Virus record (IMG/VR): IMGVR_UViG_3300003316_000399
Location: 1 to 64,000 of that record
From: a virus
Taxonomy: Duplodnaviria; Caudoviricetes
Reading direction: 5' to 3' (one strand)
Length of the DNA: 64,000 nt
Shown: positions 1 through 64,000 of the stretch, piece after piece
How positions within the stretch are numbered: position 1 is the stretch's first letter
Layout of the letters: each line of letters opens with the position of its first letter
Position numbers and translations under genes: made by a program
Notes under the pieces: generated by a model
Told to the model about the DNA's origin: nothing
The model's input: only the letters and a program-made list of their open reading frames with translations
Databases searched by the model: none

Positions 1-1329
1 CTAAGACGCCTCTTCCAGATCAACATATGCTTCATTGCTCTTGATCAAACCCTCCAGCTCATAGAAGATTTCAGATTTAGACTTTATAAATTCAACGCCG
101 CCGTCATTTGACTCGCAGCGCAATACAATACCCTCACGTATATGATTACCCAACTCATTCGCAGCATTAGTATAATATTTTACCATCTCACACATGCGAT
201 GATATGATTCTTCAGTTCCGTCGTAATACATTACTGTGTCGAGCGGCACAGGTGTTAAACCAAGTGATCGACAGGCTGCCACCATCTGAGACCATGATAA
301 ATCAAACGCATTACCATCAGGTCCCACCTGAGTGACGCGATATACAAACAGTTTTAATTCTCCAGGATCACAACCATACGTATATCGCATTGTATCGCCA
401 TAACGTTGCTTGAGACTAGGAAATTTATGCAGTGGTTGCGGCTCCATAATTAATTCTGTGCTATTATGATAACCTACCAGCTCATAATAAATCATCATTC
501 CTTTTGGTAACTTAATACCACGGAGAGAACTGGCACGAAATGTGTTATCCCCATAATATCCATTATATGGGTTCTTCATTACATCCTCTGCAGTACCGAG
601 GATAAGAGTGCGAGTCCCAATAATGTGTTTCCACACCATCGGAACATTATTAGCAATTCCTAGACATGATTGTAGCCATCGGACAAAGCGATTTTTAACG
701 TCGTTCAACAACGGCGCGTCAAATGGAATATTGCCAAAGCGCCCGCTTGTGCCATGCAGTTTGTGAGTGAATACAATCACACCAGGCTTAATCGCGCGTG
801 AATGTGCAAAGAAATGCTGACTCTTCACGTGATCAGGAAACATCGGGTGTGTAACACGCACGGCTTTGTATCGTGCTGCAATGGCTGCCAGGGTTGCTAG
901 TGTATGCCGCTTGCGAAAAATAGGGAAAAATTTCCCGTCATCTCGCTGCCATCCAGACCAGCTAAAATCATCTGCCGCGTTGCACCATTCACCCTGAGTA
1001 AGATTACGAGTTTGACAGTCATCAATGTAATCGAGATATTTTAATGGGCACCAAAATCCTGTGCTACGGACACCTCTGAAATTCTGTGCGCGAACACTTC
1101 CATTATCCTCAAAATAGCCACCTAAATCACGATAAAGCTTGTTAGCGGTGAGAAAATCTGCATGCAACTCTCCATCTGAGGGGAAAAAGATTCCTACATC
1201 ACCATCCTGTGTGTCAAGACTTACAATAACCGTCGCGCTTAATGTATCGTTGTTAGGCACCGCGATTTTGATGCGATCTGCATTTGGATGCTGACGTGTT
1301 ACTACGGATGTAATATATGCTTTGTACAT
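1..1329 (-). CDS. ATP-dependent RNA ligase (DRB0094/Rnl2-like) with N-terminal OB-like domain
   Basis: Nucleotidyltransferase motif I KLHGT, motif IV REGIVLR and motif V FIKSKS; N-terminal HPNADRI typical of the DRB0094 family; near Pnkp. Confidence 0.88.
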   Translation of the reverse strand: MYKAYITSVVTRQHPNADRIKIAVPNNDTLSATVIVSLDTQDGDVGIFFPSDGELHADFLTANKLYRDLGGYFEDNGSVRAQNFRGVRSTGFWCPLKYLDYIDDCQTRNLTQGEWCNAADDFSWSGWQRDDGKFFPIFRKRHTLATLAAIAARYKAVRVTHPMFPDHVKSQHFFAHSRAIKPGVIVFTHKLHGTSGRFGNIPFDAPLLNDVKNRFVRWLQSCLGIANNVPMVWKHIIGTRTLILGTAEDVMKNPYNGYYGDNTFRASSLRGIKLPKGMMIYYELVGYHNSTELIMEPQPLHKFPSLKQRYGDTMRYTYGCDPGELKLFVYRVTQVGPDGNAFDLSWSQMVAACRSLGLTPVPLDTVMYYDGTEESYHRMCEMVKYYTNAANELGNHIREGIVLRCESNDGGVEFIKSKSEIFYELEGLIKSNEAYVDLEEAS

Positions 1330-1339
1330 TCTAGGTCCC

Positions 1340-1618
1340 CTATCTTGTAATAGAACTATCTTGTAGCGAAATTCGTTCCGCTAAAATCGCCGCAACATCA
1401 TCTCTCGGTATTGTACGCAGTACTAGCTCGTCTCGCAAAATACCAATCACAATTTCAGCGCGTTTATCCGCATTATACAGAGGCACCCACGCGGATCTGA
1501 GTACATGATGTGAGAATTCTGGCCTGAGATCACAATAAATATAAACTTTGACGTAGATTTCACGATTTATTATTCTCGGCTCTTCAGCTTCACAGGATAC
1601 GATGGTTGCTTCTGCCAT
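1340..1618 (-). CDS. hypothetical protein
   Basis: ORF tightly packed in the minus-strand operon. Confidence 0.6.
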   Translation of the reverse strand: MAEATIVSCEAEEPRIINREIYVKVYIYCDLRPEFSHHVLRSAWVPLYNADKRAEIVIGILRDELVLRTIPRDDVAAILAERISLQDSSITR

Positions 1619-1619
1619 T

Positions 1620-1970
1620 TTAATCTAAACACTCAATAAGAAACCATCCACAGACATTGCCGGATTTCGTCTGTCCATGGATAATCGAATGTACGGTACG
1701 CGAGGACACGTGGAACATCTCCGCAGCTTCTTGCACATTGCCAATAAATTCAGCACCGTTTTCGTGCATAAAACGATAACGCACTGGCCGCCTCTCGGTC
1801 AGCTGCATTACAAATTCCCATCCGTGCGGCTTTAACAAACCTTTAAGCATAAGAAAAACTGCGTGATGACTTATGTTCAAGTGCAATGAAATTTGTGCTT
1901 TAGTACCGTCGAATGTTCCTTCTTCAGGATGCCAGATACGATACGTGGACGGAACTTGTCGCTGTCGCAT
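1620..1970 (-). CDS. NUMOD1-like small DNA-binding protein (two helix-turn-helix-like repeats)
   Basis: Two similar units (GTFDGTKAQISLHLNIS... and GAEFIGNVQEAAEMFHVS...GW) resembling homing-endonuclease-associated DNA-binding repeats; no nuclease motif. Confidence 0.5.
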   Translation of the reverse strand: MRQRQVPSTYRIWHPEEGTFDGTKAQISLHLNISHHAVFLMLKGLLKPHGWEFVMQLTERRPVRYRFMHENGAEFIGNVQEAAEMFHVSSRTVHSIIHGQTKSGNVCGWFLIECLD

Positions 1971-2009
1971 TGTTCTCCTCCATATCTGTGATAACTGTAA
2001 TATAAATAT

Positions 2010-2303
2010 TTACTGCCAATTTGGTGATGTTGAGCGCACGTATCGAATTCCTCCCCCGTTCTCGGTTTTACCAGTTATAAGAACACTGCATTGATAATTA
2101 CCGTCTTTGCGACATCCTGTAACACTACCAGTACCTGCACCACTGTAGCCATTGCGCCACATTTCAGCCGCGTATCGAGTTTCACGTGCGATTAACTCTG
2201 TTACTGATACATCGGTCCAGAGAGGTACACACAATATGGCTTGCATATCAGTGACCTCAATTTCAACCTTCCTCACATCGCGATATTGAATCGTGACAAG
2301 CAT
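2010..2303 (-). CDS. hypothetical protein
   Basis: ORF with AAGGAG RBS upstream. Confidence 0.6.
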   Translation of the reverse strand: MLVTIQYRDVRKVEIEVTDMQAILCVPLWTDVSVTELIARETRYAAEMWRNGYSGAGTGSVTGCRKDGNYQCSVLITGKTENGGGIRYVRSTSPNWQ

Positions 2304-2347
2304 ATAGATCTCCTTATGTTGTGTAATCTATCGCTGGACAATATAAA

Positions 2348-2683
2348 TTACGGTATTTGCCGTGACCCAAATAGTAGACTCATACGTATCTTGCGCTCAG
2401 TATCACAAAAACCATCGGGCCAATATTTAAGATGTCCATTATTGTTGATGTGTAATTTTTGATCAACACCGTTCGCATCACAAAAATAAAGTTCAACATC
2501 ACTGCACGATAGTTTACCTTGGTGGACGGCTAGACGTATAGCACTCAGGATATTTGTTGTACTAAATGTAATGACGAATGGAATAACGTCCGCTGCTGCT
2601 TCACAAAGCTTTTGGACATAAGATAAAACCTCGCCATCGCGATACGGGTGACCTTTTACTGCATCATATATCAGAATGAGCAT
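2348..2683 (-). CDS. stand-alone DUF3696-like domain protein
   Basis: NILSAIRLAVHQGKLSCSDVELYF...LHINNNGHLKYWPDGFCD matches the C-terminal segment of AAA_15/AAA_21 ABC-type ATPases. Confidence 0.65.
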   Translation of the reverse strand: MLILIYDAVKGHPYRDGEVLSYVQKLCEAAADVIPFVITFSTTNILSAIRLAVHQGKLSCSDVELYFCDANGVDQKLHINNNGHLKYWPDGFCDTERKIRMSLLFGSRQIP

Positions 2684-2923
2684 TAATTTTTTCCTCCCGC
2701 GCTAAATACATCTCGATATCCATCATTAGACAAAGATATTTAGACGAGACACATGGACACCAATGACCTAAACTAATAATCTGAATAAATCCATCAGCGA
2801 TATTGACAATACCAGATATGAATATACTTACTCTGGAATCCGCTAAACAGCGGCGTATGACGGGATTTGATTTTAGGAGCTTAATACCAATAATTGTTAA
2901 CCCTAGATGCATACAATCCTCTT

Positions 2924-3832
2924 CTAAAAGTTCCCAGCAGCCACTTGACAACAACGAAGTCCAAGCGACCGCCACATATTCACAACACTATCCCGATCGT
3001 CAAAGACAAGCTTCACATCATACCACGGCTCAATACACCGACGGTAAATCTCTTCTTTTACAATGTGATCAGGTCGAAAATCATTAAACCCGCGCATGAA
3101 GAGTGATCGATATCCCCAGTCTTCATGACCATCCCATTCATAAATACCCGCGTTTTCCAGAGCTTGTTTAGTGTACCATCGCGCCTCGGCACGTCGGCCT
3201 GAGACAAGAATGATAGTGTGATCATTGATCCGATTGTACATATTGTAAAGATTGACAATCGGATCAATTGGCACATCGTCTAAAATTGCCTTCCCAAAGA
3301 AACCATCCCAATTCTTGGGAGATTGCTCAAGGAAATGCTTTCGATGTTCAATGTCAAACAACGTACCGTCGAGATCAAAAATAACTGCTGGGATCTTCTC
3401 ACTGCCGGGTGGAAGGGCAGGATATTTACCCGCGTCTTTGAACATCTTCTCAATGACACTAGCACCCACGGAATGTGTGCGTTTAGCATCTCGCTGGACA
3501 CATGTCTCAAAGTCCACGTGCCAGAAATCATGCTTTACTACAGTGTAATTATATTTCTCTGCTAGATTCTTCCATCTCTGGACTGTTCGAGGATTGGTGT
3601 TTGTGTTGTCGATGATTATATTCCAAATTCCATCCGCAAGCACGGCCTCAGCATAATCAAACATGTACTGCTGAACATACCGCTCATGCAATTCTGGATT
3701 CTTATAACGCAGCTCATCAGCATTCACGTATGCCCAAAATCCATCAGTAGGATTACCACTGTCCATCAATTGTTTACGGAATGTTGTTTTTCCTGAGGCG
3801 GGTGGTCCAATTAGGATACACATAATTGGCAT
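2924..3832 (-). CDS. pseT: polynucleotide 5'-kinase / 3'-phosphatase (T4 PseT-like)
   Basis: N-terminal P-loop GPPASGKTT and IIIDNTN; C-terminal HAD motifs FDLDGTL, LVSGR and VFDDR. Confidence 0.93.
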   Translation of the reverse strand: MPIMCILIGPPASGKTTFRKQLMDSGNPTDGFWAYVNADELRYKNPELHERYVQQYMFDYAEAVLADGIWNIIIDNTNTNPRTVQRWKNLAEKYNYTVVKHDFWHVDFETCVQRDAKRTHSVGASVIEKMFKDAGKYPALPPGSEKIPAVIFDLDGTLFDIEHRKHFLEQSPKNWDGFFGKAILDDVPIDPIVNLYNMYNRINDHTIILVSGRRAEARWYTKQALENAGIYEWDGHEDWGYRSLFMRGFNDFRPDHIVKEEIYRRCIEPWYDVKLVFDDRDSVVNMWRSLGLRCCQVAAGNF

Positions 3833-3891
3833 TGTGCGTTACTCCCTTTTTTAACACTTAGTCAGTCTGCCTGGATTACTCTCTAACAAAA

Positions 3892-4341
3892 TCAGTATAA
3901 AATTGAAAAATTATCACCGAATTCCTTACGAAAAAGCTGTTCAATATCATATGCCCACAAATACCACTCATCAATATCATTGCGATCTTCGTCTGTCAAA
4001 TAGACATATGATCCGCGCGTGGGGCCGTCGTAAGTGAATGCTCGATAAAAGCTCCTCTCCGGTTCGCGCCCAAAGTTTCTTTCATAGTGTATTTGTTCTT
4101 CCCAGTATGTCCGCTCTTCTGGAGACCATCTACCAAAGCTTACATTCAGATTCGGCTTCCAATCATCTTCAATGCCTAATTCCGCCCGCTTGGCGGCAAG
4201 ATACTCATCGTGTTTTTTATGCCATTCTTCATACGCCGCGCGATTGGAATCCTCAAGATCAATATTATATTTCTGCTCGATATATTTAGCACATTCATGG
4301 TAATCAAAGTATTCGTGATTTTTTGCTCTGGGTTTATCCAT
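3892..4341 (-). CDS. hypothetical protein
   Basis: Probable start MDKPRAK at 4341 after a GAGGA RBS; the longer track ORF overlaps the upstream gene. Confidence 0.6.
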   Translation of the reverse strand: MDKPRAKNHEYFDYHECAKYIEQKYNIDLEDSNRAAYEEWHKKHDEYLAAKRAELGIEDDWKPNLNVSFGRWSPEERTYWEEQIHYERNFGREPERSFYRAFTYDGPTRGSYVYLTDEDRNDIDEWYLWAYDIEQLFRKEFGDNFSILY

Positions 4342-4403
4342 TTTTAATTCTTTCCTCAAATGACAATGGGCGCGGATTCCGCGCCCATGTGCCATCAAAA
4401 TAG

Positions 4404-4694
4404 TTAAATAGTCTTCTTGTTGCCGCAACCAGTGCAGTACCAAATTGCGGCGCTTTCACCCTTCTTCTGCCGCCTGTTGTGTACACGCCGTCCGCCGCCA
4501 TTCTGCTTATCCTGGAATGGATTGCGACATTTCGCAGCGCATTCAAACACAGCAGTATTAACTTTCTTCTCAGTTCTACTCTTACCCTTGCCGGGTGATT
4601 CCTGGGCAGCAAGACTAGCCTGTTTCGCACGGGCCGCTTTATCTGCTTTTGCCTGGGTCTCCGCGCGGGAAACCTTCTTATTCTGTTTTGTCAT
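4404..4694 (-). CDS. small basic zinc-ribbon protein
   Basis: Start MTKQNKK; CAAKC...FQD...RVHN...CTGC pattern. Confidence 0.55.
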   Translation of the reverse strand: MTKQNKKVSRAETQAKADKAARAKQASLAAQESPGKGKSRTEKKVNTAVFECAAKCRNPFQDKQNGGGRRVHNRRQKKGESAAIWYCTGCGNKKTI

Positions 4695-5205
4695 TGTTCT
4701 TTTCCTTATCGTTCTTCCGACATGACCATTGATGCCGCAGCGCACGCAGTAGTGGCTGACTTACCACGCCACAGAGCGCCTCAACGGTGGCAAATTCACT
4801 ATCGGTAAAAGCATCAGAACAAGGGCTGCTGAGTAGCAACACTGCCAGTACTCGATCAGTGTTACTGATCGGTGCAAAAAGTTCGGATCGGATCTCTGGT
4901 ATATTCGACATTGCCCGAGGTCCAATATCTCGTAATAGAAGTATTCGATCTATTCGAGCTACCAAACCGGCAATGGCACGCTCCATACGCTGCGGTCTAT
5001 CACAGACGCCATATCCAAACGGTGATTGCTGATAGCCTTTGTAGACTTGTAGTTCCAGTGCTTGAGTCTGATGATTGACGAGAATAATTGCTCCAGACTC
5101 AACACTTACCGAGCTAAGTGCGTGATGTAGGATGTCATCGAGTAAGCTGCGGAGATCGAGCGATGACTTGTTTACATCGATTTCCGCCAAGTCACTGATT
5201 TTCAT
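4678..5205 (-). CDS. stand-alone GAF domain protein
   Basis: SLDLRSLLDDIL...ESGAIILV...IAGLVAR...IRSELFAPI...VLAVLLLSS...AFTDSE is the canonical GAF pattern; no output domain. Confidence 0.85.
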   Translation of the reverse strand: MKISDLAEIDVNKSSLDLRSLLDDILHHALSSVSVESGAIILVNHQTQALELQVYKGYQQSPFGYGVCDRPQRMERAIAGLVARIDRILLLRDIGPRAMSNIPEIRSELFAPISNTDRVLAVLLLSSPCSDAFTDSEFATVEALCGVVSQPLLRALRHQWSCRKNDKEKNNDKTE

Positions 5206-5221
5206 ACAGTCATTCCTCAGA

Positions 5222-5863
5222 TTAATCGACCTTCAATCGATCAAACTGCAGAAGCGATTCAATCACAACCACTTTGTCGAGCTTACTACCAGGGTTACGG
5301 GAATTCATGATGCGGAAACGCGTGTTCTCGACGAAAAGCTTACCTACCTCAGCATCATAATACACGCCACTGGTGTGGCGTCCTAGCCTGCTACGATCTG
5401 CTGTGATCTGCATCAGGCGTCGCTCACCGCCGTAAGAAAGTACAACGCGCCCGCGCGTCATTGTCTCGTGTTTAATTCCATTACGCCGGAGATAATCCAG
5501 TGTCGCGAACATCGCCGCGCCATATGCGGCTGTATTGGCGCCGAGCATGCCGCTGTCAATGGACATCACGTCATCGCCAGGCGTTTTTACAGGAGTAATC
5601 ACAACAGTTGTTACAATCTGTGTTTCCTGAATAATTACAGCCGCGCGCAATGCCTTTTGTGTTTCAAAGCGATTGCGCATACGCTCACGAGCCTCGCGCA
5701 CCAGACAACCACAAGATCGCGTACTACCGCCACGCAGGCATTGCGCGCTGGTTTCCTTCATCTCCCCACAATCGCATTTACACAACCAGTATTGGTTTAC
5801 CTTGGTAGACGGACTCAGGACTACAAGACGGCCAAACCGCTGGCCTGTAAGGTTTGTTGCCAT
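5222..5863 (-). CDS. protein with Cys-rich domain of the type found in AP2/HNH homing-endonuclease-related proteins
   Basis: NLTGQRFGRLVVL...WLCKCDCG...LRGGSTRSCGC; C-terminal half unassigned. Confidence 0.65.
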   Translation of the reverse strand: MATNLTGQRFGRLVVLSPSTKVNQYWLCKCDCGEMKETSAQCLRGGSTRSCGCLVREARERMRNRFETQKALRAAVIIQETQIVTTVVITPVKTPGDDVMSIDSGMLGANTAAYGAAMFATLDYLRRNGIKHETMTRGRVVLSYGGERRLMQITADRSRLGRHTSGVYYDAEVGKLFVENTRFRIMNSRNPGSKLDKVVVIESLLQFDRLKVD

Positions 5864-5920
5864 TATAGGGACTCCTTACCTTGCTATACGGCACCGGGCG
5901 GGTAATTGGTTAACACCATA

Positions 5921-5949
5921 AGTATACCACAGCTACAAACTATAGTCAA
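5921..5949 (-). promoter_or_regulatory. sigma70-type promoter with extended -10
   Basis: TTGACT-17nt-TATACT with TGTGG preceding the -10. Confidence 0.8.
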
Positions 5950-5955
5950 ACACAA

Positions 5956-6405
5956 TTAAAAATCGGGTAAAAGCTTCGTACAGTGATAATATCCACCTAC
6001 TATCGGGAAATTACATTCTACATCTCTGGCGTTATCTTCCCATCTGACATCTGCAATCACCATATCAGACATTGCACATCTGAGAGTCTCAATCTTTCCA
6101 ATGCGTCCACGTGCCCATCGAAATCTATCACCTACACTCCAGTTGAATGGCACATTGCGTGTGTGTTTCACTGTGGGAGATTTTTCTTCCTTCCAAGAAG
6201 GAATTAATAGATCAAAATATCTCAATATCTCGCGCAACTCCTCTTTTGAGATTATGCCATGATTCAGATACATATTTAGTGCTATATCAATGGTGGCACG
6301 TTCATCATAATTTAGGGTCCTCATTGTACGTATCTCCTCGATATGTAATTTTGCATCACAGGTTTTATGTATAAAACAAGCTTTTGATTCGGTAGCAGAT
6401 GTCAC
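5956..6405 (-). CDS. hypothetical protein (true start probably MRTLNY, internal)
   Basis: ORF in operon; GAGGAG RBS before the internal Met. Confidence 0.5.
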   Translation of the reverse strand: MTSATESKACFIHKTCDAKLHIEEIRTMRTLNYDERATIDIALNMYLNHGIISKEELREILRYFDLLIPSWKEEKSPTVKHTRNVPFNWSVGDRFRWARGRIGKIETLRCAMSDMVIADVRWEDNARDVECNFPIVGGYYHCTKLLPDF

Positions 6406-6670
6406 AGTAATAACCTACACCTGGCGCTCTACGCCTGCCACACACTTTACAGCGATGACGCACGAGATAGCGCGCGTAGTGCTTGAAGACGCGCTTACGT
6501 CGCCGCATCAAGTGTATAACGCACCAGCGCGCAAACTTGCGTGCGTCTTGAAAGCTAGACGACTCACCCATAAAGCGACCGTTTACGCGTACTTCATAAC
6601 CTGTCACTTCCCACGGTGCCCCGATTAGCTCAATTGTCCATCGGTATCTCATTGTATCTCCTTTATTCAC
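6365..6670 (-). CDS. hypothetical basic protein with CxxC...CxxC
   Basis: CKVC...CDIC. Confidence 0.5.
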   Translation of the reverse strand: MNKGDTMRYRWTIELIGAPWEVTGYEVRVNGRFMGESSSFQDARKFARWCVIHLMRRRKRVFKHYARYLVRHRCKVCGRRRAPGVGYYCDICYRIKSLFYT

Positions 6671-6992
6671 AGATACGGATTTTATAATCCGACGAGGGTA
6701 ATGGGAGCTTGTGTTTTTGTGCTATTTCCAAAATTGTTGATCTATCAAAATGGGAAATAGGCTCAAATTCTATATCTATCTCACCCAAGAAAAGCTCTGT
6801 CGGCAGATGATAAAATATCATATGAGGATCAAAAGCTTGTAGATTTTTCACGAGATTGTTAAAATAATAACGCGCGTCATAATCACGCTGATAAGAAAAT
6901 CGACATACATAAACACCATGTTCATCAAAAATATAGATAACTTTATAAAAGTCAAAACAAACGGCTGTTTTATAGGCATTACTCATATCCAC
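6663..6992 (-). CDS. hypothetical protein
   Basis: ORF overlapping its neighbours in the operon. Confidence 0.55.
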   Translation of the reverse strand: MDMSNAYKTAVCFDFYKVIYIFDEHGVYVCRFSYQRDYDARYYFNNLVKNLQAFDPHMIFYHLPTELFLGEIDIEFEPISHFDRSTILEIAQKHKLPLPSSDYKIRICE

Positions 6993-7374
6993 TACCTATC
7001 CATTCTTTTCTCAATGTAATACCATCATGGAAAACAACATAACGTATCTTTGCCTTAATTATCATGACGCGACACATTTTACACGGCTTACTTCTGAGAA
7101 AACCGTTATATTTTGCACTGTATAATGTAGCGGCACTGAGATCCGCACCACCACATTTTCGGATCGCGTTATGCTCGGCGTGTACACTGAGTAATGATCT
7201 TCCTATTAATCGTACATGTGCTGGATGTGTTTTAAGAGCATTGTTTGCCGTAACAAGAATTCTGTCGCCTTGCGCGATCACAACGCCGTGCTTTTGGTTG
7301 TGTAATGATTGTGCAGCAATACGCATCGCGTAATCAAATAAACGAACATCACGTGCATTGATTACATTGCTCAT
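6979..7374 (-). CDS. zinc-dependent cytidine/dCMP deaminase-family protein
   Basis: HAE...PCxxC (VHAEHNAI; SKPCKMC). Confidence 0.85.
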   Translation of the reverse strand: MSNVINARDVRLFDYAMRIAAQSLHNQKHGVVIAQGDRILVTANNALKTHPAHVRLIGRSLLSVHAEHNAIRKCGGADLSAATLYSAKYNGFLRSKPCKMCRVMIIKAKIRYVVFHDGITLRKEWIGSGYE

Positions 7375-7588
7375 ACTCTATGTAATAGTCTGGCTTTCCA
7401 TCCAGTTCTACCCATCTCACATCTTGATCAGATAATGATTCAATCAAATACGCGGGCGAGCCGCTAAAGCATTGAACACTCTCTCTAAAATCAATTATTC
7501 TCCATCTCCTGCCGTGTTCATGAATTTTATTCTTGCCCCGCCTTGTACGCGGTGAGAGGTAGATTGTTTTGAGAATATTCTCCCTCAA
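7349..7588 (-). CDS. hypothetical protein
   Basis: ORF in operon. Confidence 0.5.
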   Translation of the reverse strand: MRENILKTIYLSPRTRRGKNKIHEHGRRWRIIDFRESVQCFSGSPAYLIESLSDQDVRWVELDGKPDYYIEYEQCNQCT

Positions 7589-7760
7589 CAGTCGGACTCC
7601 AATTCTTAAATAACATTTTACACGCGTTACATGTCACAAGAGAGACATCACTTGATGCACGTGGGAAAACCTTATCACCGCGTTTCCACGACAGATTACA
7701 AGCACTTCTGCGCTCTTTCGGATCACGTGTCCATATGCGAAGATGAATCTCATTGTGCAT
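7527..7760 (-). CDS. small zinc-finger-like hypothetical protein
   Basis: H...C...VTCNAC pattern. Confidence 0.45.
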   Translation of the reverse strand: MHNEIHLRIWTRDPKERRSACNLSWKRGDKVFPRASSDVSLVTCNACKMLFKNWSPTVEGEYSQNNLPLTAYKAGQE

Positions 7761-8363
7761 TTACATATCTCCACGGGATGCTAGTTTCCCCGCTACTGAA
7801 TCGAACGCACTGTCGGACACACTAAACGCATTATTCGCCCCACTATCCGATGTGATAAAAAATCTATTACTGTGCCCCTCAGATATATGTTGTGCAATTA
7901 CATTGTGCAATTGTTCCTGTTGCGCACGTACAAACTCTTCCTGCGTATACACATTGACAGGACATTCTCGGGGTGGCTCTTGTGCAGGGTAGTCAAGATT
8001 GCAAAATCTTTTCGCGGATTCCCATCCAAATTCAATCTGAACATTCTGTCGAATATGCAACTCCTGGTGACGATCCTGTACAACATCCGTAGTCCTGCAC
8101 AATTCGTAATGTCCAGTTTTTACTGCTTCAACATAGTACCACTGGTCAAGTGAACTTGTGCGCTCCACAATCATGCAATCGACAATCGGCATTCCACGAT
8201 ATTGAGAAACGCGCTCCATAACGCCTACGCCATAATGTGCGGCGTAGCCGCTGTTGAATGGTACCATATCTGGAGGCAGCGGAATCTCTGGAGCGGACAG
8301 CATTTTAACGATCATTAATCCTGCTACAAACTTGTTAAATAAACTAAATAAAATCATATACAT
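7761..8363 (-). CDS. exported RlpA/double-psi-barrel-like protein
   Basis: Hydrophobic N-terminus; GYAAHYGVGVMERV...C...TDV...IEF pattern. Confidence 0.5.
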   Translation of the reverse strand: MYMILFSLFNKFVAGLMIVKMLSAPEIPLPPDMVPFNSGYAAHYGVGVMERVSQYRGMPIVDCMIVERTSSLDQWYYVEAVKTGHYELCRTTDVVQDRHQELHIRQNVQIEFGWESAKRFCNLDYPAQEPPRECPVNVYTQEEFVRAQQEQLHNVIAQHISEGHSNRFFITSDSGANNAFSVSDSAFDSVAGKLASRGDM

Positions 8364-8599
8364 CCTTTCAACGAACTGAGTAAAATTTCACAACCCAAAA
8401 ACTTTTACGGAGAATCAGCGATTGCTTAACAACGCTTTGAAAAACTCTAAATTACAACAAAAATAGATTAGTAGAATCGGAATAGCCAGAAGAAAAACCC
8501 GAACAAAATTAAATAGATCACCTATTGGATCAACATTATCACTTCCGTAATCATTCGTAACCGTTTCAATATCTTCATCAAATCTACTAGGCATAGTAA

Positions 8600-8953
8600 C
8601 TATGCTCCTTCCAATTGTGTGATTCGCATCTCAACCAATTCTTCTCTGATAATGCGCTTTGCCAAACCGCGCGCGCTGCCTTTGCGATGTCTTTGGCTAA
8701 TGTGACGAGTGCGCGCATTAGTATTTCTATATCTGTCGCGCGGATATTTATCGTGGCCGGGACAGCATCCCTGATCTGCCCATCGAACTCCATATGGACG
8801 CATCTTTCTGTTTTTGCGGTAAGGAAAAATTGGCATCTCCTGTTTATCTATCCCGTAGATAATGCCTCCCTGTTTTCTGATACGCCGCAAAATCTTCCGC
8901 GCAATCCGGCATTTTTCCGCAAAGATTTCTCGTTGTTTCTTTGTCTTAAACAT
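8600..8953 (-). CDS. basic hypothetical protein
   Basis: Start MFKTKK at 8953 with AGGAG RBS; MRPYG...CCPGHDKYP...KGSAR motif. Confidence 0.6.
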   Translation of the reverse strand: MFKTKKQREIFAEKCRIARKILRRIRKQGGIIYGIDKQEMPIFPYRKNRKMRPYGVRWADQGCCPGHDKYPRDRYRNTNARTRHISQRHRKGSARGLAKRIIREELVEMRITQLEGA

Positions 8954-8994
8954 ATCAAACGATCTCCTAATATAGGCATCGCATTGAATTGCAG

Positions 8995-9070
8995 TGGCGT
9001 GCCTGAAGGGACTTGAACCCCTGACCATCCGCTTAGAAGGCGGGTGCTCTATCCACTGAGCTACAGGCAC
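8995..9070 (-). tRNA. tRNA-Arg(UCU)
   Basis: Cloverleaf with GTGCCTG/CAGGCAC acceptor, CT-TCT-AA loop, GGTTCAAGTCC T arm and encoded CCA. Confidence 0.95.
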
Positions 9071-9138
9071 ATACAATTGTGCTACTATGTAGCACAATGG
9101 GTTACAATTCATTAATTACGCAGGTAAACCAATATTCA

Positions 9139-9558
9139 TTATTGAGGGTAAAAACGAGTATCATTTTCAATAGTAAAAATTGTGGCATTAATACTTTGCG
9201 GAAATTCATCTACCATGATTGTGTTTATGTCTTGCCGCGCGATATACTCATCACGTTTCGCACGCACCACACGGCAAGCCTGCTCGTATGCACGGAATGC
9301 TTCACGTGACGCCTGACGTTCCTCATCGGAGGGTGTATAACCATTATATGTCGCAAAGGAATGGCGAAACACAGCACCGTGTGTAAATGGTGGATACGGC
9401 TCATACATGTCAGATTGTCGCCATAGAATATCTTTAATACATCGATTTACTGACATTTTCAAATTCTTAATCGATGTAAATACACGCGGACTTCTGCTCC
9501 ATTCCATACGACCATTCCAATAAAGCATCGTAGCGTTATGTTGTAGCACAAATGCCAT
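9139..9558 (-). CDS. hypothetical protein
   Basis: ORF with AAGGAG RBS. Confidence 0.6.
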   Translation of the reverse strand: MAFVLQHNATMLYWNGRMEWSRSPRVFTSIKNLKMSVNRCIKDILWRQSDMYEPYPPFTHGAVFRHSFATYNGYTPSDEERQASREAFRAYEQACRVVRAKRDEYIARQDINTIMVDEFPQSINATIFTIENDTRFYPQ

Positions 9559-9584
9559 AGTTTTCTCCTTGTCACGAGTAGCGA

Positions 9585-10004
9585 TTATGCGAACAAGCCA
9601 TAGCCGCCGATAAATAGTTCTGTATCCGCGCTTGACAATCGTTTGTACACAAAATTTGAATCGCCAGCTCGAACAATGGTTAAAAATAAATCTACAAATT
9701 CATCAGCTGTAATGAATGGTGTTTGACCACGCCCCCAATCCTCCTTGAACTCTTGCCACCAATACATATTCTGTACGCGGTATCCGATGCGCCGCATCGC
9801 AAACAGCTGTGTGGCGGAAAGACTGCAATCTTCATAATCCTCAGCAACAGTAGTTAAACATCCCGCGTCAAACTCAGATAGCGCACGGGTGTACGCAGCC
9901 TGGATTTCTTCTCGACTAAGGTTCGATTCAATAACATATGTATCTCTCTTACCATGACCATCATCAGATTCATCACCAATGATCAATGATAATATGTGGC
10001 TCAT
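9585..10004 (-). CDS. conserved phage hypothetical protein
   Basis: IGDESDDGHGK...IGGYGLF pattern; RBS. Confidence 0.6.
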   Translation of the reverse strand: MSHILSLIIGDESDDGHGKRDTYVIESNLSREEIQAAYTRALSEFDAGCLTTVAEDYEDCSLSATQLFAMRRIGYRVQNMYWWQEFKEDWGRGQTPFITADEFVDLFLTIVRAGDSNFVYKRLSSADTELFIGGYGLFA

Positions 10005-10048
10005 TGCTTCTCCAAATTCTCAATCGCTTATCCTAAAAGAATACATGT

Positions 10049-10345
10049 CTAAAGAGTACACACTTTATTCAACGCGAGATCAATTTCGTACAAATGCATA
10101 CTATAATAGCCATTAGTGTCTGTAACAGTCCAGGTTACAATCCAATAACACTCATTTCCATCGTATTCAACAACAACGTCTCTGAATTCTCGTCTGCCTG
10201 CGTAATATTCCCCCAAATACCATAAAACAATTTCATCAATAGAATCCAAATCGGTCTGAAAAACACTTCTATCATCTTCATTCAGAGCAATGAAGGTGCA
10301 GATGCGCATTGTGAAAAACTCCTTATGTTCTATGAAAAATTTCAC
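10049..10345 (-). CDS. hypothetical protein
   Basis: ORF; probable internal start MRICTF. Confidence 0.5.
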   Translation of the reverse strand: MKFFIEHKEFFTMRICTFIALNEDDRSVFQTDLDSIDEIVLWYLGEYYAGRREFRDVVVEYDGNECYWIVTWTVTDTNGYYSMHLYEIDLALNKVCTL

Positions 10346-10366
10346 TAAGATCGATAAACAACGTAT

Positions 10367-10603
10367 TTAATCATCTTCACATTTCTTGTACATTAAATCT
10401 TCAATAAAGGAGAGAAAACAATGCACAAGTATAGTACCTGCGCCGAGACCGGCGGTTAAAAATACCAGTGCAAACACACCGGCTATGTCAAAAGCAAAAT
10501 ATGGCAGCATCTCTTTCACAAACCACATCATAGATGCAATGGTGAAGCTTGCGCCAATTATCGAGCTGATCAGCAAGACAATTTTAGTCAAATATGCTGC
10601 CAT
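10367..10603 (-). CDS. small membrane protein (2 TM)
   Basis: Two hydrophobic segments; AAGGAGG RBS. Confidence 0.6.
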   Translation of the reverse strand: MAAYLTKIVLLISSIIGASFTIASMMWFVKEMLPYFAFDIAGVFALVFLTAGLGAGTILVHCFLSFIEDLMYKKCEDD

Positions 10604-10651
10604 ATTTAATCTCCTCCTTTTCGGGAATATCGATTGTTTAATCCTCTGTAC

Positions 10652-10921
10652 CTAATCCTCTGTGCCAGGATCATAATTCGGGTTCGGTTCACCAATCCTC
10701 CCGGCATGAGCGTTACTTCCACATATTGGACAAGCCTCAACACCTGTATAACTATAACGACAACGACAATCCAAGCACATTACAATTACTGGTAGATATG
10801 GACCAGAGCCTGGCTCACGTGGCCTTGTTTCACGCTCGTGTAGACGACGTGCCTCACGCTCCCAGGCCCGGCCAGCGCACCAATTATCCCACTTTTCCCA
10901 CAACCATCTGATAAAATTCAT
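10652..10921 (-). CDS. small zinc-ribbon protein
   Basis: CLDC...CPICG; RBS and its own promoter. Confidence 0.6.
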   Translation of the reverse strand: MNFIRWLWEKWDNWCAGRAWEREARRLHERETRPREPGSGPYLPVIVMCLDCRCRYSYTGVEACPICGSNAHAGRIGEPNPNYDPGTED

Positions 10922-10953
10922 TGTAAAACTCCTCTAGTTTCCGTCCTATACAT

Positions 10954-10982
10954 AGTGTAACACAGTTTTACACGATTTTCAA
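10954..10982 (-). promoter_or_regulatory. sigma70-type promoter
   Basis: TTGAAA-17nt-TACACT with TGTGT extended -10. Confidence 0.7.
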
Positions 10983-11004
10983 CTCGTGTAAGCCATCAAC
11001 TATT

Positions 11005-11211
11005 CTAGCGACCCAATAACAATAGATCATACCAAACCATCGAAAGAATGATGCTAAGAATAATAGAAATCCATCCACTGATATGAATTAAATTACGCCA
11101 TCCCGTCCATCCCCGCCATGTACTGATTACAGACACAACGCCAAAAATAAATGTAACAATCGCAGCAATTCCTATAACATCCTTGCTGAGAGAGTGTAAA
11201 AACTTTACCAT
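11005..11211 (-). CDS. small membrane protein
   Basis: Two hydrophobic segments; GGAGG RBS. Confidence 0.55.
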   Translation of the reverse strand: MVKFLHSLSKDVIGIAAIVTFIFGVVSVISTWRGWTGWRNLIHISGWISIILSIILSMVWYDLLLLGR

Positions 11212-11426
11212 ATTTTATCCTCCCCACAGTTTAGTTGATGATTCTAAAAACAATGAGAATATATATAAAGATGAACAATCTAAAAATCACTTTTTCCATT
11301 CTTTTTCTGTTCTTTCATCCACATCTACCGCATCTTCCCCCGCACTCGTTTCCCCTGATTTAACAACAATATTATAAACGGTATTAAATTATTATGCAAA
11401 TTTACTACGTACATCATTCGCGATAG

Positions 11427-11687
11427 TTAATAATCAATAGTATTGTCAATATAAGCTATACCGCGTTCACACGCTGCGAGACAGCGATAATGTCTCATCG
11501 CCGGGCTTGTGAACCCATCGTTACGGAATATTTCTAACGCGTCGGCTTCGTTTTCAGCAAAGATATAAACCAGAGTATAATCAGAAGTAAAACCAGCCTC
11601 ATCAAGATCATAGCAGTAGAACAAAAACAATTTTAGCTCCCTTGTAGGAGCTACTATGTGGTCGGGGTCATATTTTGTATCAGCCAT
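11427..11687 (-). CDS. hypothetical protein
   Basis: ORF with AAGGAG RBS. Confidence 0.55.
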   Translation of the reverse strand: MADTKYDPDHIVAPTRELKLFLFYCYDLDEAGFTSDYTLVYIFAENEADALEIFRNDGFTSPAMRHYRCLAACERGIAYIDNTIDY

Positions 11688-11883
11688 CTGTAAAACTCCT
11701 TAAAAATGTCGTCGTCCATCGATCTATACTCGTTGTTGACAATAATATTGTGTACAGTCCCCCATCTCCTACCGAATGAGTCATGATACACTGTATTAAG
11801 CAGTGTACGTGACATGGAGGGAAGGCGACGAAACATATGAACTTCAGAAAGAGTGCGTCGTAGGTTGAGCATCGCACATACTC

Positions 11884-12264
11884 CTAGAAATTATATTGGA
11901 TATAGTCTGCGATCTCCAGAAAAGAATATGGCCTGCGATCTATTTCATAAGGATCTCCAATATCATTGCGGAGATCAACCTGCGCTAAATCTTCCAAACT
12001 CACATTAGCCCAGTTACACACTACTGACGGAGCTACCGCAAAACCAATTTGAGATGATGCTGAAAAACACATTTGATCAAAACGCGGATTTGGTCTACAC
12101 CAAGAAGAATCCTTGTGATCTTTTATGTATAAATCACACAACACACCCACTGCACAAAATGATCTGTTACCATCGGAATCCTCTACACAGAGCCAGCCGC
12201 GTGTTTGTGCATAATTTCCACTGCACAACGCCGCGATCCATCGTTCTTTGATTGATCGATCCAT
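11884..12264 (-). CDS. conserved phage hypothetical protein
   Basis: KERWIAALxSGxYxQ...FCAVGVLCD...SFxEIADYI pattern. Confidence 0.65.
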   Translation of the reverse strand: MDRSIKERWIAALCSGNYAQTRGWLCVEDSDGNRSFCAVGVLCDLYIKDHKDSSWCRPNPRFDQMCFSASSQIGFAVAPSVVCNWANVSLEDLAQVDLRNDIGDPYEIDRRPYSFLEIADYIQYNF

Positions 12265-12511
12265 TTAACCCTCCTGATCAAGTTCTTGACCTGTAATACG
12301 GACAACGTATCCAGCGCGATCGTAGTGATGTCGCAAATGAATATCATTAGAGTATAATGCTGCGCGCATAGTATCTTCACCAACACAGGAATATGGCGAG
12401 TAAACAAATCTCGCAACTGCTATTGCTACCAAAGCTAAATCACAAAATCGTCATCCATGGTTCTCTCCTCATTGATGTTTATCTATTGATTATCATTCGA
12501 TAATCCTGAAA

Positions 12512-12733
12512 TCACCGCTGCTCTATATAAGTCCAACGAACGACATTTTTTGTAGGTATAAACTGATTATATGTGCGCCAAGACTGCAGTTTGTAATAAT
12601 ACATACCCACATCAAATATTTTCTTCCATCCACGTGGCGTATATATTCTTAACTCAAGAAGAACAGTAACAGATACTGTTTCACCATCTGTAGGTTTAGG
12701 TAAAGACCCATCAGTAACCCAATCTAAACACAT
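12512..12733 (-). CDS. DUF551-like small hypothetical protein
   Basis: WVTDGSLP...VVRWT pattern. Confidence 0.4.
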   Translation of the reverse strand: MCLDWVTDGSLPKPTDGETVSVTVLLELRIYTPRGWKKIFDVGMYYYKLQSWRTYNQFIPTKNVVRWTYIEQR

Positions 12734-12874
12734 AAAAGATTACCCCCATTCAATTTTGCAAGGCCGGTGAGGTATCCAATCTTAGTATACACCAGATTTG
12801 CCCATTCTCCGTTTACTTTCCTTGCCTTGCAAGGGCTGATCAGGCCCTATAATCCATTCGATCGGTAGGACTAC

Positions 12875-12949
12875 TGGTACGCCTGACAGGAGTCGAACCT
12901 GCAACACTCGGCTTAAAAGGCCGCTGCGCTACCATTGCGCCACAGGCGT
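12875..12949 (-). tRNA. tRNA-Lys(UUU)
   Basis: ACGCCTG/CAGGCGT acceptor, CT-TTT-AA loop, GGTTCGACTCC T arm and encoded CCA. Confidence 0.93.
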
Positions 12950-12961
12950 GCAATAGCTAAA

Positions 12962-13032
12962 TGCATCTTGCGAGACTCGAACTCGCAACACCTGCTTGGA
13001 AGGCAGGCATGTTGCCATTACACCAAAGATGC
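12962..13032 (-). tRNA. tRNA-Gly(UCC), no encoded CCA
   Basis: GCATCTT/AAGATGC acceptor, CCTGC-CTTCCAA-GCAGG anticodon arm, TTCGAGT T loop; discriminator A. Confidence 0.9.
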
Positions 13033-13044
13033 ACATTAAAAAGG

Positions 13045-13109
13045 ACCGACCAGCTACAACATTGTAGGCGAATTGTGTACGACGCGGTAAAGACAATTCT
13101 CTGGTCGGT
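13045..13109 (-). ncRNA. putative structured small RNA (three-way junction)
   Basis: 9-bp closing stem ACCGACCAG/CTGGTCGGT enclosing hairpins GAATTGT/ACAATTC and CTACA/TGTAG; lies between tRNA genes. Confidence 0.5.
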
Positions 13110-13124
13110 AAGGAATAAATTAGC

Positions 13125-13228
13125 CACAGCCAGTAGGATTTGCACCTACAACAGTATTTCGGAGTGTGCATTCCCCGCTTTATCGGCTTATAAAAGCCGC
13201 CGTTTTTACTAATTAAACTATGGCTGTG
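13125..13228 (-). ncRNA. atypical tRNA-like RNA (8-nt anticodon loop, extra-long variable region)
   Basis: ACAGCCA/TGGCTGT acceptor, GTTT/AAAC D stem, CGGC-TTTTATAA-GCCG, extra hairpin CGGGG/CTCCG, GTAGG-TGCAAAT-CCTAC T arm. Confidence 0.7.
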
Positions 13229-13232
13229 ATAA

Positions 13233-13321
13233 TGGAGCGCAGCGGAATTGAACCGCTCTGCCGTCCACGAAGACGGCATATATGGCCCTGGCGTAAGGCC
13301 GGATCTTCCAGATCGCGCCCC
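13233..13321 (-). ncRNA. atypical tRNA-like RNA with alanine identity (G3:U70, A73)
   Basis: GGGGCGC/GCGCTCC-A acceptor, AGCGG-TTCAATT-CCGCT T arm, 7-bp extra arm TGCCGTC/GACGGCA, non-canonical D and anticodon arms. Confidence 0.7.
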
Positions 13322-13476
13322 ACAATATTAGATATTGTGTATGCCTGTCTCTCTGCTTTACTTGCGCTTACAGGCAACACCTTACGGTAAAAGGCAAGTT
13401 TTAAGGCTGCAGAGCTACCCACAGTCATTATAATTTCACGGTGTACGTCAGACTACGAATTAAGTACATCCGCACT

Positions 13477-13551
13477 TGGGAATGAGGACGGAATCGAACC
13501 GTCTCCGTGCGCTATCGCCGCACTACATCTACCAATGATGTTACGATTCCC
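13477..13551 (-). ncRNA. degenerate or atypical tRNA-like RNA (GAT at the anticodon position)
   Basis: ACATC/GATGT D stem, GTGCG-GCGATAG-CGCAC, GACGG-TTCGATT-CCGTC T arm, bulged GGGAAT/ATTCCC acceptor. Confidence 0.6.
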
Positions 13552-13553
13552 AA

Positions 13554-13629
13554 TGGTACGGGCGGAGGGACTCGAACCCCCGACGCGCTGTATATAAGAC
13601 AGCCGCTCTCACCTCTGAGCTACGCCCGT
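13554..13629 (-). tRNA. tRNA-Ile(UAU)
   Basis: ACGGGCG/CGCCCGT acceptor, GCTGT-CTTATAT-ACAGC anticodon arm, TTCGAGT T loop, A73 and encoded CCA. Confidence 0.9.
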
Positions 13630-13664
13630 ATTGAAAAATAAAAACGTAACAAAAACACAACTAA

Positions 13665-13693
13665 ATTGTAACACAGTGTACCATATTTGTCAA
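13665..13693 (-). promoter_or_regulatory. sigma70-type promoter of the tRNA/small-RNA cluster
   Basis: TTGACA-17nt-TACAAT with TGTGT extended -10, about 35 nt upstream of tRNA-Ile. Confidence 0.85.
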
Positions 13694-13821
13694 GCGGTTT
13701 TATAACCAGCCGGTAAAATCAGCCAATCTTTATTTATATCGATATCCATTTTACCCACTGGCCGCATCCAGCCGAAATTCATGTGAGCGGTAATCCTCTT
13801 GCGCAGTGGGCGACCACGATC

Positions 13822-14091
13822 TTATAATTCGGTGTCGTCTTTCCAGGCTAGGAGACTTTTAACAAAACCATCAATCACGTCAACAGGCCATAACAAAATA
13901 TAATAAAGATATTGGAGTACACTGAGATCGAGCATCAAACTTGTGCCATATGCATAGAAGCAACCCTTAATGATGTACAGAACAACAAATACGAATACAA
14001 GTACACGAAATATATCATTTGCCCACAGCATATTAAATAAGGACTCTTGCATTCCAATCCTCCTCAGATGATTCCACGAATGGATGGTCAA
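13822..14091 (-). CDS. small membrane protein
   Basis: Hydrophobic segments; probable start MQESLF. Confidence 0.5.
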   Translation of the reverse strand: MTIHSWNHLRRIGMQESLFNMLWANDIFRVLVFVFVVLYIIKGCFYAYGTSLMLDLSVLQYLYYILLWPVDVIDGFVKSLLAWKDDTEL

Positions 14092-14545
14092 AATGTCCAG
14101 CTACTGCAATAAATCTTTGTATCGTAGGATCAATTTCCCAGTTAGGTGTTTTATCTTTGTTATATACCCATCTACGTGTTTCCAGAAGATAGGGTACTAA
14201 CTCTTCTAAATACATATAATCAACTTCCTCGGAATAATATCCATTTGATTCACCAATCCATTTTACTGTAACAGTACCGCGTACTGTTGAGAAAGTGTAA
14301 AATGTGTACGTTACGTGTGAGACACGAGTGAAACTTTCTGCTTGAAGCAAAGGCACGCCGATGAGATTCTTTAAATCTCCTACAATATCGTCAATCATCA
14401 CATGCTCGCAACAACTCTGGTCGTGGTAAAAACGATGAAAACCGTTCCCAGTCACAAAAATAAGCTCTTCATTATCTCTTTGTTTAAGAATTACTGTAAT
14501 AACCTGGTCAAGCATTTTATCAAATACAACGATTTCTTCTGCCAT
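14033..14545 (-). CDS. conserved phage hypothetical protein
   Basis: YHDQSCCEHV...GDL...TFY...GESNGYYSE motif common in phage genomes. Confidence 0.7.
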   Translation of the reverse strand: MAEEIVVFDKMLDQVITVILKQRDNEELIFVTGNGFHRFYHDQSCCEHVMIDDIVGDLKNLIGVPLLQAESFTRVSHVTYTFYTFSTVRGTVTVKWIGESNGYYSEEVDYMYLEELVPYLLETRRWVYNKDKTPNWEIDPTIQRFIAVAGHFDHPFVESSEEDWNARVLI

Positions 14546-14585
14546 TTACATTCCTTCCGTATATTACTCATGTGGCTACGCGTGC

Positions 14586-14861
14586 TTAATATTTGCGATC
14601 CCAGTAAGTAGATATTACTACGTGAAACCAATACTCGGTTGTGTAGGATGACATTGCTCCTTGCCGAACCCGAGCTGCTCTCGATAAAACAGCATTAACA
14701 GATTTATGATCCATTGTATCACAAACTAAAAGAATATTGAGAAGATTATTTGCGCAAATCCAATAACAAAAAGCCTGCTCTCCTTTCGGTTCACCAATCT
14801 CATCAATGATTGATCGAATATCTTCAACGATGCATTTAACTTCATGAGTGATATGTTCCAT
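14586..14861 (-). CDS. hypothetical protein
   Basis: ORF with GGAGG RBS. Confidence 0.55.
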   Translation of the reverse strand: MEHITHEVKCIVEDIRSIIDEIGEPKGEQAFCYWICANNLLNILLVCDTMDHKSVNAVLSRAARVRQGAMSSYTTEYWFHVVISTYWDRKY

Positions 14862-14884
14862 TGAGCCTCCTAATAAAATCGAAA

Positions 14885-15268
14885 TTAAAGCTTATTTGTA
14901 GGACCCTCATATTTCTTTTTCAGCCGCTCATATAGCGCCAATTCCTTTGCCTCTTTATCGGCAGCAGTTTCGGCAGCTCGTCGCGCAATTTCCGAGAGAC
15001 GAATATCCCATTCCTCATCTGTCTCTGGACGAGTTCCCTGAATATAAAAGCGAGGAGTGATCTCTCGGTAATATCCTTCCTCATAATCCAATCTAACGCA
15101 AATACGTTCAATCCTTTCAGATTTTGCCCTCTTCTGAATCTCAGAAATATCTTGAACAAGCTTGTCAAAATCCATCCCATACGGTGTTGCTGGATATAGC
15201 ATTACAGTCACAATATTTCTTGGATGTTGTTTGCGCAAATAATCGAGATCTTTACTCAGATTGCTCAT
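14885..15268 (-). CDS. hypothetical protein, paralogue of 15252..15647
   Basis: KQHPR...RIERI...RPETDEEWDIRL...YERLK. Confidence 0.65.
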   Translation of the reverse strand: MSNLSKDLDYLRKQHPRNIVTVMLYPATPYGMDFDKLVQDISEIQKRAKSERIERICVRLDYEEGYYREITPRFYIQGTRPETDEEWDIRLSEIARRAAETAADKEAKELALYERLKKKYEGPTNKL

Positions 15269-15647
15269 TCTCGAACTCCTGTTTCAAACGCTCATAATCC
15301 TCACGACGCCTACCTTTGTTCCAAATATCATACGCCAATATATTACGAAGGCGGGCTTCCCATTGGGCATCACTTTCAGGAACATATCCCTCTAATGCAG
15401 CAGATCGATCCTCACGCGGATATCCTTCTGCGTCAACATGACATTCAATTGTTACATGAATTCGTTCAATCCGATCACGAACGGCGCGAGCGCGAACTCG
15501 ATTAATCACGTCTTGTAGCGTATCAATTGTCATATCCTCATAAATACTGTCAAGGTATATGGGCATAAAACCGCGCGGGTGTTTAATACGTAACGCATCG
15601 GTTACTTCTACCGCGTCATAGGCTTGCTGATAATTCTTATAAACCAT
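15252..15647 (-). CDS. hypothetical protein, paralogue of 14885..15268
   Basis: IKHPR...RIERI...VPESDAQWEARL...YERLK. Confidence 0.65.
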   Translation of the reverse strand: MVYKNYQQAYDAVEVTDALRIKHPRGFMPIYLDSIYEDMTIDTLQDVINRVRARAVRDRIERIHVTIECHVDAEGYPREDRSAALEGYVPESDAQWEARLRNILAYDIWNKGRRREDYERLKQEFENEQSE

Positions 15648-15649
15648 TT

Positions 15650-15973
15650 TTACATCCTTATCTTTGAAACAGGAACAGCGAACAATTTCATTGCAATAAA
15701 CTTTGCAATGTTACCAGACCAACTCTGCACGAAAAGCGATTGCCCTTCGCGAGTTTTTTGTATTACTTCTATGGCATTCGCATCACAAAATAACCAAACA
15801 CGATGCCACACTGCTTGCAATTCGTCTCCATCAGCACTAATAGCGTACAGATCATGTGTATCTTTGTATCGCTGTACAAGATCTGGTAACGATACATTAT
15901 CGCTAACGCGCCAATGAGCAATAAAATTAAGACATGTATCATGATTTTTTGCCATGAACTCGATAATCATCAC
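15650..15973 (-). CDS. hypothetical protein
   Basis: ORF with AAGGAG RBS. Confidence 0.55.
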   Translation of the reverse strand: MMIIEFMAKNHDTCLNFIAHWRVSDNVSLPDLVQRYKDTHDLYAISADGDELQAVWHRVWLFCDANAIEVIQKTREGQSLFVQSWSGNIAKFIAMKLFAVPVSKIRM

Positions 15974-16005
15974 AATGAGTTCTCCTTATGCGACTCTTGA
16001 TATTT

Positions 16006-16091
16006 TGGTACCAGGGACGGGACTCGAACCCGTACGGGGTTGCCCCCAGCAGTTTTTAAGACTGTTGCGTCTGCCATTTCGCCACCCTGGC
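16006..16091 (-). tRNA. tRNA-Leu(UAA)
   Basis: GCCAGGG acceptor, TGGCGAAATGGCAGACGC D arm, CT-TAA-AA loop, class II variable arm GGGG-CAA-CCCC and encoded CCA. Confidence 0.95.
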
Positions 16092-16152
16092 CTAAATCGC
16101 CCGTATCGACCGTATCGACCGGGCGATGCGTTGATCAATGCGTAACAATATA

Positions 16153-16181
16153 ACTGTACCACAGTTACACACATAATGCAA
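16153..16181 (-). promoter_or_regulatory. sigma70-type promoter upstream of tRNA-Leu
   Basis: TTGCAT-17nt-TACAGT with TGTGG extended -10. Confidence 0.65.
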
Positions 16182-16191
16182 CTTTACAAAA

Positions 16192-16476
16192 TTACCCACG
16201 CAAGAAATCTTGTGTGCAATCAATACCATTCAGCCGAACATATAACCGTCTTTGAACAGCATTAAGTGTCGTTTTGGATAAAAACTCTTGTATCTTATCT
16301 GACGACAATCGATAGGCAAAAATACTGTTGACCCAATCGTGGTATTTATTATAACGACCATCCACCATCAACACAATGTTATGGTTTGGAATAACAACAA
16401 TATCATCGTCGTACCCACGATATGTATCGGCATCATAACCATCTCCTGAGTCTCGTATAATGATAATGTCTGACAT
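16192..16476 (-). CDS. hypothetical protein
   Basis: ORF with GGAGG RBS. Confidence 0.6.
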   Translation of the reverse strand: MSDIIIIRDSGDGYDADTYRGYDDDIVVIPNHNIVLMVDGRYNKYHDWVNSIFAYRLSSDKIQEFLSKTTLNAVQRRLYVRLNGIDCTQDFLRG

Positions 16477-16484
16477 AGCCTCCC

Positions 16485-16994
16485 CTATGTATTGCTATCT
16501 AACAGCTCTGGAGTAACATTGGCTAAAATATTATGCACCCAATAGCAGATTAGCACCTCTACAATAAGCCTGGCGTTAACAGTAGCCGATAAGAAATCGA
16601 CCACATATCCAGTCTCTTTAAACCATCCCAGAGCAATTCCTGCGTATAAAAGACCAAAAAAATCTAACCGCTTATCTAGTTTATGCATCTCATAACGCAG
16701 GGCGTTGCTTCGCACTTTGCGCACACTTGTCGTGAGCACAAATTGTAAAATCATAGCAATGATCATAACTAATGCATATGACATGTTTGACAGAGGTGCA
16801 TTATTTAACCACTGAATCCCTGCCGAGATCGCTAAAGCATTAAGTGAAGATTGCGTTATCCATAAAAGAGCAGCACCAATATTTGAGGAGGCATACCACG
16901 GCTTCTGAACAGAAGTATTCTTTCTACGATTATTATTATCACTGTTCTGAGTGTTAGTCTGATTCTGCTGGTTCTGCTGATTATTGTCAGCCAC
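16485..16994 (-). CDS. multi-pass membrane protein with N/Q-rich N-terminus
   Basis: NNQQNQQNQ low-complexity head followed by about four hydrophobic segments. Confidence 0.65.
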   Translation of the reverse strand: MADNNQQNQQNQTNTQNSDNNNRRKNTSVQKPWYASSNIGAALLWITQSSLNALAISAGIQWLNNAPLSNMSYALVMIIAMILQFVLTTSVRKVRSNALRYEMHKLDKRLDFFGLLYAGIALGWFKETGYVVDFLSATVNARLIVEVLICYWVHNILANVTPELLDSNT

Positions 16995-17020
16995 GATATG
17001 CCTCCTCTTTATGAGTTTAT

Positions 17021-17521
17021 TTACTCATTCAATGTTTTACCCCATAATCCAATGTTATAATTAAAAATAGAGACGGGGAAAACTGCAAATTTTGCCCATC
17101 CAAATTTTTCCAGAATATGATGTTGTACATGATTTGCCTCATGTACGAAACACTGAGCAAACGAATACCCAGCATCACGCGCCAGACGCAGGCGAAGTTT
17201 ATGCATTAGTTGACCAATACCGATATTCCTGAGATTTTTTCCACCGCGCGGTGTGCCGGTAAACACATTACAAAACAATACAACACTGTCTGTGTTTCCG
17301 ATTTCATGCATTTCAAATTCGGCAATATCTGGACCGAAATCACAGCGGAATCTAACGTAAAGTCCTCGCTCATCGGCAGAATATGAATACTTAACCGGCG
17401 GCTTTTCAACTACCGCTGGTGCTGAAAGGAGGATATTTTCCAGATCCCGGCATGCCTCCGCCATCAAATGATCAACATAAGTACCGCGATCACAAATGAG
17501 CCATTGTAGACGACTCGCCAT
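17021..17521 (-). CDS. GNAT-family N-acetyltransferase
   Basis: Acetyl-CoA motif RNIGIG followed by V..AN...ILEKFGW. Confidence 0.75.
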   Translation of the reverse strand: MASRLQWLICDRGTYVDHLMAEACRDLENILLSAPAVVEKPPVKYSYSADERGLYVRFRCDFGPDIAEFEMHEIGNTDSVVLFCNVFTGTPRGGKNLRNIGIGQLMHKLRLRLARDAGYSFAQCFVHEANHVQHHILEKFGWAKFAVFPVSIFNYNIGLWGKTLNE

Positions 17522-17533
17522 TTCTTGCCTCCT

Positions 17534-18058
17534 CTAAAAAATGTTTGACCAATCGAAATCCGATTGATCATTAACCGTTCGCGTTGTATCTGATTGAATC
17601 AACCCCGATTCAGGAATTAACGTTTTACTCGTCTTCGTAACACCATCAATCTGTCCTTGAGCAGATGACGGAGCAGACTCTGGAGTAGATGTCGGAACAG
17701 ATGTTTTCTTATTTTTACTGCCTGGTGGGCGACCGCGCTTACGGCTAGTGGAAATCGCTGACCTCAAATCGTCAAGTGACGTTGTGTCTACATCAACTGA
17801 TTTCTCTTCATAGCCGCCATCTATATCAATAGATGGAATCTCTGCTTTAGGAACACTACCAGTGTCTTTGCGAAGCTCATTACGCTCCGCGACAAACGTG
17901 ATTGGTGTTGACATTCCGTCTAACCGCACATGAACATATGTTAATGGACCGGCGGTACCAATGCGAACTACTATGCCGGTTTGTCCAGCATAGTCTCCTT
18001 GCTCGCAGCGCACCCGATCGTGTGTTTTGAATTCACACGCAATCTGCTGTGATCGCAT
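17534..18058 (-). CDS. KOW-motif protein with AT-hook and disordered C-terminus
   Basis: DRVRCEQGDYAGQTGIVVRI (KOW); RKRGRPPGSKNK (AT-hook). Confidence 0.7.
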   Translation of the reverse strand: MRSQQIACEFKTHDRVRCEQGDYAGQTGIVVRIGTAGPLTYVHVRLDGMSTPITFVAERNELRKDTGSVPKAEIPSIDIDGGYEEKSVDVDTTSLDDLRSAISTSRKRGRPPGSKNKKTSVPTSTPESAPSSAQGQIDGVTKTSKTLIPESGLIQSDTTRTVNDQSDFDWSNIF

Positions 18059-18087
18059 CCCCTACCTTCTTCTTTGTAACATTTCAA

Positions 18088-18116
18088 AGTATAACACATT
18101 AAGTTATGTTTGTCAA
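18088..18116 (-). promoter_or_regulatory. sigma70-type promoter
   Basis: TTGACA-17nt-TATACT with TGTGT extended -10. Confidence 0.85.
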
Positions 18117-18248
18117 TACATATTTATCAGCACATATTTACTGACGCTATGCGGATTAAAATTGATAAAATCGAATAAGCTTCAGATATTTACCCACACG
18201 CCGAACAAACTTCTGCTTCATAAAACTTCTCCTATTAGTCCACAAAGC

Positions 18249-18566
18249 TCATAGCGCGCTCTCAATGATTACAAATTTACGAAGCAACTCGCGCTCGACA
18301 AAGCGCGGTAAAACACTTGTCGGATAATCAGTATCCCGGACCACCACACGATTAACAGATCCACCCGCGCCTGTAGGGAATTTAACCACAATAACACTTT
18401 GTATCTCGCGTGTAATAGGATCAATATATATTAGACGCCATCGGCGCTTTTCCCCCTCCGGTTGTAGCCGCGAAATTGTAATATAATCCAGAAGAATTGG
18501 TATGGTTAGATCATCACGCGGTAAATCATTGTCTGTTTCTGAACTGCTTATTTCTGGCGGGCACAT
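18249..18566 (-). CDS. hypothetical protein
   Basis: Last ORF of the amidoligase operon. Confidence 0.55.
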   Translation of the reverse strand: MCPPEISSSETDNDLPRDDLTIPILLDYITISRLQPEGEKRRWRLIYIDPITREIQSVIVVKFPTGAGGSVNRVVVRDTDYPTSVLPRFVERELLRKFVIIESAL

Positions 18567-18813
18567 TATTCTCCTCCTTGTATCCGAAATATTGATGTAG
18601 AATCTGTCGATACAGGGCTACTTGCGCCTCCAGATAAATAATGCGAGATTGCTGTTCGGTTAAAACACCATGATCCTGCAACGATTTTTCAATTAATTGA
18701 TTATGATGCTTACTCAGATTGTGTAGTGTAATGTGTGTTACTAGCCATCCAGACCAAGAAATTAATGACATAATCAACAACACTATAATTAAATCGTTTA
18801 TTACATTATTCAT
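18526..18813 (-). CDS. membrane-anchored coiled-coil protein
   Basis: N-terminal TM helix followed by a heptad-like segment. Confidence 0.55.
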   Translation of the reverse strand: MNNVINDLIIVLLIMSLISWSGWLVTHITLHNLSKHHNQLIEKSLQDHGVLTEQQSRIIYLEAQVALYRQILHQYFGYKEENNVPARNKQFRNRQ

Positions 18814-19657
18814 TAGATGACCATTCTTCTTCTCGATGAAAAAACGAAAATGTCGAAACAGGTGATGGATGCTTCATAACAGGGCGCCAAGGACTATTGT
18901 CGAGACGATTCCCAGCAATACGGACGATAGTAAACTCCCCAATGGCATCTATCATCAAATCATTCTTCTTCCGCGTATCTGGGGAAAATCTTTCTAGATT
19001 ATAATAATTCCAGACATTTGTTGTGTCAGCAAAAGTCAGCGCGTTCATAAGAATATTAGCGCTTGTGTTGAATAACCAAGTTCCATTAATATTCACACGA
19101 TACATTGGACGATTGCCGCGTATTACAATAAGTCCACGGCGATCCTGTAACATAAACGAGAATTCACTTGTTGATTCAAATTGATTAATCCAGGTATGAA
19201 TAATACTATCAGTAATAATTGGAGATCCAGAATGCAACATAATATATCGCAAAAGTAGCATTGCCTGATAACTATCTGTTTTAGGTTCGGTATCAAGCAG
19301 AGTATCATGTGTGAAATGATCAGAACGCACAAAGCCGTTGTGCGCTCCGACAAACATCCAATGACCGTTGGAATCTGTCATAATATATGGATGGTTATCA
19401 ACATGATCATCATTACGCAATCCACGCGACGCTGCACGTGTATGCAGCAACCAGCTAGAATTATGATCTAGTCGGGACAGCGGATTATATCCCGTATCGT
19501 CCACTGTTCTCGATGTTTTCCAAACCATATTACCATCAGAGATTCCGTATCCATCATTGTTACCCTCCGTCTCGGCGCCAGTTAGCATCAGCGCTGCAAA
19601 CATCCTTCGTAGATCTGGATTCATACCGCCATTTGTGATGGCCGCTAATCTGCACAT
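18806..19657 (-). CDS. class II (Ntn) glutamine amidotransferase
   Basis: N-terminal M-C nucleophile; DGYG, HTRAAS, HPY, AHNG and TDS motifs. Confidence 0.9.
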   Translation of the reverse strand: MCRLAAITNGGMNPDLRRMFAALMLTGAETEGNNDGYGISDGNMVWKTSRTVDDTGYNPLSRLDHNSSWLLHTRAASRGLRNDDHVDNHPYIMTDSNGHWMFVGAHNGFVRSDHFTHDTLLDTEPKTDSYQAMLLLRYIMLHSGSPIITDSIIHTWINQFESTSEFSFMLQDRRGLIVIRGNRPMYRVNINGTWLFNTSANILMNALTFADTTNVWNYYNLERFSPDTRKKNDLMIDAIGEFTIVRIAGNRLDNSPWRPVMKHPSPVSTFSFFHREEEWSSNE

Positions 19658-19695
19658 GCTTAACTCCTTTTTGCTGCTTCGTCTTGTGGTAAGAA

Positions 19696-20094
19696 TTAAA
19701 ATGAATAACCACCGGTATTAATGAATAATGGCAACCGGGAAAGCCGATTTTGTGCAACATCCGACATCTCGCTGCTATAGACAGGTACGTTGCCCCATGG
19801 AACCTTTATTGTGTACTGCGCGTCGGCTTCTCCGGTAATAGCGCACATTAGTACAGGAGTATAGTCAGAAGGCGGGCCGCTGTGTTTACAATTCGAGCAA
19901 ACCCATGTCGCAGATTTATTTGTGCGCTCTATTTCCATTCCTGGCTTAACCACCGCCCGACATACCGCCGGGCTAACTGCGCGAATAATATGCGTCATTG
20001 GATCGATCGATACAGTTTGCTCACTGTATACTGTCCATGCCCTGACAGTTATTTCAGTGAGCACTGCTTTGCAGGCACAACATCGGAATCCCAT
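19696..20094 (-). CDS. Cys-rich putative zinc-binding protein
   Basis: Probable start MGFRCCAC after AGAGAGG; CSNC and CAITG. Confidence 0.55.
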   Translation of the reverse strand: MGFRCCACKAVLTEITVRAWTVYSEQTVSIDPMTHIIRAVSPAVCRAVVKPGMEIERTNKSATWVCSNCKHSGPPSDYTPVLMCAITGEADAQYTIKVPWGNVPVYSSEMSDVAQNRLSRLPLFINTGGYSF

Positions 20095-20756
20095 TAAACA
20101 CCTCTCTTTTTCTGCTGGGGCTGGGGCTGCGATTGTACATATCCGCAGATGCTGCAAACACCAATCTGCGGCGGGATGGCTTTCAAGGAACAGTTGTGGC
20201 AATAAGCATTCAAGTCACTTAACCGACTCTCAACAAAATCAATTAACTCTGACAAAGAACCCTGGCGCATTACGCCAACATTACCGCTCATGATTCTATT
20301 GATCGTGTTAACAGAATTGCCTAGATCAGATCGTCCAATAACTGGAATCTGATTACGTATGAACTGCCGCACCGATCCACTAATCGATCTAGTAAACCAT
20401 TGAGACATTACCACGGGATTAATGATCTTCCACTCACTAGCCTCTAGTGCAGATACATCTGAATCGGGCAATGAACAGATAAAGCGCATATAAATAGTAA
20501 TAACATCGCGCGGGAAACTGCTTCCAGCTACAAAATTCCTCATCTGCTCTTCGCTATATACTGTAAAATCATGATCTCGCGTAACATAATCTTCGTTGTT
20601 CACGCGGCTCACATACCAGGCCTGTTCAAGCGGAACGCGTAGTGAGAAGTACTTTTTTTCTAGAGATGTCATGTCTTTACTGATTGCGAAATATCTAACA
20701 AACTGCTTAACGCGCGATTCTATCGCGCTTCGGTCTGCTGAGTTTAATGTAATCAC
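20094..20756 (-). CDS. hypothetical protein with C-terminal zinc ribbon
   Basis: CHNC...CSICG near the C-terminus. Confidence 0.65.
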   Translation of the reverse strand: MITLNSADRSAIESRVKQFVRYFAISKDMTSLEKKYFSLRVPLEQAWYVSRVNNEDYVTRDHDFTVYSEEQMRNFVAGSSFPRDVITIYMRFICSLPDSDVSALEASEWKIINPVVMSQWFTRSISGSVRQFIRNQIPVIGRSDLGNSVNTINRIMSGNVGVMRQGSLSELIDFVESRLSDLNAYCHNCSLKAIPPQIGVCSICGYVQSQPQPQQKKRGV

Positions 20757-20764
20757 AATCCCTC

Positions 20765-21805
20765 CTAAATCGCAATCACGCGATTGTTTGATTCATTTGA
20801 CATCTGTGAAAAATTAAGCAGTGCAGAAATCGATGCAGATAATCCATTATGATCAACTGCCTGGATCATATCTCGCAAAAACGAAAGACAACGATTAGAA
20901 TCGTGATCGTTAATCGCGCGTTGACACTCAAGTATTACAGGAACATTGCCTAATAAGTCCAGCAGATAGTCGCGTCGATTATCTGCTGGTAGCTGTTGAA
21001 TATAATTAGCCACAGCTTGTGCAGCTGTAAACACTGCAGTTGTCATCTCCGGCGACGTTAACAACACTGCGTTTGGGGGAGTACGATATTCCAGACGGCC
21101 ATTACTTGGCTCCTCACAACGAATCCATCCGGCCTTGCCATAAAGTGCTTTGCGCTCACGAGCCTCTGCTGAAGCATCAATCCAAGTAGAAAAACATCCG
21201 ATAATGCGATCGAGAAACGCGACAAACAGCTGTCGCATAGGACGCTCAATAATTAGATTACGGATATTGCCGAAATGGATATGTCCTCCGCCCGTTCTGT
21301 ATAGGTATGTTGATGCCTCTGGTCTCTCAGCCTCGTCACCATAAACAGATACATCGGGTCGGCAACCAAACGCCTGAAGTGAGAACTTATTAGCCGCGTC
21401 GCGAGGAAAACGATTGACTGGAAGATCCTGCACAAACCAAGGATGTACAGGCACTCTTGGCGCTGCGGAGAGGACAACATCAAAATCTGGTAACTTAGAA
21501 CACACAATATTGCGGGCATCGTGCAGATTTACCCACACACGGCTAGAAAGTGCCTTCGGATCATTCGTTGGCGTTACTGTAAATTCGAGGGCGAGGCCAT
21601 CACCCTCTAGATAACCATGTGACAATAGGTAATGCAATCTATCATCACAACCGAGCGCGTAGTATGCTGGGAGATATGTAGGACACTCTACTGGAAATCT
21701 CACAGCTTTGTTCACCGCGCGAGCCAGGACAAAAAATTCAGGATCTGTACCTAGAGTTGTTGGTCCATCAATCATTGCTATCCCCCTGTGGTTGAAACGC
21801 ACCAC
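20765..21805 (-). CDS. phiEco32-like COOH-NH2 ligase type 2 (glutamine-synthetase/GCS fold)
   Basis: LGTDPEFF, DGLALEF, FGCRPD, GGGHIHFG, R+xLYGKAG and LEYRTP motifs. Confidence 0.9.
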   Translation of the reverse strand: MVRFNHRGIAMIDGPTTLGTDPEFFVLARAVNKAVRFPVECPTYLPAYYALGCDDRLHYLLSHGYLEGDGLALEFTVTPTNDPKALSSRVWVNLHDARNIVCSKLPDFDVVLSAAPRVPVHPWFVQDLPVNRFPRDAANKFSLQAFGCRPDVSVYGDEAERPEASTYLYRTGGGHIHFGNIRNLIIERPMRQLFVAFLDRIIGCFSTWIDASAEARERKALYGKAGWIRCEEPSNGRLEYRTPPNAVLLTSPEMTTAVFTAAQAVANYIQQLPADNRRDYLLDLLGNVPVILECQRAINDHDSNRCLSFLRDMIQAVDHNGLSASISALLNFSQMSNESNNRVIAI

Positions 21806-21832
21806 AATTGTGAAAGATTTTGACTTGCCTAT

Positions 21833-21861
21833 AGTATACCACAGATATACATGTGATGCAA
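21833..21861 (-). promoter_or_regulatory. sigma70-type promoter internal to the amidoligase cluster
   Basis: TTGCAT-17nt-TATACT with TGTGG extended -10. Confidence 0.75.
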
Positions 21862-21894
21862 GTGATTGTCAAGTAATTGTCAAGTAATTGTCAA
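21856..21894 (-). repeat. 11-bp tandem repeat of -35-like boxes
   Basis: Minus strand reads TTGACAATTAC TTGACAATTAC TTGACAATCAC TTGCAT. Confidence 0.9.
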
Positions 21895-21909
21895 ACGATA
21901 TTTACATCA

Positions 21910-23541
21910 TTAAACTAACGTCAACTCCCTGGATTTCGCATCTTGTTGCTTGCATTGTTGTAACAATGACACAAGCTTATTAATAGTGATATCAAAATTA
22001 GTGTGTTTGTTGTCTACCCAAACAGGCTGATGCCAAATTGGACGGCACCCCAGCCATTTAATATGAAAATCAAGTCTGTTCTTCCTCACAGTACTCTGAA
22101 ACACATTTACCACGCGTCGAGCAGCGGGTGATAAGATGAGAATCTCTTTGTCCGGTTCCAGAGCTTGCAATTTATCAAGATTTAGCTGTTCATCAAACTC
22201 TGCCACCGACACGGATGTAATTGAATCAAATATACTGCGCCACGAGGGAAATAATTCGATCTCATGTCCATTAAGATTGTACCACGTTTCAAACATAAGT
22301 AATTCATTACACATTGGACGAAATACTTTATTCAGTCTGCGCCACACATTTTGATATGTGTGGAGACCAATATATGGACCATTGTGCTTAACCACATGCA
22401 TACCAGAATATTTATTATTGTAACGTCCTATTGCGCTCACGCTCCTGTCGCGCGCGTCGCTTGCGTTCCCGTTTACTAATACGTCTATCTCCCGGCCATC
22501 CACCAGCGTGATCTTCGTTGTCTGATTGCTCTTCGGTGCCGATATTACAGGTGTCGCTGGTGCCGGGAGTAACATCAATTGTTGCTCTGGCTTCCCAATA
22601 CCTTTGTATACTGTCCCATTCGTCGATGTCCCATTCATCTCCTGGGCCATCTCGATTGGCTCCGCAGTTCTGGCACCATCGTCCGTACCAAACATCACTG
22701 CCACAGTGCCAGCAGAATCTGGCCTCCATCCCGCGCTGCTCGGTGTGGCGGGGCGCTGCAGCGCGGGCTCTTTTTTTTCGTGATAGTATGGATTCAGAAT
22801 GATATCGACACGATAACTATCTGGCTCGGCTTGTCCCGGTCTAAATCGCAGCACATCTCCAACACCAAGCTCAATCATCGCGCCGCACGAGATGCCGTAA
22901 TGCATCTGTAGTAGTTGTGATACACGCGTCACAATTTTTGTAGATGTGTTAATAAACCATCCGTCATCGCCAATTGGCAAAATATTTAATGGCTTTTCCG
23001 GCCCACGCAGAGCCCAAACATCACCCGATACTTGATCCGTGATCAGAGTACTAAATGTTGATCCAGTAGTATATCGACCTAACCATTCCTGGAAAACGTC
23101 GGAATTGATTTCACTCCTCTGACTAAGCAACGCGAATAAATCCTGAAATGCTCGATAACTATCAGTATCAGGCACATCTGTTGCTCTATCGGTAGCCTTT
23201 GTTCCGTAAAAGGTACCGTTATGCGCCATTACTAATCCTCCAAGATCCGATTTAAATTGGTATGGATGTGCTTCTAGAACTGTTTTACCAGTATTATAAC
23301 TCGCACTTCTTACATGCGAGCAGAGCGAATATGTGTCTCTGCTTCCCTCAACAAACACATCCCAAAACGATTCCAAGTTTGATTCTAGGTATGAGCCAGA
23401 ACATTTATTAATCAGATCACTGGTCCATGCACCATATCCATGAACATTGTTCTCCGACGCACCAAGAATCATGGCGTAATCCATGATCGCGGTTTTTGTT
23501 CCTAGTGGAATGCTGCCTAACACGGCGCATAGTCTACACAT
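21910..23541 (-). CDS. class II glutamine amidotransferase with long C-terminal extension
   Basis: True start MCRLCAV at 23541 (GAGGAGG RBS) gives the Cys1 nucleophile; HGYG, HVRSAS, HPY, AHNGT and TDS motifs. Confidence 0.88.
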   Translation of the reverse strand: MCRLCAVLGSIPLGTKTAIMDYAMILGASENNVHGYGAWTSDLINKCSGSYLESNLESFWDVFVEGSRDTYSLCSHVRSASYNTGKTVLEAHPYQFKSDLGGLVMAHNGTFYGTKATDRATDVPDTDSYRAFQDLFALLSQRSEINSDVFQEWLGRYTTGSTFSTLITDQVSGDVWALRGPEKPLNILPIGDDGWFINTSTKIVTRVSQLLQMHYGISCGAMIELGVGDVLRFRPGQAEPDSYRVDIILNPYYHEKKEPALQRPATPSSAGWRPDSAGTVAVMFGTDDGARTAEPIEMAQEMNGTSTNGTVYKGIGKPEQQLMLLPAPATPVISAPKSNQTTKITLVDGREIDVLVNGNASDARDRSVSAIGRYNNKYSGMHVVKHNGPYIGLHTYQNVWRRLNKVFRPMCNELLMFETWYNLNGHEIELFPSWRSIFDSITSVSVAEFDEQLNLDKLQALEPDKEILILSPAARRVVNVFQSTVRKNRLDFHIKWLGCRPIWHQPVWVDNKHTNFDITINKLVSLLQQCKQQDAKSRELTLV

Positions 23542-24847
23542 CCTCATCCTCCTCAAAATAAGCTTCATCTTCGTCATAGCTACTGAGCTGAGATGTATCA
23601 GTAAGTCCAAGATCATGTCCATACATTTCTAAAGAATGAGATACTGTGTATTGATTTTGTAATGTCTGATTCTCTCGAAGTTCTGGTACGATCACCGCAC
23701 CAGAAACCAAAAAATTAGATGGGAGATTAAATATTTCAGATATCGGGTTCGACGCAGCGGAAGATTCTCGAACCGGCGGTGTAGCCTTTTTTGATGATCG
23801 GTACAGGGAAAAATCATCAGTATCGTCATCCTTATGATTATAATTATCAGACACCCTCACCACTGGACGTTCCGAAATCAGTGGTGAGTTCCAACTACCG
23901 CTGTAATGACTCTGTCTATAAATATCAACAACACCAGGTTGCCAATCTGAACCCCAAATTGATCTCAAATCTACACCCAATATATCTGAGATTTCAGATA
24001 CATTAATCTCGGGTTTTGATCCCAAGAGAAAAGGGGATTTAAAAATATCCTGTGGACGGCGATGCTGTGCAATATTATGAACAGCACAAATAAGCTGAAA
24101 GAAATGATTCATTTTATCATACACGCCGTCGAATAGGCGCCATTCAAACGATCCTTGGCGCAGTACAGAATATAAATTCACGCCCATAAGTCTGTGCGGA
24201 ACATAATGTGGCATACGCTGCTCGGATAGAAAGAACATATCCAGACGACCCCACGAAGCAAGAAATTCACTCGCGCTATTAGCTCTTAGGAGTCGATCAA
24301 TATCTACTAATGGTCTCCTGTTAATACAAATACTCGCAGACAGTGGACGGCAATACATATAATCAACCGGTGAGCCGCGACTTGTACGTGCTCCTCGATG
24401 CACGCGGCCAGCCGAAGAACATCGATACAAAATCGCTTCCAGATAATAACACCACGCTAGAAGATTTTGAACATACCTCCAGGATTGATCTGACACATCT
24501 ACATGAAAATGAATAGATGCGCGCGGCGTCTGTGGTGTATTGCGGAGGAAGAGTGACATCTTTTGTGTAAATAGATGCATCTCCTCATAAGACGCGACAT
24601 CAGTAATTACCTCCAGACCAATTCTCTCTGCTTCGCGGACACCTGTCGGTAGAATTTTTCCATTTTTCGTTGATATAGGAATAATGGTTAAATTATCAAC
24701 AGAAAATACTGGATTTCTGATAGAACCATCGTCGCCAAGACGACAACGAATAATACCAAAGTCATTAATATTATCAAGGAGTGTTCGACCAGCTCCCTCG
24801 ATTTCAATCTCCAGTCCGTATCGCACTGGTCCATTATTGTTGTACAC
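23534..24847 (-). CDS. putative amidoligase (Amidoligase_2 / COOH-NH2 ligase family)
   Basis: YGLEIEIE, DDGSIR, LEVIT, SIHFHVD and FEWRLFDG motifs; acidic C-terminal tail. Confidence 0.85.
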   Translation of the reverse strand: MYNNNGPVRYGLEIEIEGAGRTLLDNINDFGIIRCRLGDDGSIRNPVFSVDNLTIIPISTKNGKILPTGVREAERIGLEVITDVASYEEMHLFTQKMSLFLRNTPQTPRASIHFHVDVSDQSWRYVQNLLAWCYYLEAILYRCSSAGRVHRGARTSRGSPVDYMYCRPLSASICINRRPLVDIDRLLRANSASEFLASWGRLDMFFLSEQRMPHYVPHRLMGVNLYSVLRQGSFEWRLFDGVYDKMNHFFQLICAVHNIAQHRRPQDIFKSPFLLGSKPEINVSEISDILGVDLRSIWGSDWQPGVVDIYRQSHYSGSWNSPLISERPVVRVSDNYNHKDDDTDDFSLYRSSKKATPPVRESSAASNPISEIFNLPSNFLVSGAVIVPELRENQTLQNQYTVSHSLEMYGHDLGLTDTSQLSSYDEDEAYFEEDEDV

Positions 24848-24849
24848 AG

Positions 24850-25584
24850 TTATTCCATCTCTACTGCAGAGAAATCTGCAGGGATTTGAAACGCGATTGA
24901 TGCGCTCTGTGACATATTCATACGAGAATGAAGCGATCTTGTTACAAAATTACTCACAAAATAGTCAAACAGCGCGCGATGGCCCATTAGTTCTGGATGC
25001 CATTGCACCGTTAACGCATCGTCGTAGATCAAACCCTCTACTACATTGTCAGTTGAACATCGTGCAATGACTCTGGCATTTTGTGGAACTACATTCACCG
25101 CCTGATGGTGTAGGGAGTTAACACGGTTCCGTATTCCCAGCATTGCCGCTATAAAACCTTCATCCCCTGTACACATTACATCATGCCTTCCGTCATGGTC
25201 TGTACCTGCCTCATCCAGATCCTGGTACAGATTGCCACCGCGCAACGCTGCCAAGAGTTGATGGCCGCGACAGATTCCCATAATCGGAATACCAAGCTCT
25301 TCTGCAACTTTAACTTGCAATATCTCTCTAGCATCCCGAAAATCATTAAACCATGACCGTCGATTCTCTTGATTATAAATCTTTGGATTAATATCCGCCC
25401 CGCCTTCTAGAAGGAGAAAGCATGGTTTGTCAAGATACGCCGACATTGTGGCTCGGATATAATCCTCGTCGTGTGACGCCGTGTCAATGTGTACAATATG
25501 AGGAAAGTTAAAAGTCATACAGCCATTATTGGAGTCGAAAATATAAATTGGGGTTGTCATTAGAAAATGCTCCTTATTCAACAA
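24850..25584 (-). CDS. peptidase C26 / gamma-glutamyl hydrolase (class I amidotransferase, PuuD-like)
   Basis: GGADI, GICRGHQ (catalytic Cys), LYQD, VNSLHHQ and QWHPE. Confidence 0.92.
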   Translation of the reverse strand: MLNKEHFLMTTPIYIFDSNNGCMTFNFPHIVHIDTASHDEDYIRATMSAYLDKPCFLLLEGGADINPKIYNQENRRSWFNDFRDAREILQVKVAEELGIPIMGICRGHQLLAALRGGNLYQDLDEAGTDHDGRHDVMCTGDEGFIAAMLGIRNRVNSLHHQAVNVVPQNARVIARCSTDNVVEGLIYDDALTVQWHPELMGHRALFDYFVSNFVTRSLHSRMNMSQSASIAFQIPADFSAVEME

Positions 25585-26350
25585 ACTCTCGAAAGGCTGA
25601 TTTATAAAGATCGTACAGAGTTGGTGTTCGTAAAGCTGGGGCAGTATTTATCTCTAGAATATACATTGCACGATTACCGTCGCTATCCAGAACTAGCATC
25701 AAATCCACCGCTCCGAAATCACAACCTACAGCAGCTACAGCGCGGATTGACATGTCAACAGCTTCTGCATGTCGTGATTCGCGCAAACCCATTGTATTAG
25801 TACTCAACTCAAATGTACATCCGCCTTGTGCGTAATTATGAATAGGTGTGTGACAATTATTAGGAATAATTTTTTGTTGCTGTGCGAGTACGCGGCCTTG
25901 AAAAACATGGATTCGGTATTCTCGATGTACATTCAAAAGCGGTGTGTAAAAATCCGCATTGGGAATCTCACCGTCGGCCTCGCAGATCTGAATACCATCT
26001 CCACCGGATAACCCATCTCGCCGTGCCAAAAAACGCGTTGCGTTGAATCGCTGGCACAACGCCTGAATATTAGATGAATTTGTGGTAAACGGTGGACATC
26101 TAATATTAGCGTCCGTAAATGCCCGAAATGAACGTCGCTTGGACACAGCGACGTTAATGTTTCTATTTAAGATATTACGACCTTGTACATCGCGTAATGT
26201 TGTAAAATCCGACCGGCATCCCCAATTCACACAAATACTCATTCGATGATTGCCGGGCTTTGATCTAAAACGCGGAAGAGACGCCCATGAAACATCTAAT
26301 TCACGCGCCATTCTTCGCAGCGCGTTTGATCTATTGTATAGTAGGAACAT
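25574..26350 (-). CDS. ATP-grasp peptide ligase (RimK/YheCD-like)
   Basis: VNWG, GGDGI, EYRIHVF, DFGAVD and LEINTAP. Confidence 0.9.
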   Translation of the reverse strand: MFLLYNRSNALRRMARELDVSWASLPRFRSKPGNHRMSICVNWGCRSDFTTLRDVQGRNILNRNINVAVSKRRSFRAFTDANIRCPPFTTNSSNIQALCQRFNATRFLARRDGLSGGDGIQICEADGEIPNADFYTPLLNVHREYRIHVFQGRVLAQQQKIIPNNCHTPIHNYAQGGCTFELSTNTMGLRESRHAEAVDMSIRAVAAVGCDFGAVDLMLVLDSDGNRAMYILEINTAPALRTPTLYDLYKSAFREFVE

Positions 26351-27437
26351 TTAATTCTCTTTCAACATGACACAACCAATTTCTTATAATTTCACAAAAC
26401 TGAGTTTTAAACAAACTGTTGCTAGTTGCAATAAAATAGTCAACACACCGCGTGTGGTCTTGCACGATTCCAATATTCAAAATCTCTTGGACAAAAGATT
26501 TAAAATCCTCCATTCCTGAAGATTTAGCACGATACATAATATTGTATACAAATTCTAAGAGCTGCTCGACAAGATTCATAAAAACTTTACTACGCATTGC
26601 ATATGTGATGCGCGAATCGATGCTCAAAAGCGGAATCTCGGAACGGAGTCCATCCATGATCCCATGTTCAGCTAGAATTAAAGTTGCATCCATTGAATGC
26701 CATTCTTCTTCCCATACACTCCAATAATACTGAAAATAAGGACTTGATGAGAGATAATTAAAATAATTCAAATCAGTGTTAATACTGCCCAATACATTAA
26801 ACCAATCATTATTTGAACACACAATATTTATAAGAGCGCGATATGCTGGCACAATCCACCAATACGCCTTTATAGCATTATCAAATGATGCATAAATAGA
26901 TATATTATATCGATCACCGGAGATCTTAAACAAGGATTCATTAACATCTTTGTGCATATGTCCAGTGATTGAGTAAATATTGTCAATGCGGCTTTTGAAC
27001 AACGAGAAACTGTGTTGTAAGAACGCATTGAATACTTCGGGCGGCAAAATGTGAGTTACTTCAAAAGATATATCAAACACCACATCTCCTATATCCGCAG
27101 GGCTATAGGAACGGTAATTATGATTCTCGGCAGAAAACATTCTGAATAATTGCTTGGTATCATTATGATTAACTACAGAATCAGCCACCTGCAAAGCAAA
27201 ACCCGTAAGGCTTAAACCATCATTACTGTAATGACTTAAAAAATTCAGATCATAAGCAGTATCAAGTTTATACGTAATATTATTGAGAAAATTATCAGCT
27301 GTATAAACTGAAGATTTCGCGCCATCCTGTAAATCGCTGTCGATCGCGCGTAGAGCAAGCTCACGACAGCTGAGGTTATCTCTCTGAAAAATACATTTTC
27401 CGAATGTGTTTTTAATAGAGAGTGAATAGTTTACCAT
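26331..27437 (-). CDS. uncharacterised protein of the amidoligase operon (CRE motif)
   Basis: 368-aa ORF overlapping the ATP-grasp start; DNLSCREL. Confidence 0.75.
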   Translation of the reverse strand: MVNYSLSIKNTFGKCIFQRDNLSCRELALRAIDSDLQDGAKSSVYTADNFLNNITYKLDTAYDLNFLSHYSNDGLSLTGFALQVADSVVNHNDTKQLFRMFSAENHNYRSYSPADIGDVVFDISFEVTHILPPEVFNAFLQHSFSLFKSRIDNIYSITGHMHKDVNESLFKISGDRYNISIYASFDNAIKAYWWIVPAYRALINIVCSNNDWFNVLGSINTDLNYFNYLSSSPYFQYYWSVWEEEWHSMDATLILAEHGIMDGLRSEIPLLSIDSRITYAMRSKVFMNLVEQLLEFVYNIMYRAKSSGMEDFKSFVQEILNIGIVQDHTRCVDYFIATSNSLFKTQFCEIIRNWLCHVERELNVPTIQ

Positions 27438-27465
27438 CGATCGGCTCCCTCTCGTCTATTTCGAT

Positions 27466-28356
27466 CTACAGATAGAGACCCGCGCGCATCAAAGGTTTTA
27501 TCTCCGTATCATATTCAGAGAAATAGCTATCCCAATAATCCATTTCATCAAATACATAGAACCATCTTTTCATAAAAGGACGATCGCTGAGCCACAAACC
27601 CATAGACCCATCTCCGTACATATATAACATTGGATCGATGTTTGTGTCTAGCCCAGAGGACCACCGAGCTAATCTCGCGGTCCATGCAGTGACGTGCCGT
27701 TCTGCATCACATGGTAGATACCACAATGATCCGGTTTGTGTATAACTTTTCATCAATTCCAAGATATTTGTGAGCGGCGGGGAATTAGAGCTTGATATTG
27801 AATTACTGTAATCTGCCAGACGCACGTACAAAATTGACCACAACGCACAATCATAAGCATCGATACCGCTGAAACGAAATTGATAAATGTTGGAGTTTGG
27901 ATTAGAGTTTGGGCTAAAAATATCATCACTACCAGTGTTCTCTACAGAAACAGAGGATTTAAAATAACTGTTTACAAAATGTGGTAGATTATCATTTGCT
28001 ACTGTGTTACTAACAGCGCTGGTAAATTTTACAGTAAAATCATATGTATAAAATTTCTTCATCACATAATACATCAATAACATATCCGACATTGTAATGG
28101 AAGTACTATTAGTATACGCGTAATAATAGTCATAAGCGTCTTGGTTTACAAGATCAGCCTTAAGCCTGTCCACAGCCTTTTTCAACTCTGGACTCTGTTT
28201 AATCGCAAACTGAGTTGCGCAGAACAACCTATTAATACCTGCAATATTTTGCGACATTACTTCTCGACATACAAGATCAGAAAAATGAAACGACTGGCAG
28301 ATTGATCCATTCTGCATATCAATCAAACGAATGGTAGCAGAAAAATTCCTTGGCAT
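27466..28356 (-). CDS. uncharacterised protein of the amidoligase operon (CRE motif)
   Basis: 296-aa first gene of the operon; SDLVCREV; GGAGG RBS. Confidence 0.75.
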   Translation of the reverse strand: MPRNFSATIRLIDMQNGSICQSFHFSDLVCREVMSQNIAGINRLFCATQFAIKQSPELKKAVDRLKADLVNQDAYDYYYAYTNSTSITMSDMLLMYYVMKKFYTYDFTVKFTSAVSNTVANDNLPHFVNSYFKSSVSVENTGSDDIFSPNSNPNSNIYQFRFSGIDAYDCALWSILYVRLADYSNSISSSNSPPLTNILELMKSYTQTGSLWYLPCDAERHVTAWTARLARWSSGLDTNIDPMLYMYGDGSMGLWLSDRPFMKRWFYVFDEMDYWDSYFSEYDTEIKPLMRAGLYL

Positions 28357-28400
28357 TTCTAGCCTCCTCTGTACGACCCGCCGTTCGTAAACATACGTGT

Positions 28401-28445
28401 ATTATACATCAGACACATATATAATGCAAACTATATGCAAACTAT
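28401..28445 (-). promoter_or_regulatory. sigma70-type promoter with duplicated -35 (11-bp repeat)
   Basis: TTGCAT-17nt-TATAAT; plus-strand ATGCAAACTAT occurs twice, at 28424-28434 and 28435-28445. Confidence 0.8.
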
Positions 28446-28462
28446 GAAATAGCCACTGTGAC

Positions 28463-28507
28463 AAAAAGAAAACCTTCAGATAAAGAATTACATCTGAAGG
28501 TTTTCTT
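28463..28507 (-). terminator. intrinsic terminator
   Basis: 16-bp inverted repeat AAGAAAACCTTCAGAT/ATCTGAAGGTTTTCTT ending in a T run. Confidence 0.8.
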
Positions 28508-28528
28508 CTGCGCAAAGCAGAAATAAGA

Positions 28529-29491
28529 TTAAAATATATTAGTTTTATATGACCATTGAGACATTGGATAAGAAATATATTCTGCAGAAATAGAGATAAT
28601 ATTTTTATCCGCAAACGCAACGCGGCAGATCCAGCCGCCGAGATCGCATACTAATCTCTTCTTACGCATAAACGGTGTCTGCTCTTGTGTTGTTGCTGTC
28701 TGTATCAGCCAAACACCACGATAGTTTGGCACAAACGATGCTTTGTGATAATGACCATATGCAAGAATCTGAGGCAATTCCTCAGATCGATAACCATCAA
28801 TGATCTTCTGCCCTGTATACGATAATGAATAAGCAGAACCTCCTCCGGGATGGAGTACACGAAGTATACCAGCTCGATTTTCCCGATCGATGTACACATC
28901 GCGTTCCATGTACCCAAGATATACTAAGTCATTTCTCCCCTCGCGAATGGCTTTTGATTCAACATATTCACCAATGACGATGCCTTCTCGCTGAGTGTAC
29001 CACCCCTCATGATCGTCACCATCAATATAATATGTTGTAATTCCTTCGCGCTGAGGGTATGTGCGAACGAAATAGGCAGCCTGATTATCAAGACCATGTA
29101 CGTGAACATCGTGCATATTATATTTACTCTCACCATCAATATAATTACCAGTGTGAAACACTGAACACACGCCTGCTCGGGAGAAACGATCATATAGATC
29201 ATTTAACATATCAATTCGCTCATAGTTAGAGCAAAGATGAGTATCACCGAGCAAGCCAATAACCACTTCGCGTTCTACTGAGGGGGTGTTATTTATTTCG
29301 ACAGCATTTCTTCCGATTTGTCTCCGATATCGACGAACGGCGGACCGTAATTGCTCACTGGAAATAGAGGTTTTCCAATGTGATGATAATTCTTGTGCAG
29401 ACCGAGACCATGCTCCTGCATCATCAATAGCGCGTTGATCATCGTAAACTGAAATTGCATATTCTATTTTGTTTTTATCCCACACAATCAT
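28529..29491 (-). CDS. calcineurin-like metallophosphoesterase with N-terminal helical/HTH-like region
   Basis: GDTH, HTGNYIDG, GDDHE, LHPGGG and GHYH motifs. Confidence 0.85.
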   Translation of the reverse strand: MIVWDKNKIEYAISVYDDQRAIDDAGAWSRSAQELSSHWKTSISSEQLRSAVRRYRRQIGRNAVEINNTPSVEREVVIGLLGDTHLCSNYERIDMLNDLYDRFSRAGVCSVFHTGNYIDGESKYNMHDVHVHGLDNQAAYFVRTYPQREGITTYYIDGDDHEGWYTQREGIVIGEYVESKAIREGRNDLVYLGYMERDVYIDRENRAGILRVLHPGGGSAYSLSYTGQKIIDGYRSEELPQILAYGHYHKASFVPNYRGVWLIQTATTQEQTPFMRKKRLVCDLGGWICRVAFADKNIISISAEYISYPMSQWSYKTNIF

Positions 29492-29512
29492 GTGTAAACT
29501 CCTTATATGTTG

Positions 29513-30004
29513 TTACGGTTGTAAACTAACAATTTTTCCATCTTTTATACGAATAAAATAAATAGATTTGTTTTTCAGGCTGCGTGCGTAATTGATACAG
29601 TTTGCAGTTCCTCCACTTGTGCCATCCCAAACCGCGACTAGCATATCAGCATGATCAACCATAAATTTATTACGAATCTGCATCTTTTCTGCTGAATAAC
29701 CTCCATCACTCACTACAATAACTGAAGATGCTTCTTTCAAAAGATCTCTATAATGATTTTGACTCTGTGCAGGCCATCGGCTTTCCTGACCAACAAAAGG
29801 AATGGCTGCGATATATGGAATTTTACACTCAAGACATATCTCTGCAGCAATGGTATCAACACCTAATGCCATTCCGGTGATAATATAATCTGGTTTATAG
29901 GTTAAAAATATATTTTTAATCACAGCGCGTAGAGAGGTTATTAGTAATGTTTCTCCGTAACCACCTAATTTATTCGGCCTGTGTCCGGTAAATGCAATAA
30001 TCAT
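29513..30004 (-). CDS. SLOG/YspA (DUF1273) family protein
   Basis: AFTGHRP, TGMALGVD, RNKFMVD and WDGTSGGTANC. Confidence 0.9.
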   Translation of the reverse strand: MIIAFTGHRPNKLGGYGETLLITSLRAVIKNIFLTYKPDYIITGMALGVDTIAAEICLECKIPYIAAIPFVGQESRWPAQSQNHYRDLLKEASSVIVVSDGGYSAEKMQIRNKFMVDHADMLVAVWDGTSGGTANCINYARSLKNKSIYFIRIKDGKIVSLQP

Positions 30005-30609
30005 AAAATTCCAGCTTCTTCCACAAGCTTAATGATAATAAGCTCATTAAATCTCTCAATAAAGTTTAGCATAGCTACGTCGGGTGACCATCCCATGATT
30101 TCAACATCTGGCAATGGTGTTAACTTATCCATATTATGCCAAATGAATTTTGGCTCATGCATCACAACACAGCGCTCATTAAGTAAAATTCTGTTATCAA
30201 TCTCATGAACCTCTCTCGGTATAGGATAATCTAGATTATAACGCCGTGCAATGGTTCGCAATATCGCCTCATCGGCCTCTTTATATCTTTTATAAAAATC
30301 ACCCATTGCTATTTTAACAGGTCTTGGAAGATCTACAAGTCCTAAACCTTCTGGTGCATCGTGCAGTAAACCCCACAATGCATTTTCAGGAGAACAAGAT
30401 AATGATACGTGGTAACAATGCTCGGCCACACTGTAAAAGCGACGCGTGTGACCTCCGTATCGACACAAATTACTAAGCGCGTGAGCAATGTCTACAATAC
30501 TGAAACTTCCATTTTCTGGATTAAGCGGCCAAAACGGCTTACCAGAAAATAATTGGATAGCGTTCTCCGTGTTCAATTGAAATATCTCCTCAATGTTATG
30601 CCGTTCCAT
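30001..30609 (-). CDS. HD-domain phosphohydrolase (5'-deoxynucleotidase YfbR-like)
   Basis: DIAHALSNLCRYGGH, YSVAEH, LLHDAPE and DLPRPVK. Confidence 0.88.
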   Translation of the reverse strand: MERHNIEEIFQLNTENAIQLFSGKPFWPLNPENGSFSIVDIAHALSNLCRYGGHTRRFYSVAEHCYHVSLSCSPENALWGLLHDAPEGLGLVDLPRPVKIAMGDFYKRYKEADEAILRTIARRYNLDYPIPREVHEIDNRILLNERCVVMHEPKFIWHNMDKLTPLPDVEIMGWSPDVAMLNFIERFNELIIIKLVEEAGIL

Positions 30610-30628
30610 TTTTCGTTATTCAATTTTG

Positions 30629-31000
30629 CTATTCAAAAATTCTTCCATATCGAATTATTCTTCTCTGATACGCGCGGGCATTCGCTATGTATTTTGGATA
30701 TTTTTTAAAGGCTGAATTTAGAAATTGTTCATCTTTATAGCCAGATTTATCCTCTATTAACCCCAACGCCGCGATGAGTAATTCTTTCGCAGCGGGGAAT
30801 CTTAAATTCAGTTCGTTAACCGAATAACCACTATAATAATACCACAAACATAATATTTGGTCAAATGTTAGTTGCCCAGATCGGTACAATGCTGTTATTG
30901 TACCTATTAAATCAACACGGGTGTGTATATCACATTTTTCGTCAAAAACATCATGTAACAATTCCTTTATATATCCAGCCATTTTATTATTATCCCTCAA
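30629..31000 (-). CDS. hypothetical protein, possible sigma-region-4-like HTH
   Basis: LTFDQILCLWYYYSGYSVNEL resembles a sigma4 helix-turn-helix. Confidence 0.4.
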   Translation of the reverse strand: MRDNNKMAGYIKELLHDVFDEKCDIHTRVDLIGTITALYRSGQLTFDQILCLWYYYSGYSVNELNLRFPAAKELLIAALGLIEDKSGYKDEQFLNSAFKKYPKYIANARAYQRRIIRYGRIFE

Positions 31001-31002
31001 TA

Positions 31003-31710
31003 CTAATCAGAGCGTCCCAGACATGGCTCTCTGTATGAACAATAGGAACAGACCATACCAATATTTTTATCATAAATACCTGTTATTTCCGCGTCGAGTA
31101 TTCGTTCCACTAGCCGTGTTACATTATCAATTTTTTCTTCAGATATAACATCAGCAAAAATATCTTTTGATGTTCGTAAATGATGCCAATAAACCACTTC
31201 TGGATCATAGCCCATTAATTGTTTAAACGCCTGCGCATATACAATAAACTGCGGATCGTTGTTTAGAACACCCTGTTTCGGCTGAAATTTACCCGTCTTT
31301 AAATCAATAAAACCATTCTCGTATACCTGATCGATAAATCCACGTATTTGACACAGCGCATTATTTGGGCTAGGGAATGGAATAATAAATTCTAGCTCAT
31401 TCTCAACCGGCCTACGTTTTTCATAATCATAACCCGTTACCATTTTAATACCACATCCATACTCCCGCGTATCGGGCAATAAATTATTCTCCTCATGTTC
31501 CTTATTCCAGGTATCGATAAACACATCAAGAGGGTTAGCATCCTCTTTGTAGTACTTTTCAATCGATCGATGTACTGCAGTTCCTAAAATAAGTGCTGTG
31601 GTTTTCGGTGATTCTCGTTTATCCACATACGAATAATAGAACTGTTTTGGACATGCTGAAAATACTTTAATCTTACTCGCGGAGAGAGTTATCAATGACG
31701 ACTCGCTCAT
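31003..31710 (-). CDS. PD-(D/E)XK exonuclease (Cas4/RecB-like)
   Basis: LSASKI...CP, GTAVH, E, GFID, IDLKTG, Q..VY and C-terminal CSYCSYREPC. Confidence 0.88.
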   Translation of the reverse strand: MSESSLITLSASKIKVFSACPKQFYYSYVDKRESPKTTALILGTAVHRSIEKYYKEDANPLDVFIDTWNKEHEENNLLPDTREYGCGIKMVTGYDYEKRRPVENELEFIIPFPSPNNALCQIRGFIDQVYENGFIDLKTGKFQPKQGVLNNDPQFIVYAQAFKQLMGYDPEVVYWHHLRTSKDIFADVISEEKIDNVTRLVERILDAEITGIYDKNIGMVCSYCSYREPCLGRSD

Positions 31711-32044
31711 CTGTTACTAAACCTCCCACACTATCGTGACCATAACAATCTATTTTCTCATCAAAATTTGGTTTGCGAAAAGCTTTAAAATCATAACCTT
31801 TAATTATGCCTTTACCATGAAGATATTCAACTGCTTGCATAAATCCTTTAATGCGGTCTTGAATATGGTTGTGATAAAAATCTCCTTCCATCACAATTTC
31901 CCCATCTATTAAAAGTTCCACACGCACCGCGTCTTCACCGCACAGTGCATCTGGATAATAGCTGTTTACAATGATGTTCATAGTTATCTCTGTTGGTATG
32001 TGGCAGTGCGTGCCATGTCTTTCCAATAATCTAGAAACTTGCAC
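31673..32044 (-). CDS. hypothetical protein (probable start MNIIVN)
   Basis: ORF in operon. Confidence 0.5.
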   Translation of the reverse strand: MQVSRLLERHGTHCHIPTEITMNIIVNSYYPDALCGEDAVRVELLIDGEIVMEGDFYHNHIQDRIKGFMQAVEYLHGKGIIKGYDFKAFRKPNFDEKIDCYGHDSVGGLVTDERVVIDNSLRE

Positions 32045-32292
32045 TCCGCTTCTAAGATATTGTAATTACGTTGTGCATTGATTTCAGCATCAAATAACTG
32101 CTCTAGTTCTCTAGAGGATGTTTCATCATACCCAATAATACGCGACGCAGTGTCACGAGGCCGTTCTTTCTTAATTCGCTCCTGAACTCTTTGTAACTCA
32201 AGCTGAGCAATCTTGAGCTGGGTTTTAGCTTCGGCAAAAGCTAGAATTTTTTCACGCGCTTCGAGGGGGTCTGGTAATTCTAACCAATTCAT
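31984..32292 (-). CDS. helical protein, possible UvsY-like recombination mediator
   Basis: Coiled-coil character and position beside recA and the exonuclease; functional call is weak. Confidence 0.35.
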   Translation of the reverse strand: MNWLELPDPLEAREKILAFAEAKTQLKIAQLELQRVQERIKKERPRDTASRIIGYDETSSRELEQLFDAEINAQRNYNILEAECKFLDYWKDMARTATYQQR

Positions 32293-32310
32293 ATACTCTC
32301 CTCAAATTAA

Positions 32311-32568
32311 TTATCCATGACATCTCTGATTTACTTCTTCCTGAATTATATTTTCCATATTTAAGAATCGATTTAGCTCTTCTTCACTAAGAAATTTCAT
32401 AAAATTGTATTGGTCTCTGCTATAATCGAAATAATTATAACGTTGCGAAATATCATTTAAACTGTCCACACTTTCTTGTGCTTGTGAAAAAACTTGACGA
32501 AGGATGTATAAATCATTATTGGACAGATTCTTAACTAAATCAACAAAATTATCAGCAAGTACTGTCAT
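32311..32568 (-). CDS. hypothetical protein
   Basis: ORF overlapping the recA stop. Confidence 0.55.
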   Translation of the reverse strand: MTVLADNFVDLVKNLSNNDLYILRQVFSQAQESVDSLNDISQRYNYFDYSRDQYNFMKFLSEEELNRFLNMENIIQEEVNQRCHG

Positions 32569-33511
32569 TTTTAACTCTTTCTAGTACTAAACTGTAAATC
32601 TCCTCAATTGGAAAAATATTTCCAGCATTATCTACACCTTGCGCTTTGAGATCATTATAACGATACCATGATCCGCTTTTTGCAATGATATCATAACGCA
32701 ACGCCAGTGCTAGAATATCGGATTTGTGATCCACTCCAGTTCCGTAAGTAATAAAGAATTCCGCGCGATTGCGCGATGACCCGCCACTTTTATTCTTCCG
32801 CGTTGTGGCTTGAATTATTACTTTATCATCCTCTGTTTTGATTTTTACAGTGTCGATGCGATATGACGGGTAATACTCTACTGCGAATCCACCAGCTGGC
32901 TTTTTTGTTTCAGGAGATAATGTATTCATATTTGCGCGATACTGATTGATAAGAACTAAGAAACCATCATTATTGTCCAGAAATGGATTAATGTTGCGCA
33001 TCATGCGGCCAACGATATATGCAGTGGAAGCCATCTTCTGATTGTCAGAAAAACCCTTACCAAGTTCACTAGAGGGTACAGCAGCGGGAACACTATCAAT
33101 AATAATAAGTTTCCCCACCTCTTCAGCAATAAATGTCATTGCAATGTCAAAGCCCTGCTCTGTTGTGTCAGGTCGCGCGACGATTAAATTTTCCAGATTT
33201 ATTCCATTTATTGCTGCATATTCTGGTGTAAAAGTTCGCTCGAAGTCAACGTACAATTGATATTCATCTGGAGATAACGCTTGTCGCGCGCGTATGAAGT
33301 TAAGAGCAACAGTAGACTTACCAGATCCAGTATCACCAACAAGCTGTACAATTCTACCACTTGGTAATCCATCAATCTCTTCTAAAGCAATATCTAATGA
33401 CAATATACCGGTTGGAAAACGCGATCTTTCACGATCGCGGTAGCGAGGATGCGGCTTATCCGCCGCGTCTAGTACATCCTTGAATTTTTTAAGTAAAAGC
33501 TCTTTACTCAA
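32552..33511 (-). CDS. recA: RecA/UvsX recombinase
   Basis: PTGILSLDIAL, Walker A GDTGSGKST, IIIDSV, LINQYR and KSGSWY. Confidence 0.93.
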   Translation of the reverse strand: MSKELLLKKFKDVLDAADKPHPRYRDRERSRFPTGILSLDIALEEIDGLPSGRIVQLVGDTGSGKSTVALNFIRARQALSPDEYQLYVDFERTFTPEYAAINGINLENLIVARPDTTEQGFDIAMTFIAEEVGKLIIIDSVPAAVPSSELGKGFSDNQKMASTAYIVGRMMRNINPFLDNNDGFLVLINQYRANMNTLSPETKKPAGGFAVEYYPSYRIDTVKIKTEDDKVIIQATTRKNKSGGSSRNRAEFFITYGTGVDHKSDILALALRYDIIAKSGSWYRYNDLKAQGVDNAGNIFPIEEIYSLVLERVKNDSTC

Positions 33512-33827
33512 TGTAATCCCTCCGTGAAATATCGCAGAAAATAGATCTCGTATAAATCTTATTACTTTGCATTATATATGTCAGATCAAAACTAAGTGGC
33601 CCGGTGCGTATTAATTTTGTACAAATACATTTATCCTCTTTAGAAGGCGGTACAAAAAATAAACCTTTTTTAACATACGCGCGCACGAAACTCTTACACA
33701 TATCCTTTACTAATCTACGCGTTGCGTAATATAAAGAATCTCCCATATACATGAAGGCTATAGGCTCGGGTGTACAATGAGCTGCATTTGGCTCTTTAAT
33801 AATACGGAACTTATAAAATGCTCGCAT
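33504..33827 (-). CDS. hypothetical protein
   Basis: ORF in operon with RBS. Confidence 0.55.
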   Translation of the reverse strand: MRAFYKFRIIKEPNAAHCTPEPIAFMYMGDSLYYATRRLVKDMCKSFVRAYVKKGLFFVPPSKEDKCICTKLIRTGPLSFDLTYIMQSNKIYTRSIFCDISRRDYIE

Positions 33828-33836
33828 TTTTCTCCC

Positions 33837-34055
33837 CTATGCAAGATATTTTGATGAGTGAAATGTGCTAAATGTAACAAGGATATCATCACCCTCGTCG
33901 GATGATGTTGGAATTTGACACACAACGTTAATCATTGAACTGGGAGAAAATGGAAATCCTCCCATTTTACATTTGAGACCATACCATTCACAAATCTGTT
34001 TAATAAATAAATCTGCTTCCTCGACATTCTTCACAGTACGCGTGACAATTACCAT
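33837..34055 (-). CDS. hypothetical protein
   Basis: ORF with AAGGAG RBS downstream of a promoter. Confidence 0.55.
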   Translation of the reverse strand: MVIVTRTVKNVEEADLFIKQICEWYGLKCKMGGFPFSPSSMINVVCQIPTSSDEGDDILVTFSTFHSSKYLA

Positions 34056-34090
34056 ATATACTCCTTTTTATATCCCTTTATTTATATAAA

Positions 34091-34119
34091 ATTGTAACAT
34101 AATGCAGCTTATTTGTCAA
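34091..34119 (-). promoter_or_regulatory. sigma70-type promoter
   Basis: TTGACA-17nt-TACAAT with TG extended -10. Confidence 0.8.
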
Positions 34120-34128
34120 TACTCTGGC

Positions 34129-36096
34129 TTATTTGTCGTAACGCGTGCTGATTTTTGGAGAGGCTTTGATCATTCCAATAGGAAGATCTGGAAATAGTGT
34201 ATAACCAGCCTCTTCCATACCTTCACCGGTGATCTTTGCAGCCTCTTCCACATATTCGTCACGCGCTTCTACAATAATTTCATCATGCACAACTGCCACA
34301 ATGTGCGCATACCGACTGTCCAAGCGGCTGTCTACGATATATTCAGCAAGTTTCGTCATATCAGCTGAACTGCTCTGAATAGGCTGATTCTTACCCTCTC
34401 GCTGTGCAGCGAACAATCGTTTCTTACTCAAGCGAATATCTGGAGTCCATCTTCGTCTGCGACCTATAACGCTTTCAGTATAATATTGTGTAATGGCTTT
34501 ACGAGCATTAGAATCTAGAAACTGTCCTGTTTTTGGAAACAATCGTGTAAGCCAATCATTGACCCATCTATCTGCGTCATTCCGCGTGATTTGCATGCCA
34601 ACTGTATACAATGGAAGGGCACAAGTTTTGTATAAATTAAATCCAGTACTTCCATATACCACGCCGTAACTGACGCGCTTAAATTCGTTCCTAATAAGCT
34701 TACCGGGCATGATTTCCTTAGTCTCTTTATTAAGTAAATCACCAACTATATCAATAATTTTTTCCCGCTCTAAACTATTGCCCACAAAGCTGTGAATATC
34801 GCCATGCATGATTTGTTCACGAAGATTCTCATCTCCAGACCAAGCCGCAAGAATGACAAGCTCGATACCAGAATAATCCGAGATAATAAACTTGGAACCT
34901 TTCGGCGCCACAAACATTGAGCGAATATCATAGTTACCAAGTCCAAGATTTGTAAGCTTATCTTTATTTGGCATATTTTGAAAATTAGGATTTGAAGATG
35001 AGCGCCTACCCGTTGCTACTGCACCACATTGACTAAATCTCGGATGAATTTTTCCTGTCACTGGATTGATCTTTTCCAGAATACCGAGTAGATATGTACC
35101 ACGAATCTTATTCGCGGCTTTAAACACCGAGTAAAGTTTTAAGAACGGGTGCGCATAGCCGAGATGTAGCTCTTCGTCGCCCTCATTAAATTCATCCTCG
35201 ATGAACATATCATCTACAACTTTATCCTTATTGCTGAGTGCCCAATTTCCATCCCAACTCGTCAAATCTTTTTTGTCCAATGTTTCAACATCAATGCCCA
35301 TTCCATTAACAATGGACAGCATTTGTGGTTGACTGTTTGGGTTTACAGCAATAATACCATCTCGACAAAACAAAATTCCATCCGCCAATCCATTTCTAAT
35401 AACAGTATTTTGTATTGCTTGGAATGATCGATCGATAAGATTATTAATTGGAGGAATAGCAGATTCCATACGTTCGCGATCAACACAAATCCCATTATAT
35501 TCCATACGCGCGGTGATGGGAATGTTTCCGCATTCTAACTCAATTACACGTTCTTGTTTCTCCTGTTTAATTTCCTTCAACTGCTGTGAGTAAATCTCTT
35601 TAAGAACCTCTGTATCTCGCGATGCGTAGACAAGCATGTCTTCTGAAAGCTTCTCCCCGGAGATAAATTTATCACGCACGGTTTTATCCAGCTCGACGCC
35701 TATACGGCGGTACGTTACGTCGGCAAGGCTAAAGCCATAATCACTGATACCGGCTTTCAACACCTGTTCAGCTATCATCGTACAATAAACTCGCGGCATT
35801 GCTACACCGAGGTGATGATATACTTGCTGCCAATCAAATGTCATGTTATGTGCAACAATTGGCCCTTCGTCTTTAGTACGAATCAACCTCTCAGCTAACA
35901 CTTGTAATTGCGCGCGATTGAATTTGCTACAATCAACAATATATGAGGTATCATCAAAATATAGTTGTAGTAATGTTAATGTATTTGTGTAGGGATCAAG
36001 ACCTGTTGTCTCAGTATCAAAAAATACAGGACCTCCGTAAAAGAATAAATGATCAGCACAATCGTATAACTTATTTATATCGTCAATCAAAATCAT
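34129..36096 (-). CDS. polA: DNA polymerase family A with 3'-5' exonuclease
   Basis: DTET and HNMTFD exonuclease motifs; TGRRSSSNPNFQN, DYSGIEL, KRVSYGVVYG, NQPIQ and VHDE. Confidence 0.96.
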   Translation of the reverse strand: MILIDDINKLYDCADHLFFYGGPVFFDTETTGLDPYTNTLTLLQLYFDDTSYIVDCSKFNRAQLQVLAERLIRTKDEGPIVAHNMTFDWQQVYHHLGVAMPRVYCTMIAEQVLKAGISDYGFSLADVTYRRIGVELDKTVRDKFISGEKLSEDMLVYASRDTEVLKEIYSQQLKEIKQEKQERVIELECGNIPITARMEYNGICVDRERMESAIPPINNLIDRSFQAIQNTVIRNGLADGILFCRDGIIAVNPNSQPQMLSIVNGMGIDVETLDKKDLTSWDGNWALSNKDKVVDDMFIEDEFNEGDEELHLGYAHPFLKLYSVFKAANKIRGTYLLGILEKINPVTGKIHPRFSQCGAVATGRRSSSNPNFQNMPNKDKLTNLGLGNYDIRSMFVAPKGSKFIISDYSGIELVILAAWSGDENLREQIMHGDIHSFVGNSLEREKIIDIVGDLLNKETKEIMPGKLIRNEFKRVSYGVVYGSTGFNLYKTCALPLYTVGMQITRNDADRWVNDWLTRLFPKTGQFLDSNARKAITQYYTESVIGRRRRWTPDIRLSKKRLFAAQREGKNQPIQSSSADMTKLAEYIVDSRLDSRYAHIVAVVHDEIIVEARDEYVEEAAKITGEGMEEAGYTLFPDLPIGMIKASPKISTRYDK

Positions 36097-36108
36097 CTTT
36101 CGATCCTT

Positions 36109-36453
36109 CTACACTTCAGAAAATGAAATGCGTGTGCCACCGATCACCAGCGCAACACCCCCAACATAAATTTTAGAATCTAATATATCTTCAATCACGA
36201 AGAACAATAAACCATCGTCACACCCAATTTCAATAAATGGGGGCGTGTATTGTTTACCATTCTCATCAGTACGTTTATTTGCTTCTAAAAATTTCGTTAC
36301 ACTGTGAACTCCTCCCTTCCCCAACCGTACATGGTTAAGCACTGTAGTGAACACAATTTCCTTATAACGCACTTCCACTTTCTTGTTTAACAATCCTGCA
36401 AACATATTCTCATAATATGAGGCTTTTTCTTTTAAACCTTTTCGCACGCTCAT
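36109..36453 (-). CDS. hypothetical protein
   Basis: ORF in the replication operon. Confidence 0.6.
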   Translation of the reverse strand: MSVRKGLKEKASYYENMFAGLLNKKVEVRYKEIVFTTVLNHVRLGKGGVHSVTKFLEANKRTDENGKQYTPPFIEIGCDDGLLFFVIEDILDSKIYVGGVALVIGGTRISFSEV

Positions 36454-36471
36454 TAACTTATTCCTCGTTGA

Positions 36472-37227
36472 TTAACTTGTAATAAATTCAATATCGCATT
36501 CAACACGATCGATTTCCGAACGTATACGTGCTACCGCCATATTATAATACTTTTCACTTATTTCGCAACCCGAGAAATTGCGTCCGGTTCTGAGACAGGC
36601 AATAGCTGTTGTGGCAGTACCAGCGTAAGGATCAACAACAAGACCATCAGCGCGGCAGTGTGTTGTGACATGTGCTTGAACGATAGACAATGGTTTCTGT
36701 GAAGGATGACGAACACCATTTTCGTCAGAGATTCGCTCTTTACCTCCTGTAATGGGATGTTTCCAGATATTCTTCATATCTTCCTGGCGTCCAAAAGTGA
36801 AATTATTACCCATTTTATTTGTCTTTGATGCCCACATAGCTATCTCAGTTGCCTGCCGGTACGCGGTTTTTCTGAATTGAGGAATGGGATTGGTTTTTTC
36901 CCATACAAGCATTTGTTTTGGACACATATTTTCGCCGGCCCATTTTCGATACACTCCATATAATTCTTCGCTGGTCCAAACAATAAGGCTTCCAAACTGG
37001 TTTAATATACGCGGTACGTGTGCGAGAAATAACGAGGGGTCATAATTATAATCCCATTCACCAAAATCTAGACTGATATACCGCTTTACACCGTTGTCGA
37101 TGGTCACAAGCTTTGAACCCTTTCTTGAAACATTGTACGGTGGATCTGTAAGTACCAGATCCACCGTCTCATTTCCACGTGTTTCAAGAAATTCTACTGC
37201 ATCACTCAGATAGAGTTCTATACGCAT
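36472..37227 (-). CDS. DNA N6-adenine/N4-cytosine methyltransferase (beta class)
   Basis: DPPY precedes HPSQKP and DPYAGTATT; start MRIELY at 37227 with GAGGAG RBS. Confidence 0.92.
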   Translation of the reverse strand: MRIELYLSDAVEFLETRGNETVDLVLTDPPYNVSRKGSKLVTIDNGVKRYISLDFGEWDYNYDPSLFLAHVPRILNQFGSLIVWTSEELYGVYRKWAGENMCPKQMLVWEKTNPIPQFRKTAYRQATEIAMWASKTNKMGNNFTFGRQEDMKNIWKHPITGGKERISDENGVRHPSQKPLSIVQAHVTTHCRADGLVVDPYAGTATTAIACLRTGRNFSGCEISEKYYNMAVARIRSEIDRVECDIEFITS

Positions 37228-37780
37228 ATTTCTCCTCAAGCCATTCGTTAAAAACTCGATGATCACAAATAACAAACCGTCCCATATCTGTTGCTAACAC
37301 GAGAGCATCAGCACTTTTTAAAATATCTACAAGCTTATTCTTCTTCAATAAGTAACTCCGTTTATCAGGATATGAAATCTCATGATAAATCTTTACCGCA
37401 TCTGTAGCAAATAACTCCCAGGGAAGTATAAAATAATAATCACGACTTCCGAGGAATTGAATCACCACCGCGCCAAATTCTGCATTTAATTGCACAGCTT
37501 CATCAGTAATCTTACGTATCCATTTAAATGGAAAAGAAATTCTTGGCACTCCATCAGAAATCTGTGAGCTTATTTTACATTCTACTAAATAAAACCTTCG
37601 GTCAAAACCATCGGCTGTAATAGGAACACGCACATCTCCTTTATCCACACCTGCTCCAGAATATGGCTGACGGCGTCCGCGCAATAACTTTGCAATATTA
37701 CGCTCCATGGTCTTTGCACGCGCTCTATTCTGCGCGTTTCTCATACGAATTGCCTGTTTACGATCTTCCTCAAATGACAT
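37202..37780 (-). CDS. Holliday junction resolvase (PD-(D/E)XK)
   Basis: ERNIAK...SGAG...KGDV...LVECK. Confidence 0.75.
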   Translation of the reverse strand: MSFEEDRKQAIRMRNAQNRARAKTMERNIAKLLRGRRQPYSGAGVDKGDVRVPITADGFDRRFYLVECKISSQISDGVPRISFPFKWIRKITDEAVQLNAEFGAVVIQFLGSRDYYFILPWELFATDAVKIYHEISYPDKRSYLLKKNKLVDILKSADALVLATDMGRFVICDHRVFNEWLEEKYAYRTLSE

Positions 37781-37791
37781 CCTTCCCCTCC

Positions 37792-38490
37792 TTAAATATT
37801 AAATGGTGTATTGTATGTTTCGTGGCCTGAGCGTCCTCCCCATTTTGCAATATAATACTGTTCTTGTAAACCGTGGTGGCAGTAATTTGCGCGTTGATTC
37901 ACAACACTGGATTTCTTTAATGTGTTTGATCCGCCGTTCATATGCTCAATATCAGCACCAAGACCGCTGTCTAACGTTGAAAATCCTGCTAATCTCACGC
38001 GATGATACCAATCGTTATCAGCGAAATATTGGTACAATCTTTGATCCCACGGACCAACAGCACGAACTGCATGCATATTCACACCACATAAAATATCATA
38101 AAATGTGAACACAACACCCCAGGATTGCCGGTCCTCAATATTATGTATGTATTCGACTAATCTCGATGCCGCATTGTTTTTCACAAGACAGTCACTGTGA
38201 GCCCACAGGTAAAAATCTAAATGATCCATTTCTGCATTTTGCTGTAACACATTCATTACACAAGAAAATGGTAATGAAACGTTATAACAAGCTTCCCAGC
38301 AATAACTCTGACGCCTGATCCACTCAAGTGTAAAACTATTAAGATATTCCTTGCGATTCTCTGGACCACCATTATAAACAATCTCAATATTACGCGGATC
38401 AATGTCGTCAGCAATGCTATTATAACATTTTAGAAATGTATCGAAATCATTTGTATACGGTATATATAATCGCCAATTCATTGTACTCAT
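37792..38490 (-). CDS. glycosyltransferase family 2 (GT-A fold)
   Basis: HSD (DxD-like), AVGPWDQR..YFADNDWYHR and IEH..GS. Confidence 0.8.
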   Translation of the reverse strand: MSTMNWRLYIPYTNDFDTFLKCYNSIADDIDPRNIEIVYNGGPENRKEYLNSFTLEWIRRQSYCWEACYNVSLPFSCVMNVLQQNAEMDHLDFYLWAHSDCLVKNNAASRLVEYIHNIEDRQSWGVVFTFYDILCGVNMHAVRAVGPWDQRLYQYFADNDWYHRVRLAGFSTLDSGLGADIEHMNGGSNTLKKSSVVNQRANYCHHGLQEQYYIAKWGGRSGHETYNTPFNI

Positions 38491-39050
38491 CTTATCACAT
38501 ATCTTTCTGGAGTGGTTTCGATTCCATCTGCATATTGATACACATATACATTATCTGGTAAAATCTTAGCAAGTATATTAAGCACTGGAGTTACCTCTAA
38601 CCTTCCTAATCCAACACCAGGAACCGGCATAGCAAATGTCATAGAAGTATTGTCTGAAGCAAAACTCGCTAAACATTTTGCGCTGTATTCTATCAGTAGC
38701 ATTGATGAAGACTCTCGCCAATGATATTTGGTTTGAAACAAGCCAATATAAGATTCGCTTTCTTCAACAGGAAGTGCAAAAAATCCATATTCATATACAT
38801 CAATAAAATGCGGTTTATAATTTACATGAATATAGCTTCCAGCACGTCTTGAAAGCTCTGGATATTTATCAACAGCCTGTTTTGCAGTACCCTTCCCCAT
38901 AACTAATTCATAATAGCAATTATGACGCGTGCCACCCCGAGCATCGTTGTGTGTACTGATTATCCTCTCTCGCACCACACCATTTGTCATAACTATAAAA
39001 CAACTAGCATCACTATTCCAAATATCCCCATATGCGTAGTACATCCACAA
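38487..39050 (-). CDS. macrodomain (ADP-ribose processing, Poa1p/DarG-like)
   Basis: GDIW, TN, VMGKGTA, TKYHWR and MPVPGVGLGRL. Confidence 0.82.
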   Translation of the reverse strand: MWMYYAYGDIWNSDASCFIVMTNGVVRERIISTHNDARGGTRHNCYYELVMGKGTAKQAVDKYPELSRRAGSYIHVNYKPHFIDVYEYGFFALPVEESESYIGLFQTKYHWRESSSMLLIEYSAKCLASFASDNTSMTFAMPVPGVGLGRLEVTPVLNILAKILPDNVYVYQYADGIETTPERYVIR

Positions 39051-39056
39051 TCTCCT

Positions 39057-40226
39057 TTAATAATAACGTAAATAACGCGGCTCATAAATCGCTGGATAAT
39101 TTCCGAGGGGACCATCACGATTTTTAGAAAATCTAAATGTACAATTACGCATCTCATCACGAATATCATTCTGATCCATTTCGATAATCACAAATGTATC
39201 AACCACTTGCTCTACTTCTGAAGACCAAAATACACCATTCTGATCATTCAGTTGTACCAGCATAATAACTGCTAAATCTAGCTCTTTAGCAGCATCTCTA
39301 AGATCACGGCACACATCTGCCCATCCAATACTTCGATTCTCACCAGAGAAAGCAATGATTTGTAGATAATCAACAAACACCGCCTTAATACCGTATAACT
39401 CCTTATGGATATAAATTTGACGCACCATTTCATCAACGTTAATACGTGTTCGATCGATGATGTAAATGGGCAGTGTTTGTATATCCGAAATAGCTTCGTT
39501 AATTTTCTCTAATTGCTGAGGGGTTACTTTTCCTGTACGTAAATCCATGTTATTGGTGTCAGTAGAAGCTGCGGCCATGCGTGACACCAAGCGCTCTGCT
39601 GGCATTTCGATAGAGAAAATCAATACAGGATGTTCATTCCGAGCTAATCCAAGCGCACTCTGAATCAAGAATGCTGTTTTCCCTCCGCCTCGTCTTCCAC
39701 CAATTACAGTTACAGCTTTCCGAGGGTATTCTTTACCGAAAGGCGTTTCTAAAAAGGGAATACCCGTTCCAATAAATTCATACTGACCGCGTATTTTCCT
39801 GTGTAGATCTGCTGCAAAGAGTGAGACGCCATTTACAATACTACTATCTTCTTCAACAGTAATTGGATTAATATTAATAATAGAATCAACATCTGCGCGA
39901 GTGAATGAGTCTGAATTTGCCAGTTGCGCAGCCTTTTCTGCAACATCAGCAAGCTGTCTCTTGCGTGCTAAATTGACTAATTTATCCAGTAATGCATTCG
40001 CACTCGCCACACCACGAGCTGCCTCTAAAGCACCCGGTAATGAACGCTTATAAAAAGATTCTATCCCCTCACTACTCAGTTCTCCATATTTAATATACGC
40101 CTCACGCATTGAAATGAATAATTGTCTGCGATCACCTGTAAATAAAACCGCGTTTATTTTGAACACGTATCCTGGATGATCTAGGATATATCCGAGCAAG
40201 CGATATTCCGCAGCCTCATCATACAT
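39057..40226 (-). CDS. dnaB: DnaB-like replicative helicase
   Basis: GGRRGGGKT, FSIEM, VDYLQII, QLN and KNRDG. Confidence 0.93.
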   Translation of the reverse strand: MYDEAAEYRLLGYILDHPGYVFKINAVLFTGDRRQLFISMREAYIKYGELSSEGIESFYKRSLPGALEAARGVASANALLDKLVNLARKRQLADVAEKAAQLANSDSFTRADVDSIININPITVEEDSSIVNGVSLFAADLHRKIRGQYEFIGTGIPFLETPFGKEYPRKAVTVIGGRRGGGKTAFLIQSALGLARNEHPVLIFSIEMPAERLVSRMAAASTDTNNMDLRTGKVTPQQLEKINEAISDIQTLPIYIIDRTRINVDEMVRQIYIHKELYGIKAVFVDYLQIIAFSGENRSIGWADVCRDLRDAAKELDLAVIMLVQLNDQNGVFWSSEVEQVVDTFVIIEMDQNDIRDEMRNCTFRFSKNRDGPLGNYPAIYEPRYLRYY

Positions 40227-40232
40227 AGTAAT

Positions 40233-40772
40233 TTAATCCTTTAAAAAATCAAACTTCTTTTTCAACATATCAAATGTTTTTATTTTAACATAATCAATAT
40301 AATCCGACAAGTTATCACTTTTATAAGTACCAGTTATTGGCTGTTCAACAGATCTATATTCATCAAATTCATGTGTCAGCTTATCTGCCAAAATTATAAG
40401 CCAATTTGGCATTAGGACAAAACTATATTTATCAGGCCAGTATAATTCAGAAAGCGCATCTCCATATTTATCAGCATAACGTTTTGAGTGATGCAGTGAA
40501 AAATTCTTCCAAGTATCTTGTTTATATATTCCATTCTCGCACGGATCGAAAAGACGCTGCATAATATATGCACCTAATTCAGGATGTGTTTCTCCTTCAG
40601 CGCCGTCCATGTCGCACTTTCCCCAATATCCCCAATCATGTACAATGATTCCGCACAGCTCTTTAAAAGAGGGCCATCGATTGTATAACTTCTTCCAAGC
40701 CATTGTAACAAAAATTGGATGTAGAATAAACTGATGATAACCAAATAACAAACTTTTAGTCCCTATTCTCAT
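40233..40772 (-). CDS. conserved phage protein with HD-like motif
   Basis: GTKSLLFGYHQFILHP...IVHDWGYWG...HP. Confidence 0.65.
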   Translation of the reverse strand: MRIGTKSLLFGYHQFILHPIFVTMAWKKLYNRWPSFKELCGIIVHDWGYWGKCDMDGAEGETHPELGAYIMQRLFDPCENGIYKQDTWKNFSLHHSKRYADKYGDALSELYWPDKYSFVLMPNWLIILADKLTHEFDEYRSVEQPITGTYKSDNLSDYIDYVKIKTFDMLKKKFDFLKD

Positions 40773-41050
40773 ACGCTCACCTCTTCGTAATCATTGTCTT
40801 CAATGTAATCGAGCCATCTCTCTTCTAAATCGTTGGATTTATTACGTAAAAAATCTTGAAGTTTTATATTTTTAATATCGTCTGACAATTCTTGATCAAT
40901 AATTATATTAACTATCTCTTTGTAATCATTCAAAGAGCTTTCAAAAATATAATGATTATCCTTATACAAAACTTCTCTATCACACAAGTCACAATATTTC
41001 TGATACTTATCAAGAAGATCAATTAAATCATTTGTGATAATGAATTGCAT
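40769..41050 (-). CDS. hypothetical protein
   Basis: ORF in operon. Confidence 0.55.
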   Translation of the reverse strand: MQFIITNDLIDLLDKYQKYCDLCDREVLYKDNHYIFESSLNDYKEIVNIIIDQELSDDIKNIKLQDFLRNKSNDLEERWLDYIEDNDYEEVSV

Positions 41051-41082
41051 TTTTACACTCCGTTGTTAATTTATGAAGTTTT

Positions 41083-41310
41083 CTATATGATAGAATCAAA
41101 TAACTCTTCGACAATTTGTGAAAGAACTACACACTTCTGCTCAAAATTTTTATCCGTGCAGGCCAAAAGATCTAGTACGCGTCGCTGGGCCTGCCAAATA
41201 ACAAAATCGAGATGGCTCAACGTGTCCTCATCGCTGCGATCTCCAGACCAAACTACGCGATTGCAAAATGTATTAAACTGTGCTAGTAAAATTCGCAGTT
41301 CCTCATTCAT
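41083..41310 (-). CDS. hypothetical protein
   Basis: ORF abutting the primase stop. Confidence 0.55.
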   Translation of the reverse strand: MNEELRILLAQFNTFCNRVVWSGDRSDEDTLSHLDFVIWQAQRRVLDLLACTDKNFEQKCVVLSQIVEELFDSII

Positions 41311-42273
41311 TTAAAATTTCCTTATCTGTCGATATAGAGATAAATCAATTGAATTATCAATAATACTCTTTAGTCTGTTAAATCCACCCCTGGGATGGAG
41401 AATAAAAGCATCGATATCCATTTTGTTTTCATCGAAAAGTGGCAACGTGCCAACGCGACTGTTTGTTCCTAATTTTAACCCGAGTTGTATAATTGCACGA
41501 TCAACACGTGATCGTTGTATAGGATCACGATCTGAATCAAAAATGATAATAGGCACAATGTGAGAAGGTAATATTAAACCGGGGCGATTTGATTTAATAC
41601 CTGGCAATGCAACGATGGGTATATCATGTACATCGGCAAGTATTGCCTTGATCTCGCCCTCGGTAATAACGATATAACTTTTATCCATTGCTTTATTCAG
41701 CCCGCGTGACCAGTTAAACGGATATATTGCACCCCTATCCGACGCGCGATTACTTGGGCTTTTATATTTGAACTCCTCAGTACTGAGGAGCGTGCGCGCT
41801 CGTAGGTCAACAACAGTGCCATCATTAATATATGGAAAAGTAATATGATCTGAAAATTTAGGTTGCCCACTCCATGTGGCGATTCCAGCATCCTTTGCGA
41901 TTGCCTGTTGATAAATGGGCAATCCTGTGGATGGACAATAACCAAGCTTAAAAATATTTATTATATTATCATCCATACCGCGATTGTGTAAATAATCGCG
42001 CGAGGTAATATTCAGGTTTTCAACATAATAGTTTGTAAGTGATGTATATACATCACGTATTCCATTGATATCTAACTCTCTCGATGATTGATAATCCCTC
42101 GGCGTATCTCCTAGAAATGCAAATAAACCACATTCATAACAGTACGCTTTCATATTATGCTCAGTTACACCGAGATCATTGCCAAAACATTCTGGACACC
42201 GACATTTATACCAAGCCCCACCACTCCGTTTTGTTATATTTGCACGACAATATTCCAGTGTAATTACAGACAT
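41311..42273 (-). CDS. DNA primase (zinc finger + TOPRIM)
   Basis: CPEC...CYEC, YLHNRG, LGY, ITEGEIKA and IFDSD; probable start MSVITL at 42273. Confidence 0.9.
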   Translation of the reverse strand: MSVITLEYCRANITKRSGGAWYKCRCPECFGNDLGVTEHNMKAYCYECGLFAFLGDTPRDYQSSRELDINGIRDVYTSLTNYYVENLNITSRDYLHNRGMDDNIINIFKLGYCPSTGLPIYQQAIAKDAGIATWSGQPKFSDHITFPYINDGTVVDLRARTLLSTEEFKYKSPSNRASDRGAIYPFNWSRGLNKAMDKSYIVITEGEIKAILADVHDIPIVALPGIKSNRPGLILPSHIVPIIIFDSDRDPIQRSRVDRAIIQLGLKLGTNSRVGTLPLFDENKMDIDAFILHPRGGFNRLKSIIDNSIDLSLYRQIRKF

Positions 42274-42317
42274 ATTTACCTCAGCTTGTACATATAACAA
42301 AATAAATTATATAACAA

Positions 42318-42680
42318 TTACGCCGCGTTGTCAATTTTAGATATAAAATTCATACCCACTATTCTATCAATCATTGCTCTAGTCTCAGCAATATTATCAC
42401 AGGTTTTCTGTATATGTAATAATAATTCCCCCTCACTATCCACAATACAAGATTTAGAAAAATGGCTCACATCTTCTGCATCTCTAAATTCAATGGTATA
42501 TTTAGCTTGATATCTCGGTGTATTGAATATCAACAGCTTTCTTATACTCAAAGCTGTTACTCTGAATGTTCTACCCTCAGTGTTTGGTATCTCGTGATTC
42601 TCACGATGTAAATCGAATTCACGGCATGGATTAAAATCTACCATAACCTCCAGCTCGTCTGCAATATCGACTCTCGACAT
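42318..42680 (-). CDS. hypothetical protein
   Basis: ORF with GGAGG RBS. Confidence 0.6.
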   Translation of the reverse strand: MSRVDIADELEVMVDFNPCREFDLHRENHEIPNTEGRTFRVTALSIRKLLIFNTPRYQAKYTIEFRDAEDVSHFSKSCIVDSEGELLLHIQKTCDNIAETRAMIDRIVGMNFISKIDNAA

Positions 42681-42694
42681 TTTGATTCCTCCAT

Positions 42695-42740
42695 AAAAAA
42701 AAAAAGAGATGGGAGCACATATTTAAAATATATACTCCCA
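42695..42740 (-). terminator. probable intrinsic terminator
   Basis: TGGGAG/CTCCCA stem followed on the minus strand by an 11-T run. Confidence 0.6.
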
Positions 42741-42747
42741 AACCTTT

Positions 42748-43065
42748 TTAGGATTCCAATGCAATCGTTTTGTAAAGAAACTCCTGTTGTAGAGACAACA
42801 TTTCTGCAGTTACATCTTTTCTGTTCGAGTTAAATTTCATAGATGTTTTGGCTGTGTCACACATCTCTGCAACTAACTCCTCCCTCGTATCAAACTCCAC
42901 ATTCTTGGAGCGGCAAAATCGTGTCTGGTGTGAAGCATCTGGGTCATCAAACCAACCAAGAACATAGTCAGCAGTATATTGCTTTTTCTCCCCAGCTTTA
43001 ATGACAATAGCTTGGACACTAAACACTTTCGCAGTCTTCTTTTCAGAGTTCATATTTTGACCCAT
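42748..43065 (-). CDS. hypothetical protein
   Basis: ORF downstream of the putative SSB. Confidence 0.6.
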   Translation of the reverse strand: MGQNMNSEKKTAKVFSVQAIVIKAGEKKQYTADYVLGWFDDPDASHQTRFCRSKNVEFDTREELVAEMCDTAKTSMKFNSNRKDVTAEMLSLQQEFLYKTIALES

Positions 43066-43073
43066 TTTTTCTT

Positions 43074-43805
43074 TTATGTCCAGAGTGGACGAACGGGTTC
43101 CCAGTTCAAAGTCTTCATTACCTCTGTATAATCCTCACCATCGAGTAACGCCTGTTGCGCATCATGCGGCATTGGACGAATAACGCGTGACATGTTATAA
43201 CGCGGTAACATTTCTAACTCAGAGGGTAGAGGGTCCATGTCGTAATCAGGACGTGCTTGGTACTTAGTTGATCTTCCAGTACCATATGAACTGATAAGAA
43301 CATCGAATCTCTGAATTGGGAGAAAATCACTATACGAGCTGTCAGGGAACCGCTTCCGCGTCTTTTCATGAAGAAGCGCAAACTGCTCCATAAGCATTGG
43401 ACCCTGCTTTAAAATATATGGACGATTTAGAACACGAGGAACGCCGCGTACACTAAACTGCCCATCCTGGTTTGGTCTATGAACCACTCCATCAATTTCA
43501 ATAACTGGAGTTCTGTCAAGAACATTTAATGCCCACTGCTTAGAACCAAATTTGAAATCAGGGTGATCTTCACCAAGAGATCGCATATACTGGTCGATGG
43601 GTCCATCCCATCCCTCAACAACAATAGGGCGATCTTCACGAACACCGTTTCCAATATTTACTGGAATCCAATATTGTCTAAATTTATACTCTTCATCATC
43701 GCGAATACGAATAGTGGTTTGTGTGCCTGCAAGCTTTAAAAATGGGCTCTCAAGTGGCCGTGCCTCTGCCTTAACAGGCTTCTTTAAACTATCTCCAAAC
43801 GCCAT
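43074..43805 (-). CDS. putative single-stranded DNA-binding protein (gp32-like)
   Basis: FLKL..TQTTIRI...WALNVLDR...DVLI...GTGRSTKY pattern; first gene of the replication operon. Confidence 0.6.
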   Translation of the reverse strand: MAFGDSLKKPVKAEARPLESPFLKLAGTQTTIRIRDDEEYKFRQYWIPVNIGNGVREDRPIVVEGWDGPIDQYMRSLGEDHPDFKFGSKQWALNVLDRTPVIEIDGVVHRPNQDGQFSVRGVPRVLNRPYILKQGPMLMEQFALLHEKTRKRFPDSSYSDFLPIQRFDVLISSYGTGRSTKYQARPDYDMDPLPSELEMLPRYNMSRVIRPMPHDAQQALLDGEDYTEVMKTLNWEPVRPLWT

Positions 43806-43870
43806 TTCTTTTCTCTTCTTTATTCAATTTTTAAATTTTATACATATGACTCTTAACGAATCACAAATAT

Positions 43871-43899
43871 ATTATACAGGATCTCGATATATTTGTCAA
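43871..43899 (-). promoter_or_regulatory. consensus sigma70 promoter of the replication module
   Basis: TTGACA-17nt-TATAAT. Confidence 0.88.
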
Positions 43900-43923
43900 T
43901 TACCAATTTTCCAATCGGCGGAA

Positions 43924-46900
43924 CTATAACCCAGATGGTGCAACTGGAAGTATACCAGACGGCGTTACGTCGCGTTCTACAATATCCCAACTACTCCAAA
44001 CTGTTTCTCCCTCTTGCGTAAAATCTCCGTCAACCCAGCCAGATGGATTAGGTACAAATCCCCAGGATAATCCGTCATTTGTTACATAAAATCCATCTAT
44101 GGAAGAGATGGTTTTCACATACGCGCCAACATTTTTTCTGTAACCCCTCCCAGATCTCATATTATACACAATCTTCAATGGATAAATTGCTGGTAGAAAT
44201 TCCATAGTTAAATTATCAGATTCAGTATTTTTAAACAGTCCGGCTTCTTCTGGCACAAGTCCTTCTGATGCTAAATACATACCATGTTCAGCAATTTGTA
44301 TAGAACGCAGGAATCCTAATCCTGTATTCTCTGGATTCTTTGGCTCCTTTGTATAACTATTGCCTGCTGAGTAATCTCTTCCCTCTGTCCAGAATGGAAG
44401 CGTATTTCCAAGACCCTGATTCTCTATGTTAGGGTTAACCGACATGCTCCGCGCACCGAGGCCGACAAAGGCATTTTCATTTGGACTAAACATTTGTAAT
44501 GTCTCTAATTTAACATCTCCAAATCTACCGGCTGCAAATGATCTAGATTCTCCAAGATCTACTCTGTTACGTGGTGTAGTCCATGTATAATTACTCGACC
44601 ATGATGGCAAAATAAACCATCCGCCATATGTGTTGGTTCCGGCATTGTCACCCTCTAAAATGTAAATTTTACTACCCTCTCCAAGAAATATATTATGTAT
44701 TTGACCAACATTGGAATCTTCTGTCGCATCATCTGGTAATGGACCAGTTGCTAACAGCCTTGCAGCAAAGAAATCAGTACCAGGAGTACGAACCCATAAT
44801 GTACCATTTGAGTTTACATCTTCTTTACCACTCACACCAAACAAATAAATAGTACCATCTTCAGCTATTTCCATACCCATAACGGTTGCAAGTGTGAATA
44901 TTGGTTCAGACGACGACCAAGGATTAAACGCGGGAAAATTAAACGCCAGCTCCTGCCATGTTCCTCCTGCGTCAAGCGTCTCATAAATATGTAAATTGGT
45001 TGGTGGAAAAGGAATATCATCCAATCTCCTAGAGCCACTTGTACCGAGAATGACCCAATGATCAGGGCTTTTAGGACGACCGCGAACTATCTGCCATTTA
45101 ATGTCTGGTAGGGGTGGCGTTTTTTTCAACCAAGCACCATCTTTATAATGCCAAATACCGTCGCGAGTATTTTCTGCTGAAGCGGTACCAACAATAATTT
45201 CAGCCTTTACACGCCTGCCAGGAGTACCATCATATCCAACCATATAACCAACTTCACCTGGTAAGCATTCTTTCATCACAATACCGCTTCCCATTAATGG
45301 GAAATATTTAACTAAGCCACCATTGGTAGCGACATACACAATATCTAACTCGGGATCGCGTATTGCATGATTTGCTACATTATTTGGATATTCTCCCGGC
45401 AAGAAACAACTGAATCTTGCGTCACCACCAACAACAGGACAAATCCATACACCGCCACGATCGTCAAAAACATATAATTCAGGACGATTGATTGCCATTG
45501 TCATAGCAGTAATTGATGATACATCATATAAACCACTGGGTGAAGCATTTTGTGAGAAGAATATAGAATCTCCTTCTACGCTTCTTACAACCGCGCCAGA
45601 TGTGACACCTGTAAAAGATACCCAATGTTTATCCTGTCCAGATGTGTAATAACTAGCTATTGATCCCAACGGACCCGCTAAAACTTCGTCCCAAGCTTCA
45701 CCACTAGTAGTTGACCAGTATACTTTATTACCAACAAGAATTTCAAAATTACCCGGCAGTGTTGGATTCTCAAGGACGAATGAAACCTCCCCCGGCGCTT
45801 CAATCGGTATCCAACTGGAACCTGCGTTCTCAGTTAAAATTATCTCGTTACCAAGTGCTAACATCACACGTTCAGGAAATCCTTCATTCTGCCAAATAAA
45901 TTGTATTGTGTTGATTGGATCTGTATATTTTATATCAAGAAATGATGTTTGCAAATAATCATTCGATGTATATAATATCCCACCAAACGCGCCACCATTT
46001 GCCATTAAACCAATACCACCATCTGTAAAAATACCTGACGGGGGTTCAGGACGAAGCGTATTGTTTGTTGGGCCTATCGGGGGTACCACTGTTGTTGATT
46101 CTAATTCAGCAGAATTCCAAGTATATCCAGCATCGGGAGAAACATACCAAGAAGTACCCGCTGCAAATGATAGGATACGCGCACCCGCGTATGCAGCACC
46201 ACTGATAAGCACTTGTTGTGTAATGGTTCCCGACGCACCGAGTTCATCAGTGACATATAATGTCACATCCATACCAGATGGTGCTGGGTTAAAGAACATC
46301 ATTGCTGATTGACCAGACGCGGTTTGTGAATCGTAGTTATTAGTCCATAAATAACTTGTAACCGGCGCAGAAGAAAATACATTAGACGCGTCTAGAAACA
46401 ACTCAGCAATTTGTATACCGCTCGTGATTGTTTCTAATGATACATTATATGTGAATGTAGGAGTAACGGTGCCATAATCAATTCTATCATCCGGCGAAAC
46501 ATCTCCTGGGTATGTTGTTAAGGTCATCTGCATTGTATAACCATTTTCAGAGGACATAGAAGTACTAATTTCTTCGATAACATAATAACCATCAGCGACG
46601 CTGGAATCTATACTAACTGTTAATGCTGGCACTAAGAAAGGATTACCGTCCGCCTCCATAGAAACTGTTTCTTTCAAACGATTTAGATCTGTCAAAACCC
46701 GTCTCGCTGTATAACTTGCCATTTCAGGAGTATCAATCAGCTCATTAGAAATTAACACACCGCGATATGGCGTGTTCCCAATATATGGTGAAGTTGATCT
46801 AGCAACGAACCGAATTCCTGACGCGCCACGTACTTCAACATAATTTCTCAGATCAGTATTAGTTCTTTCTTTTGAAATACTGTGAATATTTCCATCATCC

Positions 46901-47643
46901 CCATCCTCAAAATATGACCAATATACTTTAGAACTCCTATTCCTAGGCCGCTGTGTAAAATGAACTGTTCCACCAGGATCAGCATATACTCTCCAACCAA
47001 TAAGTTCACATATTTGCTGAATAGCATCATAAACATTTGTTAAATGAAATGTTACTGGTGATATATCTCCAATAAAGAAATTAGTTGGATTAACTTGTAT
47101 CTCTGAACCTTCTCTTAATCCAGTCATTACAAGCATCCATTGCACCACTGCTTCTGCCTTCACACCTTCATTTGTATAATTTCCATTAGTCTCTGGATGA
47201 CTTGAATTCAATGCCGCTAGTGAAGAATATTCATGTATTGTAAATGTACCACCATCAATATTACTATACGTACTATAGTAATAGGTTTCGGTATTTATGT
47301 CAAGGCCAAATTTGATTTCCTGGACAAGATATGTATCCATAGCTTTTTTCAGCACATCTCGCGCACGAATTGTTACAACGCGTTCACCAGCATCAGATCC
47401 ATTTGCATCAATAAATCCAGTGAAAGTTGTGTTTGTTGATCCATCATATCCCTGGCGCACGACAATTTTGTCCTCTGGATTTATTGATCGCGTATCCATA
47501 TACGTAACTGTACATTCACTTAAACTATCCTGTATTGAATGGCTTATTTCGACACTTAATACATTATTTATCTTTTTTCCATTAATTTCAACTACATAGG
47601 TAGGAGATTTTTCATAAGCATTAATACTATCTTTTAGGCTCAT
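43924..47643 (-). CDS. tail tip protein: baseplate-hub N-terminus, PKD-like domain, and BNR/Asp-box beta-propeller region
   Basis: Hub-like GY..FTGFID..ARD and DAIQQICELIG; SPDAGYTW, TENAGSSW, STTSGEAW, TLDAGGTW and TNDGLSW Asp-boxes; downstream of the tape measure. Confidence 0.8.
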   Translation of the reverse strand: MSLKDSINAYEKSPTYVVEINGKKINNVLSVEISHSIQDSLSECTVTYMDTRSINPEDKIVVRQGYDGSTNTTFTGFIDANGSDAGERVVTIRARDVLKKAMDTYLVQEIKFGLDINTETYYYSTYSNIDGGTFTIHEYSSLAALNSSHPETNGNYTNEGVKAEAVVQWMLVMTGLREGSEIQVNPTNFFIGDISPVTFHLTNVYDAIQQICELIGWRVYADPGGTVHFTQRPRNRSSKVYWSYFEDGDDGNIHSISKERTNTDLRNYVEVRGASGIRFVARSTSPYIGNTPYRGVLISNELIDTPEMASYTARRVLTDLNRLKETVSMEADGNPFLVPALTVSIDSSVADGYYVIEEISTSMSSENGYTMQMTLTTYPGDVSPDDRIDYGTVTPTFTYNVSLETITSGIQIAELFLDASNVFSSAPVTSYLWTNNYDSQTASGQSAMMFFNPAPSGMDVTLYVTDELGASGTITQQVLISGAAYAGARILSFAAGTSWYVSPDAGYTWNSAELESTTVVPPIGPTNNTLRPEPPSGIFTDGGIGLMANGGAFGGILYTSNDYLQTSFLDIKYTDPINTIQFIWQNEGFPERVMLALGNEIILTENAGSSWIPIEAPGEVSFVLENPTLPGNFEILVGNKVYWSTTSGEAWDEVLAGPLGSIASYYTSGQDKHWVSFTGVTSGAVVRSVEGDSIFFSQNASPSGLYDVSSITAMTMAINRPELYVFDDRGGVWICPVVGGDARFSCFLPGEYPNNVANHAIRDPELDIVYVATNGGLVKYFPLMGSGIVMKECLPGEVGYMVGYDGTPGRRVKAEIIVGTASAENTRDGIWHYKDGAWLKKTPPLPDIKWQIVRGRPKSPDHWVILGTSGSRRLDDIPFPPTNLHIYETLDAGGTWQELAFNFPAFNPWSSSEPIFTLATVMGMEIAEDGTIYLFGVSGKEDVNSNGTLWVRTPGTDFFAARLLATGPLPDDATEDSNVGQIHNIFLGEGSKIYILEGDNAGTNTYGGWFILPSWSSNYTWTTPRNRVDLGESRSFAAGRFGDVKLETLQMFSPNENAFVGLGARSMSVNPNIENQGLGNTLPFWTEGRDYSAGNSYTKEPKNPENTGLGFLRSIQIAEHGMYLASEGLVPEEAGLFKNTESDNLTMEFLPAIYPLKIVYNMRSGRGYRKNVGAYVKTISSIDGFYVTNDGLSWGFVPNPSGWVDGDFTQEGETVWSSWDIVERDVTPSGILPVAPSGL

Positions 47644-47655
47644 AATAAATATCTC

Positions 47656-48030
47656 CTATTTCATTTCGATAAACTCAGCATCATAATGCCAAGATGGTCT
47701 ACCAGCTAGAAAATCTGAGCGATTCATAATTAGTTCGGCTTTAAATCGAACTAATCTAGCACGCTTACTCATACCATGATGATCTATTAATGTTGAAACT
47801 TTACCATTTGTAAACCAACTATTTAATTTTACAAACAGCGCTGGACCATCAACACCAATCATATAACCACTTATTTGTCGGCGTGCTGATTTCGCGCCAA
47901 CATCGTGCAAGACAGATATTGTACTGCCAATGGGATTTTTCTCGACAAGTAATAATTCTTTATCCCATCCGCTATCGGTAGATGGATTAATGGGCCAATC
48001 GTAATTATCAAATTTCCATGCAATACGCAT
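47656..48030 (-). CDS. distal tail protein-like
   Basis: Position between tape measure and hub; WPINP motif. Confidence 0.55.
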   Translation of the reverse strand: MRIAWKFDNYDWPINPSTDSGWDKELLLVEKNPIGSTISVLHDVGAKSARRQISGYMIGVDGPALFVKLNSWFTNGKVSTLIDHHGMSKRARLVRFKAELIMNRSDFLAGRPSWHYDAEFIEMK

Positions 48031-48053
48031 TTAATAAAGCTCCTTGTTATACT

Positions 48054-48096
48054 AAAAAAGTCGGGATCAGAAACATCGATTTTCTGATCCCGACTT
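48054..48096 (-). terminator. intrinsic terminator after the tape measure gene
   Basis: 16-bp stem AAGTCGGGATCAGAAA/TTTCTGATCCCGACTT plus a T run. Confidence 0.8.
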
Positions 48097-48099
48097 CAC

Positions 48100-51000
48100 C
48101 TAAACTTGTCTATCCCTTAATGATCTTCCTGCTTTTAATCCTTGACCACCAGTGCTTTGCGCCTTACCAACACTAGCTCCTGGTGAAACAATATTACCCG
48201 GTTTACCATTTATCATTGCTTTCGCAGCACTGCCACCTTGATTAGCTTGTCCATTTACAATTATCTGCAGGGCAATCGGAGTAGCTGCTAGTAACGCAGC
48301 GAGATCAAATTTTCCTAACGCGGCTGCCGCAGTTCCAAGAGCTGTGGAAAAACTCGATATAGATTTTACATCTAGATTTTCTTTAGCAAAAGTTGACATA
48401 CGCACCGCAGCTGTTGCCGACACTTTTGCTAACATACCGAGTTCATTGTTCGATTGATTTGCTCTCTGTCCTAAATCTTGTAAACTATTTTTAACTGGCT
48501 TGCTACTGTTAGATAAATCTTCTAACCAACCTCGTCCACCGCCACCACCGCCACCACCTGACCGTTGCGCGGCTTGCTCCCGCATTGCGATGCTTTTAGC
48601 ATCTATTCGCTTTGATGTATTAACATCTCGATAGCTATATAAATCATATTCTTCTTCAATATTTCGAGGTGGTGCTGGCATTGAAGGTCTAAGATTTTCT
48701 AAAGCTTCATCGATAAATGGTAGATCTGGCTCAGTGATAACACGACCTGGAGTTCCTGGTGTTGGGTATCCCATTGGAGCCGCACCCGGCATAATAGTAT
48801 TACCAAGCGCAGCGAGATTTGGCGCCTCTTTTGTTGAACCTTGCTGACCTTGTAGAATTGCTTCTGCCAGCTGTTTAGCAAAGTCCATAGTTACCATGCC
48901 CTCTTTGCCCATTTCTGGAGATACATAGTTTACACTACCAGTTTCTTTTCCTCCTGCATTATAATAATCCCACACGGTTGGTGCGCGGTAATTTCCTGGC
49001 AAGTTATAGTGACCGCGTAACTGATCATTGCTTTCCGTATTCTCGTCTATTGCCATGCGCAAATACTCTTGACTTAAACCTGTTTGCATAAGTAAATCGT
49101 TATTCTTGCGCATGATCAATAAGCGTTCATCACTGTATTTCTCAGCTAAATCCGGTGCTAGATTTACAGCCTGGCTTTGTAGCTGTTGCGCGCGCTGAAT
49201 AATTTTTTGTGTTTGCTCAGGAGTATATTCAGAAAGATCAACGGTTTCCGGTGCTTTCAGTTGTTGTCGTTTCTGTTGTTGCTGTTGCAAATATTCATTC
49301 ACAAAACCCTGATTTATTCCAGCAACTGATTTATAAGAATCTCCGCTGCTCATCAGAAACTGCTGTTTTGAAAACTCATTACCCCAGGCCGGAAACATAC
49401 TTGTTAGATCACTTTGCTTTTGCCGTGCGTAATCCAACGCGGCGGATAAATCCTCAGTTTTATAATCTGAAACATCAAAAATATTAGGCGCTTGGAATTG
49501 TGCCGGTGTCCCTGCGATAACAGTTGTTTTCCTTGCGTCTTTTTGTGATTTGATCAAACCTAACGATTTCATAAGTGTATCTGGCTCTTGCTTAACCATT
49601 GCCAGGTATGCACGATATTCTACAGCAAGCATCTGCCGCGCCTGTAGCTGCTTTTGAACCGCGTCGTAACTTTGCGTTGCTTTAGTATGTTCTTCACTGG
49701 AGGTATCTATATATTCCGGCGTCTTTGCAATAGCAGTTGCCTGTTCTTGTAATGCGCTATATTCCTCCATAAAATTCTGCATCTCAACAAGTTGGGAAAG
49801 CTGTTGCTGGAACTCATTTTGACCTTCAGAGCCAATCTGATATAGCATCTTGTTCATGCCGGAAGTATCTTGACCAAGTTTTCTAGCAAGAGGATCAGCA
49901 ATCGCTAATGTATTTGGCAAAGCTTCCAATGAAGATCTTGCAGTTTGGTACTGTGACATTACATCTTCAGCTGCCTGACCAGTAATACGACCTGAACTTA
50001 TGTCGTTAAACTTGCTACTAAATACAGTGTTTAAACGCTGTGTTTGTCGTCCAAACGTGCCAAACTCAGTTAAGCCTGTTGGTACTTTATAGGTGTATTG
50101 TGATAACTCCCGCATATCGGACATCTTTGTTCTAATAGAATCAAGTGTTTCATTGATTCCACCAAAAATATCGCGCCCTTTTGACGTTTCTGAATTCTGA
50201 CTCTGCTGCAAATCGCGTATGGCTTGCTGGACTTGCTCTTGTTCTTTGATCTTTGCAGTAATTTCAGTATTCTCATCTTTTGCCTGCGTGAGCAGGTTAA
50301 GAAATTCTTTAGGATCTGATATACCAGAGTTCTGATAAAGTGATTTAAGATCGGGAGAACCCTCTAGCTTATTATAAAAATTCTCTACATTACCCAATGC
50401 ACCAACCCGGTAATTTGCTAAGAAAAAGTTATCTTGTATCGAGGAAGGATCACCGGCATTGGCAATCAGTCTTTCGTAATTCTTTAAATTCTCGGATGAC
50501 ACGGCAGTACTTGGTCCTGAAATTGGTGATTGTGAAAGAATTTCCTTTAATGCGTCGGCTTGCTCATAGACATTTTCTATACCGCCGGTTGATTTTGCCT
50601 CGGCATAAGCTGATGCGAATTTCTCTTGTTCCCGTCCACTAGTGCCCAAAAATGTTCCATATACATCAAAATACTCTGATACACCTTTACCAATCATATA
50701 TCCAACTTGGGCACCAAGAGGACCTCCAACAAATGCACCTGCAAACCCACCCGCAATACCGGCTCCAACATTCATCATATTCTCGCCACTAAAACCCCCC
50801 ATTGCAACATCCATACCGATGGGTAAAGCGAGATCTCCAAGTGTTCTACCAGTTTGTCCTAGAATTTTACCTGCTCTGGTATTCATGAAACCAGATACAC
50901 CAACTGCAGTTGGTTTGTCAGTCACACCTTTTAGAAAACTGTTTACTGCACCTAATCCCTGAACATTTGCAGTAGCAATTTTACCAACCTCAGCAACCTG

Positions 51001-54000
51001 CATTAAATCAACACTTAATGCTTTTGCAGCTGAGCCCAAGACCGATAGTGATTTTGAACCAGAAGCCTCCATGCTGGTAAAAATTTGCGCCAGGGCACGT
51101 CCTGCACCTGTTGCTGGTTGTAAAATTGCACGTAAGCCTAGTGTTAACTGTGATGTAAAACTGCGCACAGTGGTTGCCGCCATATTTATTACTTTAGCTA
51201 TCCCGGAAAAAGCATTCATCCCTGCCGTAAATACACCAAGGAATCCTATAATAACGGCTTGTAATGCTTGTTTTATCGTCTGAATAACTTGTGGATTTCC
51301 TTTTGCGGCGTCTGCAATTTCACGCATACTATCAGCGACACGTGTTAACGCGTTGCCAATATCATCCATCAATCCACTACCGAACAAAATTTCCTGTAAA
51401 AAGAGTGCAAAAGAACCTTGTAACTTATTTAGTGCTCCGGCGAAAACTTCACTTTTTCTTTTCAGAACTACATCAAATTCCTCACCGGTCATCTTTCCGC
51501 CCTCGGATGTGGGTTGCAGGGTTTGCTGAATTCGATCTACTTCAGGAATTGATTCGATTAACTTTTTAGCCTCGTTTGCCCGCGCACGACCGCCGAATGC
51601 CTGTGTAATCTCTTTGGATTTATATGGCATGTCATTCATCAAAGTATATGAATCTTTTAAAATATCATACCAAGATCTAAATCCAATGGTACCATCCTCA
51701 TTTACCTGCCGAACAGCGATTCCCAGCTTCTCTAAATCATCACGGCCCTCTCCATATGTACGTTCCATCAATGCTTTAATTGAGTTAGATGTTTCAACTG
51801 GAGATTTATTTAACTTGACCGCCGATGCAGCAGTAATTGCTAACAATCTATCTTGTGATAGACCAGCATCGCCTGCACTAGCGGCAAGCTGGGCATAAAC
51901 TTGAATCAGATCACTTCCTGCAGCTCCAGATTCCCTTTGGGCAACAACTAGTTTACTCATCAAGTTATTAAGTTCACTGACCGCAGCGGCGGCTCTAGCC
52001 GATGGATCGGTAATGCTTTCATCAATAGAGTCTCTGAGTTGTGCAAAAATAGCTGGTATTGATTCTAGAGATTCTTCTAATGAAATTCCGAATACAGTCT
52101 GTGACCCTAGCTGCGTTCTTGACAACGCGTTGCTGATCTCTTGCCGTTCACGCATATCTTGAATGGGCGCTAAAACTTTGAAATTTTGTATATTGGTCTG
52201 CACACCTTCGGTGAATCCCTGACCAGTTTCCACGGCGGTATCAATACTGTTGTATAAGAAATCCGATCCTGCTCTCTTTGTGGTACTAATATCAATTGTA
52301 CCGCTTGAGCTTTCTAAGAGTGTGCCTATCTCTGCAAGCTCATCTTGCATATCAACAATTTGTCCAACTAATTCTTGTAATTTGAAGATAAGATTCTCAA
52401 CGAATTCATCAGTAATTTGACGCGGTATTTCAATTGCCACCTGTTCTAAGAATTTTGAAAGTGGATTTTCTTTTGGTGTATCAAGAACTAAATTATTAAA
52501 TTCATCAATTTTTCCATTGAGTTGCACCATTGCGCCGGATGTTGTTTTTGCACTAATCGAAACGCGGTTGATCCCTTCATTAAAATCATAGACATACTCT
52601 GTATTGAAGCTTTCTCTATCCAGACCTTCACCAGATTTTTGCATCAATTTGAAATTAACTTCATCATATAAATCTAGTTGTTTGTTGGGAGATACTGCAC
52701 GACCAGCCGAGTAGGCTGCCATATTTATAAATCTGTCTTTTAAACCGCCAAACATGCCACTACGCGGCTTTGAAAAGTATTCAAAAGAAGGGCCAATGCG
52801 ATCTGGTAGAATTCCAGCCACTACATTACCAAGAGACAATGGGTTCTCTGGATCAGAGATCATTGTTTTGATCTGATTTGATAATATAGCCTGCATTGCG
52901 GCTTCAGAAGCGCGTATTGCTTTCTGTTTCATGCTGCTATTATTTGTAGAAACATTAGGATCTGGAATTCGCATTTCTTCGTAAGCGGCGGATAAAGCAC
53001 TTCCTATATCCGAACCCAAGATGCTAGAAATATACTCTGGTATATTACTAGTGAATTGATTCTTAAACGATGTGAATGATGTTTTAACTCTTTGCACCCA
53101 ACTCTGTTTTGTCGTGGATTTTAAAGCCGATGGTGCTTCATTAGAAACTGGAGTGGAAGTAACGCCGGGCATCTGTGTAGATGTTTTATCACTGTTAAAC
53201 GAAGGATCATAGAAAGCATATCCCTGAACCTGTGATGCAGCTCGATCCAATTCTTCACCGCTGGCGTTAATAGCAATTCCAATCGATTTATTTAGCTCCT
53301 CAACGCGTTCTCGCAATAGAACAATACCTTCTTTGCTGTACGTGTCGGGTGAGATTTCTTTAAGCGTTTTTGTAGCAATATCAAATAGCTCATTACCATA
53401 TAAACGTCTAAAGAAATTTATAAATTCGGCCTTTCCTGAAATTAATGCTTGTGAAACATTTGATAAAACTTCACCGCTTTTGAAATAGTAATCTTGATCC
53501 TTAAGAGCACCGCCCAAATCCTGCATCTGATTTTGGTCAAGAATATTGCTCGCAACGCGCATTGCTTGTTGTTGATTACCAGGTGTTGTGAGATATGCAC
53601 GTCTTTTAGCAATGGATTTCTCAAGATCAGTATTTTTAAGAGCTTTATCTCCAGCTGAAAATGTTAAACCGTGTGTTAATTCGTGAATAATAATATCAGT
53701 ATCATCCATGTATGTTAACGCGGTGCGATCGTCTCTATTTGTAAAGCCAAACGCTGTTTTCCGTCCGGTATTTCTATCGGTGTACGGTAACGATGCGCCA
53801 CTATAGCCACCGGCTTGTTTTGCAATTTCTGGAGCAACGCCCATGCCTTCCATTGTTGATACCATTCCCGAAGATGACAAGACCGCATAACCGGAAGCCA
53901 AACCCTTCTGAAAACTTGTGCCCTCAGAAAAATTCATAATTCCGGTTTCAATAATCTTCATGCGCTTAATATCTTCGGGAGACATTGTCTTTAACGCCTC

Positions 54001-56592
54001 GCGGCGCTGGTAATCTGCTAGTGGATCTCCAGTGCTTAAATCACCTGCGAAATCCTTGTTAATATTGGATTGCTTTGCTGTTTTTGATCCTGTTTCATAC
54101 CCAGCAATATTTCTATCCAACGCGTTGAGAATTCTTAATGCTTGTTCTTGCTGCTTCTCATTTAGAAAATCTTTATTGTTACTATACTGTTCCTGTAAAA
54201 CTTCGTAACCCGCACGTGTAAGATTATTAACTTTGGTCTGTACACCTTTTGGTAAAAATGGCATTACATTGTTGTTAAGGAAGCTCACACCAGCTTCACC
54301 AAAACTAAGCATAGTATCAGCACGTCGAGCAAATGCACCTTTATCAAAATCCTTAAATTTATTTGTTCCAAGGATTCGATCCATATTTAACACAGCGCGC
54401 CAAATATTTGTCAGTGCATAACCGATGTCAACAAAGGTACCAGGATTAAGCTGTCTAATAGATTCATCAAAAATCTCAAGTGCGTTAACAATTGCACCAA
54501 GCTGATTTGTAGCACCTACAAATTTTGCAACGCGTTGTGCTATTTTATTGACTAGACTGTCTCCGGTATCAGATTGCTTTAAAGTTTGCTCCAATCGGCG
54601 TTTTGTTTCTTCAACACGATTCGGTGTATAGCCCTGAGTAGGAGCCTGTCCTGAACGTCTGTAACTACGCGCCGCTTCTGGAGATTCAGCACTTATGTTT
54701 GGAGTTTCATCCGATGAAAGAAATTTAGCAAACTTTGTGACATTATTGAATAAACCTTTTGCTTTATCAACAAATGTTGAAGATGGATCTTTCACAGGAC
54801 CAAGCGCTGTTTTAATAGCATTGGCAATTTTTGATGATAAACCTTCCTCATTAATATATGCTGTATTACTTGAGTTTTCATCGCCGGATTGCTCACCAAT
54901 AAACGCGACTAATTTATCAAAAAATGCGCCAAGGTTCTGGTTTTGTGTAAATGATCCTACAGTATGAAGATCTTTAGCAACCTCTACTCCATTTGTTGAT
55001 CTTTTAGACTCATATACACCACCCATGCCAATAGAATCAAAAGCTGTAGGTCTAATATTTTTATTAATCTGATCAAATAGCAATCTAAAACCATCAGAAA
55101 CGCGTTTTGTAAAAGCATCAATGACTCTCTGAAATCCAGAATTAATTGTATTACCAAATTGATTTATAGAGGAAAGACTATTGGCAGATATAGTATTAAA
55201 AATACTCTTACCCATATCTAATAACTTTGAAAAACTATTAGCTGGATTTATTGATGCAAACTCATCGCGTACTTTATCAGACAATCGAGTTGAAAGCGGG
55301 GCACGCATTGCTGCAGGTGAATTTTCATCATCTCCAGGATTAATGTTTCTGCCTAAACCAAGATTGATTGCATCTCGAAATCTATCATTGTTATACTCAA
55401 TACCTAAATTCTGTTTAAAGTTATAGTTCAGTGTTCTAAAATCTGGTAATGATACGTTTCTGATATCAGAAGCAGCATTCGGATCTTTTGCTAATAGAGA
55501 TCCAATACTTCTAAGTTGCGCGATACGATCGTTGGACAACACCTGTCCGGTTTTTTGAGATGCTTTGATGTAATCATCAACAATCTTATTTGCAATACGC
55601 CGACGCTCAATCAGCATTGTTTTTACACGTTGATAAACTTCACTATCAACAGCAGCTGCTCGATCAATATTTTCCTGCTCAATCTGTATCTGATCAGCGG
55701 GACTAACAGCCGCAGCCTTCGGCTTTCGTGTTCTCTTGGGTTTTGGTATACTCTCCTGAACCTTTGCTTCGGGTGCCTGTTCTTCAATATCGCGGCGTAT
55801 TTCCTGTGCAACCTGTTGCTCACGGGAGACATCTGTACCAGCGGGTGTTTTTTGCTCAGGATTTGCTGGGTTTATACCTGTAATATTTAAATTTCCAGCA
55901 GCTTGCAAACGCACGAGCATTTGCTCCAATGGCTTTAGATGTGTAACAAGATCATCAATACTCTTAAAATTCTTACTGTCTATTTCAATTTTAAATGAAT
56001 TAACAGCCTGTTTTAAGGTATTGATATCCTTAGCAAGTTGCTTAAAATCTGTACTGGATGCATTTGATAAAGATTTTGAGAACGATGTAAAATCATTTAT
56101 AAATTTGTTAAAACCTGTATCATTCTCATTTATATTTGGAGCACTAAAATTAGTTAATTTTTGTTTTATTGAATCTAACTCGTTACCCACGTCTTTAAGT
56201 TCATTAGCTAGTGTTGACACTTCAACACGCGTTTTCTGGAATGAGTTAGCAATGCTTTGATTTGTAGATGACAATCTTTCTAAAACACTCGCTTGGCGCT
56301 CTAGAGCGTCGGTTAGCGATGTTAAACTACCCGAATCTAATCCTTTTAATACATCGCGTAATGCGCGCATATCCTGCTGCATCTGTTGAACATTCTCAGG
56401 CTTTAATTTTCCAAGACTGATCTGTATACGGTTGATAGCATCAACAAGTTGGCTCGCGTCTTTCGCCTCGGCAACAAGAGCACTAAAACGCGAGCCAAAC
56501 TTCTCAAGTCTGTCGTCAGCAGAGCTAATAACGCCGAGGAGGTCAAGTAGAACATTTTGTATTTCAGCCACTCGATTATCAAAATCTGACAT
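48100..56592 (-). CDS. tail tape measure protein (2830 aa) with internal HExxH motif
   Basis: Long helical protein after tail tube and chaperones; TMP core LEKLGIAVR...FRSWYDIL; Gly/Ala-rich hydrophobic segments; HELTH at 53671-53685. Confidence 0.9.
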   Translation of the reverse strand: MSDFDNRVAEIQNVLLDLLGVISSADDRLEKFGSRFSALVAEAKDASQLVDAINRIQISLGKLKPENVQQMQQDMRALRDVLKGLDSGSLTSLTDALERQASVLERLSSTNQSIANSFQKTRVEVSTLANELKDVGNELDSIKQKLTNFSAPNINENDTGFNKFINDFTSFSKSLSNASSTDFKQLAKDINTLKQAVNSFKIEIDSKNFKSIDDLVTHLKPLEQMLVRLQAAGNLNITGINPANPEQKTPAGTDVSREQQVAQEIRRDIEEQAPEAKVQESIPKPKRTRKPKAAAVSPADQIQIEQENIDRAAAVDSEVYQRVKTMLIERRRIANKIVDDYIKASQKTGQVLSNDRIAQLRSIGSLLAKDPNAASDIRNVSLPDFRTLNYNFKQNLGIEYNNDRFRDAINLGLGRNINPGDDENSPAAMRAPLSTRLSDKVRDEFASINPANSFSKLLDMGKSIFNTISANSLSSINQFGNTINSGFQRVIDAFTKRVSDGFRLLFDQINKNIRPTAFDSIGMGGVYESKRSTNGVEVAKDLHTVGSFTQNQNLGAFFDKLVAFIGEQSGDENSSNTAYINEEGLSSKIANAIKTALGPVKDPSSTFVDKAKGLFNNVTKFAKFLSSDETPNISAESPEAARSYRRSGQAPTQGYTPNRVEETKRRLEQTLKQSDTGDSLVNKIAQRVAKFVGATNQLGAIVNALEIFDESIRQLNPGTFVDIGYALTNIWRAVLNMDRILGTNKFKDFDKGAFARRADTMLSFGEAGVSFLNNNVMPFLPKGVQTKVNNLTRAGYEVLQEQYSNNKDFLNEKQQEQALRILNALDRNIAGYETGSKTAKQSNINKDFAGDLSTGDPLADYQRREALKTMSPEDIKRMKIIETGIMNFSEGTSFQKGLASGYAVLSSSGMVSTMEGMGVAPEIAKQAGGYSGASLPYTDRNTGRKTAFGFTNRDDRTALTYMDDTDIIIHELTHGLTFSAGDKALKNTDLEKSIAKRRAYLTTPGNQQQAMRVASNILDQNQMQDLGGALKDQDYYFKSGEVLSNVSQALISGKAEFINFFRRLYGNELFDIATKTLKEISPDTYSKEGIVLLRERVEELNKSIGIAINASGEELDRAASQVQGYAFYDPSFNSDKTSTQMPGVTSTPVSNEAPSALKSTTKQSWVQRVKTSFTSFKNQFTSNIPEYISSILGSDIGSALSAAYEEMRIPDPNVSTNNSSMKQKAIRASEAAMQAILSNQIKTMISDPENPLSLGNVVAGILPDRIGPSFEYFSKPRSGMFGGLKDRFINMAAYSAGRAVSPNKQLDLYDEVNFKLMQKSGEGLDRESFNTEYVYDFNEGINRVSISAKTTSGAMVQLNGKIDEFNNLVLDTPKENPLSKFLEQVAIEIPRQITDEFVENLIFKLQELVGQIVDMQDELAEIGTLLESSSGTIDISTTKRAGSDFLYNSIDTAVETGQGFTEGVQTNIQNFKVLAPIQDMRERQEISNALSRTQLGSQTVFGISLEESLESIPAIFAQLRDSIDESITDPSARAAAAVSELNNLMSKLVVAQRESGAAGSDLIQVYAQLAASAGDAGLSQDRLLAITAASAVKLNKSPVETSNSIKALMERTYGEGRDDLEKLGIAVRQVNEDGTIGFRSWYDILKDSYTLMNDMPYKSKEITQAFGGRARANEAKKLIESIPEVDRIQQTLQPTSEGGKMTGEEFDVVLKRKSEVFAGALNKLQGSFALFLQEILFGSGLMDDIGNALTRVADSMREIADAAKGNPQVIQTIKQALQAVIIGFLGVFTAGMNAFSGIAKVINMAATTVRSFTSQLTLGLRAILQPATGAGRALAQIFTSMEASGSKSLSVLGSAAKALSVDLMQVAEVGKIATANVQGLGAVNSFLKGVTDKPTAVGVSGFMNTRAGKILGQTGRTLGDLALPIGMDVAMGGFSGENMMNVGAGIAGGFAGAFVGGPLGAQVGYMIGKGVSEYFDVYGTFLGTSGREQEKFASAYAEAKSTGGIENVYEQADALKEILSQSPISGPSTAVSSENLKNYERLIANAGDPSSIQDNFFLANYRVGALGNVENFYNKLEGSPDLKSLYQNSGISDPKEFLNLLTQAKDENTEITAKIKEQEQVQQAIRDLQQSQNSETSKGRDIFGGINETLDSIRTKMSDMRELSQYTYKVPTGLTEFGTFGRQTQRLNTVFSSKFNDISSGRITGQAAEDVMSQYQTARSSLEALPNTLAIADPLARKLGQDTSGMNKMLYQIGSEGQNEFQQQLSQLVEMQNFMEEYSALQEQATAIAKTPEYIDTSSEEHTKATQSYDAVQKQLQARQMLAVEYRAYLAMVKQEPDTLMKSLGLIKSQKDARKTTVIAGTPAQFQAPNIFDVSDYKTEDLSAALDYARQKQSDLTSMFPAWGNEFSKQQFLMSSGDSYKSVAGINQGFVNEYLQQQQQKRQQLKAPETVDLSEYTPEQTQKIIQRAQQLQSQAVNLAPDLAEKYSDERLLIMRKNNDLLMQTGLSQEYLRMAIDENTESNDQLRGHYNLPGNYRAPTVWDYYNAGGKETGSVNYVSPEMGKEGMVTMDFAKQLAEAILQGQQGSTKEAPNLAALGNTIMPGAAPMGYPTPGTPGRVITEPDLPFIDEALENLRPSMPAPPRNIEEEYDLYSYRDVNTSKRIDAKSIAMREQAAQRSGGGGGGGGRGWLEDLSNSSKPVKNSLQDLGQRANQSNNELGMLAKVSATAAVRMSTFAKENLDVKSISSFSTALGTAAAALGKFDLAALLAATPIALQIIVNGQANQGGSAAKAMINGKPGNIVSPGASVGKAQSTGGQGLKAGRSLRDRQV

Positions 56593-56610
56593 GAAATATT
56601 TCCTCCTCTT

Positions 56611-56877
56611 TTAATCTTCTATATCTTCTATATCGACGGTCGCAGTCGTTCCTGTGGAAGATTTATTACTACTTAGTGATGGGTAAAGTTTATCAACATG
56701 CGCGCGCACGAATTGTGGATAATCCCAATATTCTTCTGGCACTGGTTCAATAAGTTCCAAATACGAATCATATCTTTGTCTCAACATAACCGCGTATGTA
56801 ATAGTGTGCGGCCAATCCCAGACTGATAACAAATCTTCATGCAGCGGCCTTCCTGTAGTTTTAGCAATATTCCACAT
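56611..56877 (-). CDS. tail assembly chaperone, C-terminal (gpT-like) part reached by -1 frameshift
   Basis: In the -1 frame relative to the upstream gene, with an open bridge LAKTAQFSI from the slippery site. Confidence 0.8.
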   Translation of the reverse strand: MWNIAKTTGRPLHEDLLSVWDWPHTITYAVMLRQRYDSYLELIEPVPEEYWDYPQFVRAHVDKLYPSLSSNKSSTGTTATVDIEDIED

Positions 56878-56900
56878 TATTGAAAACTGCGCCGTCTTTG

Positions 56901-57578
56901 CTAGTTTTTTATGTCTTCAGTACCCACAGTGAGTTGCTCATATTCATTTTTTAGGAAATCTCTCAGCGCTGTGGGGAACTGTTTATATTCTTCCAATGTA
57001 CACAGACGACGGTTATATTTCTCATCCTCATACAGACTTGCAGCAACCACGCGATCCTCAAACTCTTTTTGGTAAATCTCTTCACAAACGCGATCTACAC
57101 GATGAGATCTGTACATATTTTTTACAAAGTCCTCAGACTGTGTTGTTAATTGTGCCTTGAAATCCTCAGCCCATCTCTTTGCGTATTCTTGCATATTGTC
57201 AAGATATTCTTCCTCGCGTGCGTCCTTCGCCGCTTCATATTCCTCCTGCTCTTCCTGAGATGGAAAATCGCCTAACTTTGGAAGAATAGGACGTGGGTTC
57301 TGTGTAATATATTCCTGTATGAACCGGCGCGATGATAATAAGATAATCTCTTCGATCAAAGAATCCTTCGTGATATCTTGTATAAAATCAAGATATAGAA
57401 GATATTCATCACTTTCTGTATTACGAAGTTTTGTACGCAGCTTGCGTGACTCTAAAAGTGCTTGCTTACGTGATTCCTCAATATCCTGATCAGTAACAAT
57501 GCGGATATAAAAAGTAATATCATCATATGTTACAGATTTCCGCCATTTTAGTAACTTTTGTAAAAGTTCTCTGGACAT
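56901..57578 (-). CDS. tail assembly chaperone (gpG-like)
   Basis: Between tail tube and TMP; start MSRELL at 57578 with AGGAG RBS; ends in A AAA AAC TAG. Confidence 0.8.
   Translation of the reverse strand: MSRELLQKLLKWRKSVTYDDITFYIRIVTDQDIEESRKQALLESRKLRTKLRNTESDEYLLYLDFIQDITKDSLIEEIILLSSRRFIQEYITQNPRPILPKLGDFPSQEEQEEYEAAKDAREEEYLDNMQEYAKRWAEDFKAQLTTQSEDFVKNMYRSHRVDRVCEEIYQKEFEDRVVAASLYEDEKYNRRLCTLEEYKQFPTALRDFLKNEYEQLTVGTEDIKN
56904..56910 (-). other. -1 programmed ribosomal frameshift slippery heptamer A AAA AAC
   Basis: X XXY YYZ heptamer immediately before the stop; the -1 frame runs into 56611..56877. Confidence 0.85.
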
Positions 57579-57604
57579 ATTTAACTCCTGATCCTCTTTC
57601 AAAT

Positions 57605-57660
57605 AAAAAAAAGTATGGGGATTACGCAGTGCGGGTATGCAAAACGTAATCCCCATACTT
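57605..57660 (-). terminator. intrinsic terminator after the tail tube gene
   Basis: 16-bp stem AAGTATGGGGATTACG/CGTAATCCCCATACTT plus a T run. Confidence 0.85.
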
Positions 57661-57681
57661 CATCCCTTAGCCGCACTGAAA

Positions 57682-58926
57682 TTAAGCCGACTTTTCACCC
57701 TTATAGAAATAAATCTTATTGCTACGCGAAGCAAAGTTATAAGTTACTCGTGCGTCCTGACCAACCTGTGTATTGTTCTGCTCCTGCGTAATATCCAGTT
57801 TTGGAATCCAAATGGTCTCCTCGGGTCCAACAACATTTCGGTCAACGCCGCGCCGGAAAACTCGGATTTCTAGACCCCAATTTGTACTGTCACCAAGATC
57901 ATTCGGTGTCCAGTTATCACCATCTACATCGTTCGCGGACAACTGCTTCTGAATCTTAAAATCATGCAGCAGAAGTTCTAGAGTACCAGTGATCTCAGGA
58001 ATTGAATCCATGTAACCAACAACCTCTTCTGAACCGAGTTCATTGATACGTGTGTTGGGGAACTGACCCTGTACTGTACAAGTCTGAACACGATACACAC
58101 GATCCTCAACTCCAGAAGCAGTATCTACCAGCCAAATTTCCACACCCCAACCCCGCACTCCAACCGGCTGATCAGGAAGTGGAGTTGCACCGTATGCAAC
58201 ATGCGGAAACTCATATGTATAATCCCACTGATTACTCAGATCAGCATGATACATAACAGTTACAGGCGTATCGTCAGCCACGGTCTCAGTATCAAAGGTA
58301 ACACTAGTAGAAGTAGACGATGTGATAGCCTCACGTGGCAAATAGCCTAAACCACTTGCAAACGCGGAAAGGACGTATGAACCATTCTTCAGCACGCGCG
58401 CGACAGGTGATGTGAAAGTAAACAGGCCAGTCTCGTCAACCGTACCGCTCGCAACTGCCACATCATACTTTAGAAAATATCTATTGGTTGCATTAAAACT
58501 AAACTCTTCAGTGCTATCACCACCAACTGAATAGTTTAATGAGAATCGCTCCAGCTTTGCACCAGGAACGAAAAGAGTGCCTACAATCTCGTCACTATCA
58601 CGCGCGGCCTTGAAAGGCTGCTCAAGACAAACATAATCAATATCCTGAGCTTCAACAGAACTGCCTGACGGAACAGCAGTCCAATCTACGCCAGCTAGGG
58701 CAAACTTTGTCCTAACACCAACATCCATAGAAGAAACTGTTACAGTGACTTCAGGAAGATCAAAGATACGACCAGCAATCTGATCAGAACCAAGCTCCTG
58801 CACCGGAGTGGTAGGAAGGTTTGCACCGATCTCAGCTCGCTGTACACGACCGAGACGAGTCTTACCAAGTCCATTAATGGCGTTGATTGCAGTCTCTTTG
58901 AAATTAATTGAGACTCTTGATCCCAT
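57682..58926 (-). CDS. major tail (tube) protein
   Basis: Beta-rich with two internally similar halves (RVQ...QELGS...PEVT and RVQ...NELGS...PEIT); followed by a terminator and the chaperones. Confidence 0.75.
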   Translation of the reverse strand: MGSRVSINFKETAINAINGLGKTRLGRVQRAEIGANLPTTPVQELGSDQIAGRIFDLPEVTVTVSSMDVGVRTKFALAGVDWTAVPSGSSVEAQDIDYVCLEQPFKAARDSDEIVGTLFVPGAKLERFSLNYSVGGDSTEEFSFNATNRYFLKYDVAVASGTVDETGLFTFTSPVARVLKNGSYVLSAFASGLGYLPREAITSSTSTSVTFDTETVADDTPVTVMYHADLSNQWDYTYEFPHVAYGATPLPDQPVGVRGWGVEIWLVDTASGVEDRVYRVQTCTVQGQFPNTRINELGSEEVVGYMDSIPEITGTLELLLHDFKIQKQLSANDVDGDNWTPNDLGDSTNWGLEIRVFRRGVDRNVVGPEETIWIPKLDITQEQNNTQVGQDARVTYNFASRSNKIYFYKGEKSA

Positions 58927-58947
58927 ATAAATCTCCTAAAAAAAAAA

Positions 58948-59409
58948 TTAAATACCGATTACATGTAAGTCAGTAAATATTACGCCTACCCAAAAGAATT
59001 TCTCATTCTCGGTATCAAAATTTGGTAATGATTGTATTTTCATATAATCACCAAATTGACATGTATATTCTACATATGAGCCACTGGCAGGTATATTACC
59101 AGAGTAGTTTGAATATATTTGTACAGAAGATGTATGTAATCCTTCATATAATGCAGATAAAATTGCGTCGCGTTGCATTCTTGACTTTGCACTTATATTA
59201 TATATACACGGAATTGATGTACCGAAAGAACCAAGTTCGATGTTCATAGTCTCTACATCACCTAATGATACCGCAATGGCTGGATTCTTGAACGACGGAT
59301 CGTCAAATCTTACACCATAACTTTCTCCAGCCATAACCTCGATACCAGACGGTGCTATATCTACCGCGTTCTGTATAACTGCCCTATATACCTTTTCTAA
59401 AAAATACAT
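58948..59409 (-). CDS. tail terminator/completion protein
   Basis: PAIAV...IELGS...ISAKSRMQRD; position before the tail tube; start MYFLEK. Confidence 0.6.
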   Translation of the reverse strand: MYFLEKVYRAVIQNAVDIAPSGIEVMAGESYGVRFDDPSFKNPAIAVSLGDVETMNIELGSFGTSIPCIYNISAKSRMQRDAILSALYEGLHTSSVQIYSNYSGNIPASGSYVEYTCQFGDYMKIQSLPNFDTENEKFFWVGVIFTDLHVIGI

Positions 59410-59416
59410 ATTATTC

Positions 59417-60250
59417 CTAAAATGGTAATCCAAAAGACAATTCGCGAGCATAATCCTCGATAGAAATATACTCTTCATGTTTTGGGCGTTTTGCAGATAC
59501 CCAATTTAATAAATTTCCATACACATCGCTAGATGTAGATTTATTATTTATGAATGTGTCAAGTAAATATTCATCCAGCCAAGCGCGTCCGATTCTCAGC
59601 CAGTTCGATAAACTACGCTCCGCATCCTCAATAAAATGCAAACCCGGAACATTAGGATACCCTGGCCTTGATCCAAAACTAGTACCGTAATTAAATGGCA
59701 TTAAAAATGGAACTAACTCCACAACTTCAGCGAATCTAGAATTGCGATCATAAATCACATCTTCGTAGGTTACAATTTTACCATGCCGTCTAACGCGATC
59801 TAGAACCTTGATTCTGTAATGTGGTTTCGACATCACATCTTCACTTTTTGACGGAACACGTTTCGCAATGATTGGCTGGCTTTCATCAAAAATAGCTTGC
59901 CAATAGACCAACCGCGTTCTATAATTGTTAGCTGTTCTGCGTGTACGATAACCAGATTCTTGCCAAGACTGTAATAATCTATTACTGCCGCTTAATACAA
60001 GATCATCAAATATGCGATTCTGCGACAGTGATACATGCCTTGTAACAAATCTTGTAAAATGCCCAACAATAGCATAGCGCAGGCTCGGAGCGCGTATGGC
60101 TTCTGGATGATTAGACATCCTCGTATCAGCCAACCGAATCATTGTGTTATACGCAATTAGTAAGCAGACAGCTTTTATATAATTACTAATATTCGGTAAT
60201 TCTCTAATTATATCATTTGTTTTGATGCGTAGATTCTTAAACTCGGCCAT
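59417..60250 (-). CDS. neck/head-tail region protein
   Basis: NYGT...PGLHFIE reminiscent of HK97 gp10-like proteins; position. Confidence 0.5.
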   Translation of the reverse strand: MAEFKNLRIKTNDIIRELPNISNYIKAVCLLIAYNTMIRLADTRMSNHPEAIRAPSLRYAIVGHFTRFVTRHVSLSQNRIFDDLVLSGSNRLLQSWQESGYRTRRTANNYRTRLVYWQAIFDESQPIIAKRVPSKSEDVMSKPHYRIKVLDRVRRHGKIVTYEDVIYDRNSRFAEVVELVPFLMPFNYGTSFGSRPGYPNVPGLHFIEDAERSLSNWLRIGRAWLDEYLLDTFINNKSTSSDVYGNLLNWVSAKRPKHEEYISIEDYARELSFGLPF

Positions 60251-60271
60251 AACACATCTCTTTTGACTTTA

Positions 60272-60541
60272 CTATTCCTCTATAGTAAGACCAACACGCC
60301 GCTCAATTTCTCTACGAAGATCGTTATATCCATCTAAAACAGCTTTCCGAACCTCTCGAAATATCTCGGGAGGAAGATTTAAGCTTTCTAACCGACTAAG
60401 TGTATGTTTTGTATGCTTTCCAGTTGCATGATCTAGCATTTCTAACATATTTAGTAAGTCTGGAACGGAGTATGTTTTTGTCATAATTATTTTTTCCTCA
60501 TCTCCTTTGTTAACTAACCCTATAACCTCCTGTATTTTCAA
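60272..60541 (-). CDS. hypothetical protein
   Basis: VRKAVLDGYNDL helix; structural operon. Confidence 0.55.
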   Translation of the reverse strand: MKIQEVIGLVNKGDEEKIIMTKTYSVPDLLNMLEMLDHATGKHTKHTLSRLESLNLPPEIFREVRKAVLDGYNDLRREIERRVGLTIEE

Positions 60542-60968
60542 TCTCTATAAGATTCAAATACACATGTGTAATTTCAGATAATCCTGAATATGCCCAATTT
60601 TTAACGCTACAAATACGATTGTCTACCTTTACTGTAACAATTTTGTTAAGTATATCATCAATGATTGTATTAGTAGCAATGATGATACTACAATCACCAT
60701 CTACAGCTTGACCCATAGGTGTATATAACTTGGTGTCACTGATAGCCCATCGTATTTCCGCATTATAGACCATTGTAGTTTCTACACGTATAACGCCATT
60801 GCCATTGCATGTTGGACAAAATGGATCAACATCATCACCACACGTTGGACAAATTTCTTGTGATGCCTGAAGCGTTAGAAGAACTGGTCTTCCAACAGCA
60901 TCAATAATCCCAGCAATAACTTCTTGTTGTATTTTAATATCAGGCTTTTGAATTTGAATCGCGCTCAT
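60510..60968 (-). CDS. head-closure-like protein with zinc-finger insertion
   Basis: CPTC...CPTCNGNG; position in the head-tail module. Confidence 0.55.
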   Translation of the reverse strand: MSAIQIQKPDIKIQQEVIAGIIDAVGRPVLLTLQASQEICPTCGDDVDPFCPTCNGNGVIRVETTMVYNAEIRWAISDTKLYTPMGQAVDGDCSIIIATNTIIDDILNKIVTVKVDNRICSVKNWAYSGLSEITHVYLNLIEIENTGGYRVS

Positions 60969-62139
60969 TTATAACCGCCGTCAATAATTCTGAAAATTCA
61001 TTGGCTACGTTTTTCCAAACGTAATCCTCACGGTTAACTAATTCGTAACCTTTTATACCAATCTCTTTTCGATAATTTGCATCTACATACAAAAGATTTA
61101 ATGCCTGAACAAAAGCTTGTTTATCAGCAATACCACCAATTGTGTTAATACCTCCGGGACGAACCTCAGTTGTATAACAAGGGATTGCAATACCGCCATC
61201 TGCTGCCCACTCACCCAATGCAGACCAATTTGGAAAAACCTGAGGTACCGCACAAGCCATTCCTTCCATCTGACACAAACCCCATCCCTCACCATTAGTA
61301 GTGGAGATCTGCACATCCAGCGTGCTGTAAATAAATTTCATCTGTTCCTTACTCACGCCATTGAGAGAAGTTATTGCTGGTGAAGTAACAATTAAACGAT
61401 TTTTCACGCCGTAATAATCCATAAGATCAGGAATATCCCAACCAACATCATTTAATGAACCATGAAATAAAAACTTTACAGTCTCTGGTTTATGCTCTGC
61501 AAACTCTGCAAAGTATTCAATAGCAAGATCAAGTCTCTTTCGTGGCTGGTTTCTGTTCACTGATCCAACAATAAACAAATCTTCAGCTAAACCACCCACT
61601 TTGCGCGCAACAGCGCGCTCAACTGGGCTAAAAATAGATCGATCAAATCCGTGTGGAATAACCTGTAATTTCGTAGTCATACCTGCATTTAAAAACTGAT
61701 TTTTCCCGAATTCTGTATAAGCGATAGCGACATCAAGCCAATTAAGACCTTCTCCAAATCGACGTTGGATGTTTAATCCATCAACTGGCATATACGCGGC
61801 TTTGATTCCATCATAATTTGCTAAATCAAATGCTTCCTTATAACGGATAACAACCCATGGATCATTTACCATCAATACCGCATCTGGTTTGATGGTATGT
61901 AGTAAGCCAGGTAATCTATTAACTCCGTGCATATCGCCGCCGGTTAAACTTGGATAAATTGGATAATTAAATGAATGCGGATCACCTCGATAGTTAATAC
62001 CAAGAATATGAATATTCCATTGTTTTGATAAATTATCCGCAATCCCATGAACAACTGTTGCAAAACCTGTATGACCTACTGCATCCCCTACAATAAGAAG
62101 TGATGGCTTTGATGGTACTGAACGTCCCCTCATAATCAA
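60940..62139 (-). CDS. glycosyltransferase family 4 (GT-B)
   Basis: TGFATV, VIPHG, NRNQPRKR and EGWGLCQMEGMACAVP. Confidence 0.92.
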   Translation of the reverse strand: MIMRGRSVPSKPSLLIVGDAVGHTGFATVVHGIADNLSKQWNIHILGINYRGDPHSFNYPIYPSLTGGDMHGVNRLPGLLHTIKPDAVLMVNDPWVVIRYKEAFDLANYDGIKAAYMPVDGLNIQRRFGEGLNWLDVAIAYTEFGKNQFLNAGMTTKLQVIPHGFDRSIFSPVERAVARKVGGLAEDLFIVGSVNRNQPRKRLDLAIEYFAEFAEHKPETVKFLFHGSLNDVGWDIPDLMDYYGVKNRLIVTSPAITSLNGVSKEQMKFIYSTLDVQISTTNGEGWGLCQMEGMACAVPQVFPNWSALGEWAADGGIAIPCYTTEVRPGGINTIGGIADKQAFVQALNLLYVDANYRKEIGIKGYELVNREDYVWKNVANEFSELLTAVINERDSNSKA

Positions 62140-62148
62140 ATTCTCCTT

Positions 62149-62769
62149 TTAAAATCGCATTACAATGTAAGGGAACGAAGACTTTGTTCCCCCTGCTAAT
62201 TTGCCTTTAAAAAACGCATTGAGTTCATTAAATGCGTTCTCATAAATTTGACTCAAAACTCTGCTCTTTTCCAAATTGGAAAATGTATAATCTCGTGTAG
62301 ACCAGTGTTGAAATGATTCTGCACTGGATGTTAAAATCATTCGTTGAAGTGCTAGAACAGCGGCTAGTATTACAATATATTGATCATATTCTGAGATAAC
62401 GGGCTGATCATCTGTGAATGTATGACGCGGGTTTCTTACAACATCCCCGTTATCCAATCCACTTGGAACTGAGGTGTAAGAATTATCTATTTTCACATAC
62501 TCATATCCAGATGGAACAATAGTGATAACACCATCGGTATCTGTAACATCTTCATACCAATAATAAACATTCTCAGGAAGAGGATGTATCGATGTAACAG
62601 ATTGACCAGTAACATATTTCCTATCCCATCGTCGTTCCAGCATAATAATCCCAGCAATTAATGCTGTTCTAAGAATAATATCAGAAAATCTGGTCCCATC
62701 GTAATCTCCAATATGAAAGCGGAGCTGCGGAATTAGATAATCGATATTTGTAGGATACTGTACTAACAT
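62149..62769 (-). CDS. head-tail adaptor-like protein
   Basis: LIPQLRFHIGD...FSD pattern; position. Confidence 0.6.
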   Translation of the reverse strand: MLVQYPTNIDYLIPQLRFHIGDYDGTRFSDIILRTALIAGIIMLERRWDRKYVTGQSVTSIHPLPENVYYWYEDVTDTDGVITIVPSGYEYVKIDNSYTSVPSGLDNGDVVRNPRHTFTDDQPVISEYDQYIVILAAVLALQRMILTSSAESFQHWSTRDYTFSNLEKSRVLSQIYENAFNELNAFFKGKLAGGTKSSFPYIVMRF

Positions 62770-62771
62770 AA

Positions 62772-63002
62772 TTATCCACTATTCCGCGAGGCGCGTAGTG
62801 CAATATATTTCTCAAGATCCTCATCAGTTAATGTGGATAGAATTTCACTAATATCTTGATTTCTACGTTTTTCAATATCTGTTTCTACGATTTTAACTGT
62901 AGCTGACAAAGTTTCATGAAGACTTTGTAAATCCTTTGATGAGAATGATTGACCGATAAACTGCACCCAGCCCTCGACAGATATAAAAATACCATTTAAC
63001 AT
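62772..63002 (-). CDS. hypothetical protein
   Basis: ORF in the structural operon. Confidence 0.5.
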   Translation of the reverse strand: MLNGIFISVEGWVQFIGQSFSSKDLQSLHETLSATVKIVETDIEKRRNQDISEILSTLTDEDLEKYIALRASRNSG

Positions 63003-63011
63003 ATTATTTTT

Positions 63012-63272
63012 TTACTCTCGTACAACATTGAGATTGGTTCCATGACCAGCGTTAAGTAATGTAATTAATGCATTCTTAGTTGTTGAAACCACTGCCACAA
63101 CTTTATTGGCATCTAAATCGCTATTACTTCCTTCAAAAGCTTCTGCATCAAGCCAACCAGAACCCCCGTTATAAGTAAGCTCTCGCTCCATAGCATCAAG
63201 TGCATCGATAGCTTCAAGCAAACGAGTCGCGTTATAGCGAGTAAGTGTGACATAATCCTGTTTACGTGACAT
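63012..63272 (-). CDS. hypothetical protein
   Basis: ORF with GGAG RBS. Confidence 0.6.
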   Translation of the reverse strand: MSRKQDYVTLTRYNATRLLEAIDALDAMERELTYNGGSGWLDAEAFEGSNSDLDANKVVAVVSTTKNALITLLNAGHGTNLNVVRE

Positions 63273-63294
63273 AGTTTATCTCCCATCTCTTTCA

Positions 63295-63906
63295 CTAAGT
63301 AATAAGCCCAAAATTCCTAGCCGCTGTCCAAACTCTATTTAACATAGTTTGTTCATTAGAACCATACGTTGCAGCAGCTGTCAATGCTCCTCCTGTTTGT
63401 CGAGCAACCGCCGCTGCGCCTAGGAAACCAATCATTGCTTGTGTACCGTCAGATTCTAATTGTAACACTGTTCTAGCTGCTGTATCATGAATAAAAATAG
63501 TAGATCTGGCAGCACGTGTGGAATCTGTTGCACTGGACCATACTGTGCGTAAGGTTAACGCAGTTCTATTTGTAGTAGTGCTTGATTGTAATCTCAAAAC
63601 AATATCACTACCAAAGTTTGCAGCAGGTGTTCCAGAACTTGCATTTCTATCAACCGTGAGTACAGTGGCGTTTGCGGTAGACGCGGGGGATGATTGATGA
63701 ACTACGCGCATCGGTAAACTTGAAGTAACCTGCGTAGACGTTGAAATAAGTGCTGAATTACTCAAAATACCACTTGCTGTAAATACAGGTACAGAATCTA
63801 CAGTTCCGCTGCCGGTTATGGCATCGCCTTGCTCTAAAAATTCGTTCGTATTTTGTTTGATGAAAATACGACCTCCGGTACTGTAAAGAATGAGACCTTT
63901 TTGCAT
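63295..63906 (-). CDS. Ser/Thr/Ala-rich fibre- or decoration-like virion protein
   Basis: Beta-rich composition; C-terminal IGFLGAAAVARQ...FGLI typical of fibre/decoration ends. Confidence 0.55.
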   Translation of the reverse strand: MQKGLILYSTGGRIFIKQNTNEFLEQGDAITGSGTVDSVPVFTASGILSNSALISTSTQVTSSLPMRVVHQSSPASTANATVLTVDRNASSGTPAANFGSDIVLRLQSSTTTNRTALTLRTVWSSATDSTRAARSTIFIHDTAARTVLQLESDGTQAMIGFLGAAAVARQTGGALTAAATYGSNEQTMLNRVWTAARNFGLIT

Positions 63907-63918
63907 GGTATTTTCCTT

Positions 63919-63999
63919 TTATGCAATAATTTCAATACCTGGAGTAAAACTTACAGTTACATACGTGCCACCAACATTAATAATATCACCCACTGATTG
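63919..63999 (-). CDS. 3' end of a gene truncated by the window edge (...QSVGDIINVGGTYVTVSFTPGIEIIA)
   Basis: Open frame from the window end to TAA at 63919-63921. Confidence 0.5.
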   Translation of the reverse strand, partial: QSVGDIINVGGTYVTVSFTPGIEIIA

Positions 64000-64000
64000 A

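Follow-up and report, generated by a model that had tools for sequence, protein, structure and literature searches.

A phage tRNA operon with irregular tRNA-derived RNAs, candidate non-decoding tRNA mimics among them

The window that we analyzed, a stretch of 64,000 nucleotides from the 91.6-kb record of an uncultivated phage, contains a minus-strand array of about 0.94 kb that is very probably a tRNA operon carrying irregular tRNA-derived RNAs. The array is led by a promoter and holds no credible gene, and ordinary tRNAs alternate in it with structured non-canonical RNAs, which bears out the preliminary description of the locus. The irregular members are E3, E5, E6, and E7 (Table 1). We favor, at about even probability, a phage tRNA operon with non-decoding tRNA mimics (E5 and E6), a decaying tRNA (E3), and an element of processing or partial termination (E7), and selection has roughly an even chance of having kept the structure of E5, E6, and E7. 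A decoy function is plausible but unproven, and decoys specifically for anticodon nucleases seem fairly unlikely. Arrays of this kind are known in outline; the present members are new.

The strong promoter proposed earlier at 13665-13693 was recovered with 11/12 matches and is the top-scoring site across positions 8000-17000 (9 kb), a region in which the total count of promoter-like sites is not above that of shuffled sequences. The elements downstream of it are 2-15 nt apart, in line with the few to about 15 nt first estimated. ORFs that overlap the array have no PHROG family, with the exception of one plus-strand ORF with a single match (E 0.045), and they overlap the tRNAs, in agreement with the claimed absence of a credible CDS. 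A terminator scan detected no minus-strand terminator in the array. We suggest that this one near-consensus, host-type promoter would drive a polycistronic minus-strand transcript, which probably runs into the downstream small ORFs, the 73-aa ORF next to the array being probably co-transcribed.

The Ile(UAU), Gly, and Lys elements are canonical tRNAs, as described before, called by ARAGORN and scoring 65-68 bits in Rfam. The curated cut-off of the Rfam tRNA model (RF00005, 29 bits) is reached by these three and by E6, E5 and E3 fall below it, and E7 has no match. Together with the nearby Arg-UCU and Leu-UAA tRNAs, the three would read A-ending codons, which are frequent in this AT-rich phage (AUA 19% of Ile codons, GGA 31%, AAA 63%, AGA 21%, UUA 29%). 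Two other stretches turned out to be less structured than first thought. The supposed hairpin-rich spacer folds like shuffled sequence (74/200 shuffles fold as well as 13477-13328), and the 71-aa ORF overlapping it has neither a family nor a ribosome-binding site. Likewise, the terminal element supposedly closed by 9 bp (12874-12740) has a shuffle-like z of -0.33 and corresponds to the 5' leader of the next ORF, with GGGGG at 12747-12743, 9 nt upstream of the ATG at 12733. These two unstructured stretches would be a plain spacer and an mRNA leader.

Table 1 Features of the array, in transcription order, and of its genomic context
Feature	Positions	Strand	Characteristics and support
Sigma-70 type promoter	13665..13693	-	TTGACA-17 nt-TACAAT, TG before -10 box (extended -10)
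tRNA-Ile(UAU)	13554..13629	-	Canonical, CCA encoded; ARAGORN; Rfam tRNA 65.6 bits
E3, degenerate Ile(GAU)-like cloverleaf	13477..13551	-	Rfam tRNA-Sec 21.7 bits, ARAGORN -mt only
Spacer, featureless	13323..13476	-	Fold z -0.22, no Rfam match
E5, Ala-identity tRNA-like RNA	13233..13321	-	ARAGORN tRNA-Ala(cgc), fold z -4.33, strict module scan
E6, tRNA fold with 8-nt anticodon loop	13125..13227	-	Rfam tRNA 46.9 bits, strict module scan
E7, Y-shaped RNA	13045..13109	-	Fold z -3.67
tRNA-Gly(UCC)	12961..13033	-	Canonical, CCA not encoded; ARAGORN; Rfam 68.2 bits
tRNA-Lys(UUU)	12875..12949	-	Canonical loop CUUUUAA, CCA encoded; ARAGORN; Rfam 67.7 bits
Leader of next ORF	12734..12874	-	Not a discrete structured RNA; fold z -0.33
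First ORF past array, 73 aa	12512..12733	-	No known family found
tRNA-Arg(UCU), outside array	8995..9070	-	ARAGORN, Rfam
tRNA-Leu(UAA), outside array	16006..16091	-	ARAGORN, Rfam
Polynucleotide kinase-phosphatase (PNKP), tRNA repair context	2924..3832	-	Pfam HAD_PNKP 125 bits + AAA_33
RNA ligase, tRNA repair context	1..1329	-	PHROG 968 E 8e-30; Pfam RNA_ligase 32.8 bits; truncated by window start

Structure beyond chance is seen in a strict module scan of the whole record that demanded 7/7 acceptor pairs, a 5/5 T stem, and the T-loop motif: it returned seven modules, namely the five tRNAs, E5, and E6, for a chance expectation of 0.17. E3 passes only a relaxed scan, in which 1.9 chance hits are expected. 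Folding energies were compared with 200 shuffles each, and loops with the canonical form (7 nt, U33, purine 37), from which E6 departs by its 8 nt, E5 by A33 and C37, and E3 by C33. The combination of well-paired stems with non-canonical loops, attributed earlier to the odd elements in general, holds for at least E5, E6, and E7, whose stems are perfect or near-perfect and whose conserved loop positions are altered. Rfam and ARAGORN, put forward as a check, recognize the three tRNAs, E6 (Rfam), and E5 (ARAGORN), and leave E3 weak and E7 without an Rfam match.

E5 deserves the Ala identity that it had been assigned. ARAGORN at default settings reports it as tRNA-Ala(cgc), and it folds with 28/28 uninterrupted pairs at -48 kcal/mol, which 0/200 shuffles equal. 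It is the sole module with G3:U70 in the record, also has A73 and a canonical T arm, and lacks the U8/A9 linker and CCA. Its D stem of 4-5 bp carries a short GG loop (3-5 nt), and its anticodon-like stem of 5 bp ends in the loop UACGCCA, in which the central triplet CGC, an Ala anticodon, matches the acceptor identity. The long extra arm has 7 bp, and its hairpin is not a repeat element within the window. E5 folds best in the 7/5 arrangement, both ARAGORN and the minimum-energy fold giving a 5-bp T stem; an 8/4 drawing is possible only with G8.U65 in place of the A49-U65 pair. The top Rfam match is tRNA-Sec (26.8 bits, below the cut-off of 47), and the tmRNA (RF00023) and mt-tmRNA (RF02544) models do not match E5. 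The seven bases after its acceptor strand, AUCUGGA, are those of the Rfam tmRNA consensus at the same place.

E6, described before as a tRNA-like RNA with an 8-nt loop, is confirmed as such by a significant Rfam tRNA match. The loop reads UUUUAUAA, and a variable-region insert of about 30 nt holds a 5-bp hairpin between long unpaired linkers. E6 has G73, a T loop UGCAAAU, and a D loop without GG, and the G18/G19-55/56 elbow contacts are absent; its fold (z -2.58) has the 7/5 acceptor/T arrangement. The anticodon stem is identical to that of the phage tRNA-Lys(UUU), including the rare G27.A43 mismatch, which occurs in 12/414 tRNAs; identical anticodon stems are found in 9/3373 phage tRNA pairs, and the local alignment of E6 with tRNA-Lys has a z of 5.7. 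Several pairs of the acceptor and T stems differ from tRNA-Lys, and all are still paired. From its sequence, the anticodon stem fits a tRNA-Lys look-alike. A paralogy between E6 and E7, considered on the basis of a shared 11-mer, was rejected, the alignment not being significant.

The degenerate GAT tRNA of the preliminary description, E3, is present as a cloverleaf and is weak. It has a 6-bp acceptor, 5-bp D and anticodon stems, the loop GCGAUAG, D-loop GG and a canonical T loop (both also retained by E5), and a T arm that can reach 7 bp if one C bulges out, and it lacks CCA. One mismatch and a 2-nt slip at the acceptor/T junction disturb it, its tRNA-Sec match has an E of 0.18 (cut-off 47 bits), ARAGORN finds it in mitochondrial mode only, and its fold z is -1.99. 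We regard E3 as, most likely, a tRNA in decay. E7 is indeed the three-way-junction RNA that had been proposed: a 9-bp closing stem surrounds two hairpins, one of 7 bp with a 16-nt loop and one of 5-6 bp that passes directly from its 3' strand into the closing stem, all 21/21 pairs are intact, and 2/200 shuffles fold as well (-24.5 kcal/mol). It gives no Rfam match at E up to 10 and lacks an anticodon arm. The closing stem, followed by CC and five U, encloses a branched insert of 47 nt, and the terminator scan calls nothing there; E7 may act in processing or in partial termination. The Gly and Lys tRNAs downstream are together spanned by a lone YrlA (RF02553) match of 20.8 bits (cut-off 69), which we rejected as spurious.

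Homologues of E3, E5, E6, and E7 were found neither in the records of relatives nor in IMG/VR, JGI metagenomes, or GTDB genomes, so that homology lends no support to constraint. When 50 related IMG/VR records and the arrays of relatives were scanned with covariance models of E5 (R1) and E7 (R2), neither model detected a homologue, and R2 recovered no second copy of E7. Exact and degenerate E5 and E6 patterns returned nothing in viral contigs, E5-type patterns nothing in JGI metagenomes, and no E5 homologue was seen in GTDB genomes. Searched as DNA against cultured phages for both close and remote similarity, the array gave only generic tRNA matches. Among the neighboring proteins, the 170-aa DUF7448 protein used as an anchor led to no related locus, the 283-aa protein has no homologue among 5.8 billion proteins, and exact look-ups returned the same phage only (run SRR1926121). 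The GC-rich end of the record holds no identifiable host gene.

The nearest relatives have PolA proteins only 42-50% identical to that of this phage. In the closest (50%, a Logan contig) synteny is conserved and the region examined holds no tRNA, and other relatives carry different tRNA sets. Distant relatives (PolA 37-42%) also have irregular tRNA-like modules in their tRNA arrays. One of them, G001, has an array without ORFs behind a promoter, and two tRNAs in it bear 50-nt inserts in the anticodon region; in G001, too, a repeated hairpin motif lies inside two tRNAs, which looks like the insertion of a repeat element, and for its odd tRNA no further copy was found in IMG/VR. A Ro60-like DUF2828 protein adjoins the G001 array and is absent from the present phage, whose record has no DUF2828/DUF7788 (Ro60-type) homologue. 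Two other relatives, G002 and G005, each carry, inside their tRNA arrays, one tmRNA-like RNA of 75-79 nt with little beyond the tRNA-like domain and with G3:U70, A73, and an encoded CCA. On viral contigs we also observe Ala-acceptor RNAs of 85-105 nt that share the 5' motif AUCUGGA of E5; three others of the same pattern-derived set (L146, L167, L131) are aligned by Rfam to tmRNA with the middle deleted.

The operon that we favor would work as follows. E5, E6, and more loosely E7 retain the acceptor helix with a T-type arm stacked on it, the module that the CCA-adding enzyme, RNase P, and the enzymes of 3' trimming recognize; they are therefore predicted to be excised as discrete stable RNAs. 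Normal decoding is excluded by A33 and C37 in E5, by the 8-nt loop and altered elbow in E6, by C33 and the slipped junction in E3, and by the missing anticodon arm in E7. On this reading, the phage would maintain E5 and E6 as tRNA mimics that do not decode. A G3:U70 pair within a 7-bp helix suffices for alanylation, so AlaRS should charge E5, and E6, which combines the anticodon stem of tRNA-Lys with a spoiled loop, would be a look-alike for proteins binding that arm. The tRNA-repair pair of the genome, PNKP and RNA ligase, argues for this explanation.

A more ambitious, and unlikely, version is that the operon forms a battery of tRNA mimics with several targets. E6 would serve as bait for those anticodon nucleases that recognize the anticodon arm of tRNA-Lys, sparing the working tRNA-Lys 180 nt downstream and complementing repair by PNKP and ligase, and alanine-charged E5 would tie up SmpB, AlaRS, or another user of tRNA-Ala.

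The favored explanation has to be weighed against neutral decay, which is possible but somewhat doubtful. The odd elements would then be functionless pseudo-tRNAs, remnants that duplication, insertion, and deletion left in a cluster with fast turnover, co-transcribed only by position. The loss of universally conserved tRNA positions would be expected of pseudogenes, and non-canonical residues indeed occur at positions 8, 18/19, 33, 37, and 55. The odd elements are conserved in no relative or collection searched; tRNA sets turn over fast, those of relatives being very different or, in the syntenic region examined of one of them, lacking. E3 has its mismatch, its slip, and chance-level module statistics, and a repeat motif has entered two tRNAs of G001. 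The perfect extra-arm hairpins could similarly be recent insertions rather than selected structure. Against decay, every pair of E5 and E7 is intact (z -4.3 and -3.7), whereas the spacers have z of about -0.2 to -0.3; all E6 stems are intact as well, and paired changes separate E6 from tRNA-Lys. Moreover, the 2-15-nt packing is like that of working tRNA operons, and irregular tRNA-like RNAs recur in the arrays of several related phages.

Two further readings assign a function to single members. Unusual working decoders, with E6 as a suppressor or frameshifting tRNA and E5 as a tRNA-Ala(CGC) reading GCG, are very improbable. An enlarged anticodon loop is the classical sign of a frameshift suppressor, and the E6 loop could present UUA (ochre), UAU, or four anticodon bases; its long variable region and G73 are Ser-like. 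E6 is, furthermore, a significant tRNA in Rfam, Ala identity and CGC triplet agree in E5, GCG makes up 22% of the Ala codons of the phage, and decoding in E. coli is known for allo-tRNAs with long extra arms, part of which have G3:U70 (PMC5389517). However, the standard code leaves long genes, one of them of 2830 aa, without interruption, and TAA is the commonest stop (28/51 genes), so an efficient ochre suppressor would harm. A33 and C37 in E5 also speak against decoding, as do the missing elbow contacts of E6 and its variable hairpin set in long unpaired linkers, unlike tRNA-Ser. Distinctly improbable, too, is that E5 is a functional analogue of a tmRNA cut down to its tRNA-like domain (TLD) and devoid of a coding region, an alanine acceptor that would titrate SmpB or enter stalled ribosomes and so damp host trans-translation during infection. 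This would be consistent with G3:U70, A73, the T arm, and the tmRNA consensus motif of E5, with the viral-contig RNAs that share the motif, with the three others of their set that align to tmRNA, with the TLD-only RNAs in the arrays of G002 and G005, and with the reported inhibition of tmRNA in E. coli by the DS6A form (PMC4131195, PMC11915505). Nevertheless, the Rfam tmRNA and mt-tmRNA models miss E5, which keeps a D stem and an anticodon-like stem-loop, both absent from the tRNA-like domain of tmRNA, and lacks a UCGAC-type helix P2 start and an encoded CCA. A model built from TLD-only tmRNA-like RNAs (R3) gives E5 28.6 bits, which does not exceed the 33-46 bits of ordinary tRNA-Ala; as it fails to separate tmRNA-like RNAs from ordinary tRNA-Ala, we rejected it as a test of kinship. 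The shared motif could also reflect common descent from the D loop of tRNA-Ala.

The earlier suggestion of an undescribed system was overstated, as phage tRNA operons with stable non-tRNA RNAs, polycistrons of irregular tRNAs, and a TLD-only phage tmRNA have been published (PMC3014915, PMC5389517, PMC4131195, PMC11915505). The tRNA region of phage T4 yields the small stable non-tRNA RNAs C and D, whose role is unassigned (PMC3014915). The present phage resembles T4 in having a tRNA cluster with extra RNAs, predicted to be stable, in a genome encoding a polynucleotide kinase-phosphatase and an RNA ligase. It differs in that the extra RNAs are recognizably tRNA-derived, one having Ala identity and one a copy of the Lys anticodon stem, and it is unrelated, its PolA being only 24-28% identical to that of any cultured phage. 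Allo-tRNAs (Mukai et al., Nucleic Acids Res 2017) resemble tRNA-Sec: the extra arm is long, and so is the D stem, which ends in a small loop; a subset has G3:U70 and is aminoacylated with Ala, UAU is the most frequent anticodon, many are apparently unused in translation, and irregular tRNAs occur as polycistrons and in phage tRNA clusters (PMC5389517). E5 is similar in its 7-bp extra arm and its 4-5-bp D stem with a small loop, and tRNA-Sec is the top Rfam family for E5 and E3. Nevertheless, the defining 12-bp branch of 8/4 or 9/3 is not evident (7/5 in the best folds of E5 and E6, 6/7 with a bulge in E3), the anticodon loop is non-canonical in E5 and has 8 nt in E6, and there is no toxin-antitoxin link here.

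TLD-only tmRNA without a coding region is known from mycobacteriophage DS6A and some organelles (PMC4131195, PMC11915505). Like it, E5 is a short, phage-encoded RNA of alanine identity, sharing G3:U70, A73, the T arm, and the D-region motif; unlike it, E5 retains anticodon-like and D stems, has no encoded CCA, and is missed by tmRNA models. Finally, phage tRNAs whose anticodon loops differ from those of the host have been proposed or shown to defeat anticodon nucleases, of which tRNA-Lys(UUU) is a classical target (PMC10264068, PMC11555353). The repair enzymes PNKP and RNA ligase are a likeness to this situation. However, those phage tRNAs are working decoders insensitive to the nucleases, whereas E6 cannot be a normal Lys decoder. 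To our knowledge, no pure decoy tRNA has been demonstrated.

For 50 years it has been asked why phages carry tRNA genes, and part of the question was recently recast as an arms race with tRNA-cleaving defenses. We know of no function ever given to the non-decoding RNAs of phage tRNA operons, such as RNAs C and D of T4, the stable RNAs of T5, and the TLD-only tmRNA of DS6A. The present locus offers compact candidates: an RNA predicted to be charged with alanine and not to decode, and a spoiled-loop copy of the tRNA-Lys arm near the real tRNA-Lys, in a phage predicted to repair cut tRNAs. If the operon were a battery of mimics, the TLD-only tmRNAs of relatives would solve the same problem, and non-decoding tRNA mimics would be a general, overlooked class of phage counter-defense RNAs. 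Many viral contigs, two relatives among them, carry short tmRNA-like RNAs that have an Ala acceptor and no coding region, which suggests that tmRNA-like mimics are commoner than the single published phage example, and this may outweigh the locus itself in importance.

The locus is a promoter-led tRNA operon on the minus strand that carries tRNA-derived, structurally intact, non-canonical RNAs; the odd elements are E3, E5, E6, and E7. Gaps between the elements are 2-15 nt, no terminator was predicted within the array, and the ORFs overlapping it belong to no family, save one plus-strand ORF with a PHROG match at E 0.045. The preliminary description of this array is accurate overall, and what it observed stands except for two over-calls: the "hairpin-rich spacer" (z, the fold energy relative to shuffled sequence, of -0.22) and the final "9-bp-closed element" (z -0.33) both fold at shuffle level.

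Features of the tRNA array, and loci of short tmRNA-like RNAs elsewhere
Feature	Position or locus	Strand	Remark
Promoter	13693-13665	minus	TTGACA-17-TACAAT, extended -10 TG; best promoter-like site in 9 kb
tRNA-Ile(UAU)	13629-13554	minus	
E3	13551-13477	minus	
Spacer	between E3 and E5	minus	154 nt
E5	13321-13233	minus	
E6	13227-13125	minus	
E7	13109-13045	minus	
tRNA-Gly(UCC)	13032-12962	minus	
tRNA-Lys(UUU)	12949-12875	minus	
Leader of next ORF	ATG at 12733	minus	141 nt
Short tmRNA-like RNAs, viral contigs	L095, L106, L109, L112, L114, L131, L137, L146, L152, L153, L160, L161, L167		
Short tmRNA-like RNA, metagenome	L210:2266-2346		
Short tmRNA-like RNAs, Chloroflexales MAG	L220, L227		

E5, which ARAGORN calls tRNA-Ala(cgc), has the identity features G3:U70 and A73. 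The 8/9 linker is missing. A short, GG-containing D hairpin is combined with a 5-bp anticodon-like stem that bears the loop UACGCCA, an extra arm of 7 perfect bp, and a T arm of canonical form; none of the 28 pairs in total is mismatched (z -4.33). In E7, a three-way junction, all 21 pairs are perfect (z -3.67), and the second hairpin adjoins the closing stem without a gap, in the way that a T arm adjoins an acceptor stem. A strict scan of the whole record on both strands, requiring 7/7 pairs in the acceptor stem, 5/5 in the T stem on which it closes, and a T-loop motif, returned seven modules, namely the five tRNAs, E5, and E6, where 0.17 would be expected.

E6 scores 46.9 bits in Rfam, which makes it a tRNA under that database's cut-off, and all four of its stems are intact. 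Its anticodon loop has 8 nt, its T loop has G at position 55, its D loop lacks GG, its discriminator is G73, and its variable region holds an insert of about 30 nt with a hairpin. The entire anticodon stem is common to E6 and the phage's own tRNA-Lys, including a G27.A43 mismatch found in 12 of 414 tRNAs; among 3373 within-record pairs of phage tRNAs with different anticodons, 9 have identical anticodon stems. A C32-to-U change and the insertion of one A turn the tRNA-Lys loop into that of E6, and the local alignment of the two RNAs gives z 5.7. Outside the anticodon arm, several pairs of the acceptor and T stems are not the same in the two RNAs, yet pairing is complete in both. E6 might be read as an efficient ochre suppressor, but this is disfavoured because the standard code leaves the long genes of the phage intact and its genes end most often in TAA.

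Since the acceptor/T helix is kept, the odd RNAs would be excised like tRNAs; E5 would probably be alanylated, and E6 may mimic the anticodon arm of tRNA-Lys. The phage encodes a T4-like tRNA repair pair, an RNA ligase (1-1329) and a polynucleotide kinase-phosphatase (2924-3832), 9-12 kb downstream of the array; in T4 these two enzymes mend nuclease-cut tRNA-Lys. The candidate decoy role proposed in the preliminary description is plausible, fitting both the presence of the repair genes and the kinship of E6 with tRNA-Lys. A serious rival is neutral decay of the odd elements, especially of E3, whose weak cloverleaf has GAU as its triplet, C33, and T and acceptor stems set out of register by a 2-nt slip. 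E3 is recovered solely under relaxed scan rules, where 1.9 chance matches are expected.

The identical sequence was independently assembled by Logan (run SRR1926121), and the odd elements are the same in both assemblies. All genes lie on the minus strand, and the codons AUA, GGA, AAA, AGA, and UUA, frequent in this phage, match its five canonical tRNAs. The record is 91.6 kb long, the window being its first 64 kb, and is labelled a provirus in IMG/VR. Across its last 4 kb (88000-91632) GC rises from about 40% to 57-60%; the ORFs there gave no informative family, so this end may be host flank, a chimera, or a distinct phage module. All cultured phages are distant: the PolA of this phage is 24-28% identical to those of Pseudanabaena phages and crAss-like phages, and among uncultured relatives the highest identities are no more than 45-50%.

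No homologues of E3, E5, E6, or E7 were found in 50 PolA-related IMG/VR records or in the tRNA arrays of relatives, nor in viral contigs, JGI metagenomes, or GTDB genomes. The theme of irregular tRNA-like RNAs in tRNA arrays does recur among relatives. In G001, a record complete by CheckV (PolA 42%), a TTGACA-17-TATAAT promoter precedes about 1.2 kb without ORFs (L082:1358-2560), in which some tRNA-like modules are canonical and others irregular. In two adjacent tRNAs, Lys-like (2307-2420) and Glu-like (2426-2539), an insert of about 50 nt takes the place of the anticodon region. It carries a -10-like TATAAT and a repeated hairpin motif, with a hairpin of 7 bp and the sequence TAAC(A/T)GC, which occurs four times at spacings of 102-115 nt. 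Candidate identities for this insert are a repeat element that entered by insertion, an intron-like segment, and an internal promoter. Directly upstream, a 432-aa DUF2828 and DUF7788 protein is encoded (L082:71-1369), with no homologue in the window's phage genome. A Logan contig, SRR31357221_23 (L088:15721-21249; PolA 50% identical), has a syntenic region without tRNA that encodes a CCA-adding-type nucleotidyltransferase (PolyA_pol and HD), an RlaP protein, and an RNA ligase; tRNA maintenance genes therefore vary across the phage group. The tRNA-Ile, E6, E7, and tRNA-Lys of the array open with A1-U72 and C2-G71 rather than the usual G1-C72, as do the Tyr tRNA of G001 and the Thr tRNA of G005, another related record. 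Such a habit, shared across the lineage, points to an origin of E6 and E7 inside this phage group.

Irregular RNAs of this sort have precedents. The T4 tRNA region yields RNAs C and D, whose roles are unknown (PMC3014915), and for phage tRNAs with altered anticodon loops an escape from anticodon nucleases has been proposed (PMC10264068). The allo-tRNAs described by Mukai et al. are Sec-like, have a long extra arm and in some cases G3:U70, most commonly bear anticodon UAU, and are often apparently not translated; the same study describes "polycistrons of irregular tRNAs" and the presence of irregular tRNAs within clusters of phage tRNAs (PMC5389517). E5 shares some allo-tRNA features, but the defining 8/4 or 9/3 arrangement is not clearly present. 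It likewise has the identity features of the tmRNA tRNA-like domain, yet it retains a D stem and an anticodon-like stem and is not matched by tmRNA models. Because E5 fits each family just partly, we place the odd elements in neither.

G005 (L084:2789-2871) and G002, a further related record (L085:1235-1313), each carry inside a tRNA array one RNA of 75-79 nt (about 80 with CCA) that consists of the tmRNA tRNA-like domain only, with the tmRNA-type 5' motif AUGGYGUCGAUU, G3:U70, A73, encoded CCA, and no coding region. ARAGORN called neither, and an Rfam scan of L084 gave no match at that site. G002 also has two short acceptor-stem and T-arm modules (64-68 nt; L085:3015-3078 and 10685-10752) followed by encoded ACCA, again without an ARAGORN call. 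A pattern search found about 13 further Ala-acceptor tmRNA-like RNAs on unrelated viral contigs; these and the metagenome and MAG examples are 81-114 nt long and have no coding region. Rfam aligned those of L146, L167, and L131 to tmRNA with the middle (about 300 nt) deleted (34-47 bits). The tmRNA of phage DS6A is little beyond the tRNA-like domain, a form reported to inhibit tmRNA in E. coli (PMC4131195, PMC11915505). Given the many loci found here, such RNAs look more widespread than published. To our knowledge, DS6A has the sole published phage form.

The array represents new members within an already known kind of phage tRNA array, and the wider occurrence of tmRNA-like RNAs without coding region in such arrays is a lead deserving separate study.

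Follow-up and report, generated by a model that had tools for sequence, protein, structure and literature searches.

A five-armed tRNA look-alike related to tRNA-Lys in a phage tRNA operon

Phage tRNA genes take part in the conflict over defence systems that cut tRNA. Here, we examine a locus whose RNA keeps the stems of a tRNA while carrying an enlarged anticodon loop and an additional hairpin, raising the question of whether it decodes, has been disabled, or serves some other end. We find that it is a genuine, structurally maintained, tRNA-derived gene. Our preferred reading, to which we give a probability of roughly 45%, is that of a maintained, five-armed tRNA look-alike that does not decode.

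The operon and the fold of the RNA

The window analysed comprises the opening 64,000 nucleotides of an IMG/VR virus record of 91.6 kb (CheckV completeness 53%, class ‘provirus’) with a GC content of 41%. Under the standard code, 91% of the record falls in open reading frames (ORFs) of at least 100 amino acids and 96% in a simple gene set; the coding density is 95%. The DNA polymerase A (PolA) of this phage shares at most 28% identity with that of any cultured phage, placing it far from cultured phages, and a sigma-70 promoter together with an Amidase_2 lysin marks its host as bacterial. Over its final 3.6 kb (88000-91632), the record has a GC content of 57-60%, compared with 41% elsewhere, and overlapping ORFs on both strands; this end is host flank or an assembly chimera, and no family match in it points to a host.

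The tRNA genes of the phage, namely Arg(UCU), Lys(UUU), Gly(UCC), Ile(UAU) and Leu(UAA), all lie on the minus strand. The operon promoter (Table 1) heads a 0.9-kb stretch devoid of any credible ORF, in which tRNA-Ile(UAU) is followed by a GAU-loop tRNA-like element, a spacer, an Ala-type tRNA-like RNA, the RNA under study (hereafter the target), a three-way junction, tRNA-Gly and tRNA-Lys. The target gene lies 4 nt past the tRNA-like gene that precedes it, in the same orientation. In this operon, irregular elements roughly equal canonical tRNAs in number, and all of the irregular ones are well folded, which in a genome of ~95% coding density argues against their being junk.

Table 1. Positions in the window of the target RNA, its parts, and the other features discussed
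Feature	Positions	Strand	Basis or detail
Whole tRNA-like gene (target), 103 nt	13125..13227	-	Rfam RF00005, 46.9 bits, model 1-71
Acceptor 5' strand ACAGCCA	13221..13227	-	7/7 pairs with 13126-13132; pair probabilities 0.75-1.0
Acceptor 3' strand UGGCUGU	13126..13132	-	Sequence
D arm: stem GUUU/AAAC, 9-nt loop AAUUAGUAA	13202..13218	-	Infernal alignment
Anticodon arm GCGGC/GCCGA, G27.A43 mismatch as in tRNA-Lys	13183..13200	-	Sequence and alignments
Anticodon loop UUUUAUAA, 8 nt	13188-13195	-	Within anticodon arm
Extra arm, 28 nt: UA / AAG / CGGGG-AAUGCACA-CUCCG / AAA / UA	13155..13182	-	Clean insertion relative to tRNA-Lys (R1)
Variable loop CUGUU (tRNA-Lys: GUGUU)	13150..13154	-	R1 alignment
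T arm: stem GUAGG/CCUAC, loop UGCAAAU (G55 for U55)	13133..13149	-	Sequence, Infernal alignment
Three-way junction RNA, 65 nt	13045-13109	-	Fold z -3.8; helices intact
Ala-type tRNA-like RNA, 90 nt	13233-13322	-	Fold z -4.1; helices intact
GAU-loop tRNA-like element	13478-13551	-	Helices intact
Operon promoter TTGACA-17-TACAAT with extended -10 TG	13665..13693	-	11/12 consensus matches, sigma-70
Phage tRNA-Lys(UUU)	12949-12875	-	Anticodon arm GCGGC-CUUUUAA-GCCGA
Polynucleotide kinase-phosphatase (Pnkp), T4-type, 302 aa	2924-3832	-	HAD_PNKP 125 bits, AAA_33 57 bits
RNA ligase	1-1329	-	PF09414

A reading of the letters without database searches (the sequence-only reading) had proposed a tRNA-like RNA at this locus, with intact acceptor, D and T stems, a TGCAAAT T loop, an 8-nt anticodon loop and an anticodon stem in common with tRNA-Lys. 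All of these features are borne out on the minus strand. The Rfam tRNA model RF00005, whose gathering score is 29, matches over all of its positions 1-71 at 46.9 bits (window E value 7e-7), and the sequence has every stem of the tRNA cloverleaf intact, comprising a 7-bp acceptor and D, anticodon and T arms. Its fold has a z-score of -3.47, with none of 200 shuffled sequences as stable, and its own model, R1, returns 136 bits on the target as a positive control. ARAGORN at default settings misses the gene. In full, the RNA reads ACAGCCA UA GUUU-AAUUAGUAA-AAAC G GCGGC-UUUUAUAA-GCCGA [UAAAG CGGGG-AAUGCACA-CUCCG AAAUA] CUGUU GUAGG-UGCAAAU-CCUAC UGGCUGU G. The final G, at 13125, is the discriminator, with no encoded CCA after it, and C13228 is able to pair with it to give an eighth acceptor pair.

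Counted on the 104-nt string, the extra arm runs from U47 to A74, with position 43 on its 5' side and a complete variable loop of 5 nt on its 3' side. Accordingly, the variable-region expansion that had been proposed stands in part: the CGGGG/CTCCG hairpin is present, carried on the 28-nt arm, but the variable loop itself, CUGUU, is complete and not expanded. Since the arm does not replace the 44-48 variable loop, the target is not a class II tRNA (Ser/Leu/Tyr/Sec) either. Two other origins for the arm were rejected: an archaeal-type intron, on account of the bacterial host, and a mobile repeat, as the insert has no second copy in the 91.6-kb record.

In a nearest-neighbour model without tertiary contacts, the cloverleaf lies 5-7 kcal/mol above the minimum free energy (MFE) structure, which swaps the D stem (probability ~0.25) for an alternative helix, AACGG/CUGUU (~0.38). 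ViennaRNA additionally predicts two extra U-A pairs (probabilities 0.99 and 0.89) that narrow the anticodon loop to a UUAU tetraloop. The self-complementary tetranucleotide UGCA occurs both in the T loop (13138-13144) and in the loop of the extra arm (13165-13172). A contact between the two loops is possible, the modelled duplex reaching -7.7 kcal/mol with G53 included, and a chance match is the alternative; such a contact could account for G55.

Other ways of reading the locus were tried and rejected. Against protein coding, the two ORFs over the element, of 116 aa (minus strand) and 83 aa (plus strand), run into bona fide tRNA genes and match no Pfam family. A plus-strand terminator at 13184-13209, formed by the anticodon hairpin and CCGTTTTTAC, is one site where 1.4 are expected by chance, with no plus-strand genes upstream. 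At the 80% threshold only, relaxed ARAGORN offers two alternative parses, tRNA-?(tgca) and ‘Ile with an 8-nt intron’, both with mispaired stems.

Kinship with tRNA-Lys and the possibility of a relic

Once the insert is taken out, identity between the target and the tRNA-Lys of the same phage is 66%, more than with any of the six further tRNA or tRNA-like genes compared (47-59%). R1 gives tRNA-Lys 39.2 bits, its joint-highest score apart from the target itself (a five-arm Ile tRNA scores equal), and aligns it to the target with one loop gap and a clean 28-nt gap. Furthermore, the two anticodon stems are identical, down to the G27.A43 mismatch, and shared anticodon stems are rare: the 56 ordinary tRNAs of the phage clade make 1540 pairs, of which just 2 have a stem in common. 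The T stem, in turn, is exactly that of the tRNA-Lys of the nearest IMG/VR relative of the phage, G001. On this evidence, the target is a paralogue of the phage tRNA-Lys(UUU), its closest kin among the genes compared.

Between the two genes, eight stem pairs differ on both sides (four in the acceptor, three in the D stem and one in the T stem) with none broken, one pair has changed on one side only (G.U to G-C), and all 21 stem positions of the target are as good as in tRNA-Lys. As eight two-sided changes have broken no pair, the cloverleaf has been kept during divergence, unlike that of a long-dead gene.

Searches for an orthologue covered several collections. Megablast and blastn against 50,697 phage records returned nothing beyond matches generic to tRNAs and one of 20 nt in the T arm, exact and gapped pattern scans of IMG/VR gave no match, and R1 found none in 49 related viral records, in an insensitive pass that also missed ordinary tRNAs found by cmsearch. 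The flanking 170-aa protein and PolA, as single queries, retrieved no close relatives from IMG/VR, and among 5.8 billion proteins none exceeded 54% identity to the 170-aa protein. A PolA alignment (A1) recovered IMG/VR relatives at 35-43% identity, and against genome and metagenome contigs none above 33% among the matches listed; PolA relatives at 45-50% identity do exist, mostly in Logan/NCBI contigs (P0109-P0131).

The 20-nt T-arm match is present in about 105 Klebsiella phage records. For example, in Klebsiella phage Roth22 (PQ657795 49544-49620; L001:555-631) it lies in an odd tRNA, annotated as Gln there and as Leu in sister phages, which has a poor D arm, the same GUAGG-UGCAAAU-CCUAC T arm as the target over 20 nt, and an Rfam score of 23 bits, and which ARAGORN misses. 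In a 359-kb IMG/VR phage (L256:4147-4178), a 3' acceptor strand and ACCA come after the T arm GUAGG-UGCGAAU-CCUAC, and upstream there is no 5' acceptor strand that would match; this element resembles a tRNA 3' half with a G55 T loop.

Most IMG/VR PolA relatives have ordinary tRNAs. G001 (42% PolA identity, 105.9 kb) has several irregular ones, among them a 115-nt tRNA-Lys paralogue (L085:1807-1921) whose D and T stems are identical to those of its tRNA-Lys; the acceptor stem of this paralogue differs and is fully paired, its discriminator is U, and 51 nt take the place of the anticodon loop. Beside it lies a Glu-like gene (L085:1924-2042) with an insert of ~45 nt, and further along a D-armless tRNA-Arg(UCU)-like gene (L085:2871-2945) with a 16-nt variable region, an encoded CCA and an Rfam score of 31.8 bits. 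Remodelled tRNA-Lys paralogues that keep the upper tRNA half thus recur in the clade, and orthology between those of the target phage and G001 is not demonstrable. Within L085:1630-2000 of G001 (contig 84130-84500), a hairpin followed by the motif UAAC(A/U)GC occurs in four copies in ~400 nt, two of them inside the Lys-like and Glu-like tRNA genes, and has the look of a module that was inserted or of a signal specific to the phage.

These observations bear directly on the first alternative to a maintained look-alike, namely that two insertions, one of 1 nt in the anticodon loop and the other of 28 nt, recently disabled a duplicated tRNA gene, which is still transcribed and processed with the operon but functionless. 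Odd or pseudo-tRNAs are frequent in phage tRNA arrays, both lesions are of types that usually inactivate a tRNA, the searches above yielded no orthologue, and the target is redundant beside the canonical Lys and Ile(UAU) genes of its operon. Against this stand the 21 of 21 sound stem positions despite eight two-sided changes, the regularity of the insert, which is a proper hairpin placed exactly at the arm site of functional five-arm phage tRNAs, the compactness of a genome with ~95% coding density, and the equally good folds of the neighbouring irregular RNAs. We consider a recent relic somewhat unlikely.

Departures from a decoding tRNA

Several features set the target apart from tRNAs that read codons. 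In a decoding tRNA, the anticodon loop is expected to have 7 nt, including U33 and a purine in position 37; the target loop, UUUUAUAA, has eight nucleotides, whereas all 56 of the clade tRNAs have seven. In place of G18 G19 and U54 U55 C56, the target has A18 G19 and U54 G55 C56, while 54 of the 56 clade tRNAs carry UUC in the T loop. Its discriminator is G, where the Lys and Ile genes of the phage have A. TGC for TTC in the T loop marks Staphylococcus tRNA-Gly species that bind EF-Tu and the ribosome poorly (PMC7826273). These non-proteogenic tRNAs share with the target the combination of a TGC T loop and an altered D loop, but they have a 7-nt anticodon loop and four arms, are charged and feed Fem transferases (PMC7826273), whereas the target has an 8-nt loop and five arms, and no aminoacyl-tRNA transferase family was found among the ORFs neighbouring it. 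A UGC T loop is nevertheless no proof of exclusion from translation, since an otherwise canonical tRNA-Arg(UCU) in a relative (G002) has the T loop UGCAAUU.

Five-armed tRNAs and look-alikes in other phages offer the closest architectural comparisons. A gapped pattern scan uncovered phage five-arm tRNA-Ile(UAU) genes with a GAU-bearing second arm (e.g., L261:6706-6796), which resemble the target in having a hairpin directly 3' of the anticodon arm followed by a variable loop of ~5 nt (R1 alignment), a UUAUAA-type loop, a place in a phage tRNA cluster and a length of about 90-106 nt. They differ in their 7-nt anticodon loop, their GAU-bearing 7-nt second loop and their A73, where the target has 8 nt, AAUGCACA and G73, together with its UGC T loop. 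Because of the 8-nt loop, the lack of a GAU loop and G73, the target is not a member of this UAU+GAU group.

A second comparison comes from rV5-type phages (Vequintavirinae), in which a five-armed, Lys-like look-alike (NC_011041 62223-62319) is conserved in 126 records, mostly unannotated or labelled tRNA-OTHER, TERM or Lys. Its extra hairpin covaries, and its anticodon-like loop varies by lineage: UUUUUAA in rV5, UUUAUAA in Av-05 and CCAUCAG in a Seunavirus. Like the target, it belongs to a tRNA operon and has a U-rich Lys- or UAU-type loop, a 5-bp extra hairpin, A-rich linkers and AAUAC just past the hairpin; it departs from the target in the D arm, the linkers, the T loop and the discriminator. 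The model of this family, R2, which has a conserved D arm and the linkers GAAAAUA and GAAUACAUA, gives the target 20.0 bits with filters off, compared with 18.6 for the canonical tRNA-Ile, and does not report it at default filters. As the score is about that of an ordinary tRNA-Ile, membership of the rV5-type family is unsupported, and the likeness, as far as the alignments tell, is architectural and short of homology.

The same comparisons favour, up to a point, a second alternative, in which the target is a five-arm tRNA that reads the AUA triplet with anticodon UAU, the extra U lying 5' of U33. Infernal sets the extra base between positions 32 and 33 and so reads U33-UAU-A37-A38; in its last seven bases, UUUAUAA, the target loop is the same as that of the rV5-family member Av-05, and position 32 alone separates these bases from the CUUAUAA of G001 tRNA-Ile(UAU). 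The extra arm occupies the same site as in the UAU+GAU five-arm tRNAs, and AUA is a frequent codon (16 per thousand). Moreover, triplet decoding by an 8-nt loop has a precedent in yeast mitochondrial tRNA-Thr(UAG) (PMC3113583). Other features oppose such a decoder: the discriminator is G, not the A73 of the canonical Ile(UAU) here and of the five-arm members read, the second arm has no GAU loop, the T loop is UGC, position 18 is A, and the anticodon stem is of the Lys rather than the Ile type. A canonical tRNA-Ile(UAU) is already encoded 330 nt upstream in the operon and, with Lys(UUU) alongside, no extra decoder is needed. Overall, we regard AUA decoding as unlikely.

An 8-nt anticodon loop is also the classic sign of +1 suppressors, and E. 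coli has ochre suppressors derived from tRNA-Lys; the sequence-only reading had suggested a frameshift or ochre suppressor, which here would read AUAA through UUAU, or UAA/UAAA as a tRNA-Lys derivative. Engineered quadruplet tRNAs work in all isoacceptor classes (PMC9094753), and both the +1 suppressors (PMC9094753) and the mitochondrial tRNA-Thr(UAG) (PMC3113583) share the 8-nt loop with the target; the target, however, has further departures from a decoder, and the genome shows no use for such decoding. We judge recoding highly improbable: the standard code already gives 91-96% ORF coverage; TAA is the main stop (73 of 133 genes) with no enrichment of back-up stops, the next in-frame stop lying a median of 13 codons after TAA, no closer than after TAG (10) or TGA (5); AUA followed by A is not avoided in frame (125 of 470, 29.5% expected, z -1.4); the overlaps of adjacent +1 gene pairs contain no ATAA in frame; and UUA as an ochre anticodon would put U at position 37. 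No split gene in the ~53% of the genome examined needs AUAA or UAA recoding, although a gene that does could sit in the remaining part, and an efficient reader of UAA or AUAA would harm the phage's own proteins.

A non-decoding look-alike and a possible bait

For the maintained look-alike that we prefer, the following course would account for the features described. The target would be transcribed from the strong operon promoter within a polycistronic pre-tRNA, and its intact acceptor/T branch would let host tRNA-processing enzymes excise it. The G discriminator, UGC T loop, A18, closable 8-nt loop and extra arm would bar it from ordinary Lys or Ile decoding, while the Lys-type anticodon stem, U-rich loop and new hairpin would still be displayed.

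What such an RNA might be displayed to is suggested by two other genes of the phage. Pnkp and RNA ligase (Table 1) are the classical pair for healing and sealing tRNA, and their presence makes nuclease pressure on tRNA-Lys plausible. In T4, Pnkp and Rnl1 mend tRNA-Lys cut by PrrC (PMC10264068). PARIS AriB recognises the anticodon stem-loop of tRNA-Lys and cuts between positions 40 and 41 (PMC11464382), and the part that it recognises is the part that the target has in common with tRNA-Lys. By analogy, a phage under such pressure could gain from an RNA showing a Lys-type anticodon arm. The target may then be, much as the sequence-only reading had suggested, a bait or competitor for a host factor that binds or cuts this arm, that is, a non-chargeable tRNA-Lys mimic soaking up or blocking a PrrC-, RloC- or PARIS-type nuclease, acting beside the spare tRNA-Lys and the Pnkp/RNA-ligase repair pair.

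We consider this more specific version improbable. A bait should mimic the host tRNA-Lys, yet the arm copies the phage's own. Further points weigh on any maintained, non-decoding look-alike: no orthologue was found by the searches described, hence conservation and covariation lend the RNA itself no support; the cloverleaf is predicted to lie above the MFE structure, with a weak D stem in the nearest-neighbour model; and arms at the position of the extra arm occur in tRNAs that, by sequence, look like real AUA decoders. The literature searched holds no tested decoy or non-decoding RNA bait of this kind. The known parallels share Pnkp, RNA ligase and a phage-encoded tRNA-Lys(UUU) with the target's phage, as when T5 tRNA-Lys counters PARIS AriB and T4 Pnkp plus Rnl1 counter PrrC (PMC11464382, PMC10264068), but these counter-measures are repair enzymes or decoding-competent replacement tRNAs, whereas the target is probably non-decoding.

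Whatever its function, the target belongs with the irregular tRNAs and tRNA look-alikes (Mukai 2017) that phages carry and is not a new class. The irregular tRNAs and allo-tRNAs of that study (PMC5389517) likewise come from polycistrons that mix regular and irregular tRNA-shaped genes, and they too have UAU-type loops, extra or long arms (‘five-stem-junction’ folds) and G73; the soil-metagenome allo-tRNA(UAU) species tested were inactive in translation (PMC5389517). The target is not itself an allo-tRNA: its acceptor/T branch is 7/5 (8/5 with C-1:G73) where allo-tRNAs have 8/4 or 9/3. Allo-tRNAs, moreover, come from Acidobacteria and other bacteria, near toxin-antitoxin genes, while the target is Lys-derived and lies in a phage tRNA operon.

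To our knowledge, every phage case worked out so far is a decoding replacement tRNA or a repair enzyme. Beside these, the target is a well-folded look-alike, derived from tRNA-Lys, that probably does not decode, and its phage carries the repair pair; its interest lies chiefly in this combination of Lys kinship with tRNA-repair genes. It also joins a growing set of five-armed RNAs from phage operons that standard finders miss or mislabel. If these RNAs are relics, annotation pipelines should flag them rather than label them tRNA-Lys, tRNA-Ile or suppressor. If the bait version were true for the target, it would be an RNA-based counter-defence against tRNA-cutting immunity, absent from the literature searched; and should RNAs of this type turn out to be baits, carriers or regulators, they would constitute a new functional class of phage non-coding RNA.

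Follow-up and report, generated by a model that had tools for sequence, protein, structure and literature searches.

A phage tRNA operon encodes an alanine-type tRNA-like RNA predicted to be poorly suited to decoding

Our study confirmed a gene for an 89-nt tRNA-like RNA on the minus strand (13233-13321) of an IMG/VR virus record of 91.6 kb, of which the first 64 kb (64,000 nt) are referred to here as the window. The RNA runs from G1 to a discriminator A and folds as a five-arm cloverleaf, and the gene is a genuine one, its product being derived from tRNA. The acceptor end carries the identity that should make it chargeable with alanine, and ordinary decoding is unlikely given the combined deviations in the rest of its sequence. 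We tentatively propose, from the sequence, that the element is an alanine-chargeable, non-decoding (or very weakly GCG-decoding) tRNA mimic, and regard this as a putative function.

Architecture and folding of the element

The features of the element and of its surroundings are given in Table 1, in which RNA position p corresponds to window coordinate 13322-p. All of the sequence features listed in the original prediction for this DNA (the acceptor stem, the missing U8, the D hairpin, the anticodon-like loop, the extra arm and the T arm) were found to be present. G3:U70 is the sole wobble pair of the acceptor stem, an A occupies the discriminator position, and no CCA is encoded, the discriminator being followed by UUAUC. 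The D hairpin abuts the acceptor stem without a gap and position 8 is a G, so that U8 is absent. The anticodon-like loop, UACGCCA, has CGC at its centre, flanked by A33 and C37, and the extra arm of 18 nt forms 7-8 bp.

Table 1. Coordinates of the element, its parts and the related genes in the window
Feature	Coordinates	Strand	Evidence or remark
Acceptor stem, 5' strand GGGGCGC (RNA 1-7)	13315-13321	-	pairs with 13234-13240
D hairpin GAUCU-GGA-AGAUC (RNA 8-20), 5 bp, GGA triloop	13302-13314	-	P(G8:C20) = 0.94
Anticodon-like arm GGCCU-UACGCCA-GGGCC (RNA 22-38)	13284-13300 (loop 13289-13295)	-	sequence
AUAUAU linker 5' of the extra arm	13278-13283	-	sequence
Extra (variable) arm GCCGUCU-UCGU-GGACGGC (RNA 45-62), 7 bp and UCGU loop	13260-13277	-	predicted folds
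Canonical T arm AGCGG-UUCAAUU-CCGCU (RNA 65-81)	13241-13257	-	high posterior alignment to the Rfam tRNA-Sec T arm
Acceptor stem, 3' strand GCGCUCC (RNA 82-88), and discriminator A (13233)	13233-13240	-	sequence
Promoter-like TTGACA-17-TACAAT with extended-10 TG, head of the RNA operon	13665-13693	-	11/12 consensus match only
RNA operon around the element	12875-13629	-	ARAGORN, Rfam, folds
tRNA-Ile(UAU), first in the operon	13554-13629	-	
Odd GAU-type tRNA-like RNA, loop GCGAUAG (C33)	13478-13551	-	
Long-arm Ile(UAU)-like RNA, 103 nt, 8-nt anticodon loop	13125-13227	-	
Three-way-junction RNA	13045-13109	-	
tRNA-Gly(UCC)	12961-13033	-	
tRNA-Lys(UUU), last in the operon	12875-12949	-	
T4-type polynucleotide kinase/phosphatase (Pnkp)	2924-3832	-	phrog_505, E = 2e-63, full length; PF25109 HAD_PNKP, E = 2.6e-36, and P-loop kinase domain
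RNA ligase (Rnl family)	1-1329	-	phrog_968, E = 8e-30; PF09414, 32.8 bits

The cloverleaf, with 29 pairs and zero mismatches, is the minimum-energy fold of the element at -47.5 kcal/mol, compared to -31.7 ± 3.1 kcal/mol for shuffled sequences (n=200; z = -5.06). None of the 200 shuffles folded as well, and the z-score is the strongest within the operon. The G+C content of the element is 63 %, against approximately 41 % genome-wide. At its default threshold, ARAGORN called the element as tRNA-Ala(cgc) with a score of 101.8, the lowest of the calls in this genome, where the five canonical tRNAs scored 116.6-121.9 and low-threshold noise reached ≤93. Both ARAGORN and a fold of 90 nt added a U(-1):A73 pair, resulting in an acceptor stem of 8 bp, and the numbering 'G3:U70, A73' is therefore valid only if RNase P cuts before G1. 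Were RNase P to keep the additional pair, the wobble would become the fourth pair and the discriminator would become a U, which would weaken the alanine identity.

A search of the Rfam clan returned tRNA-Sec (RF01852) as the best match to the element, at 26.8 bits and below the gathering score of 47. The element was absent from the Rfam tRNA list (RF00005, gathering threshold 29 bits), on which six other tRNAs of the window pass. Identity as a tRNA-Sec, a class that also has a 13-bp acceptor branch, was rejected on this sub-threshold score, on a loop centre of CGC rather than UCA, and on a discriminator of A (or U) rather than G73. A CCA encoded within GCUCCA was also considered and rejected, as only approximately five acceptor pairs remain in that register, which is also incompatible with the T stem.

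Operon and phage setting

The window encodes a family-A DNA polymerase, a DnaB-type helicase, tail proteins and an RNA ligase. No close phage relative was found by DNA polymerase and DUF7448 queries, and the best cultured match of the phage polymerase was to Pseudanabaena phages, at 28 % identity. In the search for a host, the G+C-rich last 4.5 kb gave no informative family or Atlas match.

The element sits in a gene-free stretch of approximately 0.9 kb behind the promoter-like site, in an operon ordered as tRNA-Ile(UAU), the GAU-type RNA, a spacer, the element, the Ile(UAU)-like RNA, the three-way junction, tRNA-Gly and tRNA-Lys. The spacer, of 155 nt, is without significant structure (z = -0.2), and the gap between the element and the next RNA is 5 nt. 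Further tRNAs, tRNA-Arg(UCU) and tRNA-Leu(UAA), are found near the operon, and the five canonical tRNAs of the phage all read A-ending codons (AGA, AAA, GGA, AUA and UUA). CCA is encoded by four of these five and by none of the three irregular RNAs. In the GAU-type RNA, the acceptor stem is mismatched and the T stem longer than normal. Abnormal anticodon loops are seen not only in the element but also in its neighbours, the GAU-type RNA (C33) and the Ile(UAU)-like RNA (8 nt), and G3:U70 is found in no other RNA of the operon. Furthermore, genes for Pnkp and an RNA ligase lie 9-12 kb from the element; phage T4 uses such a pair of enzymes to mend tRNA that has been cut by a host anticodon nuclease.

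Acceptor identity and fitness for decoding

The alanine identity set is complete in the element (G1:C72, G2:C71, G3:U70, G4:C69 and A73). The alanine acceptor identity claimed in the original prediction was borne out, as the first five acceptor pairs together with A73 form the classic determinant set of AlaRS. As an established rule, G3:U70 is sufficient for an acceptor helix to be charged by AlaRS, and for this reason the element should be alanylated.

The decoding ability of the element was assessed against 432 distinct tRNAs called in 2.27 Mb of fetched phage loci. At position 33, these tRNAs carry U in 422 cases, C in 9, G in 1 and A in none, and the element has an A; at position 37, they carry A in 371 cases, G in 54, U in 7 and C in none, and the element has a C. 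The anticodon starts at positions 33-36 in 408 of the 432 (94 %) and at position 30 or earlier in only 4, compared to 29-30 in the element. In addition, a U27-A33 pair is predicted in the element (P = 0.82), by which the loop would shrink to 5 nt. The poor suitability for decoding that had been claimed previously thus agrees with the complete absence of A33 and C37 among the 432 phage tRNAs, although tRNAs with a mutated U33 keep some activity. A long extra arm alone is not disqualifying, because such arms recur in otherwise class-I phage tRNAs (Ile-UAU, Met, Asn, Thr, Lys and Trp).

The element resembles a canonical tRNA-Ala in acceptor pairs 1-5, in A73, in its T arm, in having CGC in the middle of a 7-nt loop, and in being called as Ala by ARAGORN. 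However, it is 89 nt in length, whereas 26 of the 27 phage tRNA-Ala calls are of 72-78 nt. The body of a canonical elongator tRNA-Ala has U8, a D loop of 7-11 nt and a short variable loop, whereas the element has none of these, carrying instead G8, a 3-nt D loop and a long extra arm, in addition to A33, C37 and a sub-threshold score on the Rfam tRNA model. Likewise, a canonical anticodon loop has 7 nt, U33 and a purine at position 37, and UACGCCA departs from this pattern.

Homologue searches and rejected assignments

No homologue of the element was found in any of the collections searched. A blastn search of 50,697 phage records gave matches to the canonical tRNAs alone. The scans of the large collections (IMG/VR, metagenomes and GTDB) used exact patterns. 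In IMG/VR, the D-arm pattern gave zero matches, acceptor plus T-loop patterns returned other RNAs (mostly message-less tmRNA domains) and no relative of the element, and a pattern of the anticodon arm plus T loop gave 15 chance matches beside ordinary tRNAs. Two metagenome pattern scans yielded no homologue. In the GTDB genomes, the 3' 22-mer of the element had zero matches and the D-arm pattern had 88, none of which was tRNA-like. A single-sequence covariance model (R1), run over 1.3 Mb around 80 DUF7448 phage genes, gave a best foreign match of 22 bits. The same contig also occurs in a Logan assembly, where it is identical and so adds no sequence diversity. Conservation and covariation are not usable as evidence of selection, because these searches yielded no homologue. 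Other irregular alanine-ended RNAs are present in IMG/VR, for example one RNA of 82-85 nt in three contigs.

Several other assignments were examined and rejected. A protein-coding reading found no support, as the 71-aa ORF over the element had no relative among 5.8 billion proteins. For a role as an antisense regulator, no stretch of the element longer than 11 nt is complementary to another part of the genome, which equals the result for shuffled controls. The UACG of the loop corresponds to the core of the site deaminated in tRNA-Arg(ACG), and a gene for a deaminase is present at 6979-7374; however, this gene is of the dCMP-deaminase type (phrog_174, E = 3.5e-14) and scored 21 bits against a TadA cut-off of 150 bits, so the element was not taken as a TadA substrate. 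An origin as an attP site or host tRNA fragment was rejected, as the 3' half matches no GTDB genome and the element is a complete cloverleaf.

Proposed function and rival explanations

The mechanism proposed for the alanine-chargeable tRNA mimic would begin with co-transcription with the ordinary tRNAs of the phage from the predicted promoter at 13693-13665. The 5' end would be cut by RNase P, as for the neighbouring RNAs, and the 3' end would be made by RNase Z or an exonuclease together with a CCA-adding enzyme, the last being proposed because no CCA is encoded. AlaRS would then charge the RNA with alanine, and the closed D hairpin, the lack of U8, the extra arm and the A33/C37 loop would keep it from normal decoding. 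Most plausibly, the RNA may serve as a bait or sink that occupies a host factor acting on tRNAs, either by handling or by attacking them; an anticodon nuclease or some other tRNA-directed defence would be an example. Such a decoy role is suggested because the same phage has Pnkp and an RNA ligase, as well as two more tRNA-like genes with deviant loops, although the presence of the repair enzymes 9-12 kb away is circumstantial.

It is conceivable, although we think it improbable, that phages widely make non-decoding, alanine-chargeable tRNA look-alikes and use them, together with repair enzymes, as bait or sinks against host tRNA-directed immunity. In that case, anticodon nucleases or PIN-type tRNases may be candidate targets. 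The element keeps its whole cloverleaf, unlike anticodon-less forms. The motif ACGC is present in the loop of the element, and is the reported cleavage motif of VapC-mt4 in tRNA-Ala and tRNA-Ser (PMC4705866).

A non-decoding mimic has two main rivals, a weak reader of GCG and a neutral relic, each of which we consider unlikely. The former would be an odd-looking but working elongator tRNA-Ala(CGC) that serves GCG during infection, with a core and loop that may resist a host tRNA nuclease. In its favour are the ARAGORN call and the codon usage of the phage, in which GCG occurs 409 times among 25,147 codons and accounts for 23 % of those for alanine, so that decoding it would not be without use; moreover, tRNA-Ala(CGC) accounts for 5 of the 27 phage tRNA-Ala calls, long extra arms recur in class-I phage tRNAs, and the nine phage tRNAs with C33 indicate that position 33 is not absolutely fixed. 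These points have to be set against an A33 and a C37 that each occur in 0 of 432 phage tRNAs, the 3-nt D loop, the missing U8, the sub-threshold Rfam tRNA score and the predicted closure of the loop to 5 nt. GCG is also off-pattern for a phage in which the five canonical tRNAs read A-ending codons. The latter rival, which we hold to be about as doubtful, is that of a functionless pseudo-tRNA left from a once larger array and still excised by means of its intact acceptor and T arms. The phage is an orphan, the element has no homologue in the collections searched and the lowest ARAGORN score of the genome's calls, and the degenerate pieces of the operon (the GAU-type RNA, the three-way junction and the 155-nt unstructured spacer) suggest an eroding array. 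However, a relic is hard to square with 29 mismatch-free pairs and the strongest folding z-score of the operon, with a G+C content of 63 % in a 41 % genome, where decay would drift to A+T, and with a lone wobble pair exactly at 3:70. The departures from canonical tRNA are confined to loops and junctions and no pair is broken, which points to selection on the fold rather than decay.

Two further explanations retain the tRNA shape but give it a different purpose, and both are considered very unlikely. The combination of alanine identity with unfitness for decoding would suit a dedicated alanine carrier for a non-ribosomal reaction (Fem- or MurM-type transfer, or peptide or lipid aminoacylation), in which the loop bars the RNA from the ribosome. 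There is a precedent in the staphylococci, where non-proteinogenic tRNA-Gly species serve cell-wall synthesis. However, no tRNA-dependent transferase family was detected among the 33 window proteins scanned, and the ligase operon at 18-28 kb is, according to the original prediction, of the amidoligase/ATP-grasp kind rather than a user of aminoacyl-tRNA (one GATase-like protein was examined). It is just as hard to credit that the element is a processing or punctuation element, the tRNA shape of which would do no more than guide cleavage of the polycistronic precursor by RNase P and RNase Z. It does lie between other RNAs, with a 5-nt spacer to the next, and the arms read by these nucleases, the acceptor and T arms, are the canonical ones; yet the neighbouring tRNAs bring their own cleavage sites, and such a role leaves the full alanine set and the perfect D, anticodon-like and extra arms unexplained.

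Comparison with known systems

The original prediction regarded the element chiefly as a tmRNA-like domain lacking a message, which would titrate SmpB or enter stalled ribosomes with no tag being added, and named ARAGORN -m and the Rfam tmRNA and tRNA-Sec models as checks. The element had no match to the Rfam tmRNA families at E ≤ 10 and ARAGORN -m called no tmRNA there, even at an 80 % threshold, the tRNA-Sec score being the sub-threshold one given above. As positive controls, seven phage RNAs consisting of the tRNA-like domain (TLD) only scored 40.9-72.4 bits on RF00023, and an eighth, weaker one (locus L133) scored 29.2. An alanine-type acceptor pattern with an over-long body returned many phage RNAs of 79-86 nt from IMG/VR, with the arrangement GGGGCUG-GAUGGUUUCGAC-long hairpin-GGAC-T arm-CAGCUCCA and at least 23 distinct sequences among the 39 loci listed. 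These align end to end with the Rfam tmRNA, with a middle of approximately 300 nt deleted, at 41-72 bits. RNAs of this kind were already known from mycobacteriophage DS6A, whose message-less tmRNA is described as 'little more than the TLD'; tmRNA is inhibited by a molecule of similar make-up, which may act by titration of SmpB (PMC4131195, PMC11915505). The idea of a message-less tmRNA therefore has a real precedent, and the element is not part of it.

The TLD-only tmRNAs of DS6A and some organelles (PMC4131195, PMC11915505) share with the element an alanine acceptor end, a T arm and the lack of a coding function, and that of DS6A is, like the element, phage-encoded. Compared to tmRNA in general, the likeness extends to the GGGGC/GCUCC-A end, to AUCUGGA after the acceptor stem and to the UUCAAnU T loop. 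The claim of a tmRNA-like 5' end was upheld to the extent that AUCUGGA is common to the element and the Rfam tmRNA consensus GGGGguGAucuGGaUUCGAC, with a one-base offset; however, the stretch is short and is without the UUCGAC that follows in tmRNA. For the D region, the T-stem flank and the arms, the comparison also drew on the consensus of 25 phage TLD-only RNAs. The D region of the element is a closed 5-bp hairpin, whereas that of tmRNA is an open GG...UUCGAC loop without a D stem. CAG precedes the T stem of the element, whereas tmRNA has GGAC there, closing P2. The element also keeps an anticodon-like arm and an extra arm, whereas the tmRNA domain has no anticodon-like arm. SmpB sits on the tmRNA domain at the place that these two arms fill in the element. 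The proposed titration of SmpB or rescue of ribosomes was built upon the tmRNA reading and is unsupported along with it; taken together, the evidence largely excludes the tmRNA and SmpB reading, which we rate as the least probable of those considered.

The element also comes close to the allo-tRNAs, a name that had likewise been suggested for it. Allo-tRNAs were found as false positives of the tRNA-Sec model and have a long extra arm, a compact Sec-like D arm and an 8/4 or 9/3 branch; a subset with G3:U70 and an irregular cloverleaf was charged with alanine, which was inserted in E. coli, and polycistrons of irregular tRNAs include members that are charged yet unused in translation (Mukai et al. 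2017, PMC5389517). The element shares with the G3:U70 allo-tRNAs the long extra arm, the compact Sec-like D arm and a G3:U70 pair on a body that is not alanine-like, as well as a sub-threshold match to tRNA-Sec and a location among the regular and irregular tRNAs of one polycistron. However, the defining feature of the label is disfavoured, as the 12-bp branch of allo-tRNAs is 8/4 or 9/3, whereas a 7/5 fold of the element is favoured at -45.6 kcal/mol over an 8/4 fold at -40.9 kcal/mol, a gap of 4.7 kcal/mol that is a thermodynamic prediction only. The 8/4 fold can be drawn by means of G8:U81, with P = 0.006 against P = 0.94 for G8:C20. The D loop of the element is of 3 nt, in contrast to the tetraloop of allo-tRNAs; its anticodon-like loop is deviant (A33, C37), whereas the allo-tRNAs tested decode efficiently; and it is phage-borne, whereas allo-tRNAs are from Acidobacteria, Clostridia or Proteobacteria. 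On the predicted folds, the element is best described as a 7/5 relative of the G3:U70 allo-tRNAs, outside their strict definition.

In the tRNA cluster of phage T4, the stable RNAs known as species 1 and species 2 (rnaC and rnaD) are approximately 120-140 nt in length and are not known to be alanine-type cloverleaves. The question of what purpose the non-tRNA genes of phage tRNA operons serve dates back to these two RNAs. The element would be ordinary if it proved to be no more than a relic that the phage tolerates, or a tRNA that reads GCG weakly. Its presence in a genome with the Pnkp and RNA-ligase pair nevertheless makes it a concrete and cheap test case for such genes. As in T4, a small stable non-tRNA RNA would be co-transcribed and co-processed with the tRNAs of a phage that has Pnkp and an RNA ligase, whereas the T4 RNAs are longer. 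If the element is charged yet kept from decoding, the few phage RNAs that imitate tRNA outside translation would gain a member with a full cloverleaf.

Results and discussion

A pattern scan of IMG/VR for alanine-type acceptor ends with over-long bodies revealed that message-less tmRNA tRNA-like domains are common in phage contigs, with at least 23 distinct sequences across 39 loci. These domains are 79–86 nt long and are built of an acceptor, a GG..UUCGAC loop, a single capped hairpin, GGAC and a T arm; against the Rfam tmRNA model they scored 41–72 bits, with the entire middle deleted. The message-less cases cited in the tmRNA literature examined were limited to mycobacteriophage DS6A and two plastid cases, and the spread of such domains among phages therefore seems under-described.

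Positions of features in the window and in other phage loci (L-numbers)
Feature	Position	Strand	Context
Message-less tmRNA domain	L005:7634-7712	-	
Message-less tmRNA domain	L017:1927-2005		
Message-less tmRNA domain	L027:2218-2299		
Message-less tmRNA domain	L023:598-679		
Message-less tmRNA domain	L012:1022-1104	-	
Message-less tmRNA domain	L132:2613-2697		
Message-less tmRNA domain	L138:417-499	-	
Message-less tmRNA domains			about 30 further IMG/VR loci, same scan
Identical 82–85-nt RNA	L024:12333-12417	-	
Identical 82–85-nt RNA	L047:2607-2691	-	
Identical 82–85-nt RNA	L061:683-767		
114-nt RNA	L264:9302-9415		
Long-arm tRNA-Ile(UAU)	L273:13124-13219		
Long-arm tRNA-Ile(UAU)	L248:7367-7458		
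Long-arm tRNA-Ile(UAU)	L299:1753-1844		
Long-arm tRNA-Ile(UAU)	L057:10205-10298	-	
103-nt RNA	window 13125-13227	-	neighbour of the 89-nt alanine-type RNA
GAU-type tRNA-like RNA	window 13478-13551	-	immediately after tRNA-Ile(UAU)
65-nt three-way junction RNA	window 13045-13109	-	between irregular tRNA and tRNA-Gly
Rnl-type RNA ligase	window 1-1329	-	
T4-type polynucleotide kinase/phosphatase	window 2924-3832	-	full-length

One 82–85-nt RNA, identical in three phage contigs, is a further irregular alanine-ended phage tRNA-like gene. It combines the alanine-type end GGGGCGG/CCGCUCC-A-CCA and a normal D arm with an expanded, irregular anticodon region, and ARAGORN called it tRNA-Thr(cgt) (score 106.5). 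The best foreign match of R1, the single-sequence covariance model built on the 89-nt RNA, was the 114-nt RNA, which has an alanine-type end, GGGGUAG...CUACUCCA, around a second T-loop-like hairpin; the match scored 22 bits, and this RNA is not homologous to the 89-nt one.

Within the tRNA operon of the window, the GAU-type RNA combines an acceptor stem of 6 bp and a normal D arm with the anticodon loop GCGAUAG, which carries C33. Its T stem is 8 bp long and contains a single mismatch, and no CCA is encoded. ARAGORN made no call for it, and it scored 21.7 bits against Rfam tRNA-Sec. The three-way junction RNA is closed by a perfect 9-bp helix and folds at -24.5 kcal/mol (z = -3.7); no match to it was found in Rfam. 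The ligase and kinase/phosphatase constitute a tRNA-repair pair and share an early-looking region with the tRNA genes.

IMG/VR labels the record a provirus. Beyond the window, G+C content rises from about 40 % to 57–60 % over the last 4.5 kb of the full record (G000:C1:87000-91632). The G+C-rich stretch may be flanking host DNA or the result of a mis-join, and no informative family was found for its ORFs.

A tRNA-Ile(UAU) of 92–96 nt with a long extra arm, often containing CCAGAUUAG, was recurrent in large phage tRNA arrays, and long extra arms were also found in phage Met, Asn, Thr, Lys and Trp tRNAs. The 103-nt neighbour has the same D arm (UAGUUUAA..GUAAAAC) as this long-arm tRNA-Ile(UAU), and the same UAU triplet. 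It differs in its loop, which has 8 nt, and in its extra arm.

Follow-up and report, generated by a model that had tools for sequence, protein, structure and literature searches.

A phage amidoligase cassette was predicted in 2009 (Iyer, Abhiman, Burroughs and Aravind, Mol Biosyst 5:1636, as cited in PMC4431377 and PMC10580990). The form found in phiEco32 and LUZ24/PaP3 has been named the 'peptidoglycan modification cassette' (PMC5498523), and the literature still treats its product as unknown (PMC5498523, PMC10580990, PMC11706807). In these podoviruses (Kuravirus and Bruynoghevirus), a COOH-NH2_lig ligase, an Amidoligase_2 enzyme, a long Ntn class-II glutamine amidotransferase (GATase-II) and a RimK-like ATP-grasp ligase lie among early and replication genes, together with a gamma-glutamyl cyclotransferase (GGCT). 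Zobellviridae (Pseudomonas phages PA11, O4 and TC6, Citrobacter phage CVT22 and the marine phage PQ867842) carry the same two GS-like ligases, an ATP-grasp and a long GATase-II with a C26 hydrolase, not a GGCT.

Cells add and remove gamma-glutamyl groups in the PuuA/PuuD (putrescine), EgtA/EgtC (ergothioneine) and BtrJ/BtrG (butirosin) pathways: a GS-like or ATP-grasp ligase makes the gamma-glutamyl amide, and a C26, an Ntn-GATase-II or a GGCT removes it.

Here we describe an operon in a 64,000-nucleotide stretch of phage DNA (the window). It is very probably an expanded, lineage-specific variant of the phiEco32/LUZ24/Zobellviridae amidoligase cassette, and its position among early/replication genes is that of the podovirus form. 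A relation to the phiEco32 and PaP3/LUZ24 cassettes had been proposed by an earlier sequence-only reading and is borne out by the homology of the ligases to those of PaP3 and Zobellviridae. The best overall explanation, with a probability of about 0.55, is that such an expanded phiEco32-type cassette runs add-and-trim amide chemistry.

Organization of the operon

Twelve genes (g1 to g12; Table 1) are tightly packed on the minus strand from 28356 to 18249, with overlaps or gaps of 2-38 nt and a single 134-nt gap that holds a promoter. They include three ATP-dependent carboxylate-amine ligases and three amidohydrolases with a Cys nucleophile, all with intact catalytic motifs, in agreement with the count of three ligases and three amidohydrolase domains made from the sequence alone. 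The components named in that reading all lie on this strand where it had placed them, with revised starts for g6 (at 23541, giving MCRL), g9 (at 20094) and probably g7 (at 21775).

Its description of a promoter-led unit insulated by a terminator also holds, as both elements could be read in the sequence. The hairpin closes the upstream replication/recombination unit, 29 nt past the stop codon of a metallophosphoesterase gene; a consensus terminator scan did not pick it up. In P1, the -35 box is present twice, 11 bp apart, before the spacer and the -10 box, and a strong Shine-Dalgarno sequence (AGGAGG) precedes g1. P2 is a second promoter in the middle of the operon. No terminator was found downstream of g12.

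The podovirus carriers have genomes of 45-79 kb, whereas the phage in the window is from a record of >91 kb and, as claimed before, bears a tape measure (PF10145 within a 2830-aa ORF).

Table 1. Genes and regulatory elements of the operon (window coordinates).
Feature	Coordinates	Strand	Length (aa)	Assignment	Characteristics
Terminator	28463..28500	-		intrinsic terminator, by direct sequence reading	9-bp stem CCTTCAGAT/ATCTGAAGG, 10-nt loop, T-run
P1	28401..28445	-		operon promoter	TTGCAT-17-TATAAT at 28429-28401
g1	27466..28356	-	296	founding CRE-family member	MPxxF, sCRE/D, WWxxLxxR
g2	26331..27437	-	368	divergent second CRE-family member (tentative)	
g3	25574..26350	-	258	RimK-like ATP-grasp carboxylate-amine ligase	phrog_2599, 7.5e-29
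g4	24850..25560	-	236	Peptidase_C26 / class-I GATase fold, PuuD-like gamma-glutamyl-amide hydrolase	PF07722
g5	23534..24847	-	437	Amidoligase_2 (GS-like carboxylate-amine ligase)	homologues with PF12224
g6	21910..23541	-	543	long class-II (Ntn) GATase	starts MCRL
P2	21833..21894	-		internal promoter	three TTGACA boxes, then TTGCAT, 11-bp spacing, 17-nt spacer, TATACT
g7	20765..21775	-	336	phiEco32-type COOH-NH2 ligase type 2 (GS-like)	PF14395, phrog_3815
g8	20094..20756	-	220	partner in conserved position after COOH-NH2 ligase	C-terminal CxxC...CxxC
g9	19696..20094	-	132	cassette-specific zinc-ribbon protein	invariant C5, C8, C66, C69, C84
g10	18806..19657	-	283	short stand-alone class-II (Ntn) GATase, YafJ/EgtC size	starts MCRL
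g11	18526..18813	-	95	not conserved at related loci	N-terminal hydrophobic anchor
g12	18249..18566	-	105	not conserved at related loci	

Ligases

For g3, the matches to MptN, RimK and Ddl were all weak, and its E-x-N Mg site aligns with that of Ddl. It matched PaP3 orf43 in BLASTP (3e-14) and is also homologous to the Zobellviridae ATP-grasp. The g5 product itself fell under the Pfam reporting threshold for PF12224, a domain present in 12 of its 15 closest homologues (32-43% identity); it matched phrog_7469 at 7.5e-5, and the family motifs GxExE, HxH and ExR are invariant. Its C-terminal tail (~90 aa) is acidic and disordered. The g7 product scored 48.4 bits with PF14395 (cut-off 25; 41.1 bits in the whole-genome search) and 1.2e-21 with phrog_3815. 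Its motifs DPE, EF, GGHIH and EYR are invariant in the alignment, and homologues occur in 162-179 phage records. No solved or characterised relative of the Amidoligase_2 and COOH-NH2_lig families was found by sequence, so we infer the glutamate donor from the superfamily.

Amidohydrolases and the interchange of C26 and GGCT

In g6, an Ntn domain (residues 1-250) is joined by a disordered linker (262-338) to a conserved helical C-domain (390-540). Its AF2 model (pLDDT 78.5) matched PurF (Z 24.8), GlmS (Z 23.9) and EgtC (Z 22.4). The family HMM spans residues 1-514, and 94 of the 114 family representatives start with MCR. No match to g10 was found among cultured-phage records. The Pfam scores of g6 and g10 for class-II GATase (19.5 and 21.4 bits) are slightly short of the cut-off of 23; the catalytic residues Cys2, Arg, Asn-Gly and Asp are invariant, and with the shared start they confirm the duplicated class-II GATase reported earlier. 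Podovirus cassettes, in contrast, have a single GATase-II with a C-terminal domain unrelated to that of g6, and Zobellviridae lack the second, short one. The GATases of the window form a clade separate from the phiEco32/LUZ24-PaP3 type (support 100/100). In most cassettes the long GATase-II adjoins a ligase, an arrangement that would suit a pair channelling ammonia just as well.

With its three ligases and as many GATase-type enzymes, the operon could also carry out glutamine-dependent amidation. The C26 and the two Ntn GATases would then each be the glutaminase subunit of one ligase, delivering ammonia to an acyl-phosphate, and up to three target carboxylates (for example, D-Glu or mDAP of the peptidoglycan precursor) would be turned into amides in a MurT/GatD- or AsnB-like manner. 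In the window, L002, L003, PaP3 and UFV-P2, the gene for the long GATase-II comes immediately after that for Amidoligase_2; the conserved extra helical domain of this GATase could dock on a partner, and all glutaminase residues are intact. However, the short GATase-II is a separate, stand-alone protein with the size of EgtC/YafJ, the closest ligase gene being three genes upstream, and searches of Pfam, NCBIfam and PHROG found no Mur-ligase or AsnB synthetase domain in any operon protein.

The C26 protein, g4, also speaks against amidation, because it lies nearer to hydrolases of the stand-alone PuuD type than to subunits of amidotransferases. The nearest solved chains were Lin1909 (4e-17), 7d4r and PuuD (4.7e-11), with amidotransferase subunits at 1e-5 or worse. 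We assign g4 to the C26 family by PF07722 (112.7 bits, 2.8e-32) and its Cys-His-Glu triad, in the motifs GICRGHQ (Cys) and WHPE (His-Glu), which align to Lin1909 and PuuD. This is family membership and not orthology with PuuD, because the score is under the NCBIfam PuuD equivalog cut-off. More generally, the enzyme logic of the window resembles that of the three cellular pathways (g4 with PuuD, g6 with EgtC), but the window has neither orthology to them nor their other enzymes.

The GGCT domains PF06094 and PF13772 were absent from G000, G001, G002 (100% complete) and G003; the sequence-only reading, too, had recognised none in the operon. It had taken this absence and the C26 hydrolase as unusual. 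The comparison supports neither as such: C26 is a regular member of the Zobellviridae cassette (O4, CVT22, PQ867842), and all records tested that have C26 lack GGCT. Eight records from two lineages (Zobellviridae and that of the window, including L008) show this pattern. The search found GGCT and no C26 in PaP3; in Paul and LAh_8 a GGCT is annotated, and no C26 is annotated in the cassette region. A point against the complementarity is PSA-HP1, for which a GGCT and a 'glutamine amidotransferase' of unstated class were reported (PMC5498523). PaP3, Paul and LAh_8 make three GGCT lineages, and the whole complementarity covers only five lineages. C26 appears to fill the GGCT role here, as in Zobellviridae. 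To our knowledge, GGCT cleaves gamma-glutamyl amides only and cannot make ammonia, so the replacement argues that C26 trims gamma-glutamyl amides instead of supplying ammonia. We therefore regard amidation as possible but unlikely.

Partner proteins of the cassette variant

Homologues of g9 were found in L002, L003 and L008 (5e-12 to 2e-5). The podovirus and Zobellviridae cassettes lack such a zinc-ribbon protein: the small accessory proteins checked in PaP3 and Zobellviridae had no CxxC and no g9 homologue (pooled phmmer). The g8 sequence is barely conserved and is unrelated both to its positional counterpart in podovirus cassettes and to the ~180-aa protein after the ligase in Zobellviridae. 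A LysW-type amino-group carrier was considered for g8 and g9 and rejected: they have the zinc ribbon, but their C-termini are neither conserved nor acidic.

No match to g1 was found in Pfam, PHROG or NCBIfam. Its phmmer/HMM matches are at L003:8404-9270, at L002:18444-19028 and in five tandem copies in L008; its AF2 model is poor (pLDDT 48.7). Membership of g2 is tentative. It scored 13.9 bits against the family HMM, with its CRE and WW..R motifs aligned to those of the family, as compared with 7.6 for the best of 1000 shuffles; the hhalign match was weak (E 0.015), and BLAST found no significant similarity to g1. The family is fast-evolving, with 1-5 copies per genome and an invariant Cys-Arg. 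Zobellviridae likewise have a ~300-aa protein of no assigned family upstream of C26, but it has no detectable relation to CRE proteins. As far as sequence searches can tell, the CRE family, which had not been named before, and the g9-type protein are restricted to this cassette variant.

RimK adds a Glu tail to S6, and the ATP-grasp of the operon is RimK-like. A phage or host protein might similarly receive a tail of Glu or peptide from the ligases and lose it again through the hydrolases, with CRE or zinc-ribbon proteins as acceptors or adaptors. The cassette-linked, multi-copy, fast-evolving CRE family with its Cys-Arg would suit such reversible tagging, as would the acidic disordered tails that Amidoligase_2 bears in the window and in L008. 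We consider it doubtful: CRE proteins are absent from podovirus cassettes, although those retain all ligases, the zinc-ribbon proteins lack the conserved C-terminal Glu or acidic tail of a LysW-like carrier, and the characterised GS-like ligases that we know of act on small molecules. It is quite improbable, too, that CRE proteins are a phage-encoded acceptor or scaffold, or a new thiol enzyme, for a ligase-built, hydrolase-trimmed gamma-glutamyl/peptide modification, the family defining the cassette target. If true, this would be a protein- or carrier-based phage biosynthetic system, not a free-metabolite or cell-wall pathway.

The membrane-anchored protein listed in the sequence-only reading is present as g11. 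Neither g11 nor g12 is conserved in related loci, and both are probably not core members.

Co-conservation across genomes

Eight protein families (ATP-grasp, C26, Amidoligase_2, long and short GATase-II, COOH-NH2 ligase, Zn-ribbon and CRE), representing nine operon genes, recur as a full set in three further contigs that are very divergent (26-49% identity). Lack of co-conservation had been named beforehand as evidence against a functional cluster; four genomes (G000, G001, G002 and the L008 contig) retain the whole set. The co-conservation is partly inheritance, because three of the four expanded loci are from one phage lineage. The gene order is shuffled in L008, and in G002 the ATP-grasp gene is ~11 kb away from the rest. 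The order in Zobellviridae also differs from that in the window.

In every lineage the cassette adjoins genes for DNA polymerase, primase/helicase or recombinase. This constant position would be explained if an amino-acid-derived group were put on a modified base. Such DNA or nucleotide hypermodification is very improbable, as PF00303 (ThyA-like pyrimidine hydroxymethylase) was absent from G000, G001, G002, PaP3 and PQ867842 (three of the five complete), and the operon proteins had no nucleic-acid-binding or glycosylase domain in Pfam, PHROG or NCBIfam.

Proposed add-and-trim pathway

We give the add-and-trim mechanism itself an even chance. In this novel phage, which bears a tape measure, the cassette would be transcribed along with early/middle replication genes. 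In the cytoplasm of the infected cell, Amidoligase_2, COOH-NH2_lig and the RimK-like ATP-grasp would each activate a carboxylate with ATP, most likely a glutamate gamma-carboxyl or a terminal Glu, and couple it to an amine, building stepwise a short gamma-glutamyl or isopeptide-linked compound or tag. The PuuD-like C26 and the two EgtC/YafJ-like Ntn enzymes would then cut gamma-glutamyl amide bonds. Because all three thiol amidohydrolases are predicted to cleave such bonds, glutamate may activate or protect for a time and then be removed, or the enzymes may cut back a product that was extended too far, in parallel with EgtA/EgtC, PuuA/PuuD and BtrJ/BtrG. The zinc-ribbon and CRE proteins would be variant-specific partners, probably scaffold, specificity factor or acceptor. 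The classical guess for the acceptor of the cassette is a cell-wall precursor peptide. The earlier suggestion of 'writers plus erasers' is compatible with these data.

Implications

The cassette type was already known; the full eight-family set, the variant-linked zinc-ribbon and CRE proteins and the C26/GGCT interchange across five lineages are new. Hundreds of phages carry amidoligase cassettes, with hosts in Escherichia, Pseudomonas, Vibrio and Aeromonas and among marine bacteria, and these cassettes are among the oldest unsolved sets of phage auxiliary enzymes. Experiments can build on three features of this operon: its complete 3:3 pairing of ligases and hydrolases, zinc-ribbon and CRE partners that are specific to the variant and may be the substrate or bind it, and a C26/GGCT interchange that narrows the chemistry to gamma-glutamyl amide cleavage.

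Organisation of the operon and its surroundings

The amidoligase operon described by the sequence-only reading was confirmed as a whole. Its twelve ORFs, g1 through g12 in transcription order, occupy positions 28356-18249 on the minus strand, which carries all genes from 16 to 64 kb of the window. Neighbouring ORFs either overlap or are separated by 2-38 nt, with one 134-nt gap as the single exception, and AGGAG-type ribosome sites precede most of them. The hairpin upstream of the operon was missed by a consensus terminator scan because of its 10-nt loop. No terminator was found downstream of g12.

Repeated promoter boxes were seen at both operon promoters. At the first, the TTGCAT box is duplicated with 11-bp spacing (28440-28424); ahead of the internal promoter, three perfect TTGACA boxes and a TTGCAT follow each other at a spacing of exactly 11 bp. 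Between g12 and the promoter of the next unit lies a basic mini-ORF of 20 codons (MKQKFVRRVGKYLKLIRFYQF; 18159-18221, minus strand) with its own AGGAG site. The G+C content of g1 and g2 (26331-28356) and of g11 (18526-18813) is 0.35-0.39, clearly below that of the operon enzyme genes (0.41-0.48).

Features around the operon, with positions in the window
Feature	Position	Strand	Remark
RNA ligase	1-1329	-	Downstream of tRNA operon
T4-type polynucleotide kinase	2924-3832	-	Downstream of tRNA operon
Strong promoter of the unit after the operon	18116-18088	-	TTGACA-17-TATACT
Second (internal) promoter	21833-21894	-	In the 134-nt gap before g7
First operon promoter	28429-28401	-	TTGCAT-17-TATAAT, downstream of the terminator hairpin
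Terminator hairpin	28500-28463	-	9-bp hairpin and T-run, 10-nt loop, after the metallophosphoesterase gene end at 28529
Metallophosphoesterase	28529-29491	-	Directly upstream of the operon
YpsA/SLOG-family protein	29513-30004	-	65 bits; directly upstream with the metallophosphoesterase
2830-aa ORF	48100-56592	-	PF10145 tape-measure domain, 38 bits

The source record is a 91.6-kb IMG/VR entry with an estimated completeness of ~53%. A near-DNA search against phages gave no match, and there is no close cultured relative. In the direction of transcription, the operon is preceded by a replication/recombination block encoding a DnaB-like helicase, a primase, a DNA polymerase A, a UvsX-like recombinase, a PD-(D/E)XK nuclease, the YpsA-SLOG protein and the metallophosphoesterase. 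Downstream are a tRNA operon and what looks like a tRNA-repair module, made up of a polynucleotide kinase and an RNA ligase. The metallophosphoesterase keeps its position in two related IMG/VR contigs, L002 and L003 (42-49% identity), and such an enzyme is listed along with an amidoligase and a GATase in OM43 and Poseidoniales viruses (PMC10580990, PMC11706807).

Most structural genes received no PHROGs or Pfam assignment. The 2830-aa ORF matched no PHROG, and tblastn found nothing similar to it in 50,697 phage records. Its tape-measure domain, together with the failure of our searches to find a tail sheath, bore out the earlier proposal of a long-tailed phage. If this ORF is a ruler, the tail would be unusually long.

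Ligases, hydrolases and small proteins

Three ligases are encoded. The first, g3, is a RimK-like ATP-grasp protein (phrog_2599, 7.5e-29) whose E-x-N site aligns with that of Ddl. The second, g5, had no direct Pfam match, no tblastn match in phages and no match in a single-protein IMG/VR scan; most of its 15 close homologues carry PF12224 Amidoligase_2, and the motifs GxExE, HxH and ExR are invariant. The third, g7, is a COOH-NH2 ligase (PF14395, 48.4 bits), and its motifs follow the pattern seen in g5. The C-terminal tails of the Amidoligase_2 proteins in the window (23534-23800, minus strand; EEDEDV) and in the TM6-binned contig L008 (6750-7296; DPEDSEDDDNDD) are long and disordered, with acidic runs; the orthologues in L002 and L003 are without such tails.

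Of the three hydrolases, g4 is a Peptidase_C26 (112.7 bits). Among solved proteins, those closest to it are gamma-glutamyl-amide hydrolases of the stand-alone kind (Lin1909, 4e-17; 7d4r; PuuD, 4.7e-11), whereas amidotransferase subunits matched at 1e-5 or worse. The other two, g6 and g10, are class-II Ntn amidotransferases of a long and a short form, respectively; g10 had no tblastn match in phages. The true start of g6 is MCRL at 23541. Over residues 2-250, its AF2 model (pLDDT 78.5) matched PurF, GlmS and EgtC at Z 22-25; this part is followed by a disordered linker and a helical C-domain predicted with confidence; fold searches with the whole model report the Ntn domain only. Cys2, Arg74, Asn107-Gly108 and Asp128 are invariant across eight sequences. 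The family is small, with 114 representatives of both forms in 1.8 billion proteins, 94 of which begin with MCR. One C-domain is common to 56 of the 59 long forms, and the family HMM reaches across g6. In a tree, the branching between short and long forms was not resolved.

Among the remaining proteins, g8 has a CxxC pair at its C-terminus, g9 is a zinc ribbon with four Cys, and g11 has a hydrophobic N-terminal anchor. A LysW-like carrier role for g8 and g9 was considered and rejected, and hhalign found no link between g8 and the podovirus post-ligase proteins.

Conservation of the cassette

The window, L002 and L003 share a DNA polymerase/recombinase/nuclease/phosphoesterase block at 42-49% identity. 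Directly after this block, L002 and L003 encode C26, Amidoligase_2, the long GATase-II, the COOH-NH2 ligase, a ~220-aa protein, the zinc ribbon and the short GATase-II (all 26-39% identity). In L002 the ATP-grasp gene is inside the cassette; the complete genome to which L003 belongs has it ~11 kb away. A fourth instance, the 22-kb contig L008, has the same families in a different order. Thus the three ligases, three hydrolases and zinc ribbon are kept in all four genomes. This conservation is in part inheritance because three of the four share one phage lineage.

L008 (LDIY01000049.1) is binned with a 'candidate division TM6' MAG, and holds the whole cassette together with five CRE paralogues in tandem and a further gene that L003 also has. 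The contig probably stems from a phage and was binned with the MAG, or represents a phage or prophage that belongs to the TM6 organism. A metagenome scan with alignment A1 gave 219 pattern matches, none of them confirmed, and a related-locus search with alignment A5 returned no contigs beyond the two already found.

A cassette-linked protein family

The first operon gene, g1, belongs to the CRE family. In L003, phmmer found a 288-aa relative of g1 immediately upstream of C26; L002 has one of 194 aa, and in L008 the five tandem paralogues likewise lie immediately upstream of C26. Cys30-Arg31, Trp173, Leu176 and Arg179 are invariant, and Pro2 is present in seven of eight members. BLAST detected no paralogy between g1 and g2; on the family HMM, g2 scored 13.9 bits with both motifs in register, against 7.6 for the top of 1000 shuffles, and hhalign gave weak support for its membership. 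No CRE protein was found elsewhere in the cassette-bearing records examined, and none matched Pfam, PHROGs, NCBIfam or the ESM Atlas. A profile search of 5.8 billion proteins with the CRE alignment recovered the query's own members only. The AF2 model of g1 from an 8-row alignment had a pLDDT of 48.7, too low to support a fold search, and hhalign found no link between the CRE family and the Zobellviridae leader protein.

Relation to known cassettes and possible function

Such cassettes reportedly go back to a 2009 prediction by Iyer et al. They have been described in LUZ24-like, phiEco32-like, PA11-like and RIO-1-like podoviruses (PMC3890496, PMC3517423, PMC6209634, PMC5498523). Their function is still termed hypothetical in papers up to 2025 (PMC10580990, PMC11706807), and we found no experimental paper on them. 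Homologues of the COOH-NH2 ligase are present in 162-179 phage records, and PaP3 and Zobellviridae phages have ligases homologous to those in the window.

The earlier interpretation was supported in part: the long-tailed phage stood, but C26 is not unusual, since the Zobellviridae cassettes of O4, CVT22 and PQ867842 carry it inside, as in the window. Among the records tested, GGCT (gamma-glutamyl cyclotransferase) is missing from the C26-bearing genomes: the window lineage, L008 and three Zobellviridae. In PaP3, GGCT is present and C26 absent; the annotation of Paul and LAh_8 includes GGCT.

To our knowledge, the characterised ligases of the GS superfamily (GS, GCS2, PuuA, GmaS) activate the gamma-carboxyl of glutamate. 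Gamma-glutamyl amides are recognised by C26 (PuuD), EgtC-type Ntn enzymes and GGCT. The main rival reading is ammonia channelling, in which the GATases would feed ammonia to the ligases for amidation; in its favour are the position of Amidoligase_2 next to the long GATase-II and the extra domain of the latter. The interchange of C26 and GGCT in one slot, however, argues for trimming over ammonia supply because GGCT, as far as we know, cannot release ammonia. Together with glutamate activation and gamma-glutamyl recognition, it led us to favour, by analogy, an ATP-driven pathway in which the ligases would add to an amine-bearing acceptor through gamma-glutamyl/isopeptide bonds and the hydrolases would cut back. 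Protein tagging, which the sequence-only reading had offered as a reversible mark, seems less likely than such a pathway. So does DNA modification, as a ThyA-like hydroxymethylase is absent from five cassette genomes.

The cassette is a variant of a well-known type. New here is the finding that a set of eight families is conserved in a lineage of long-tailed phages. The second GATase-II and the zinc-ribbon partner are also new, as are the CRE family and the complementarity of C26 and GGCT.
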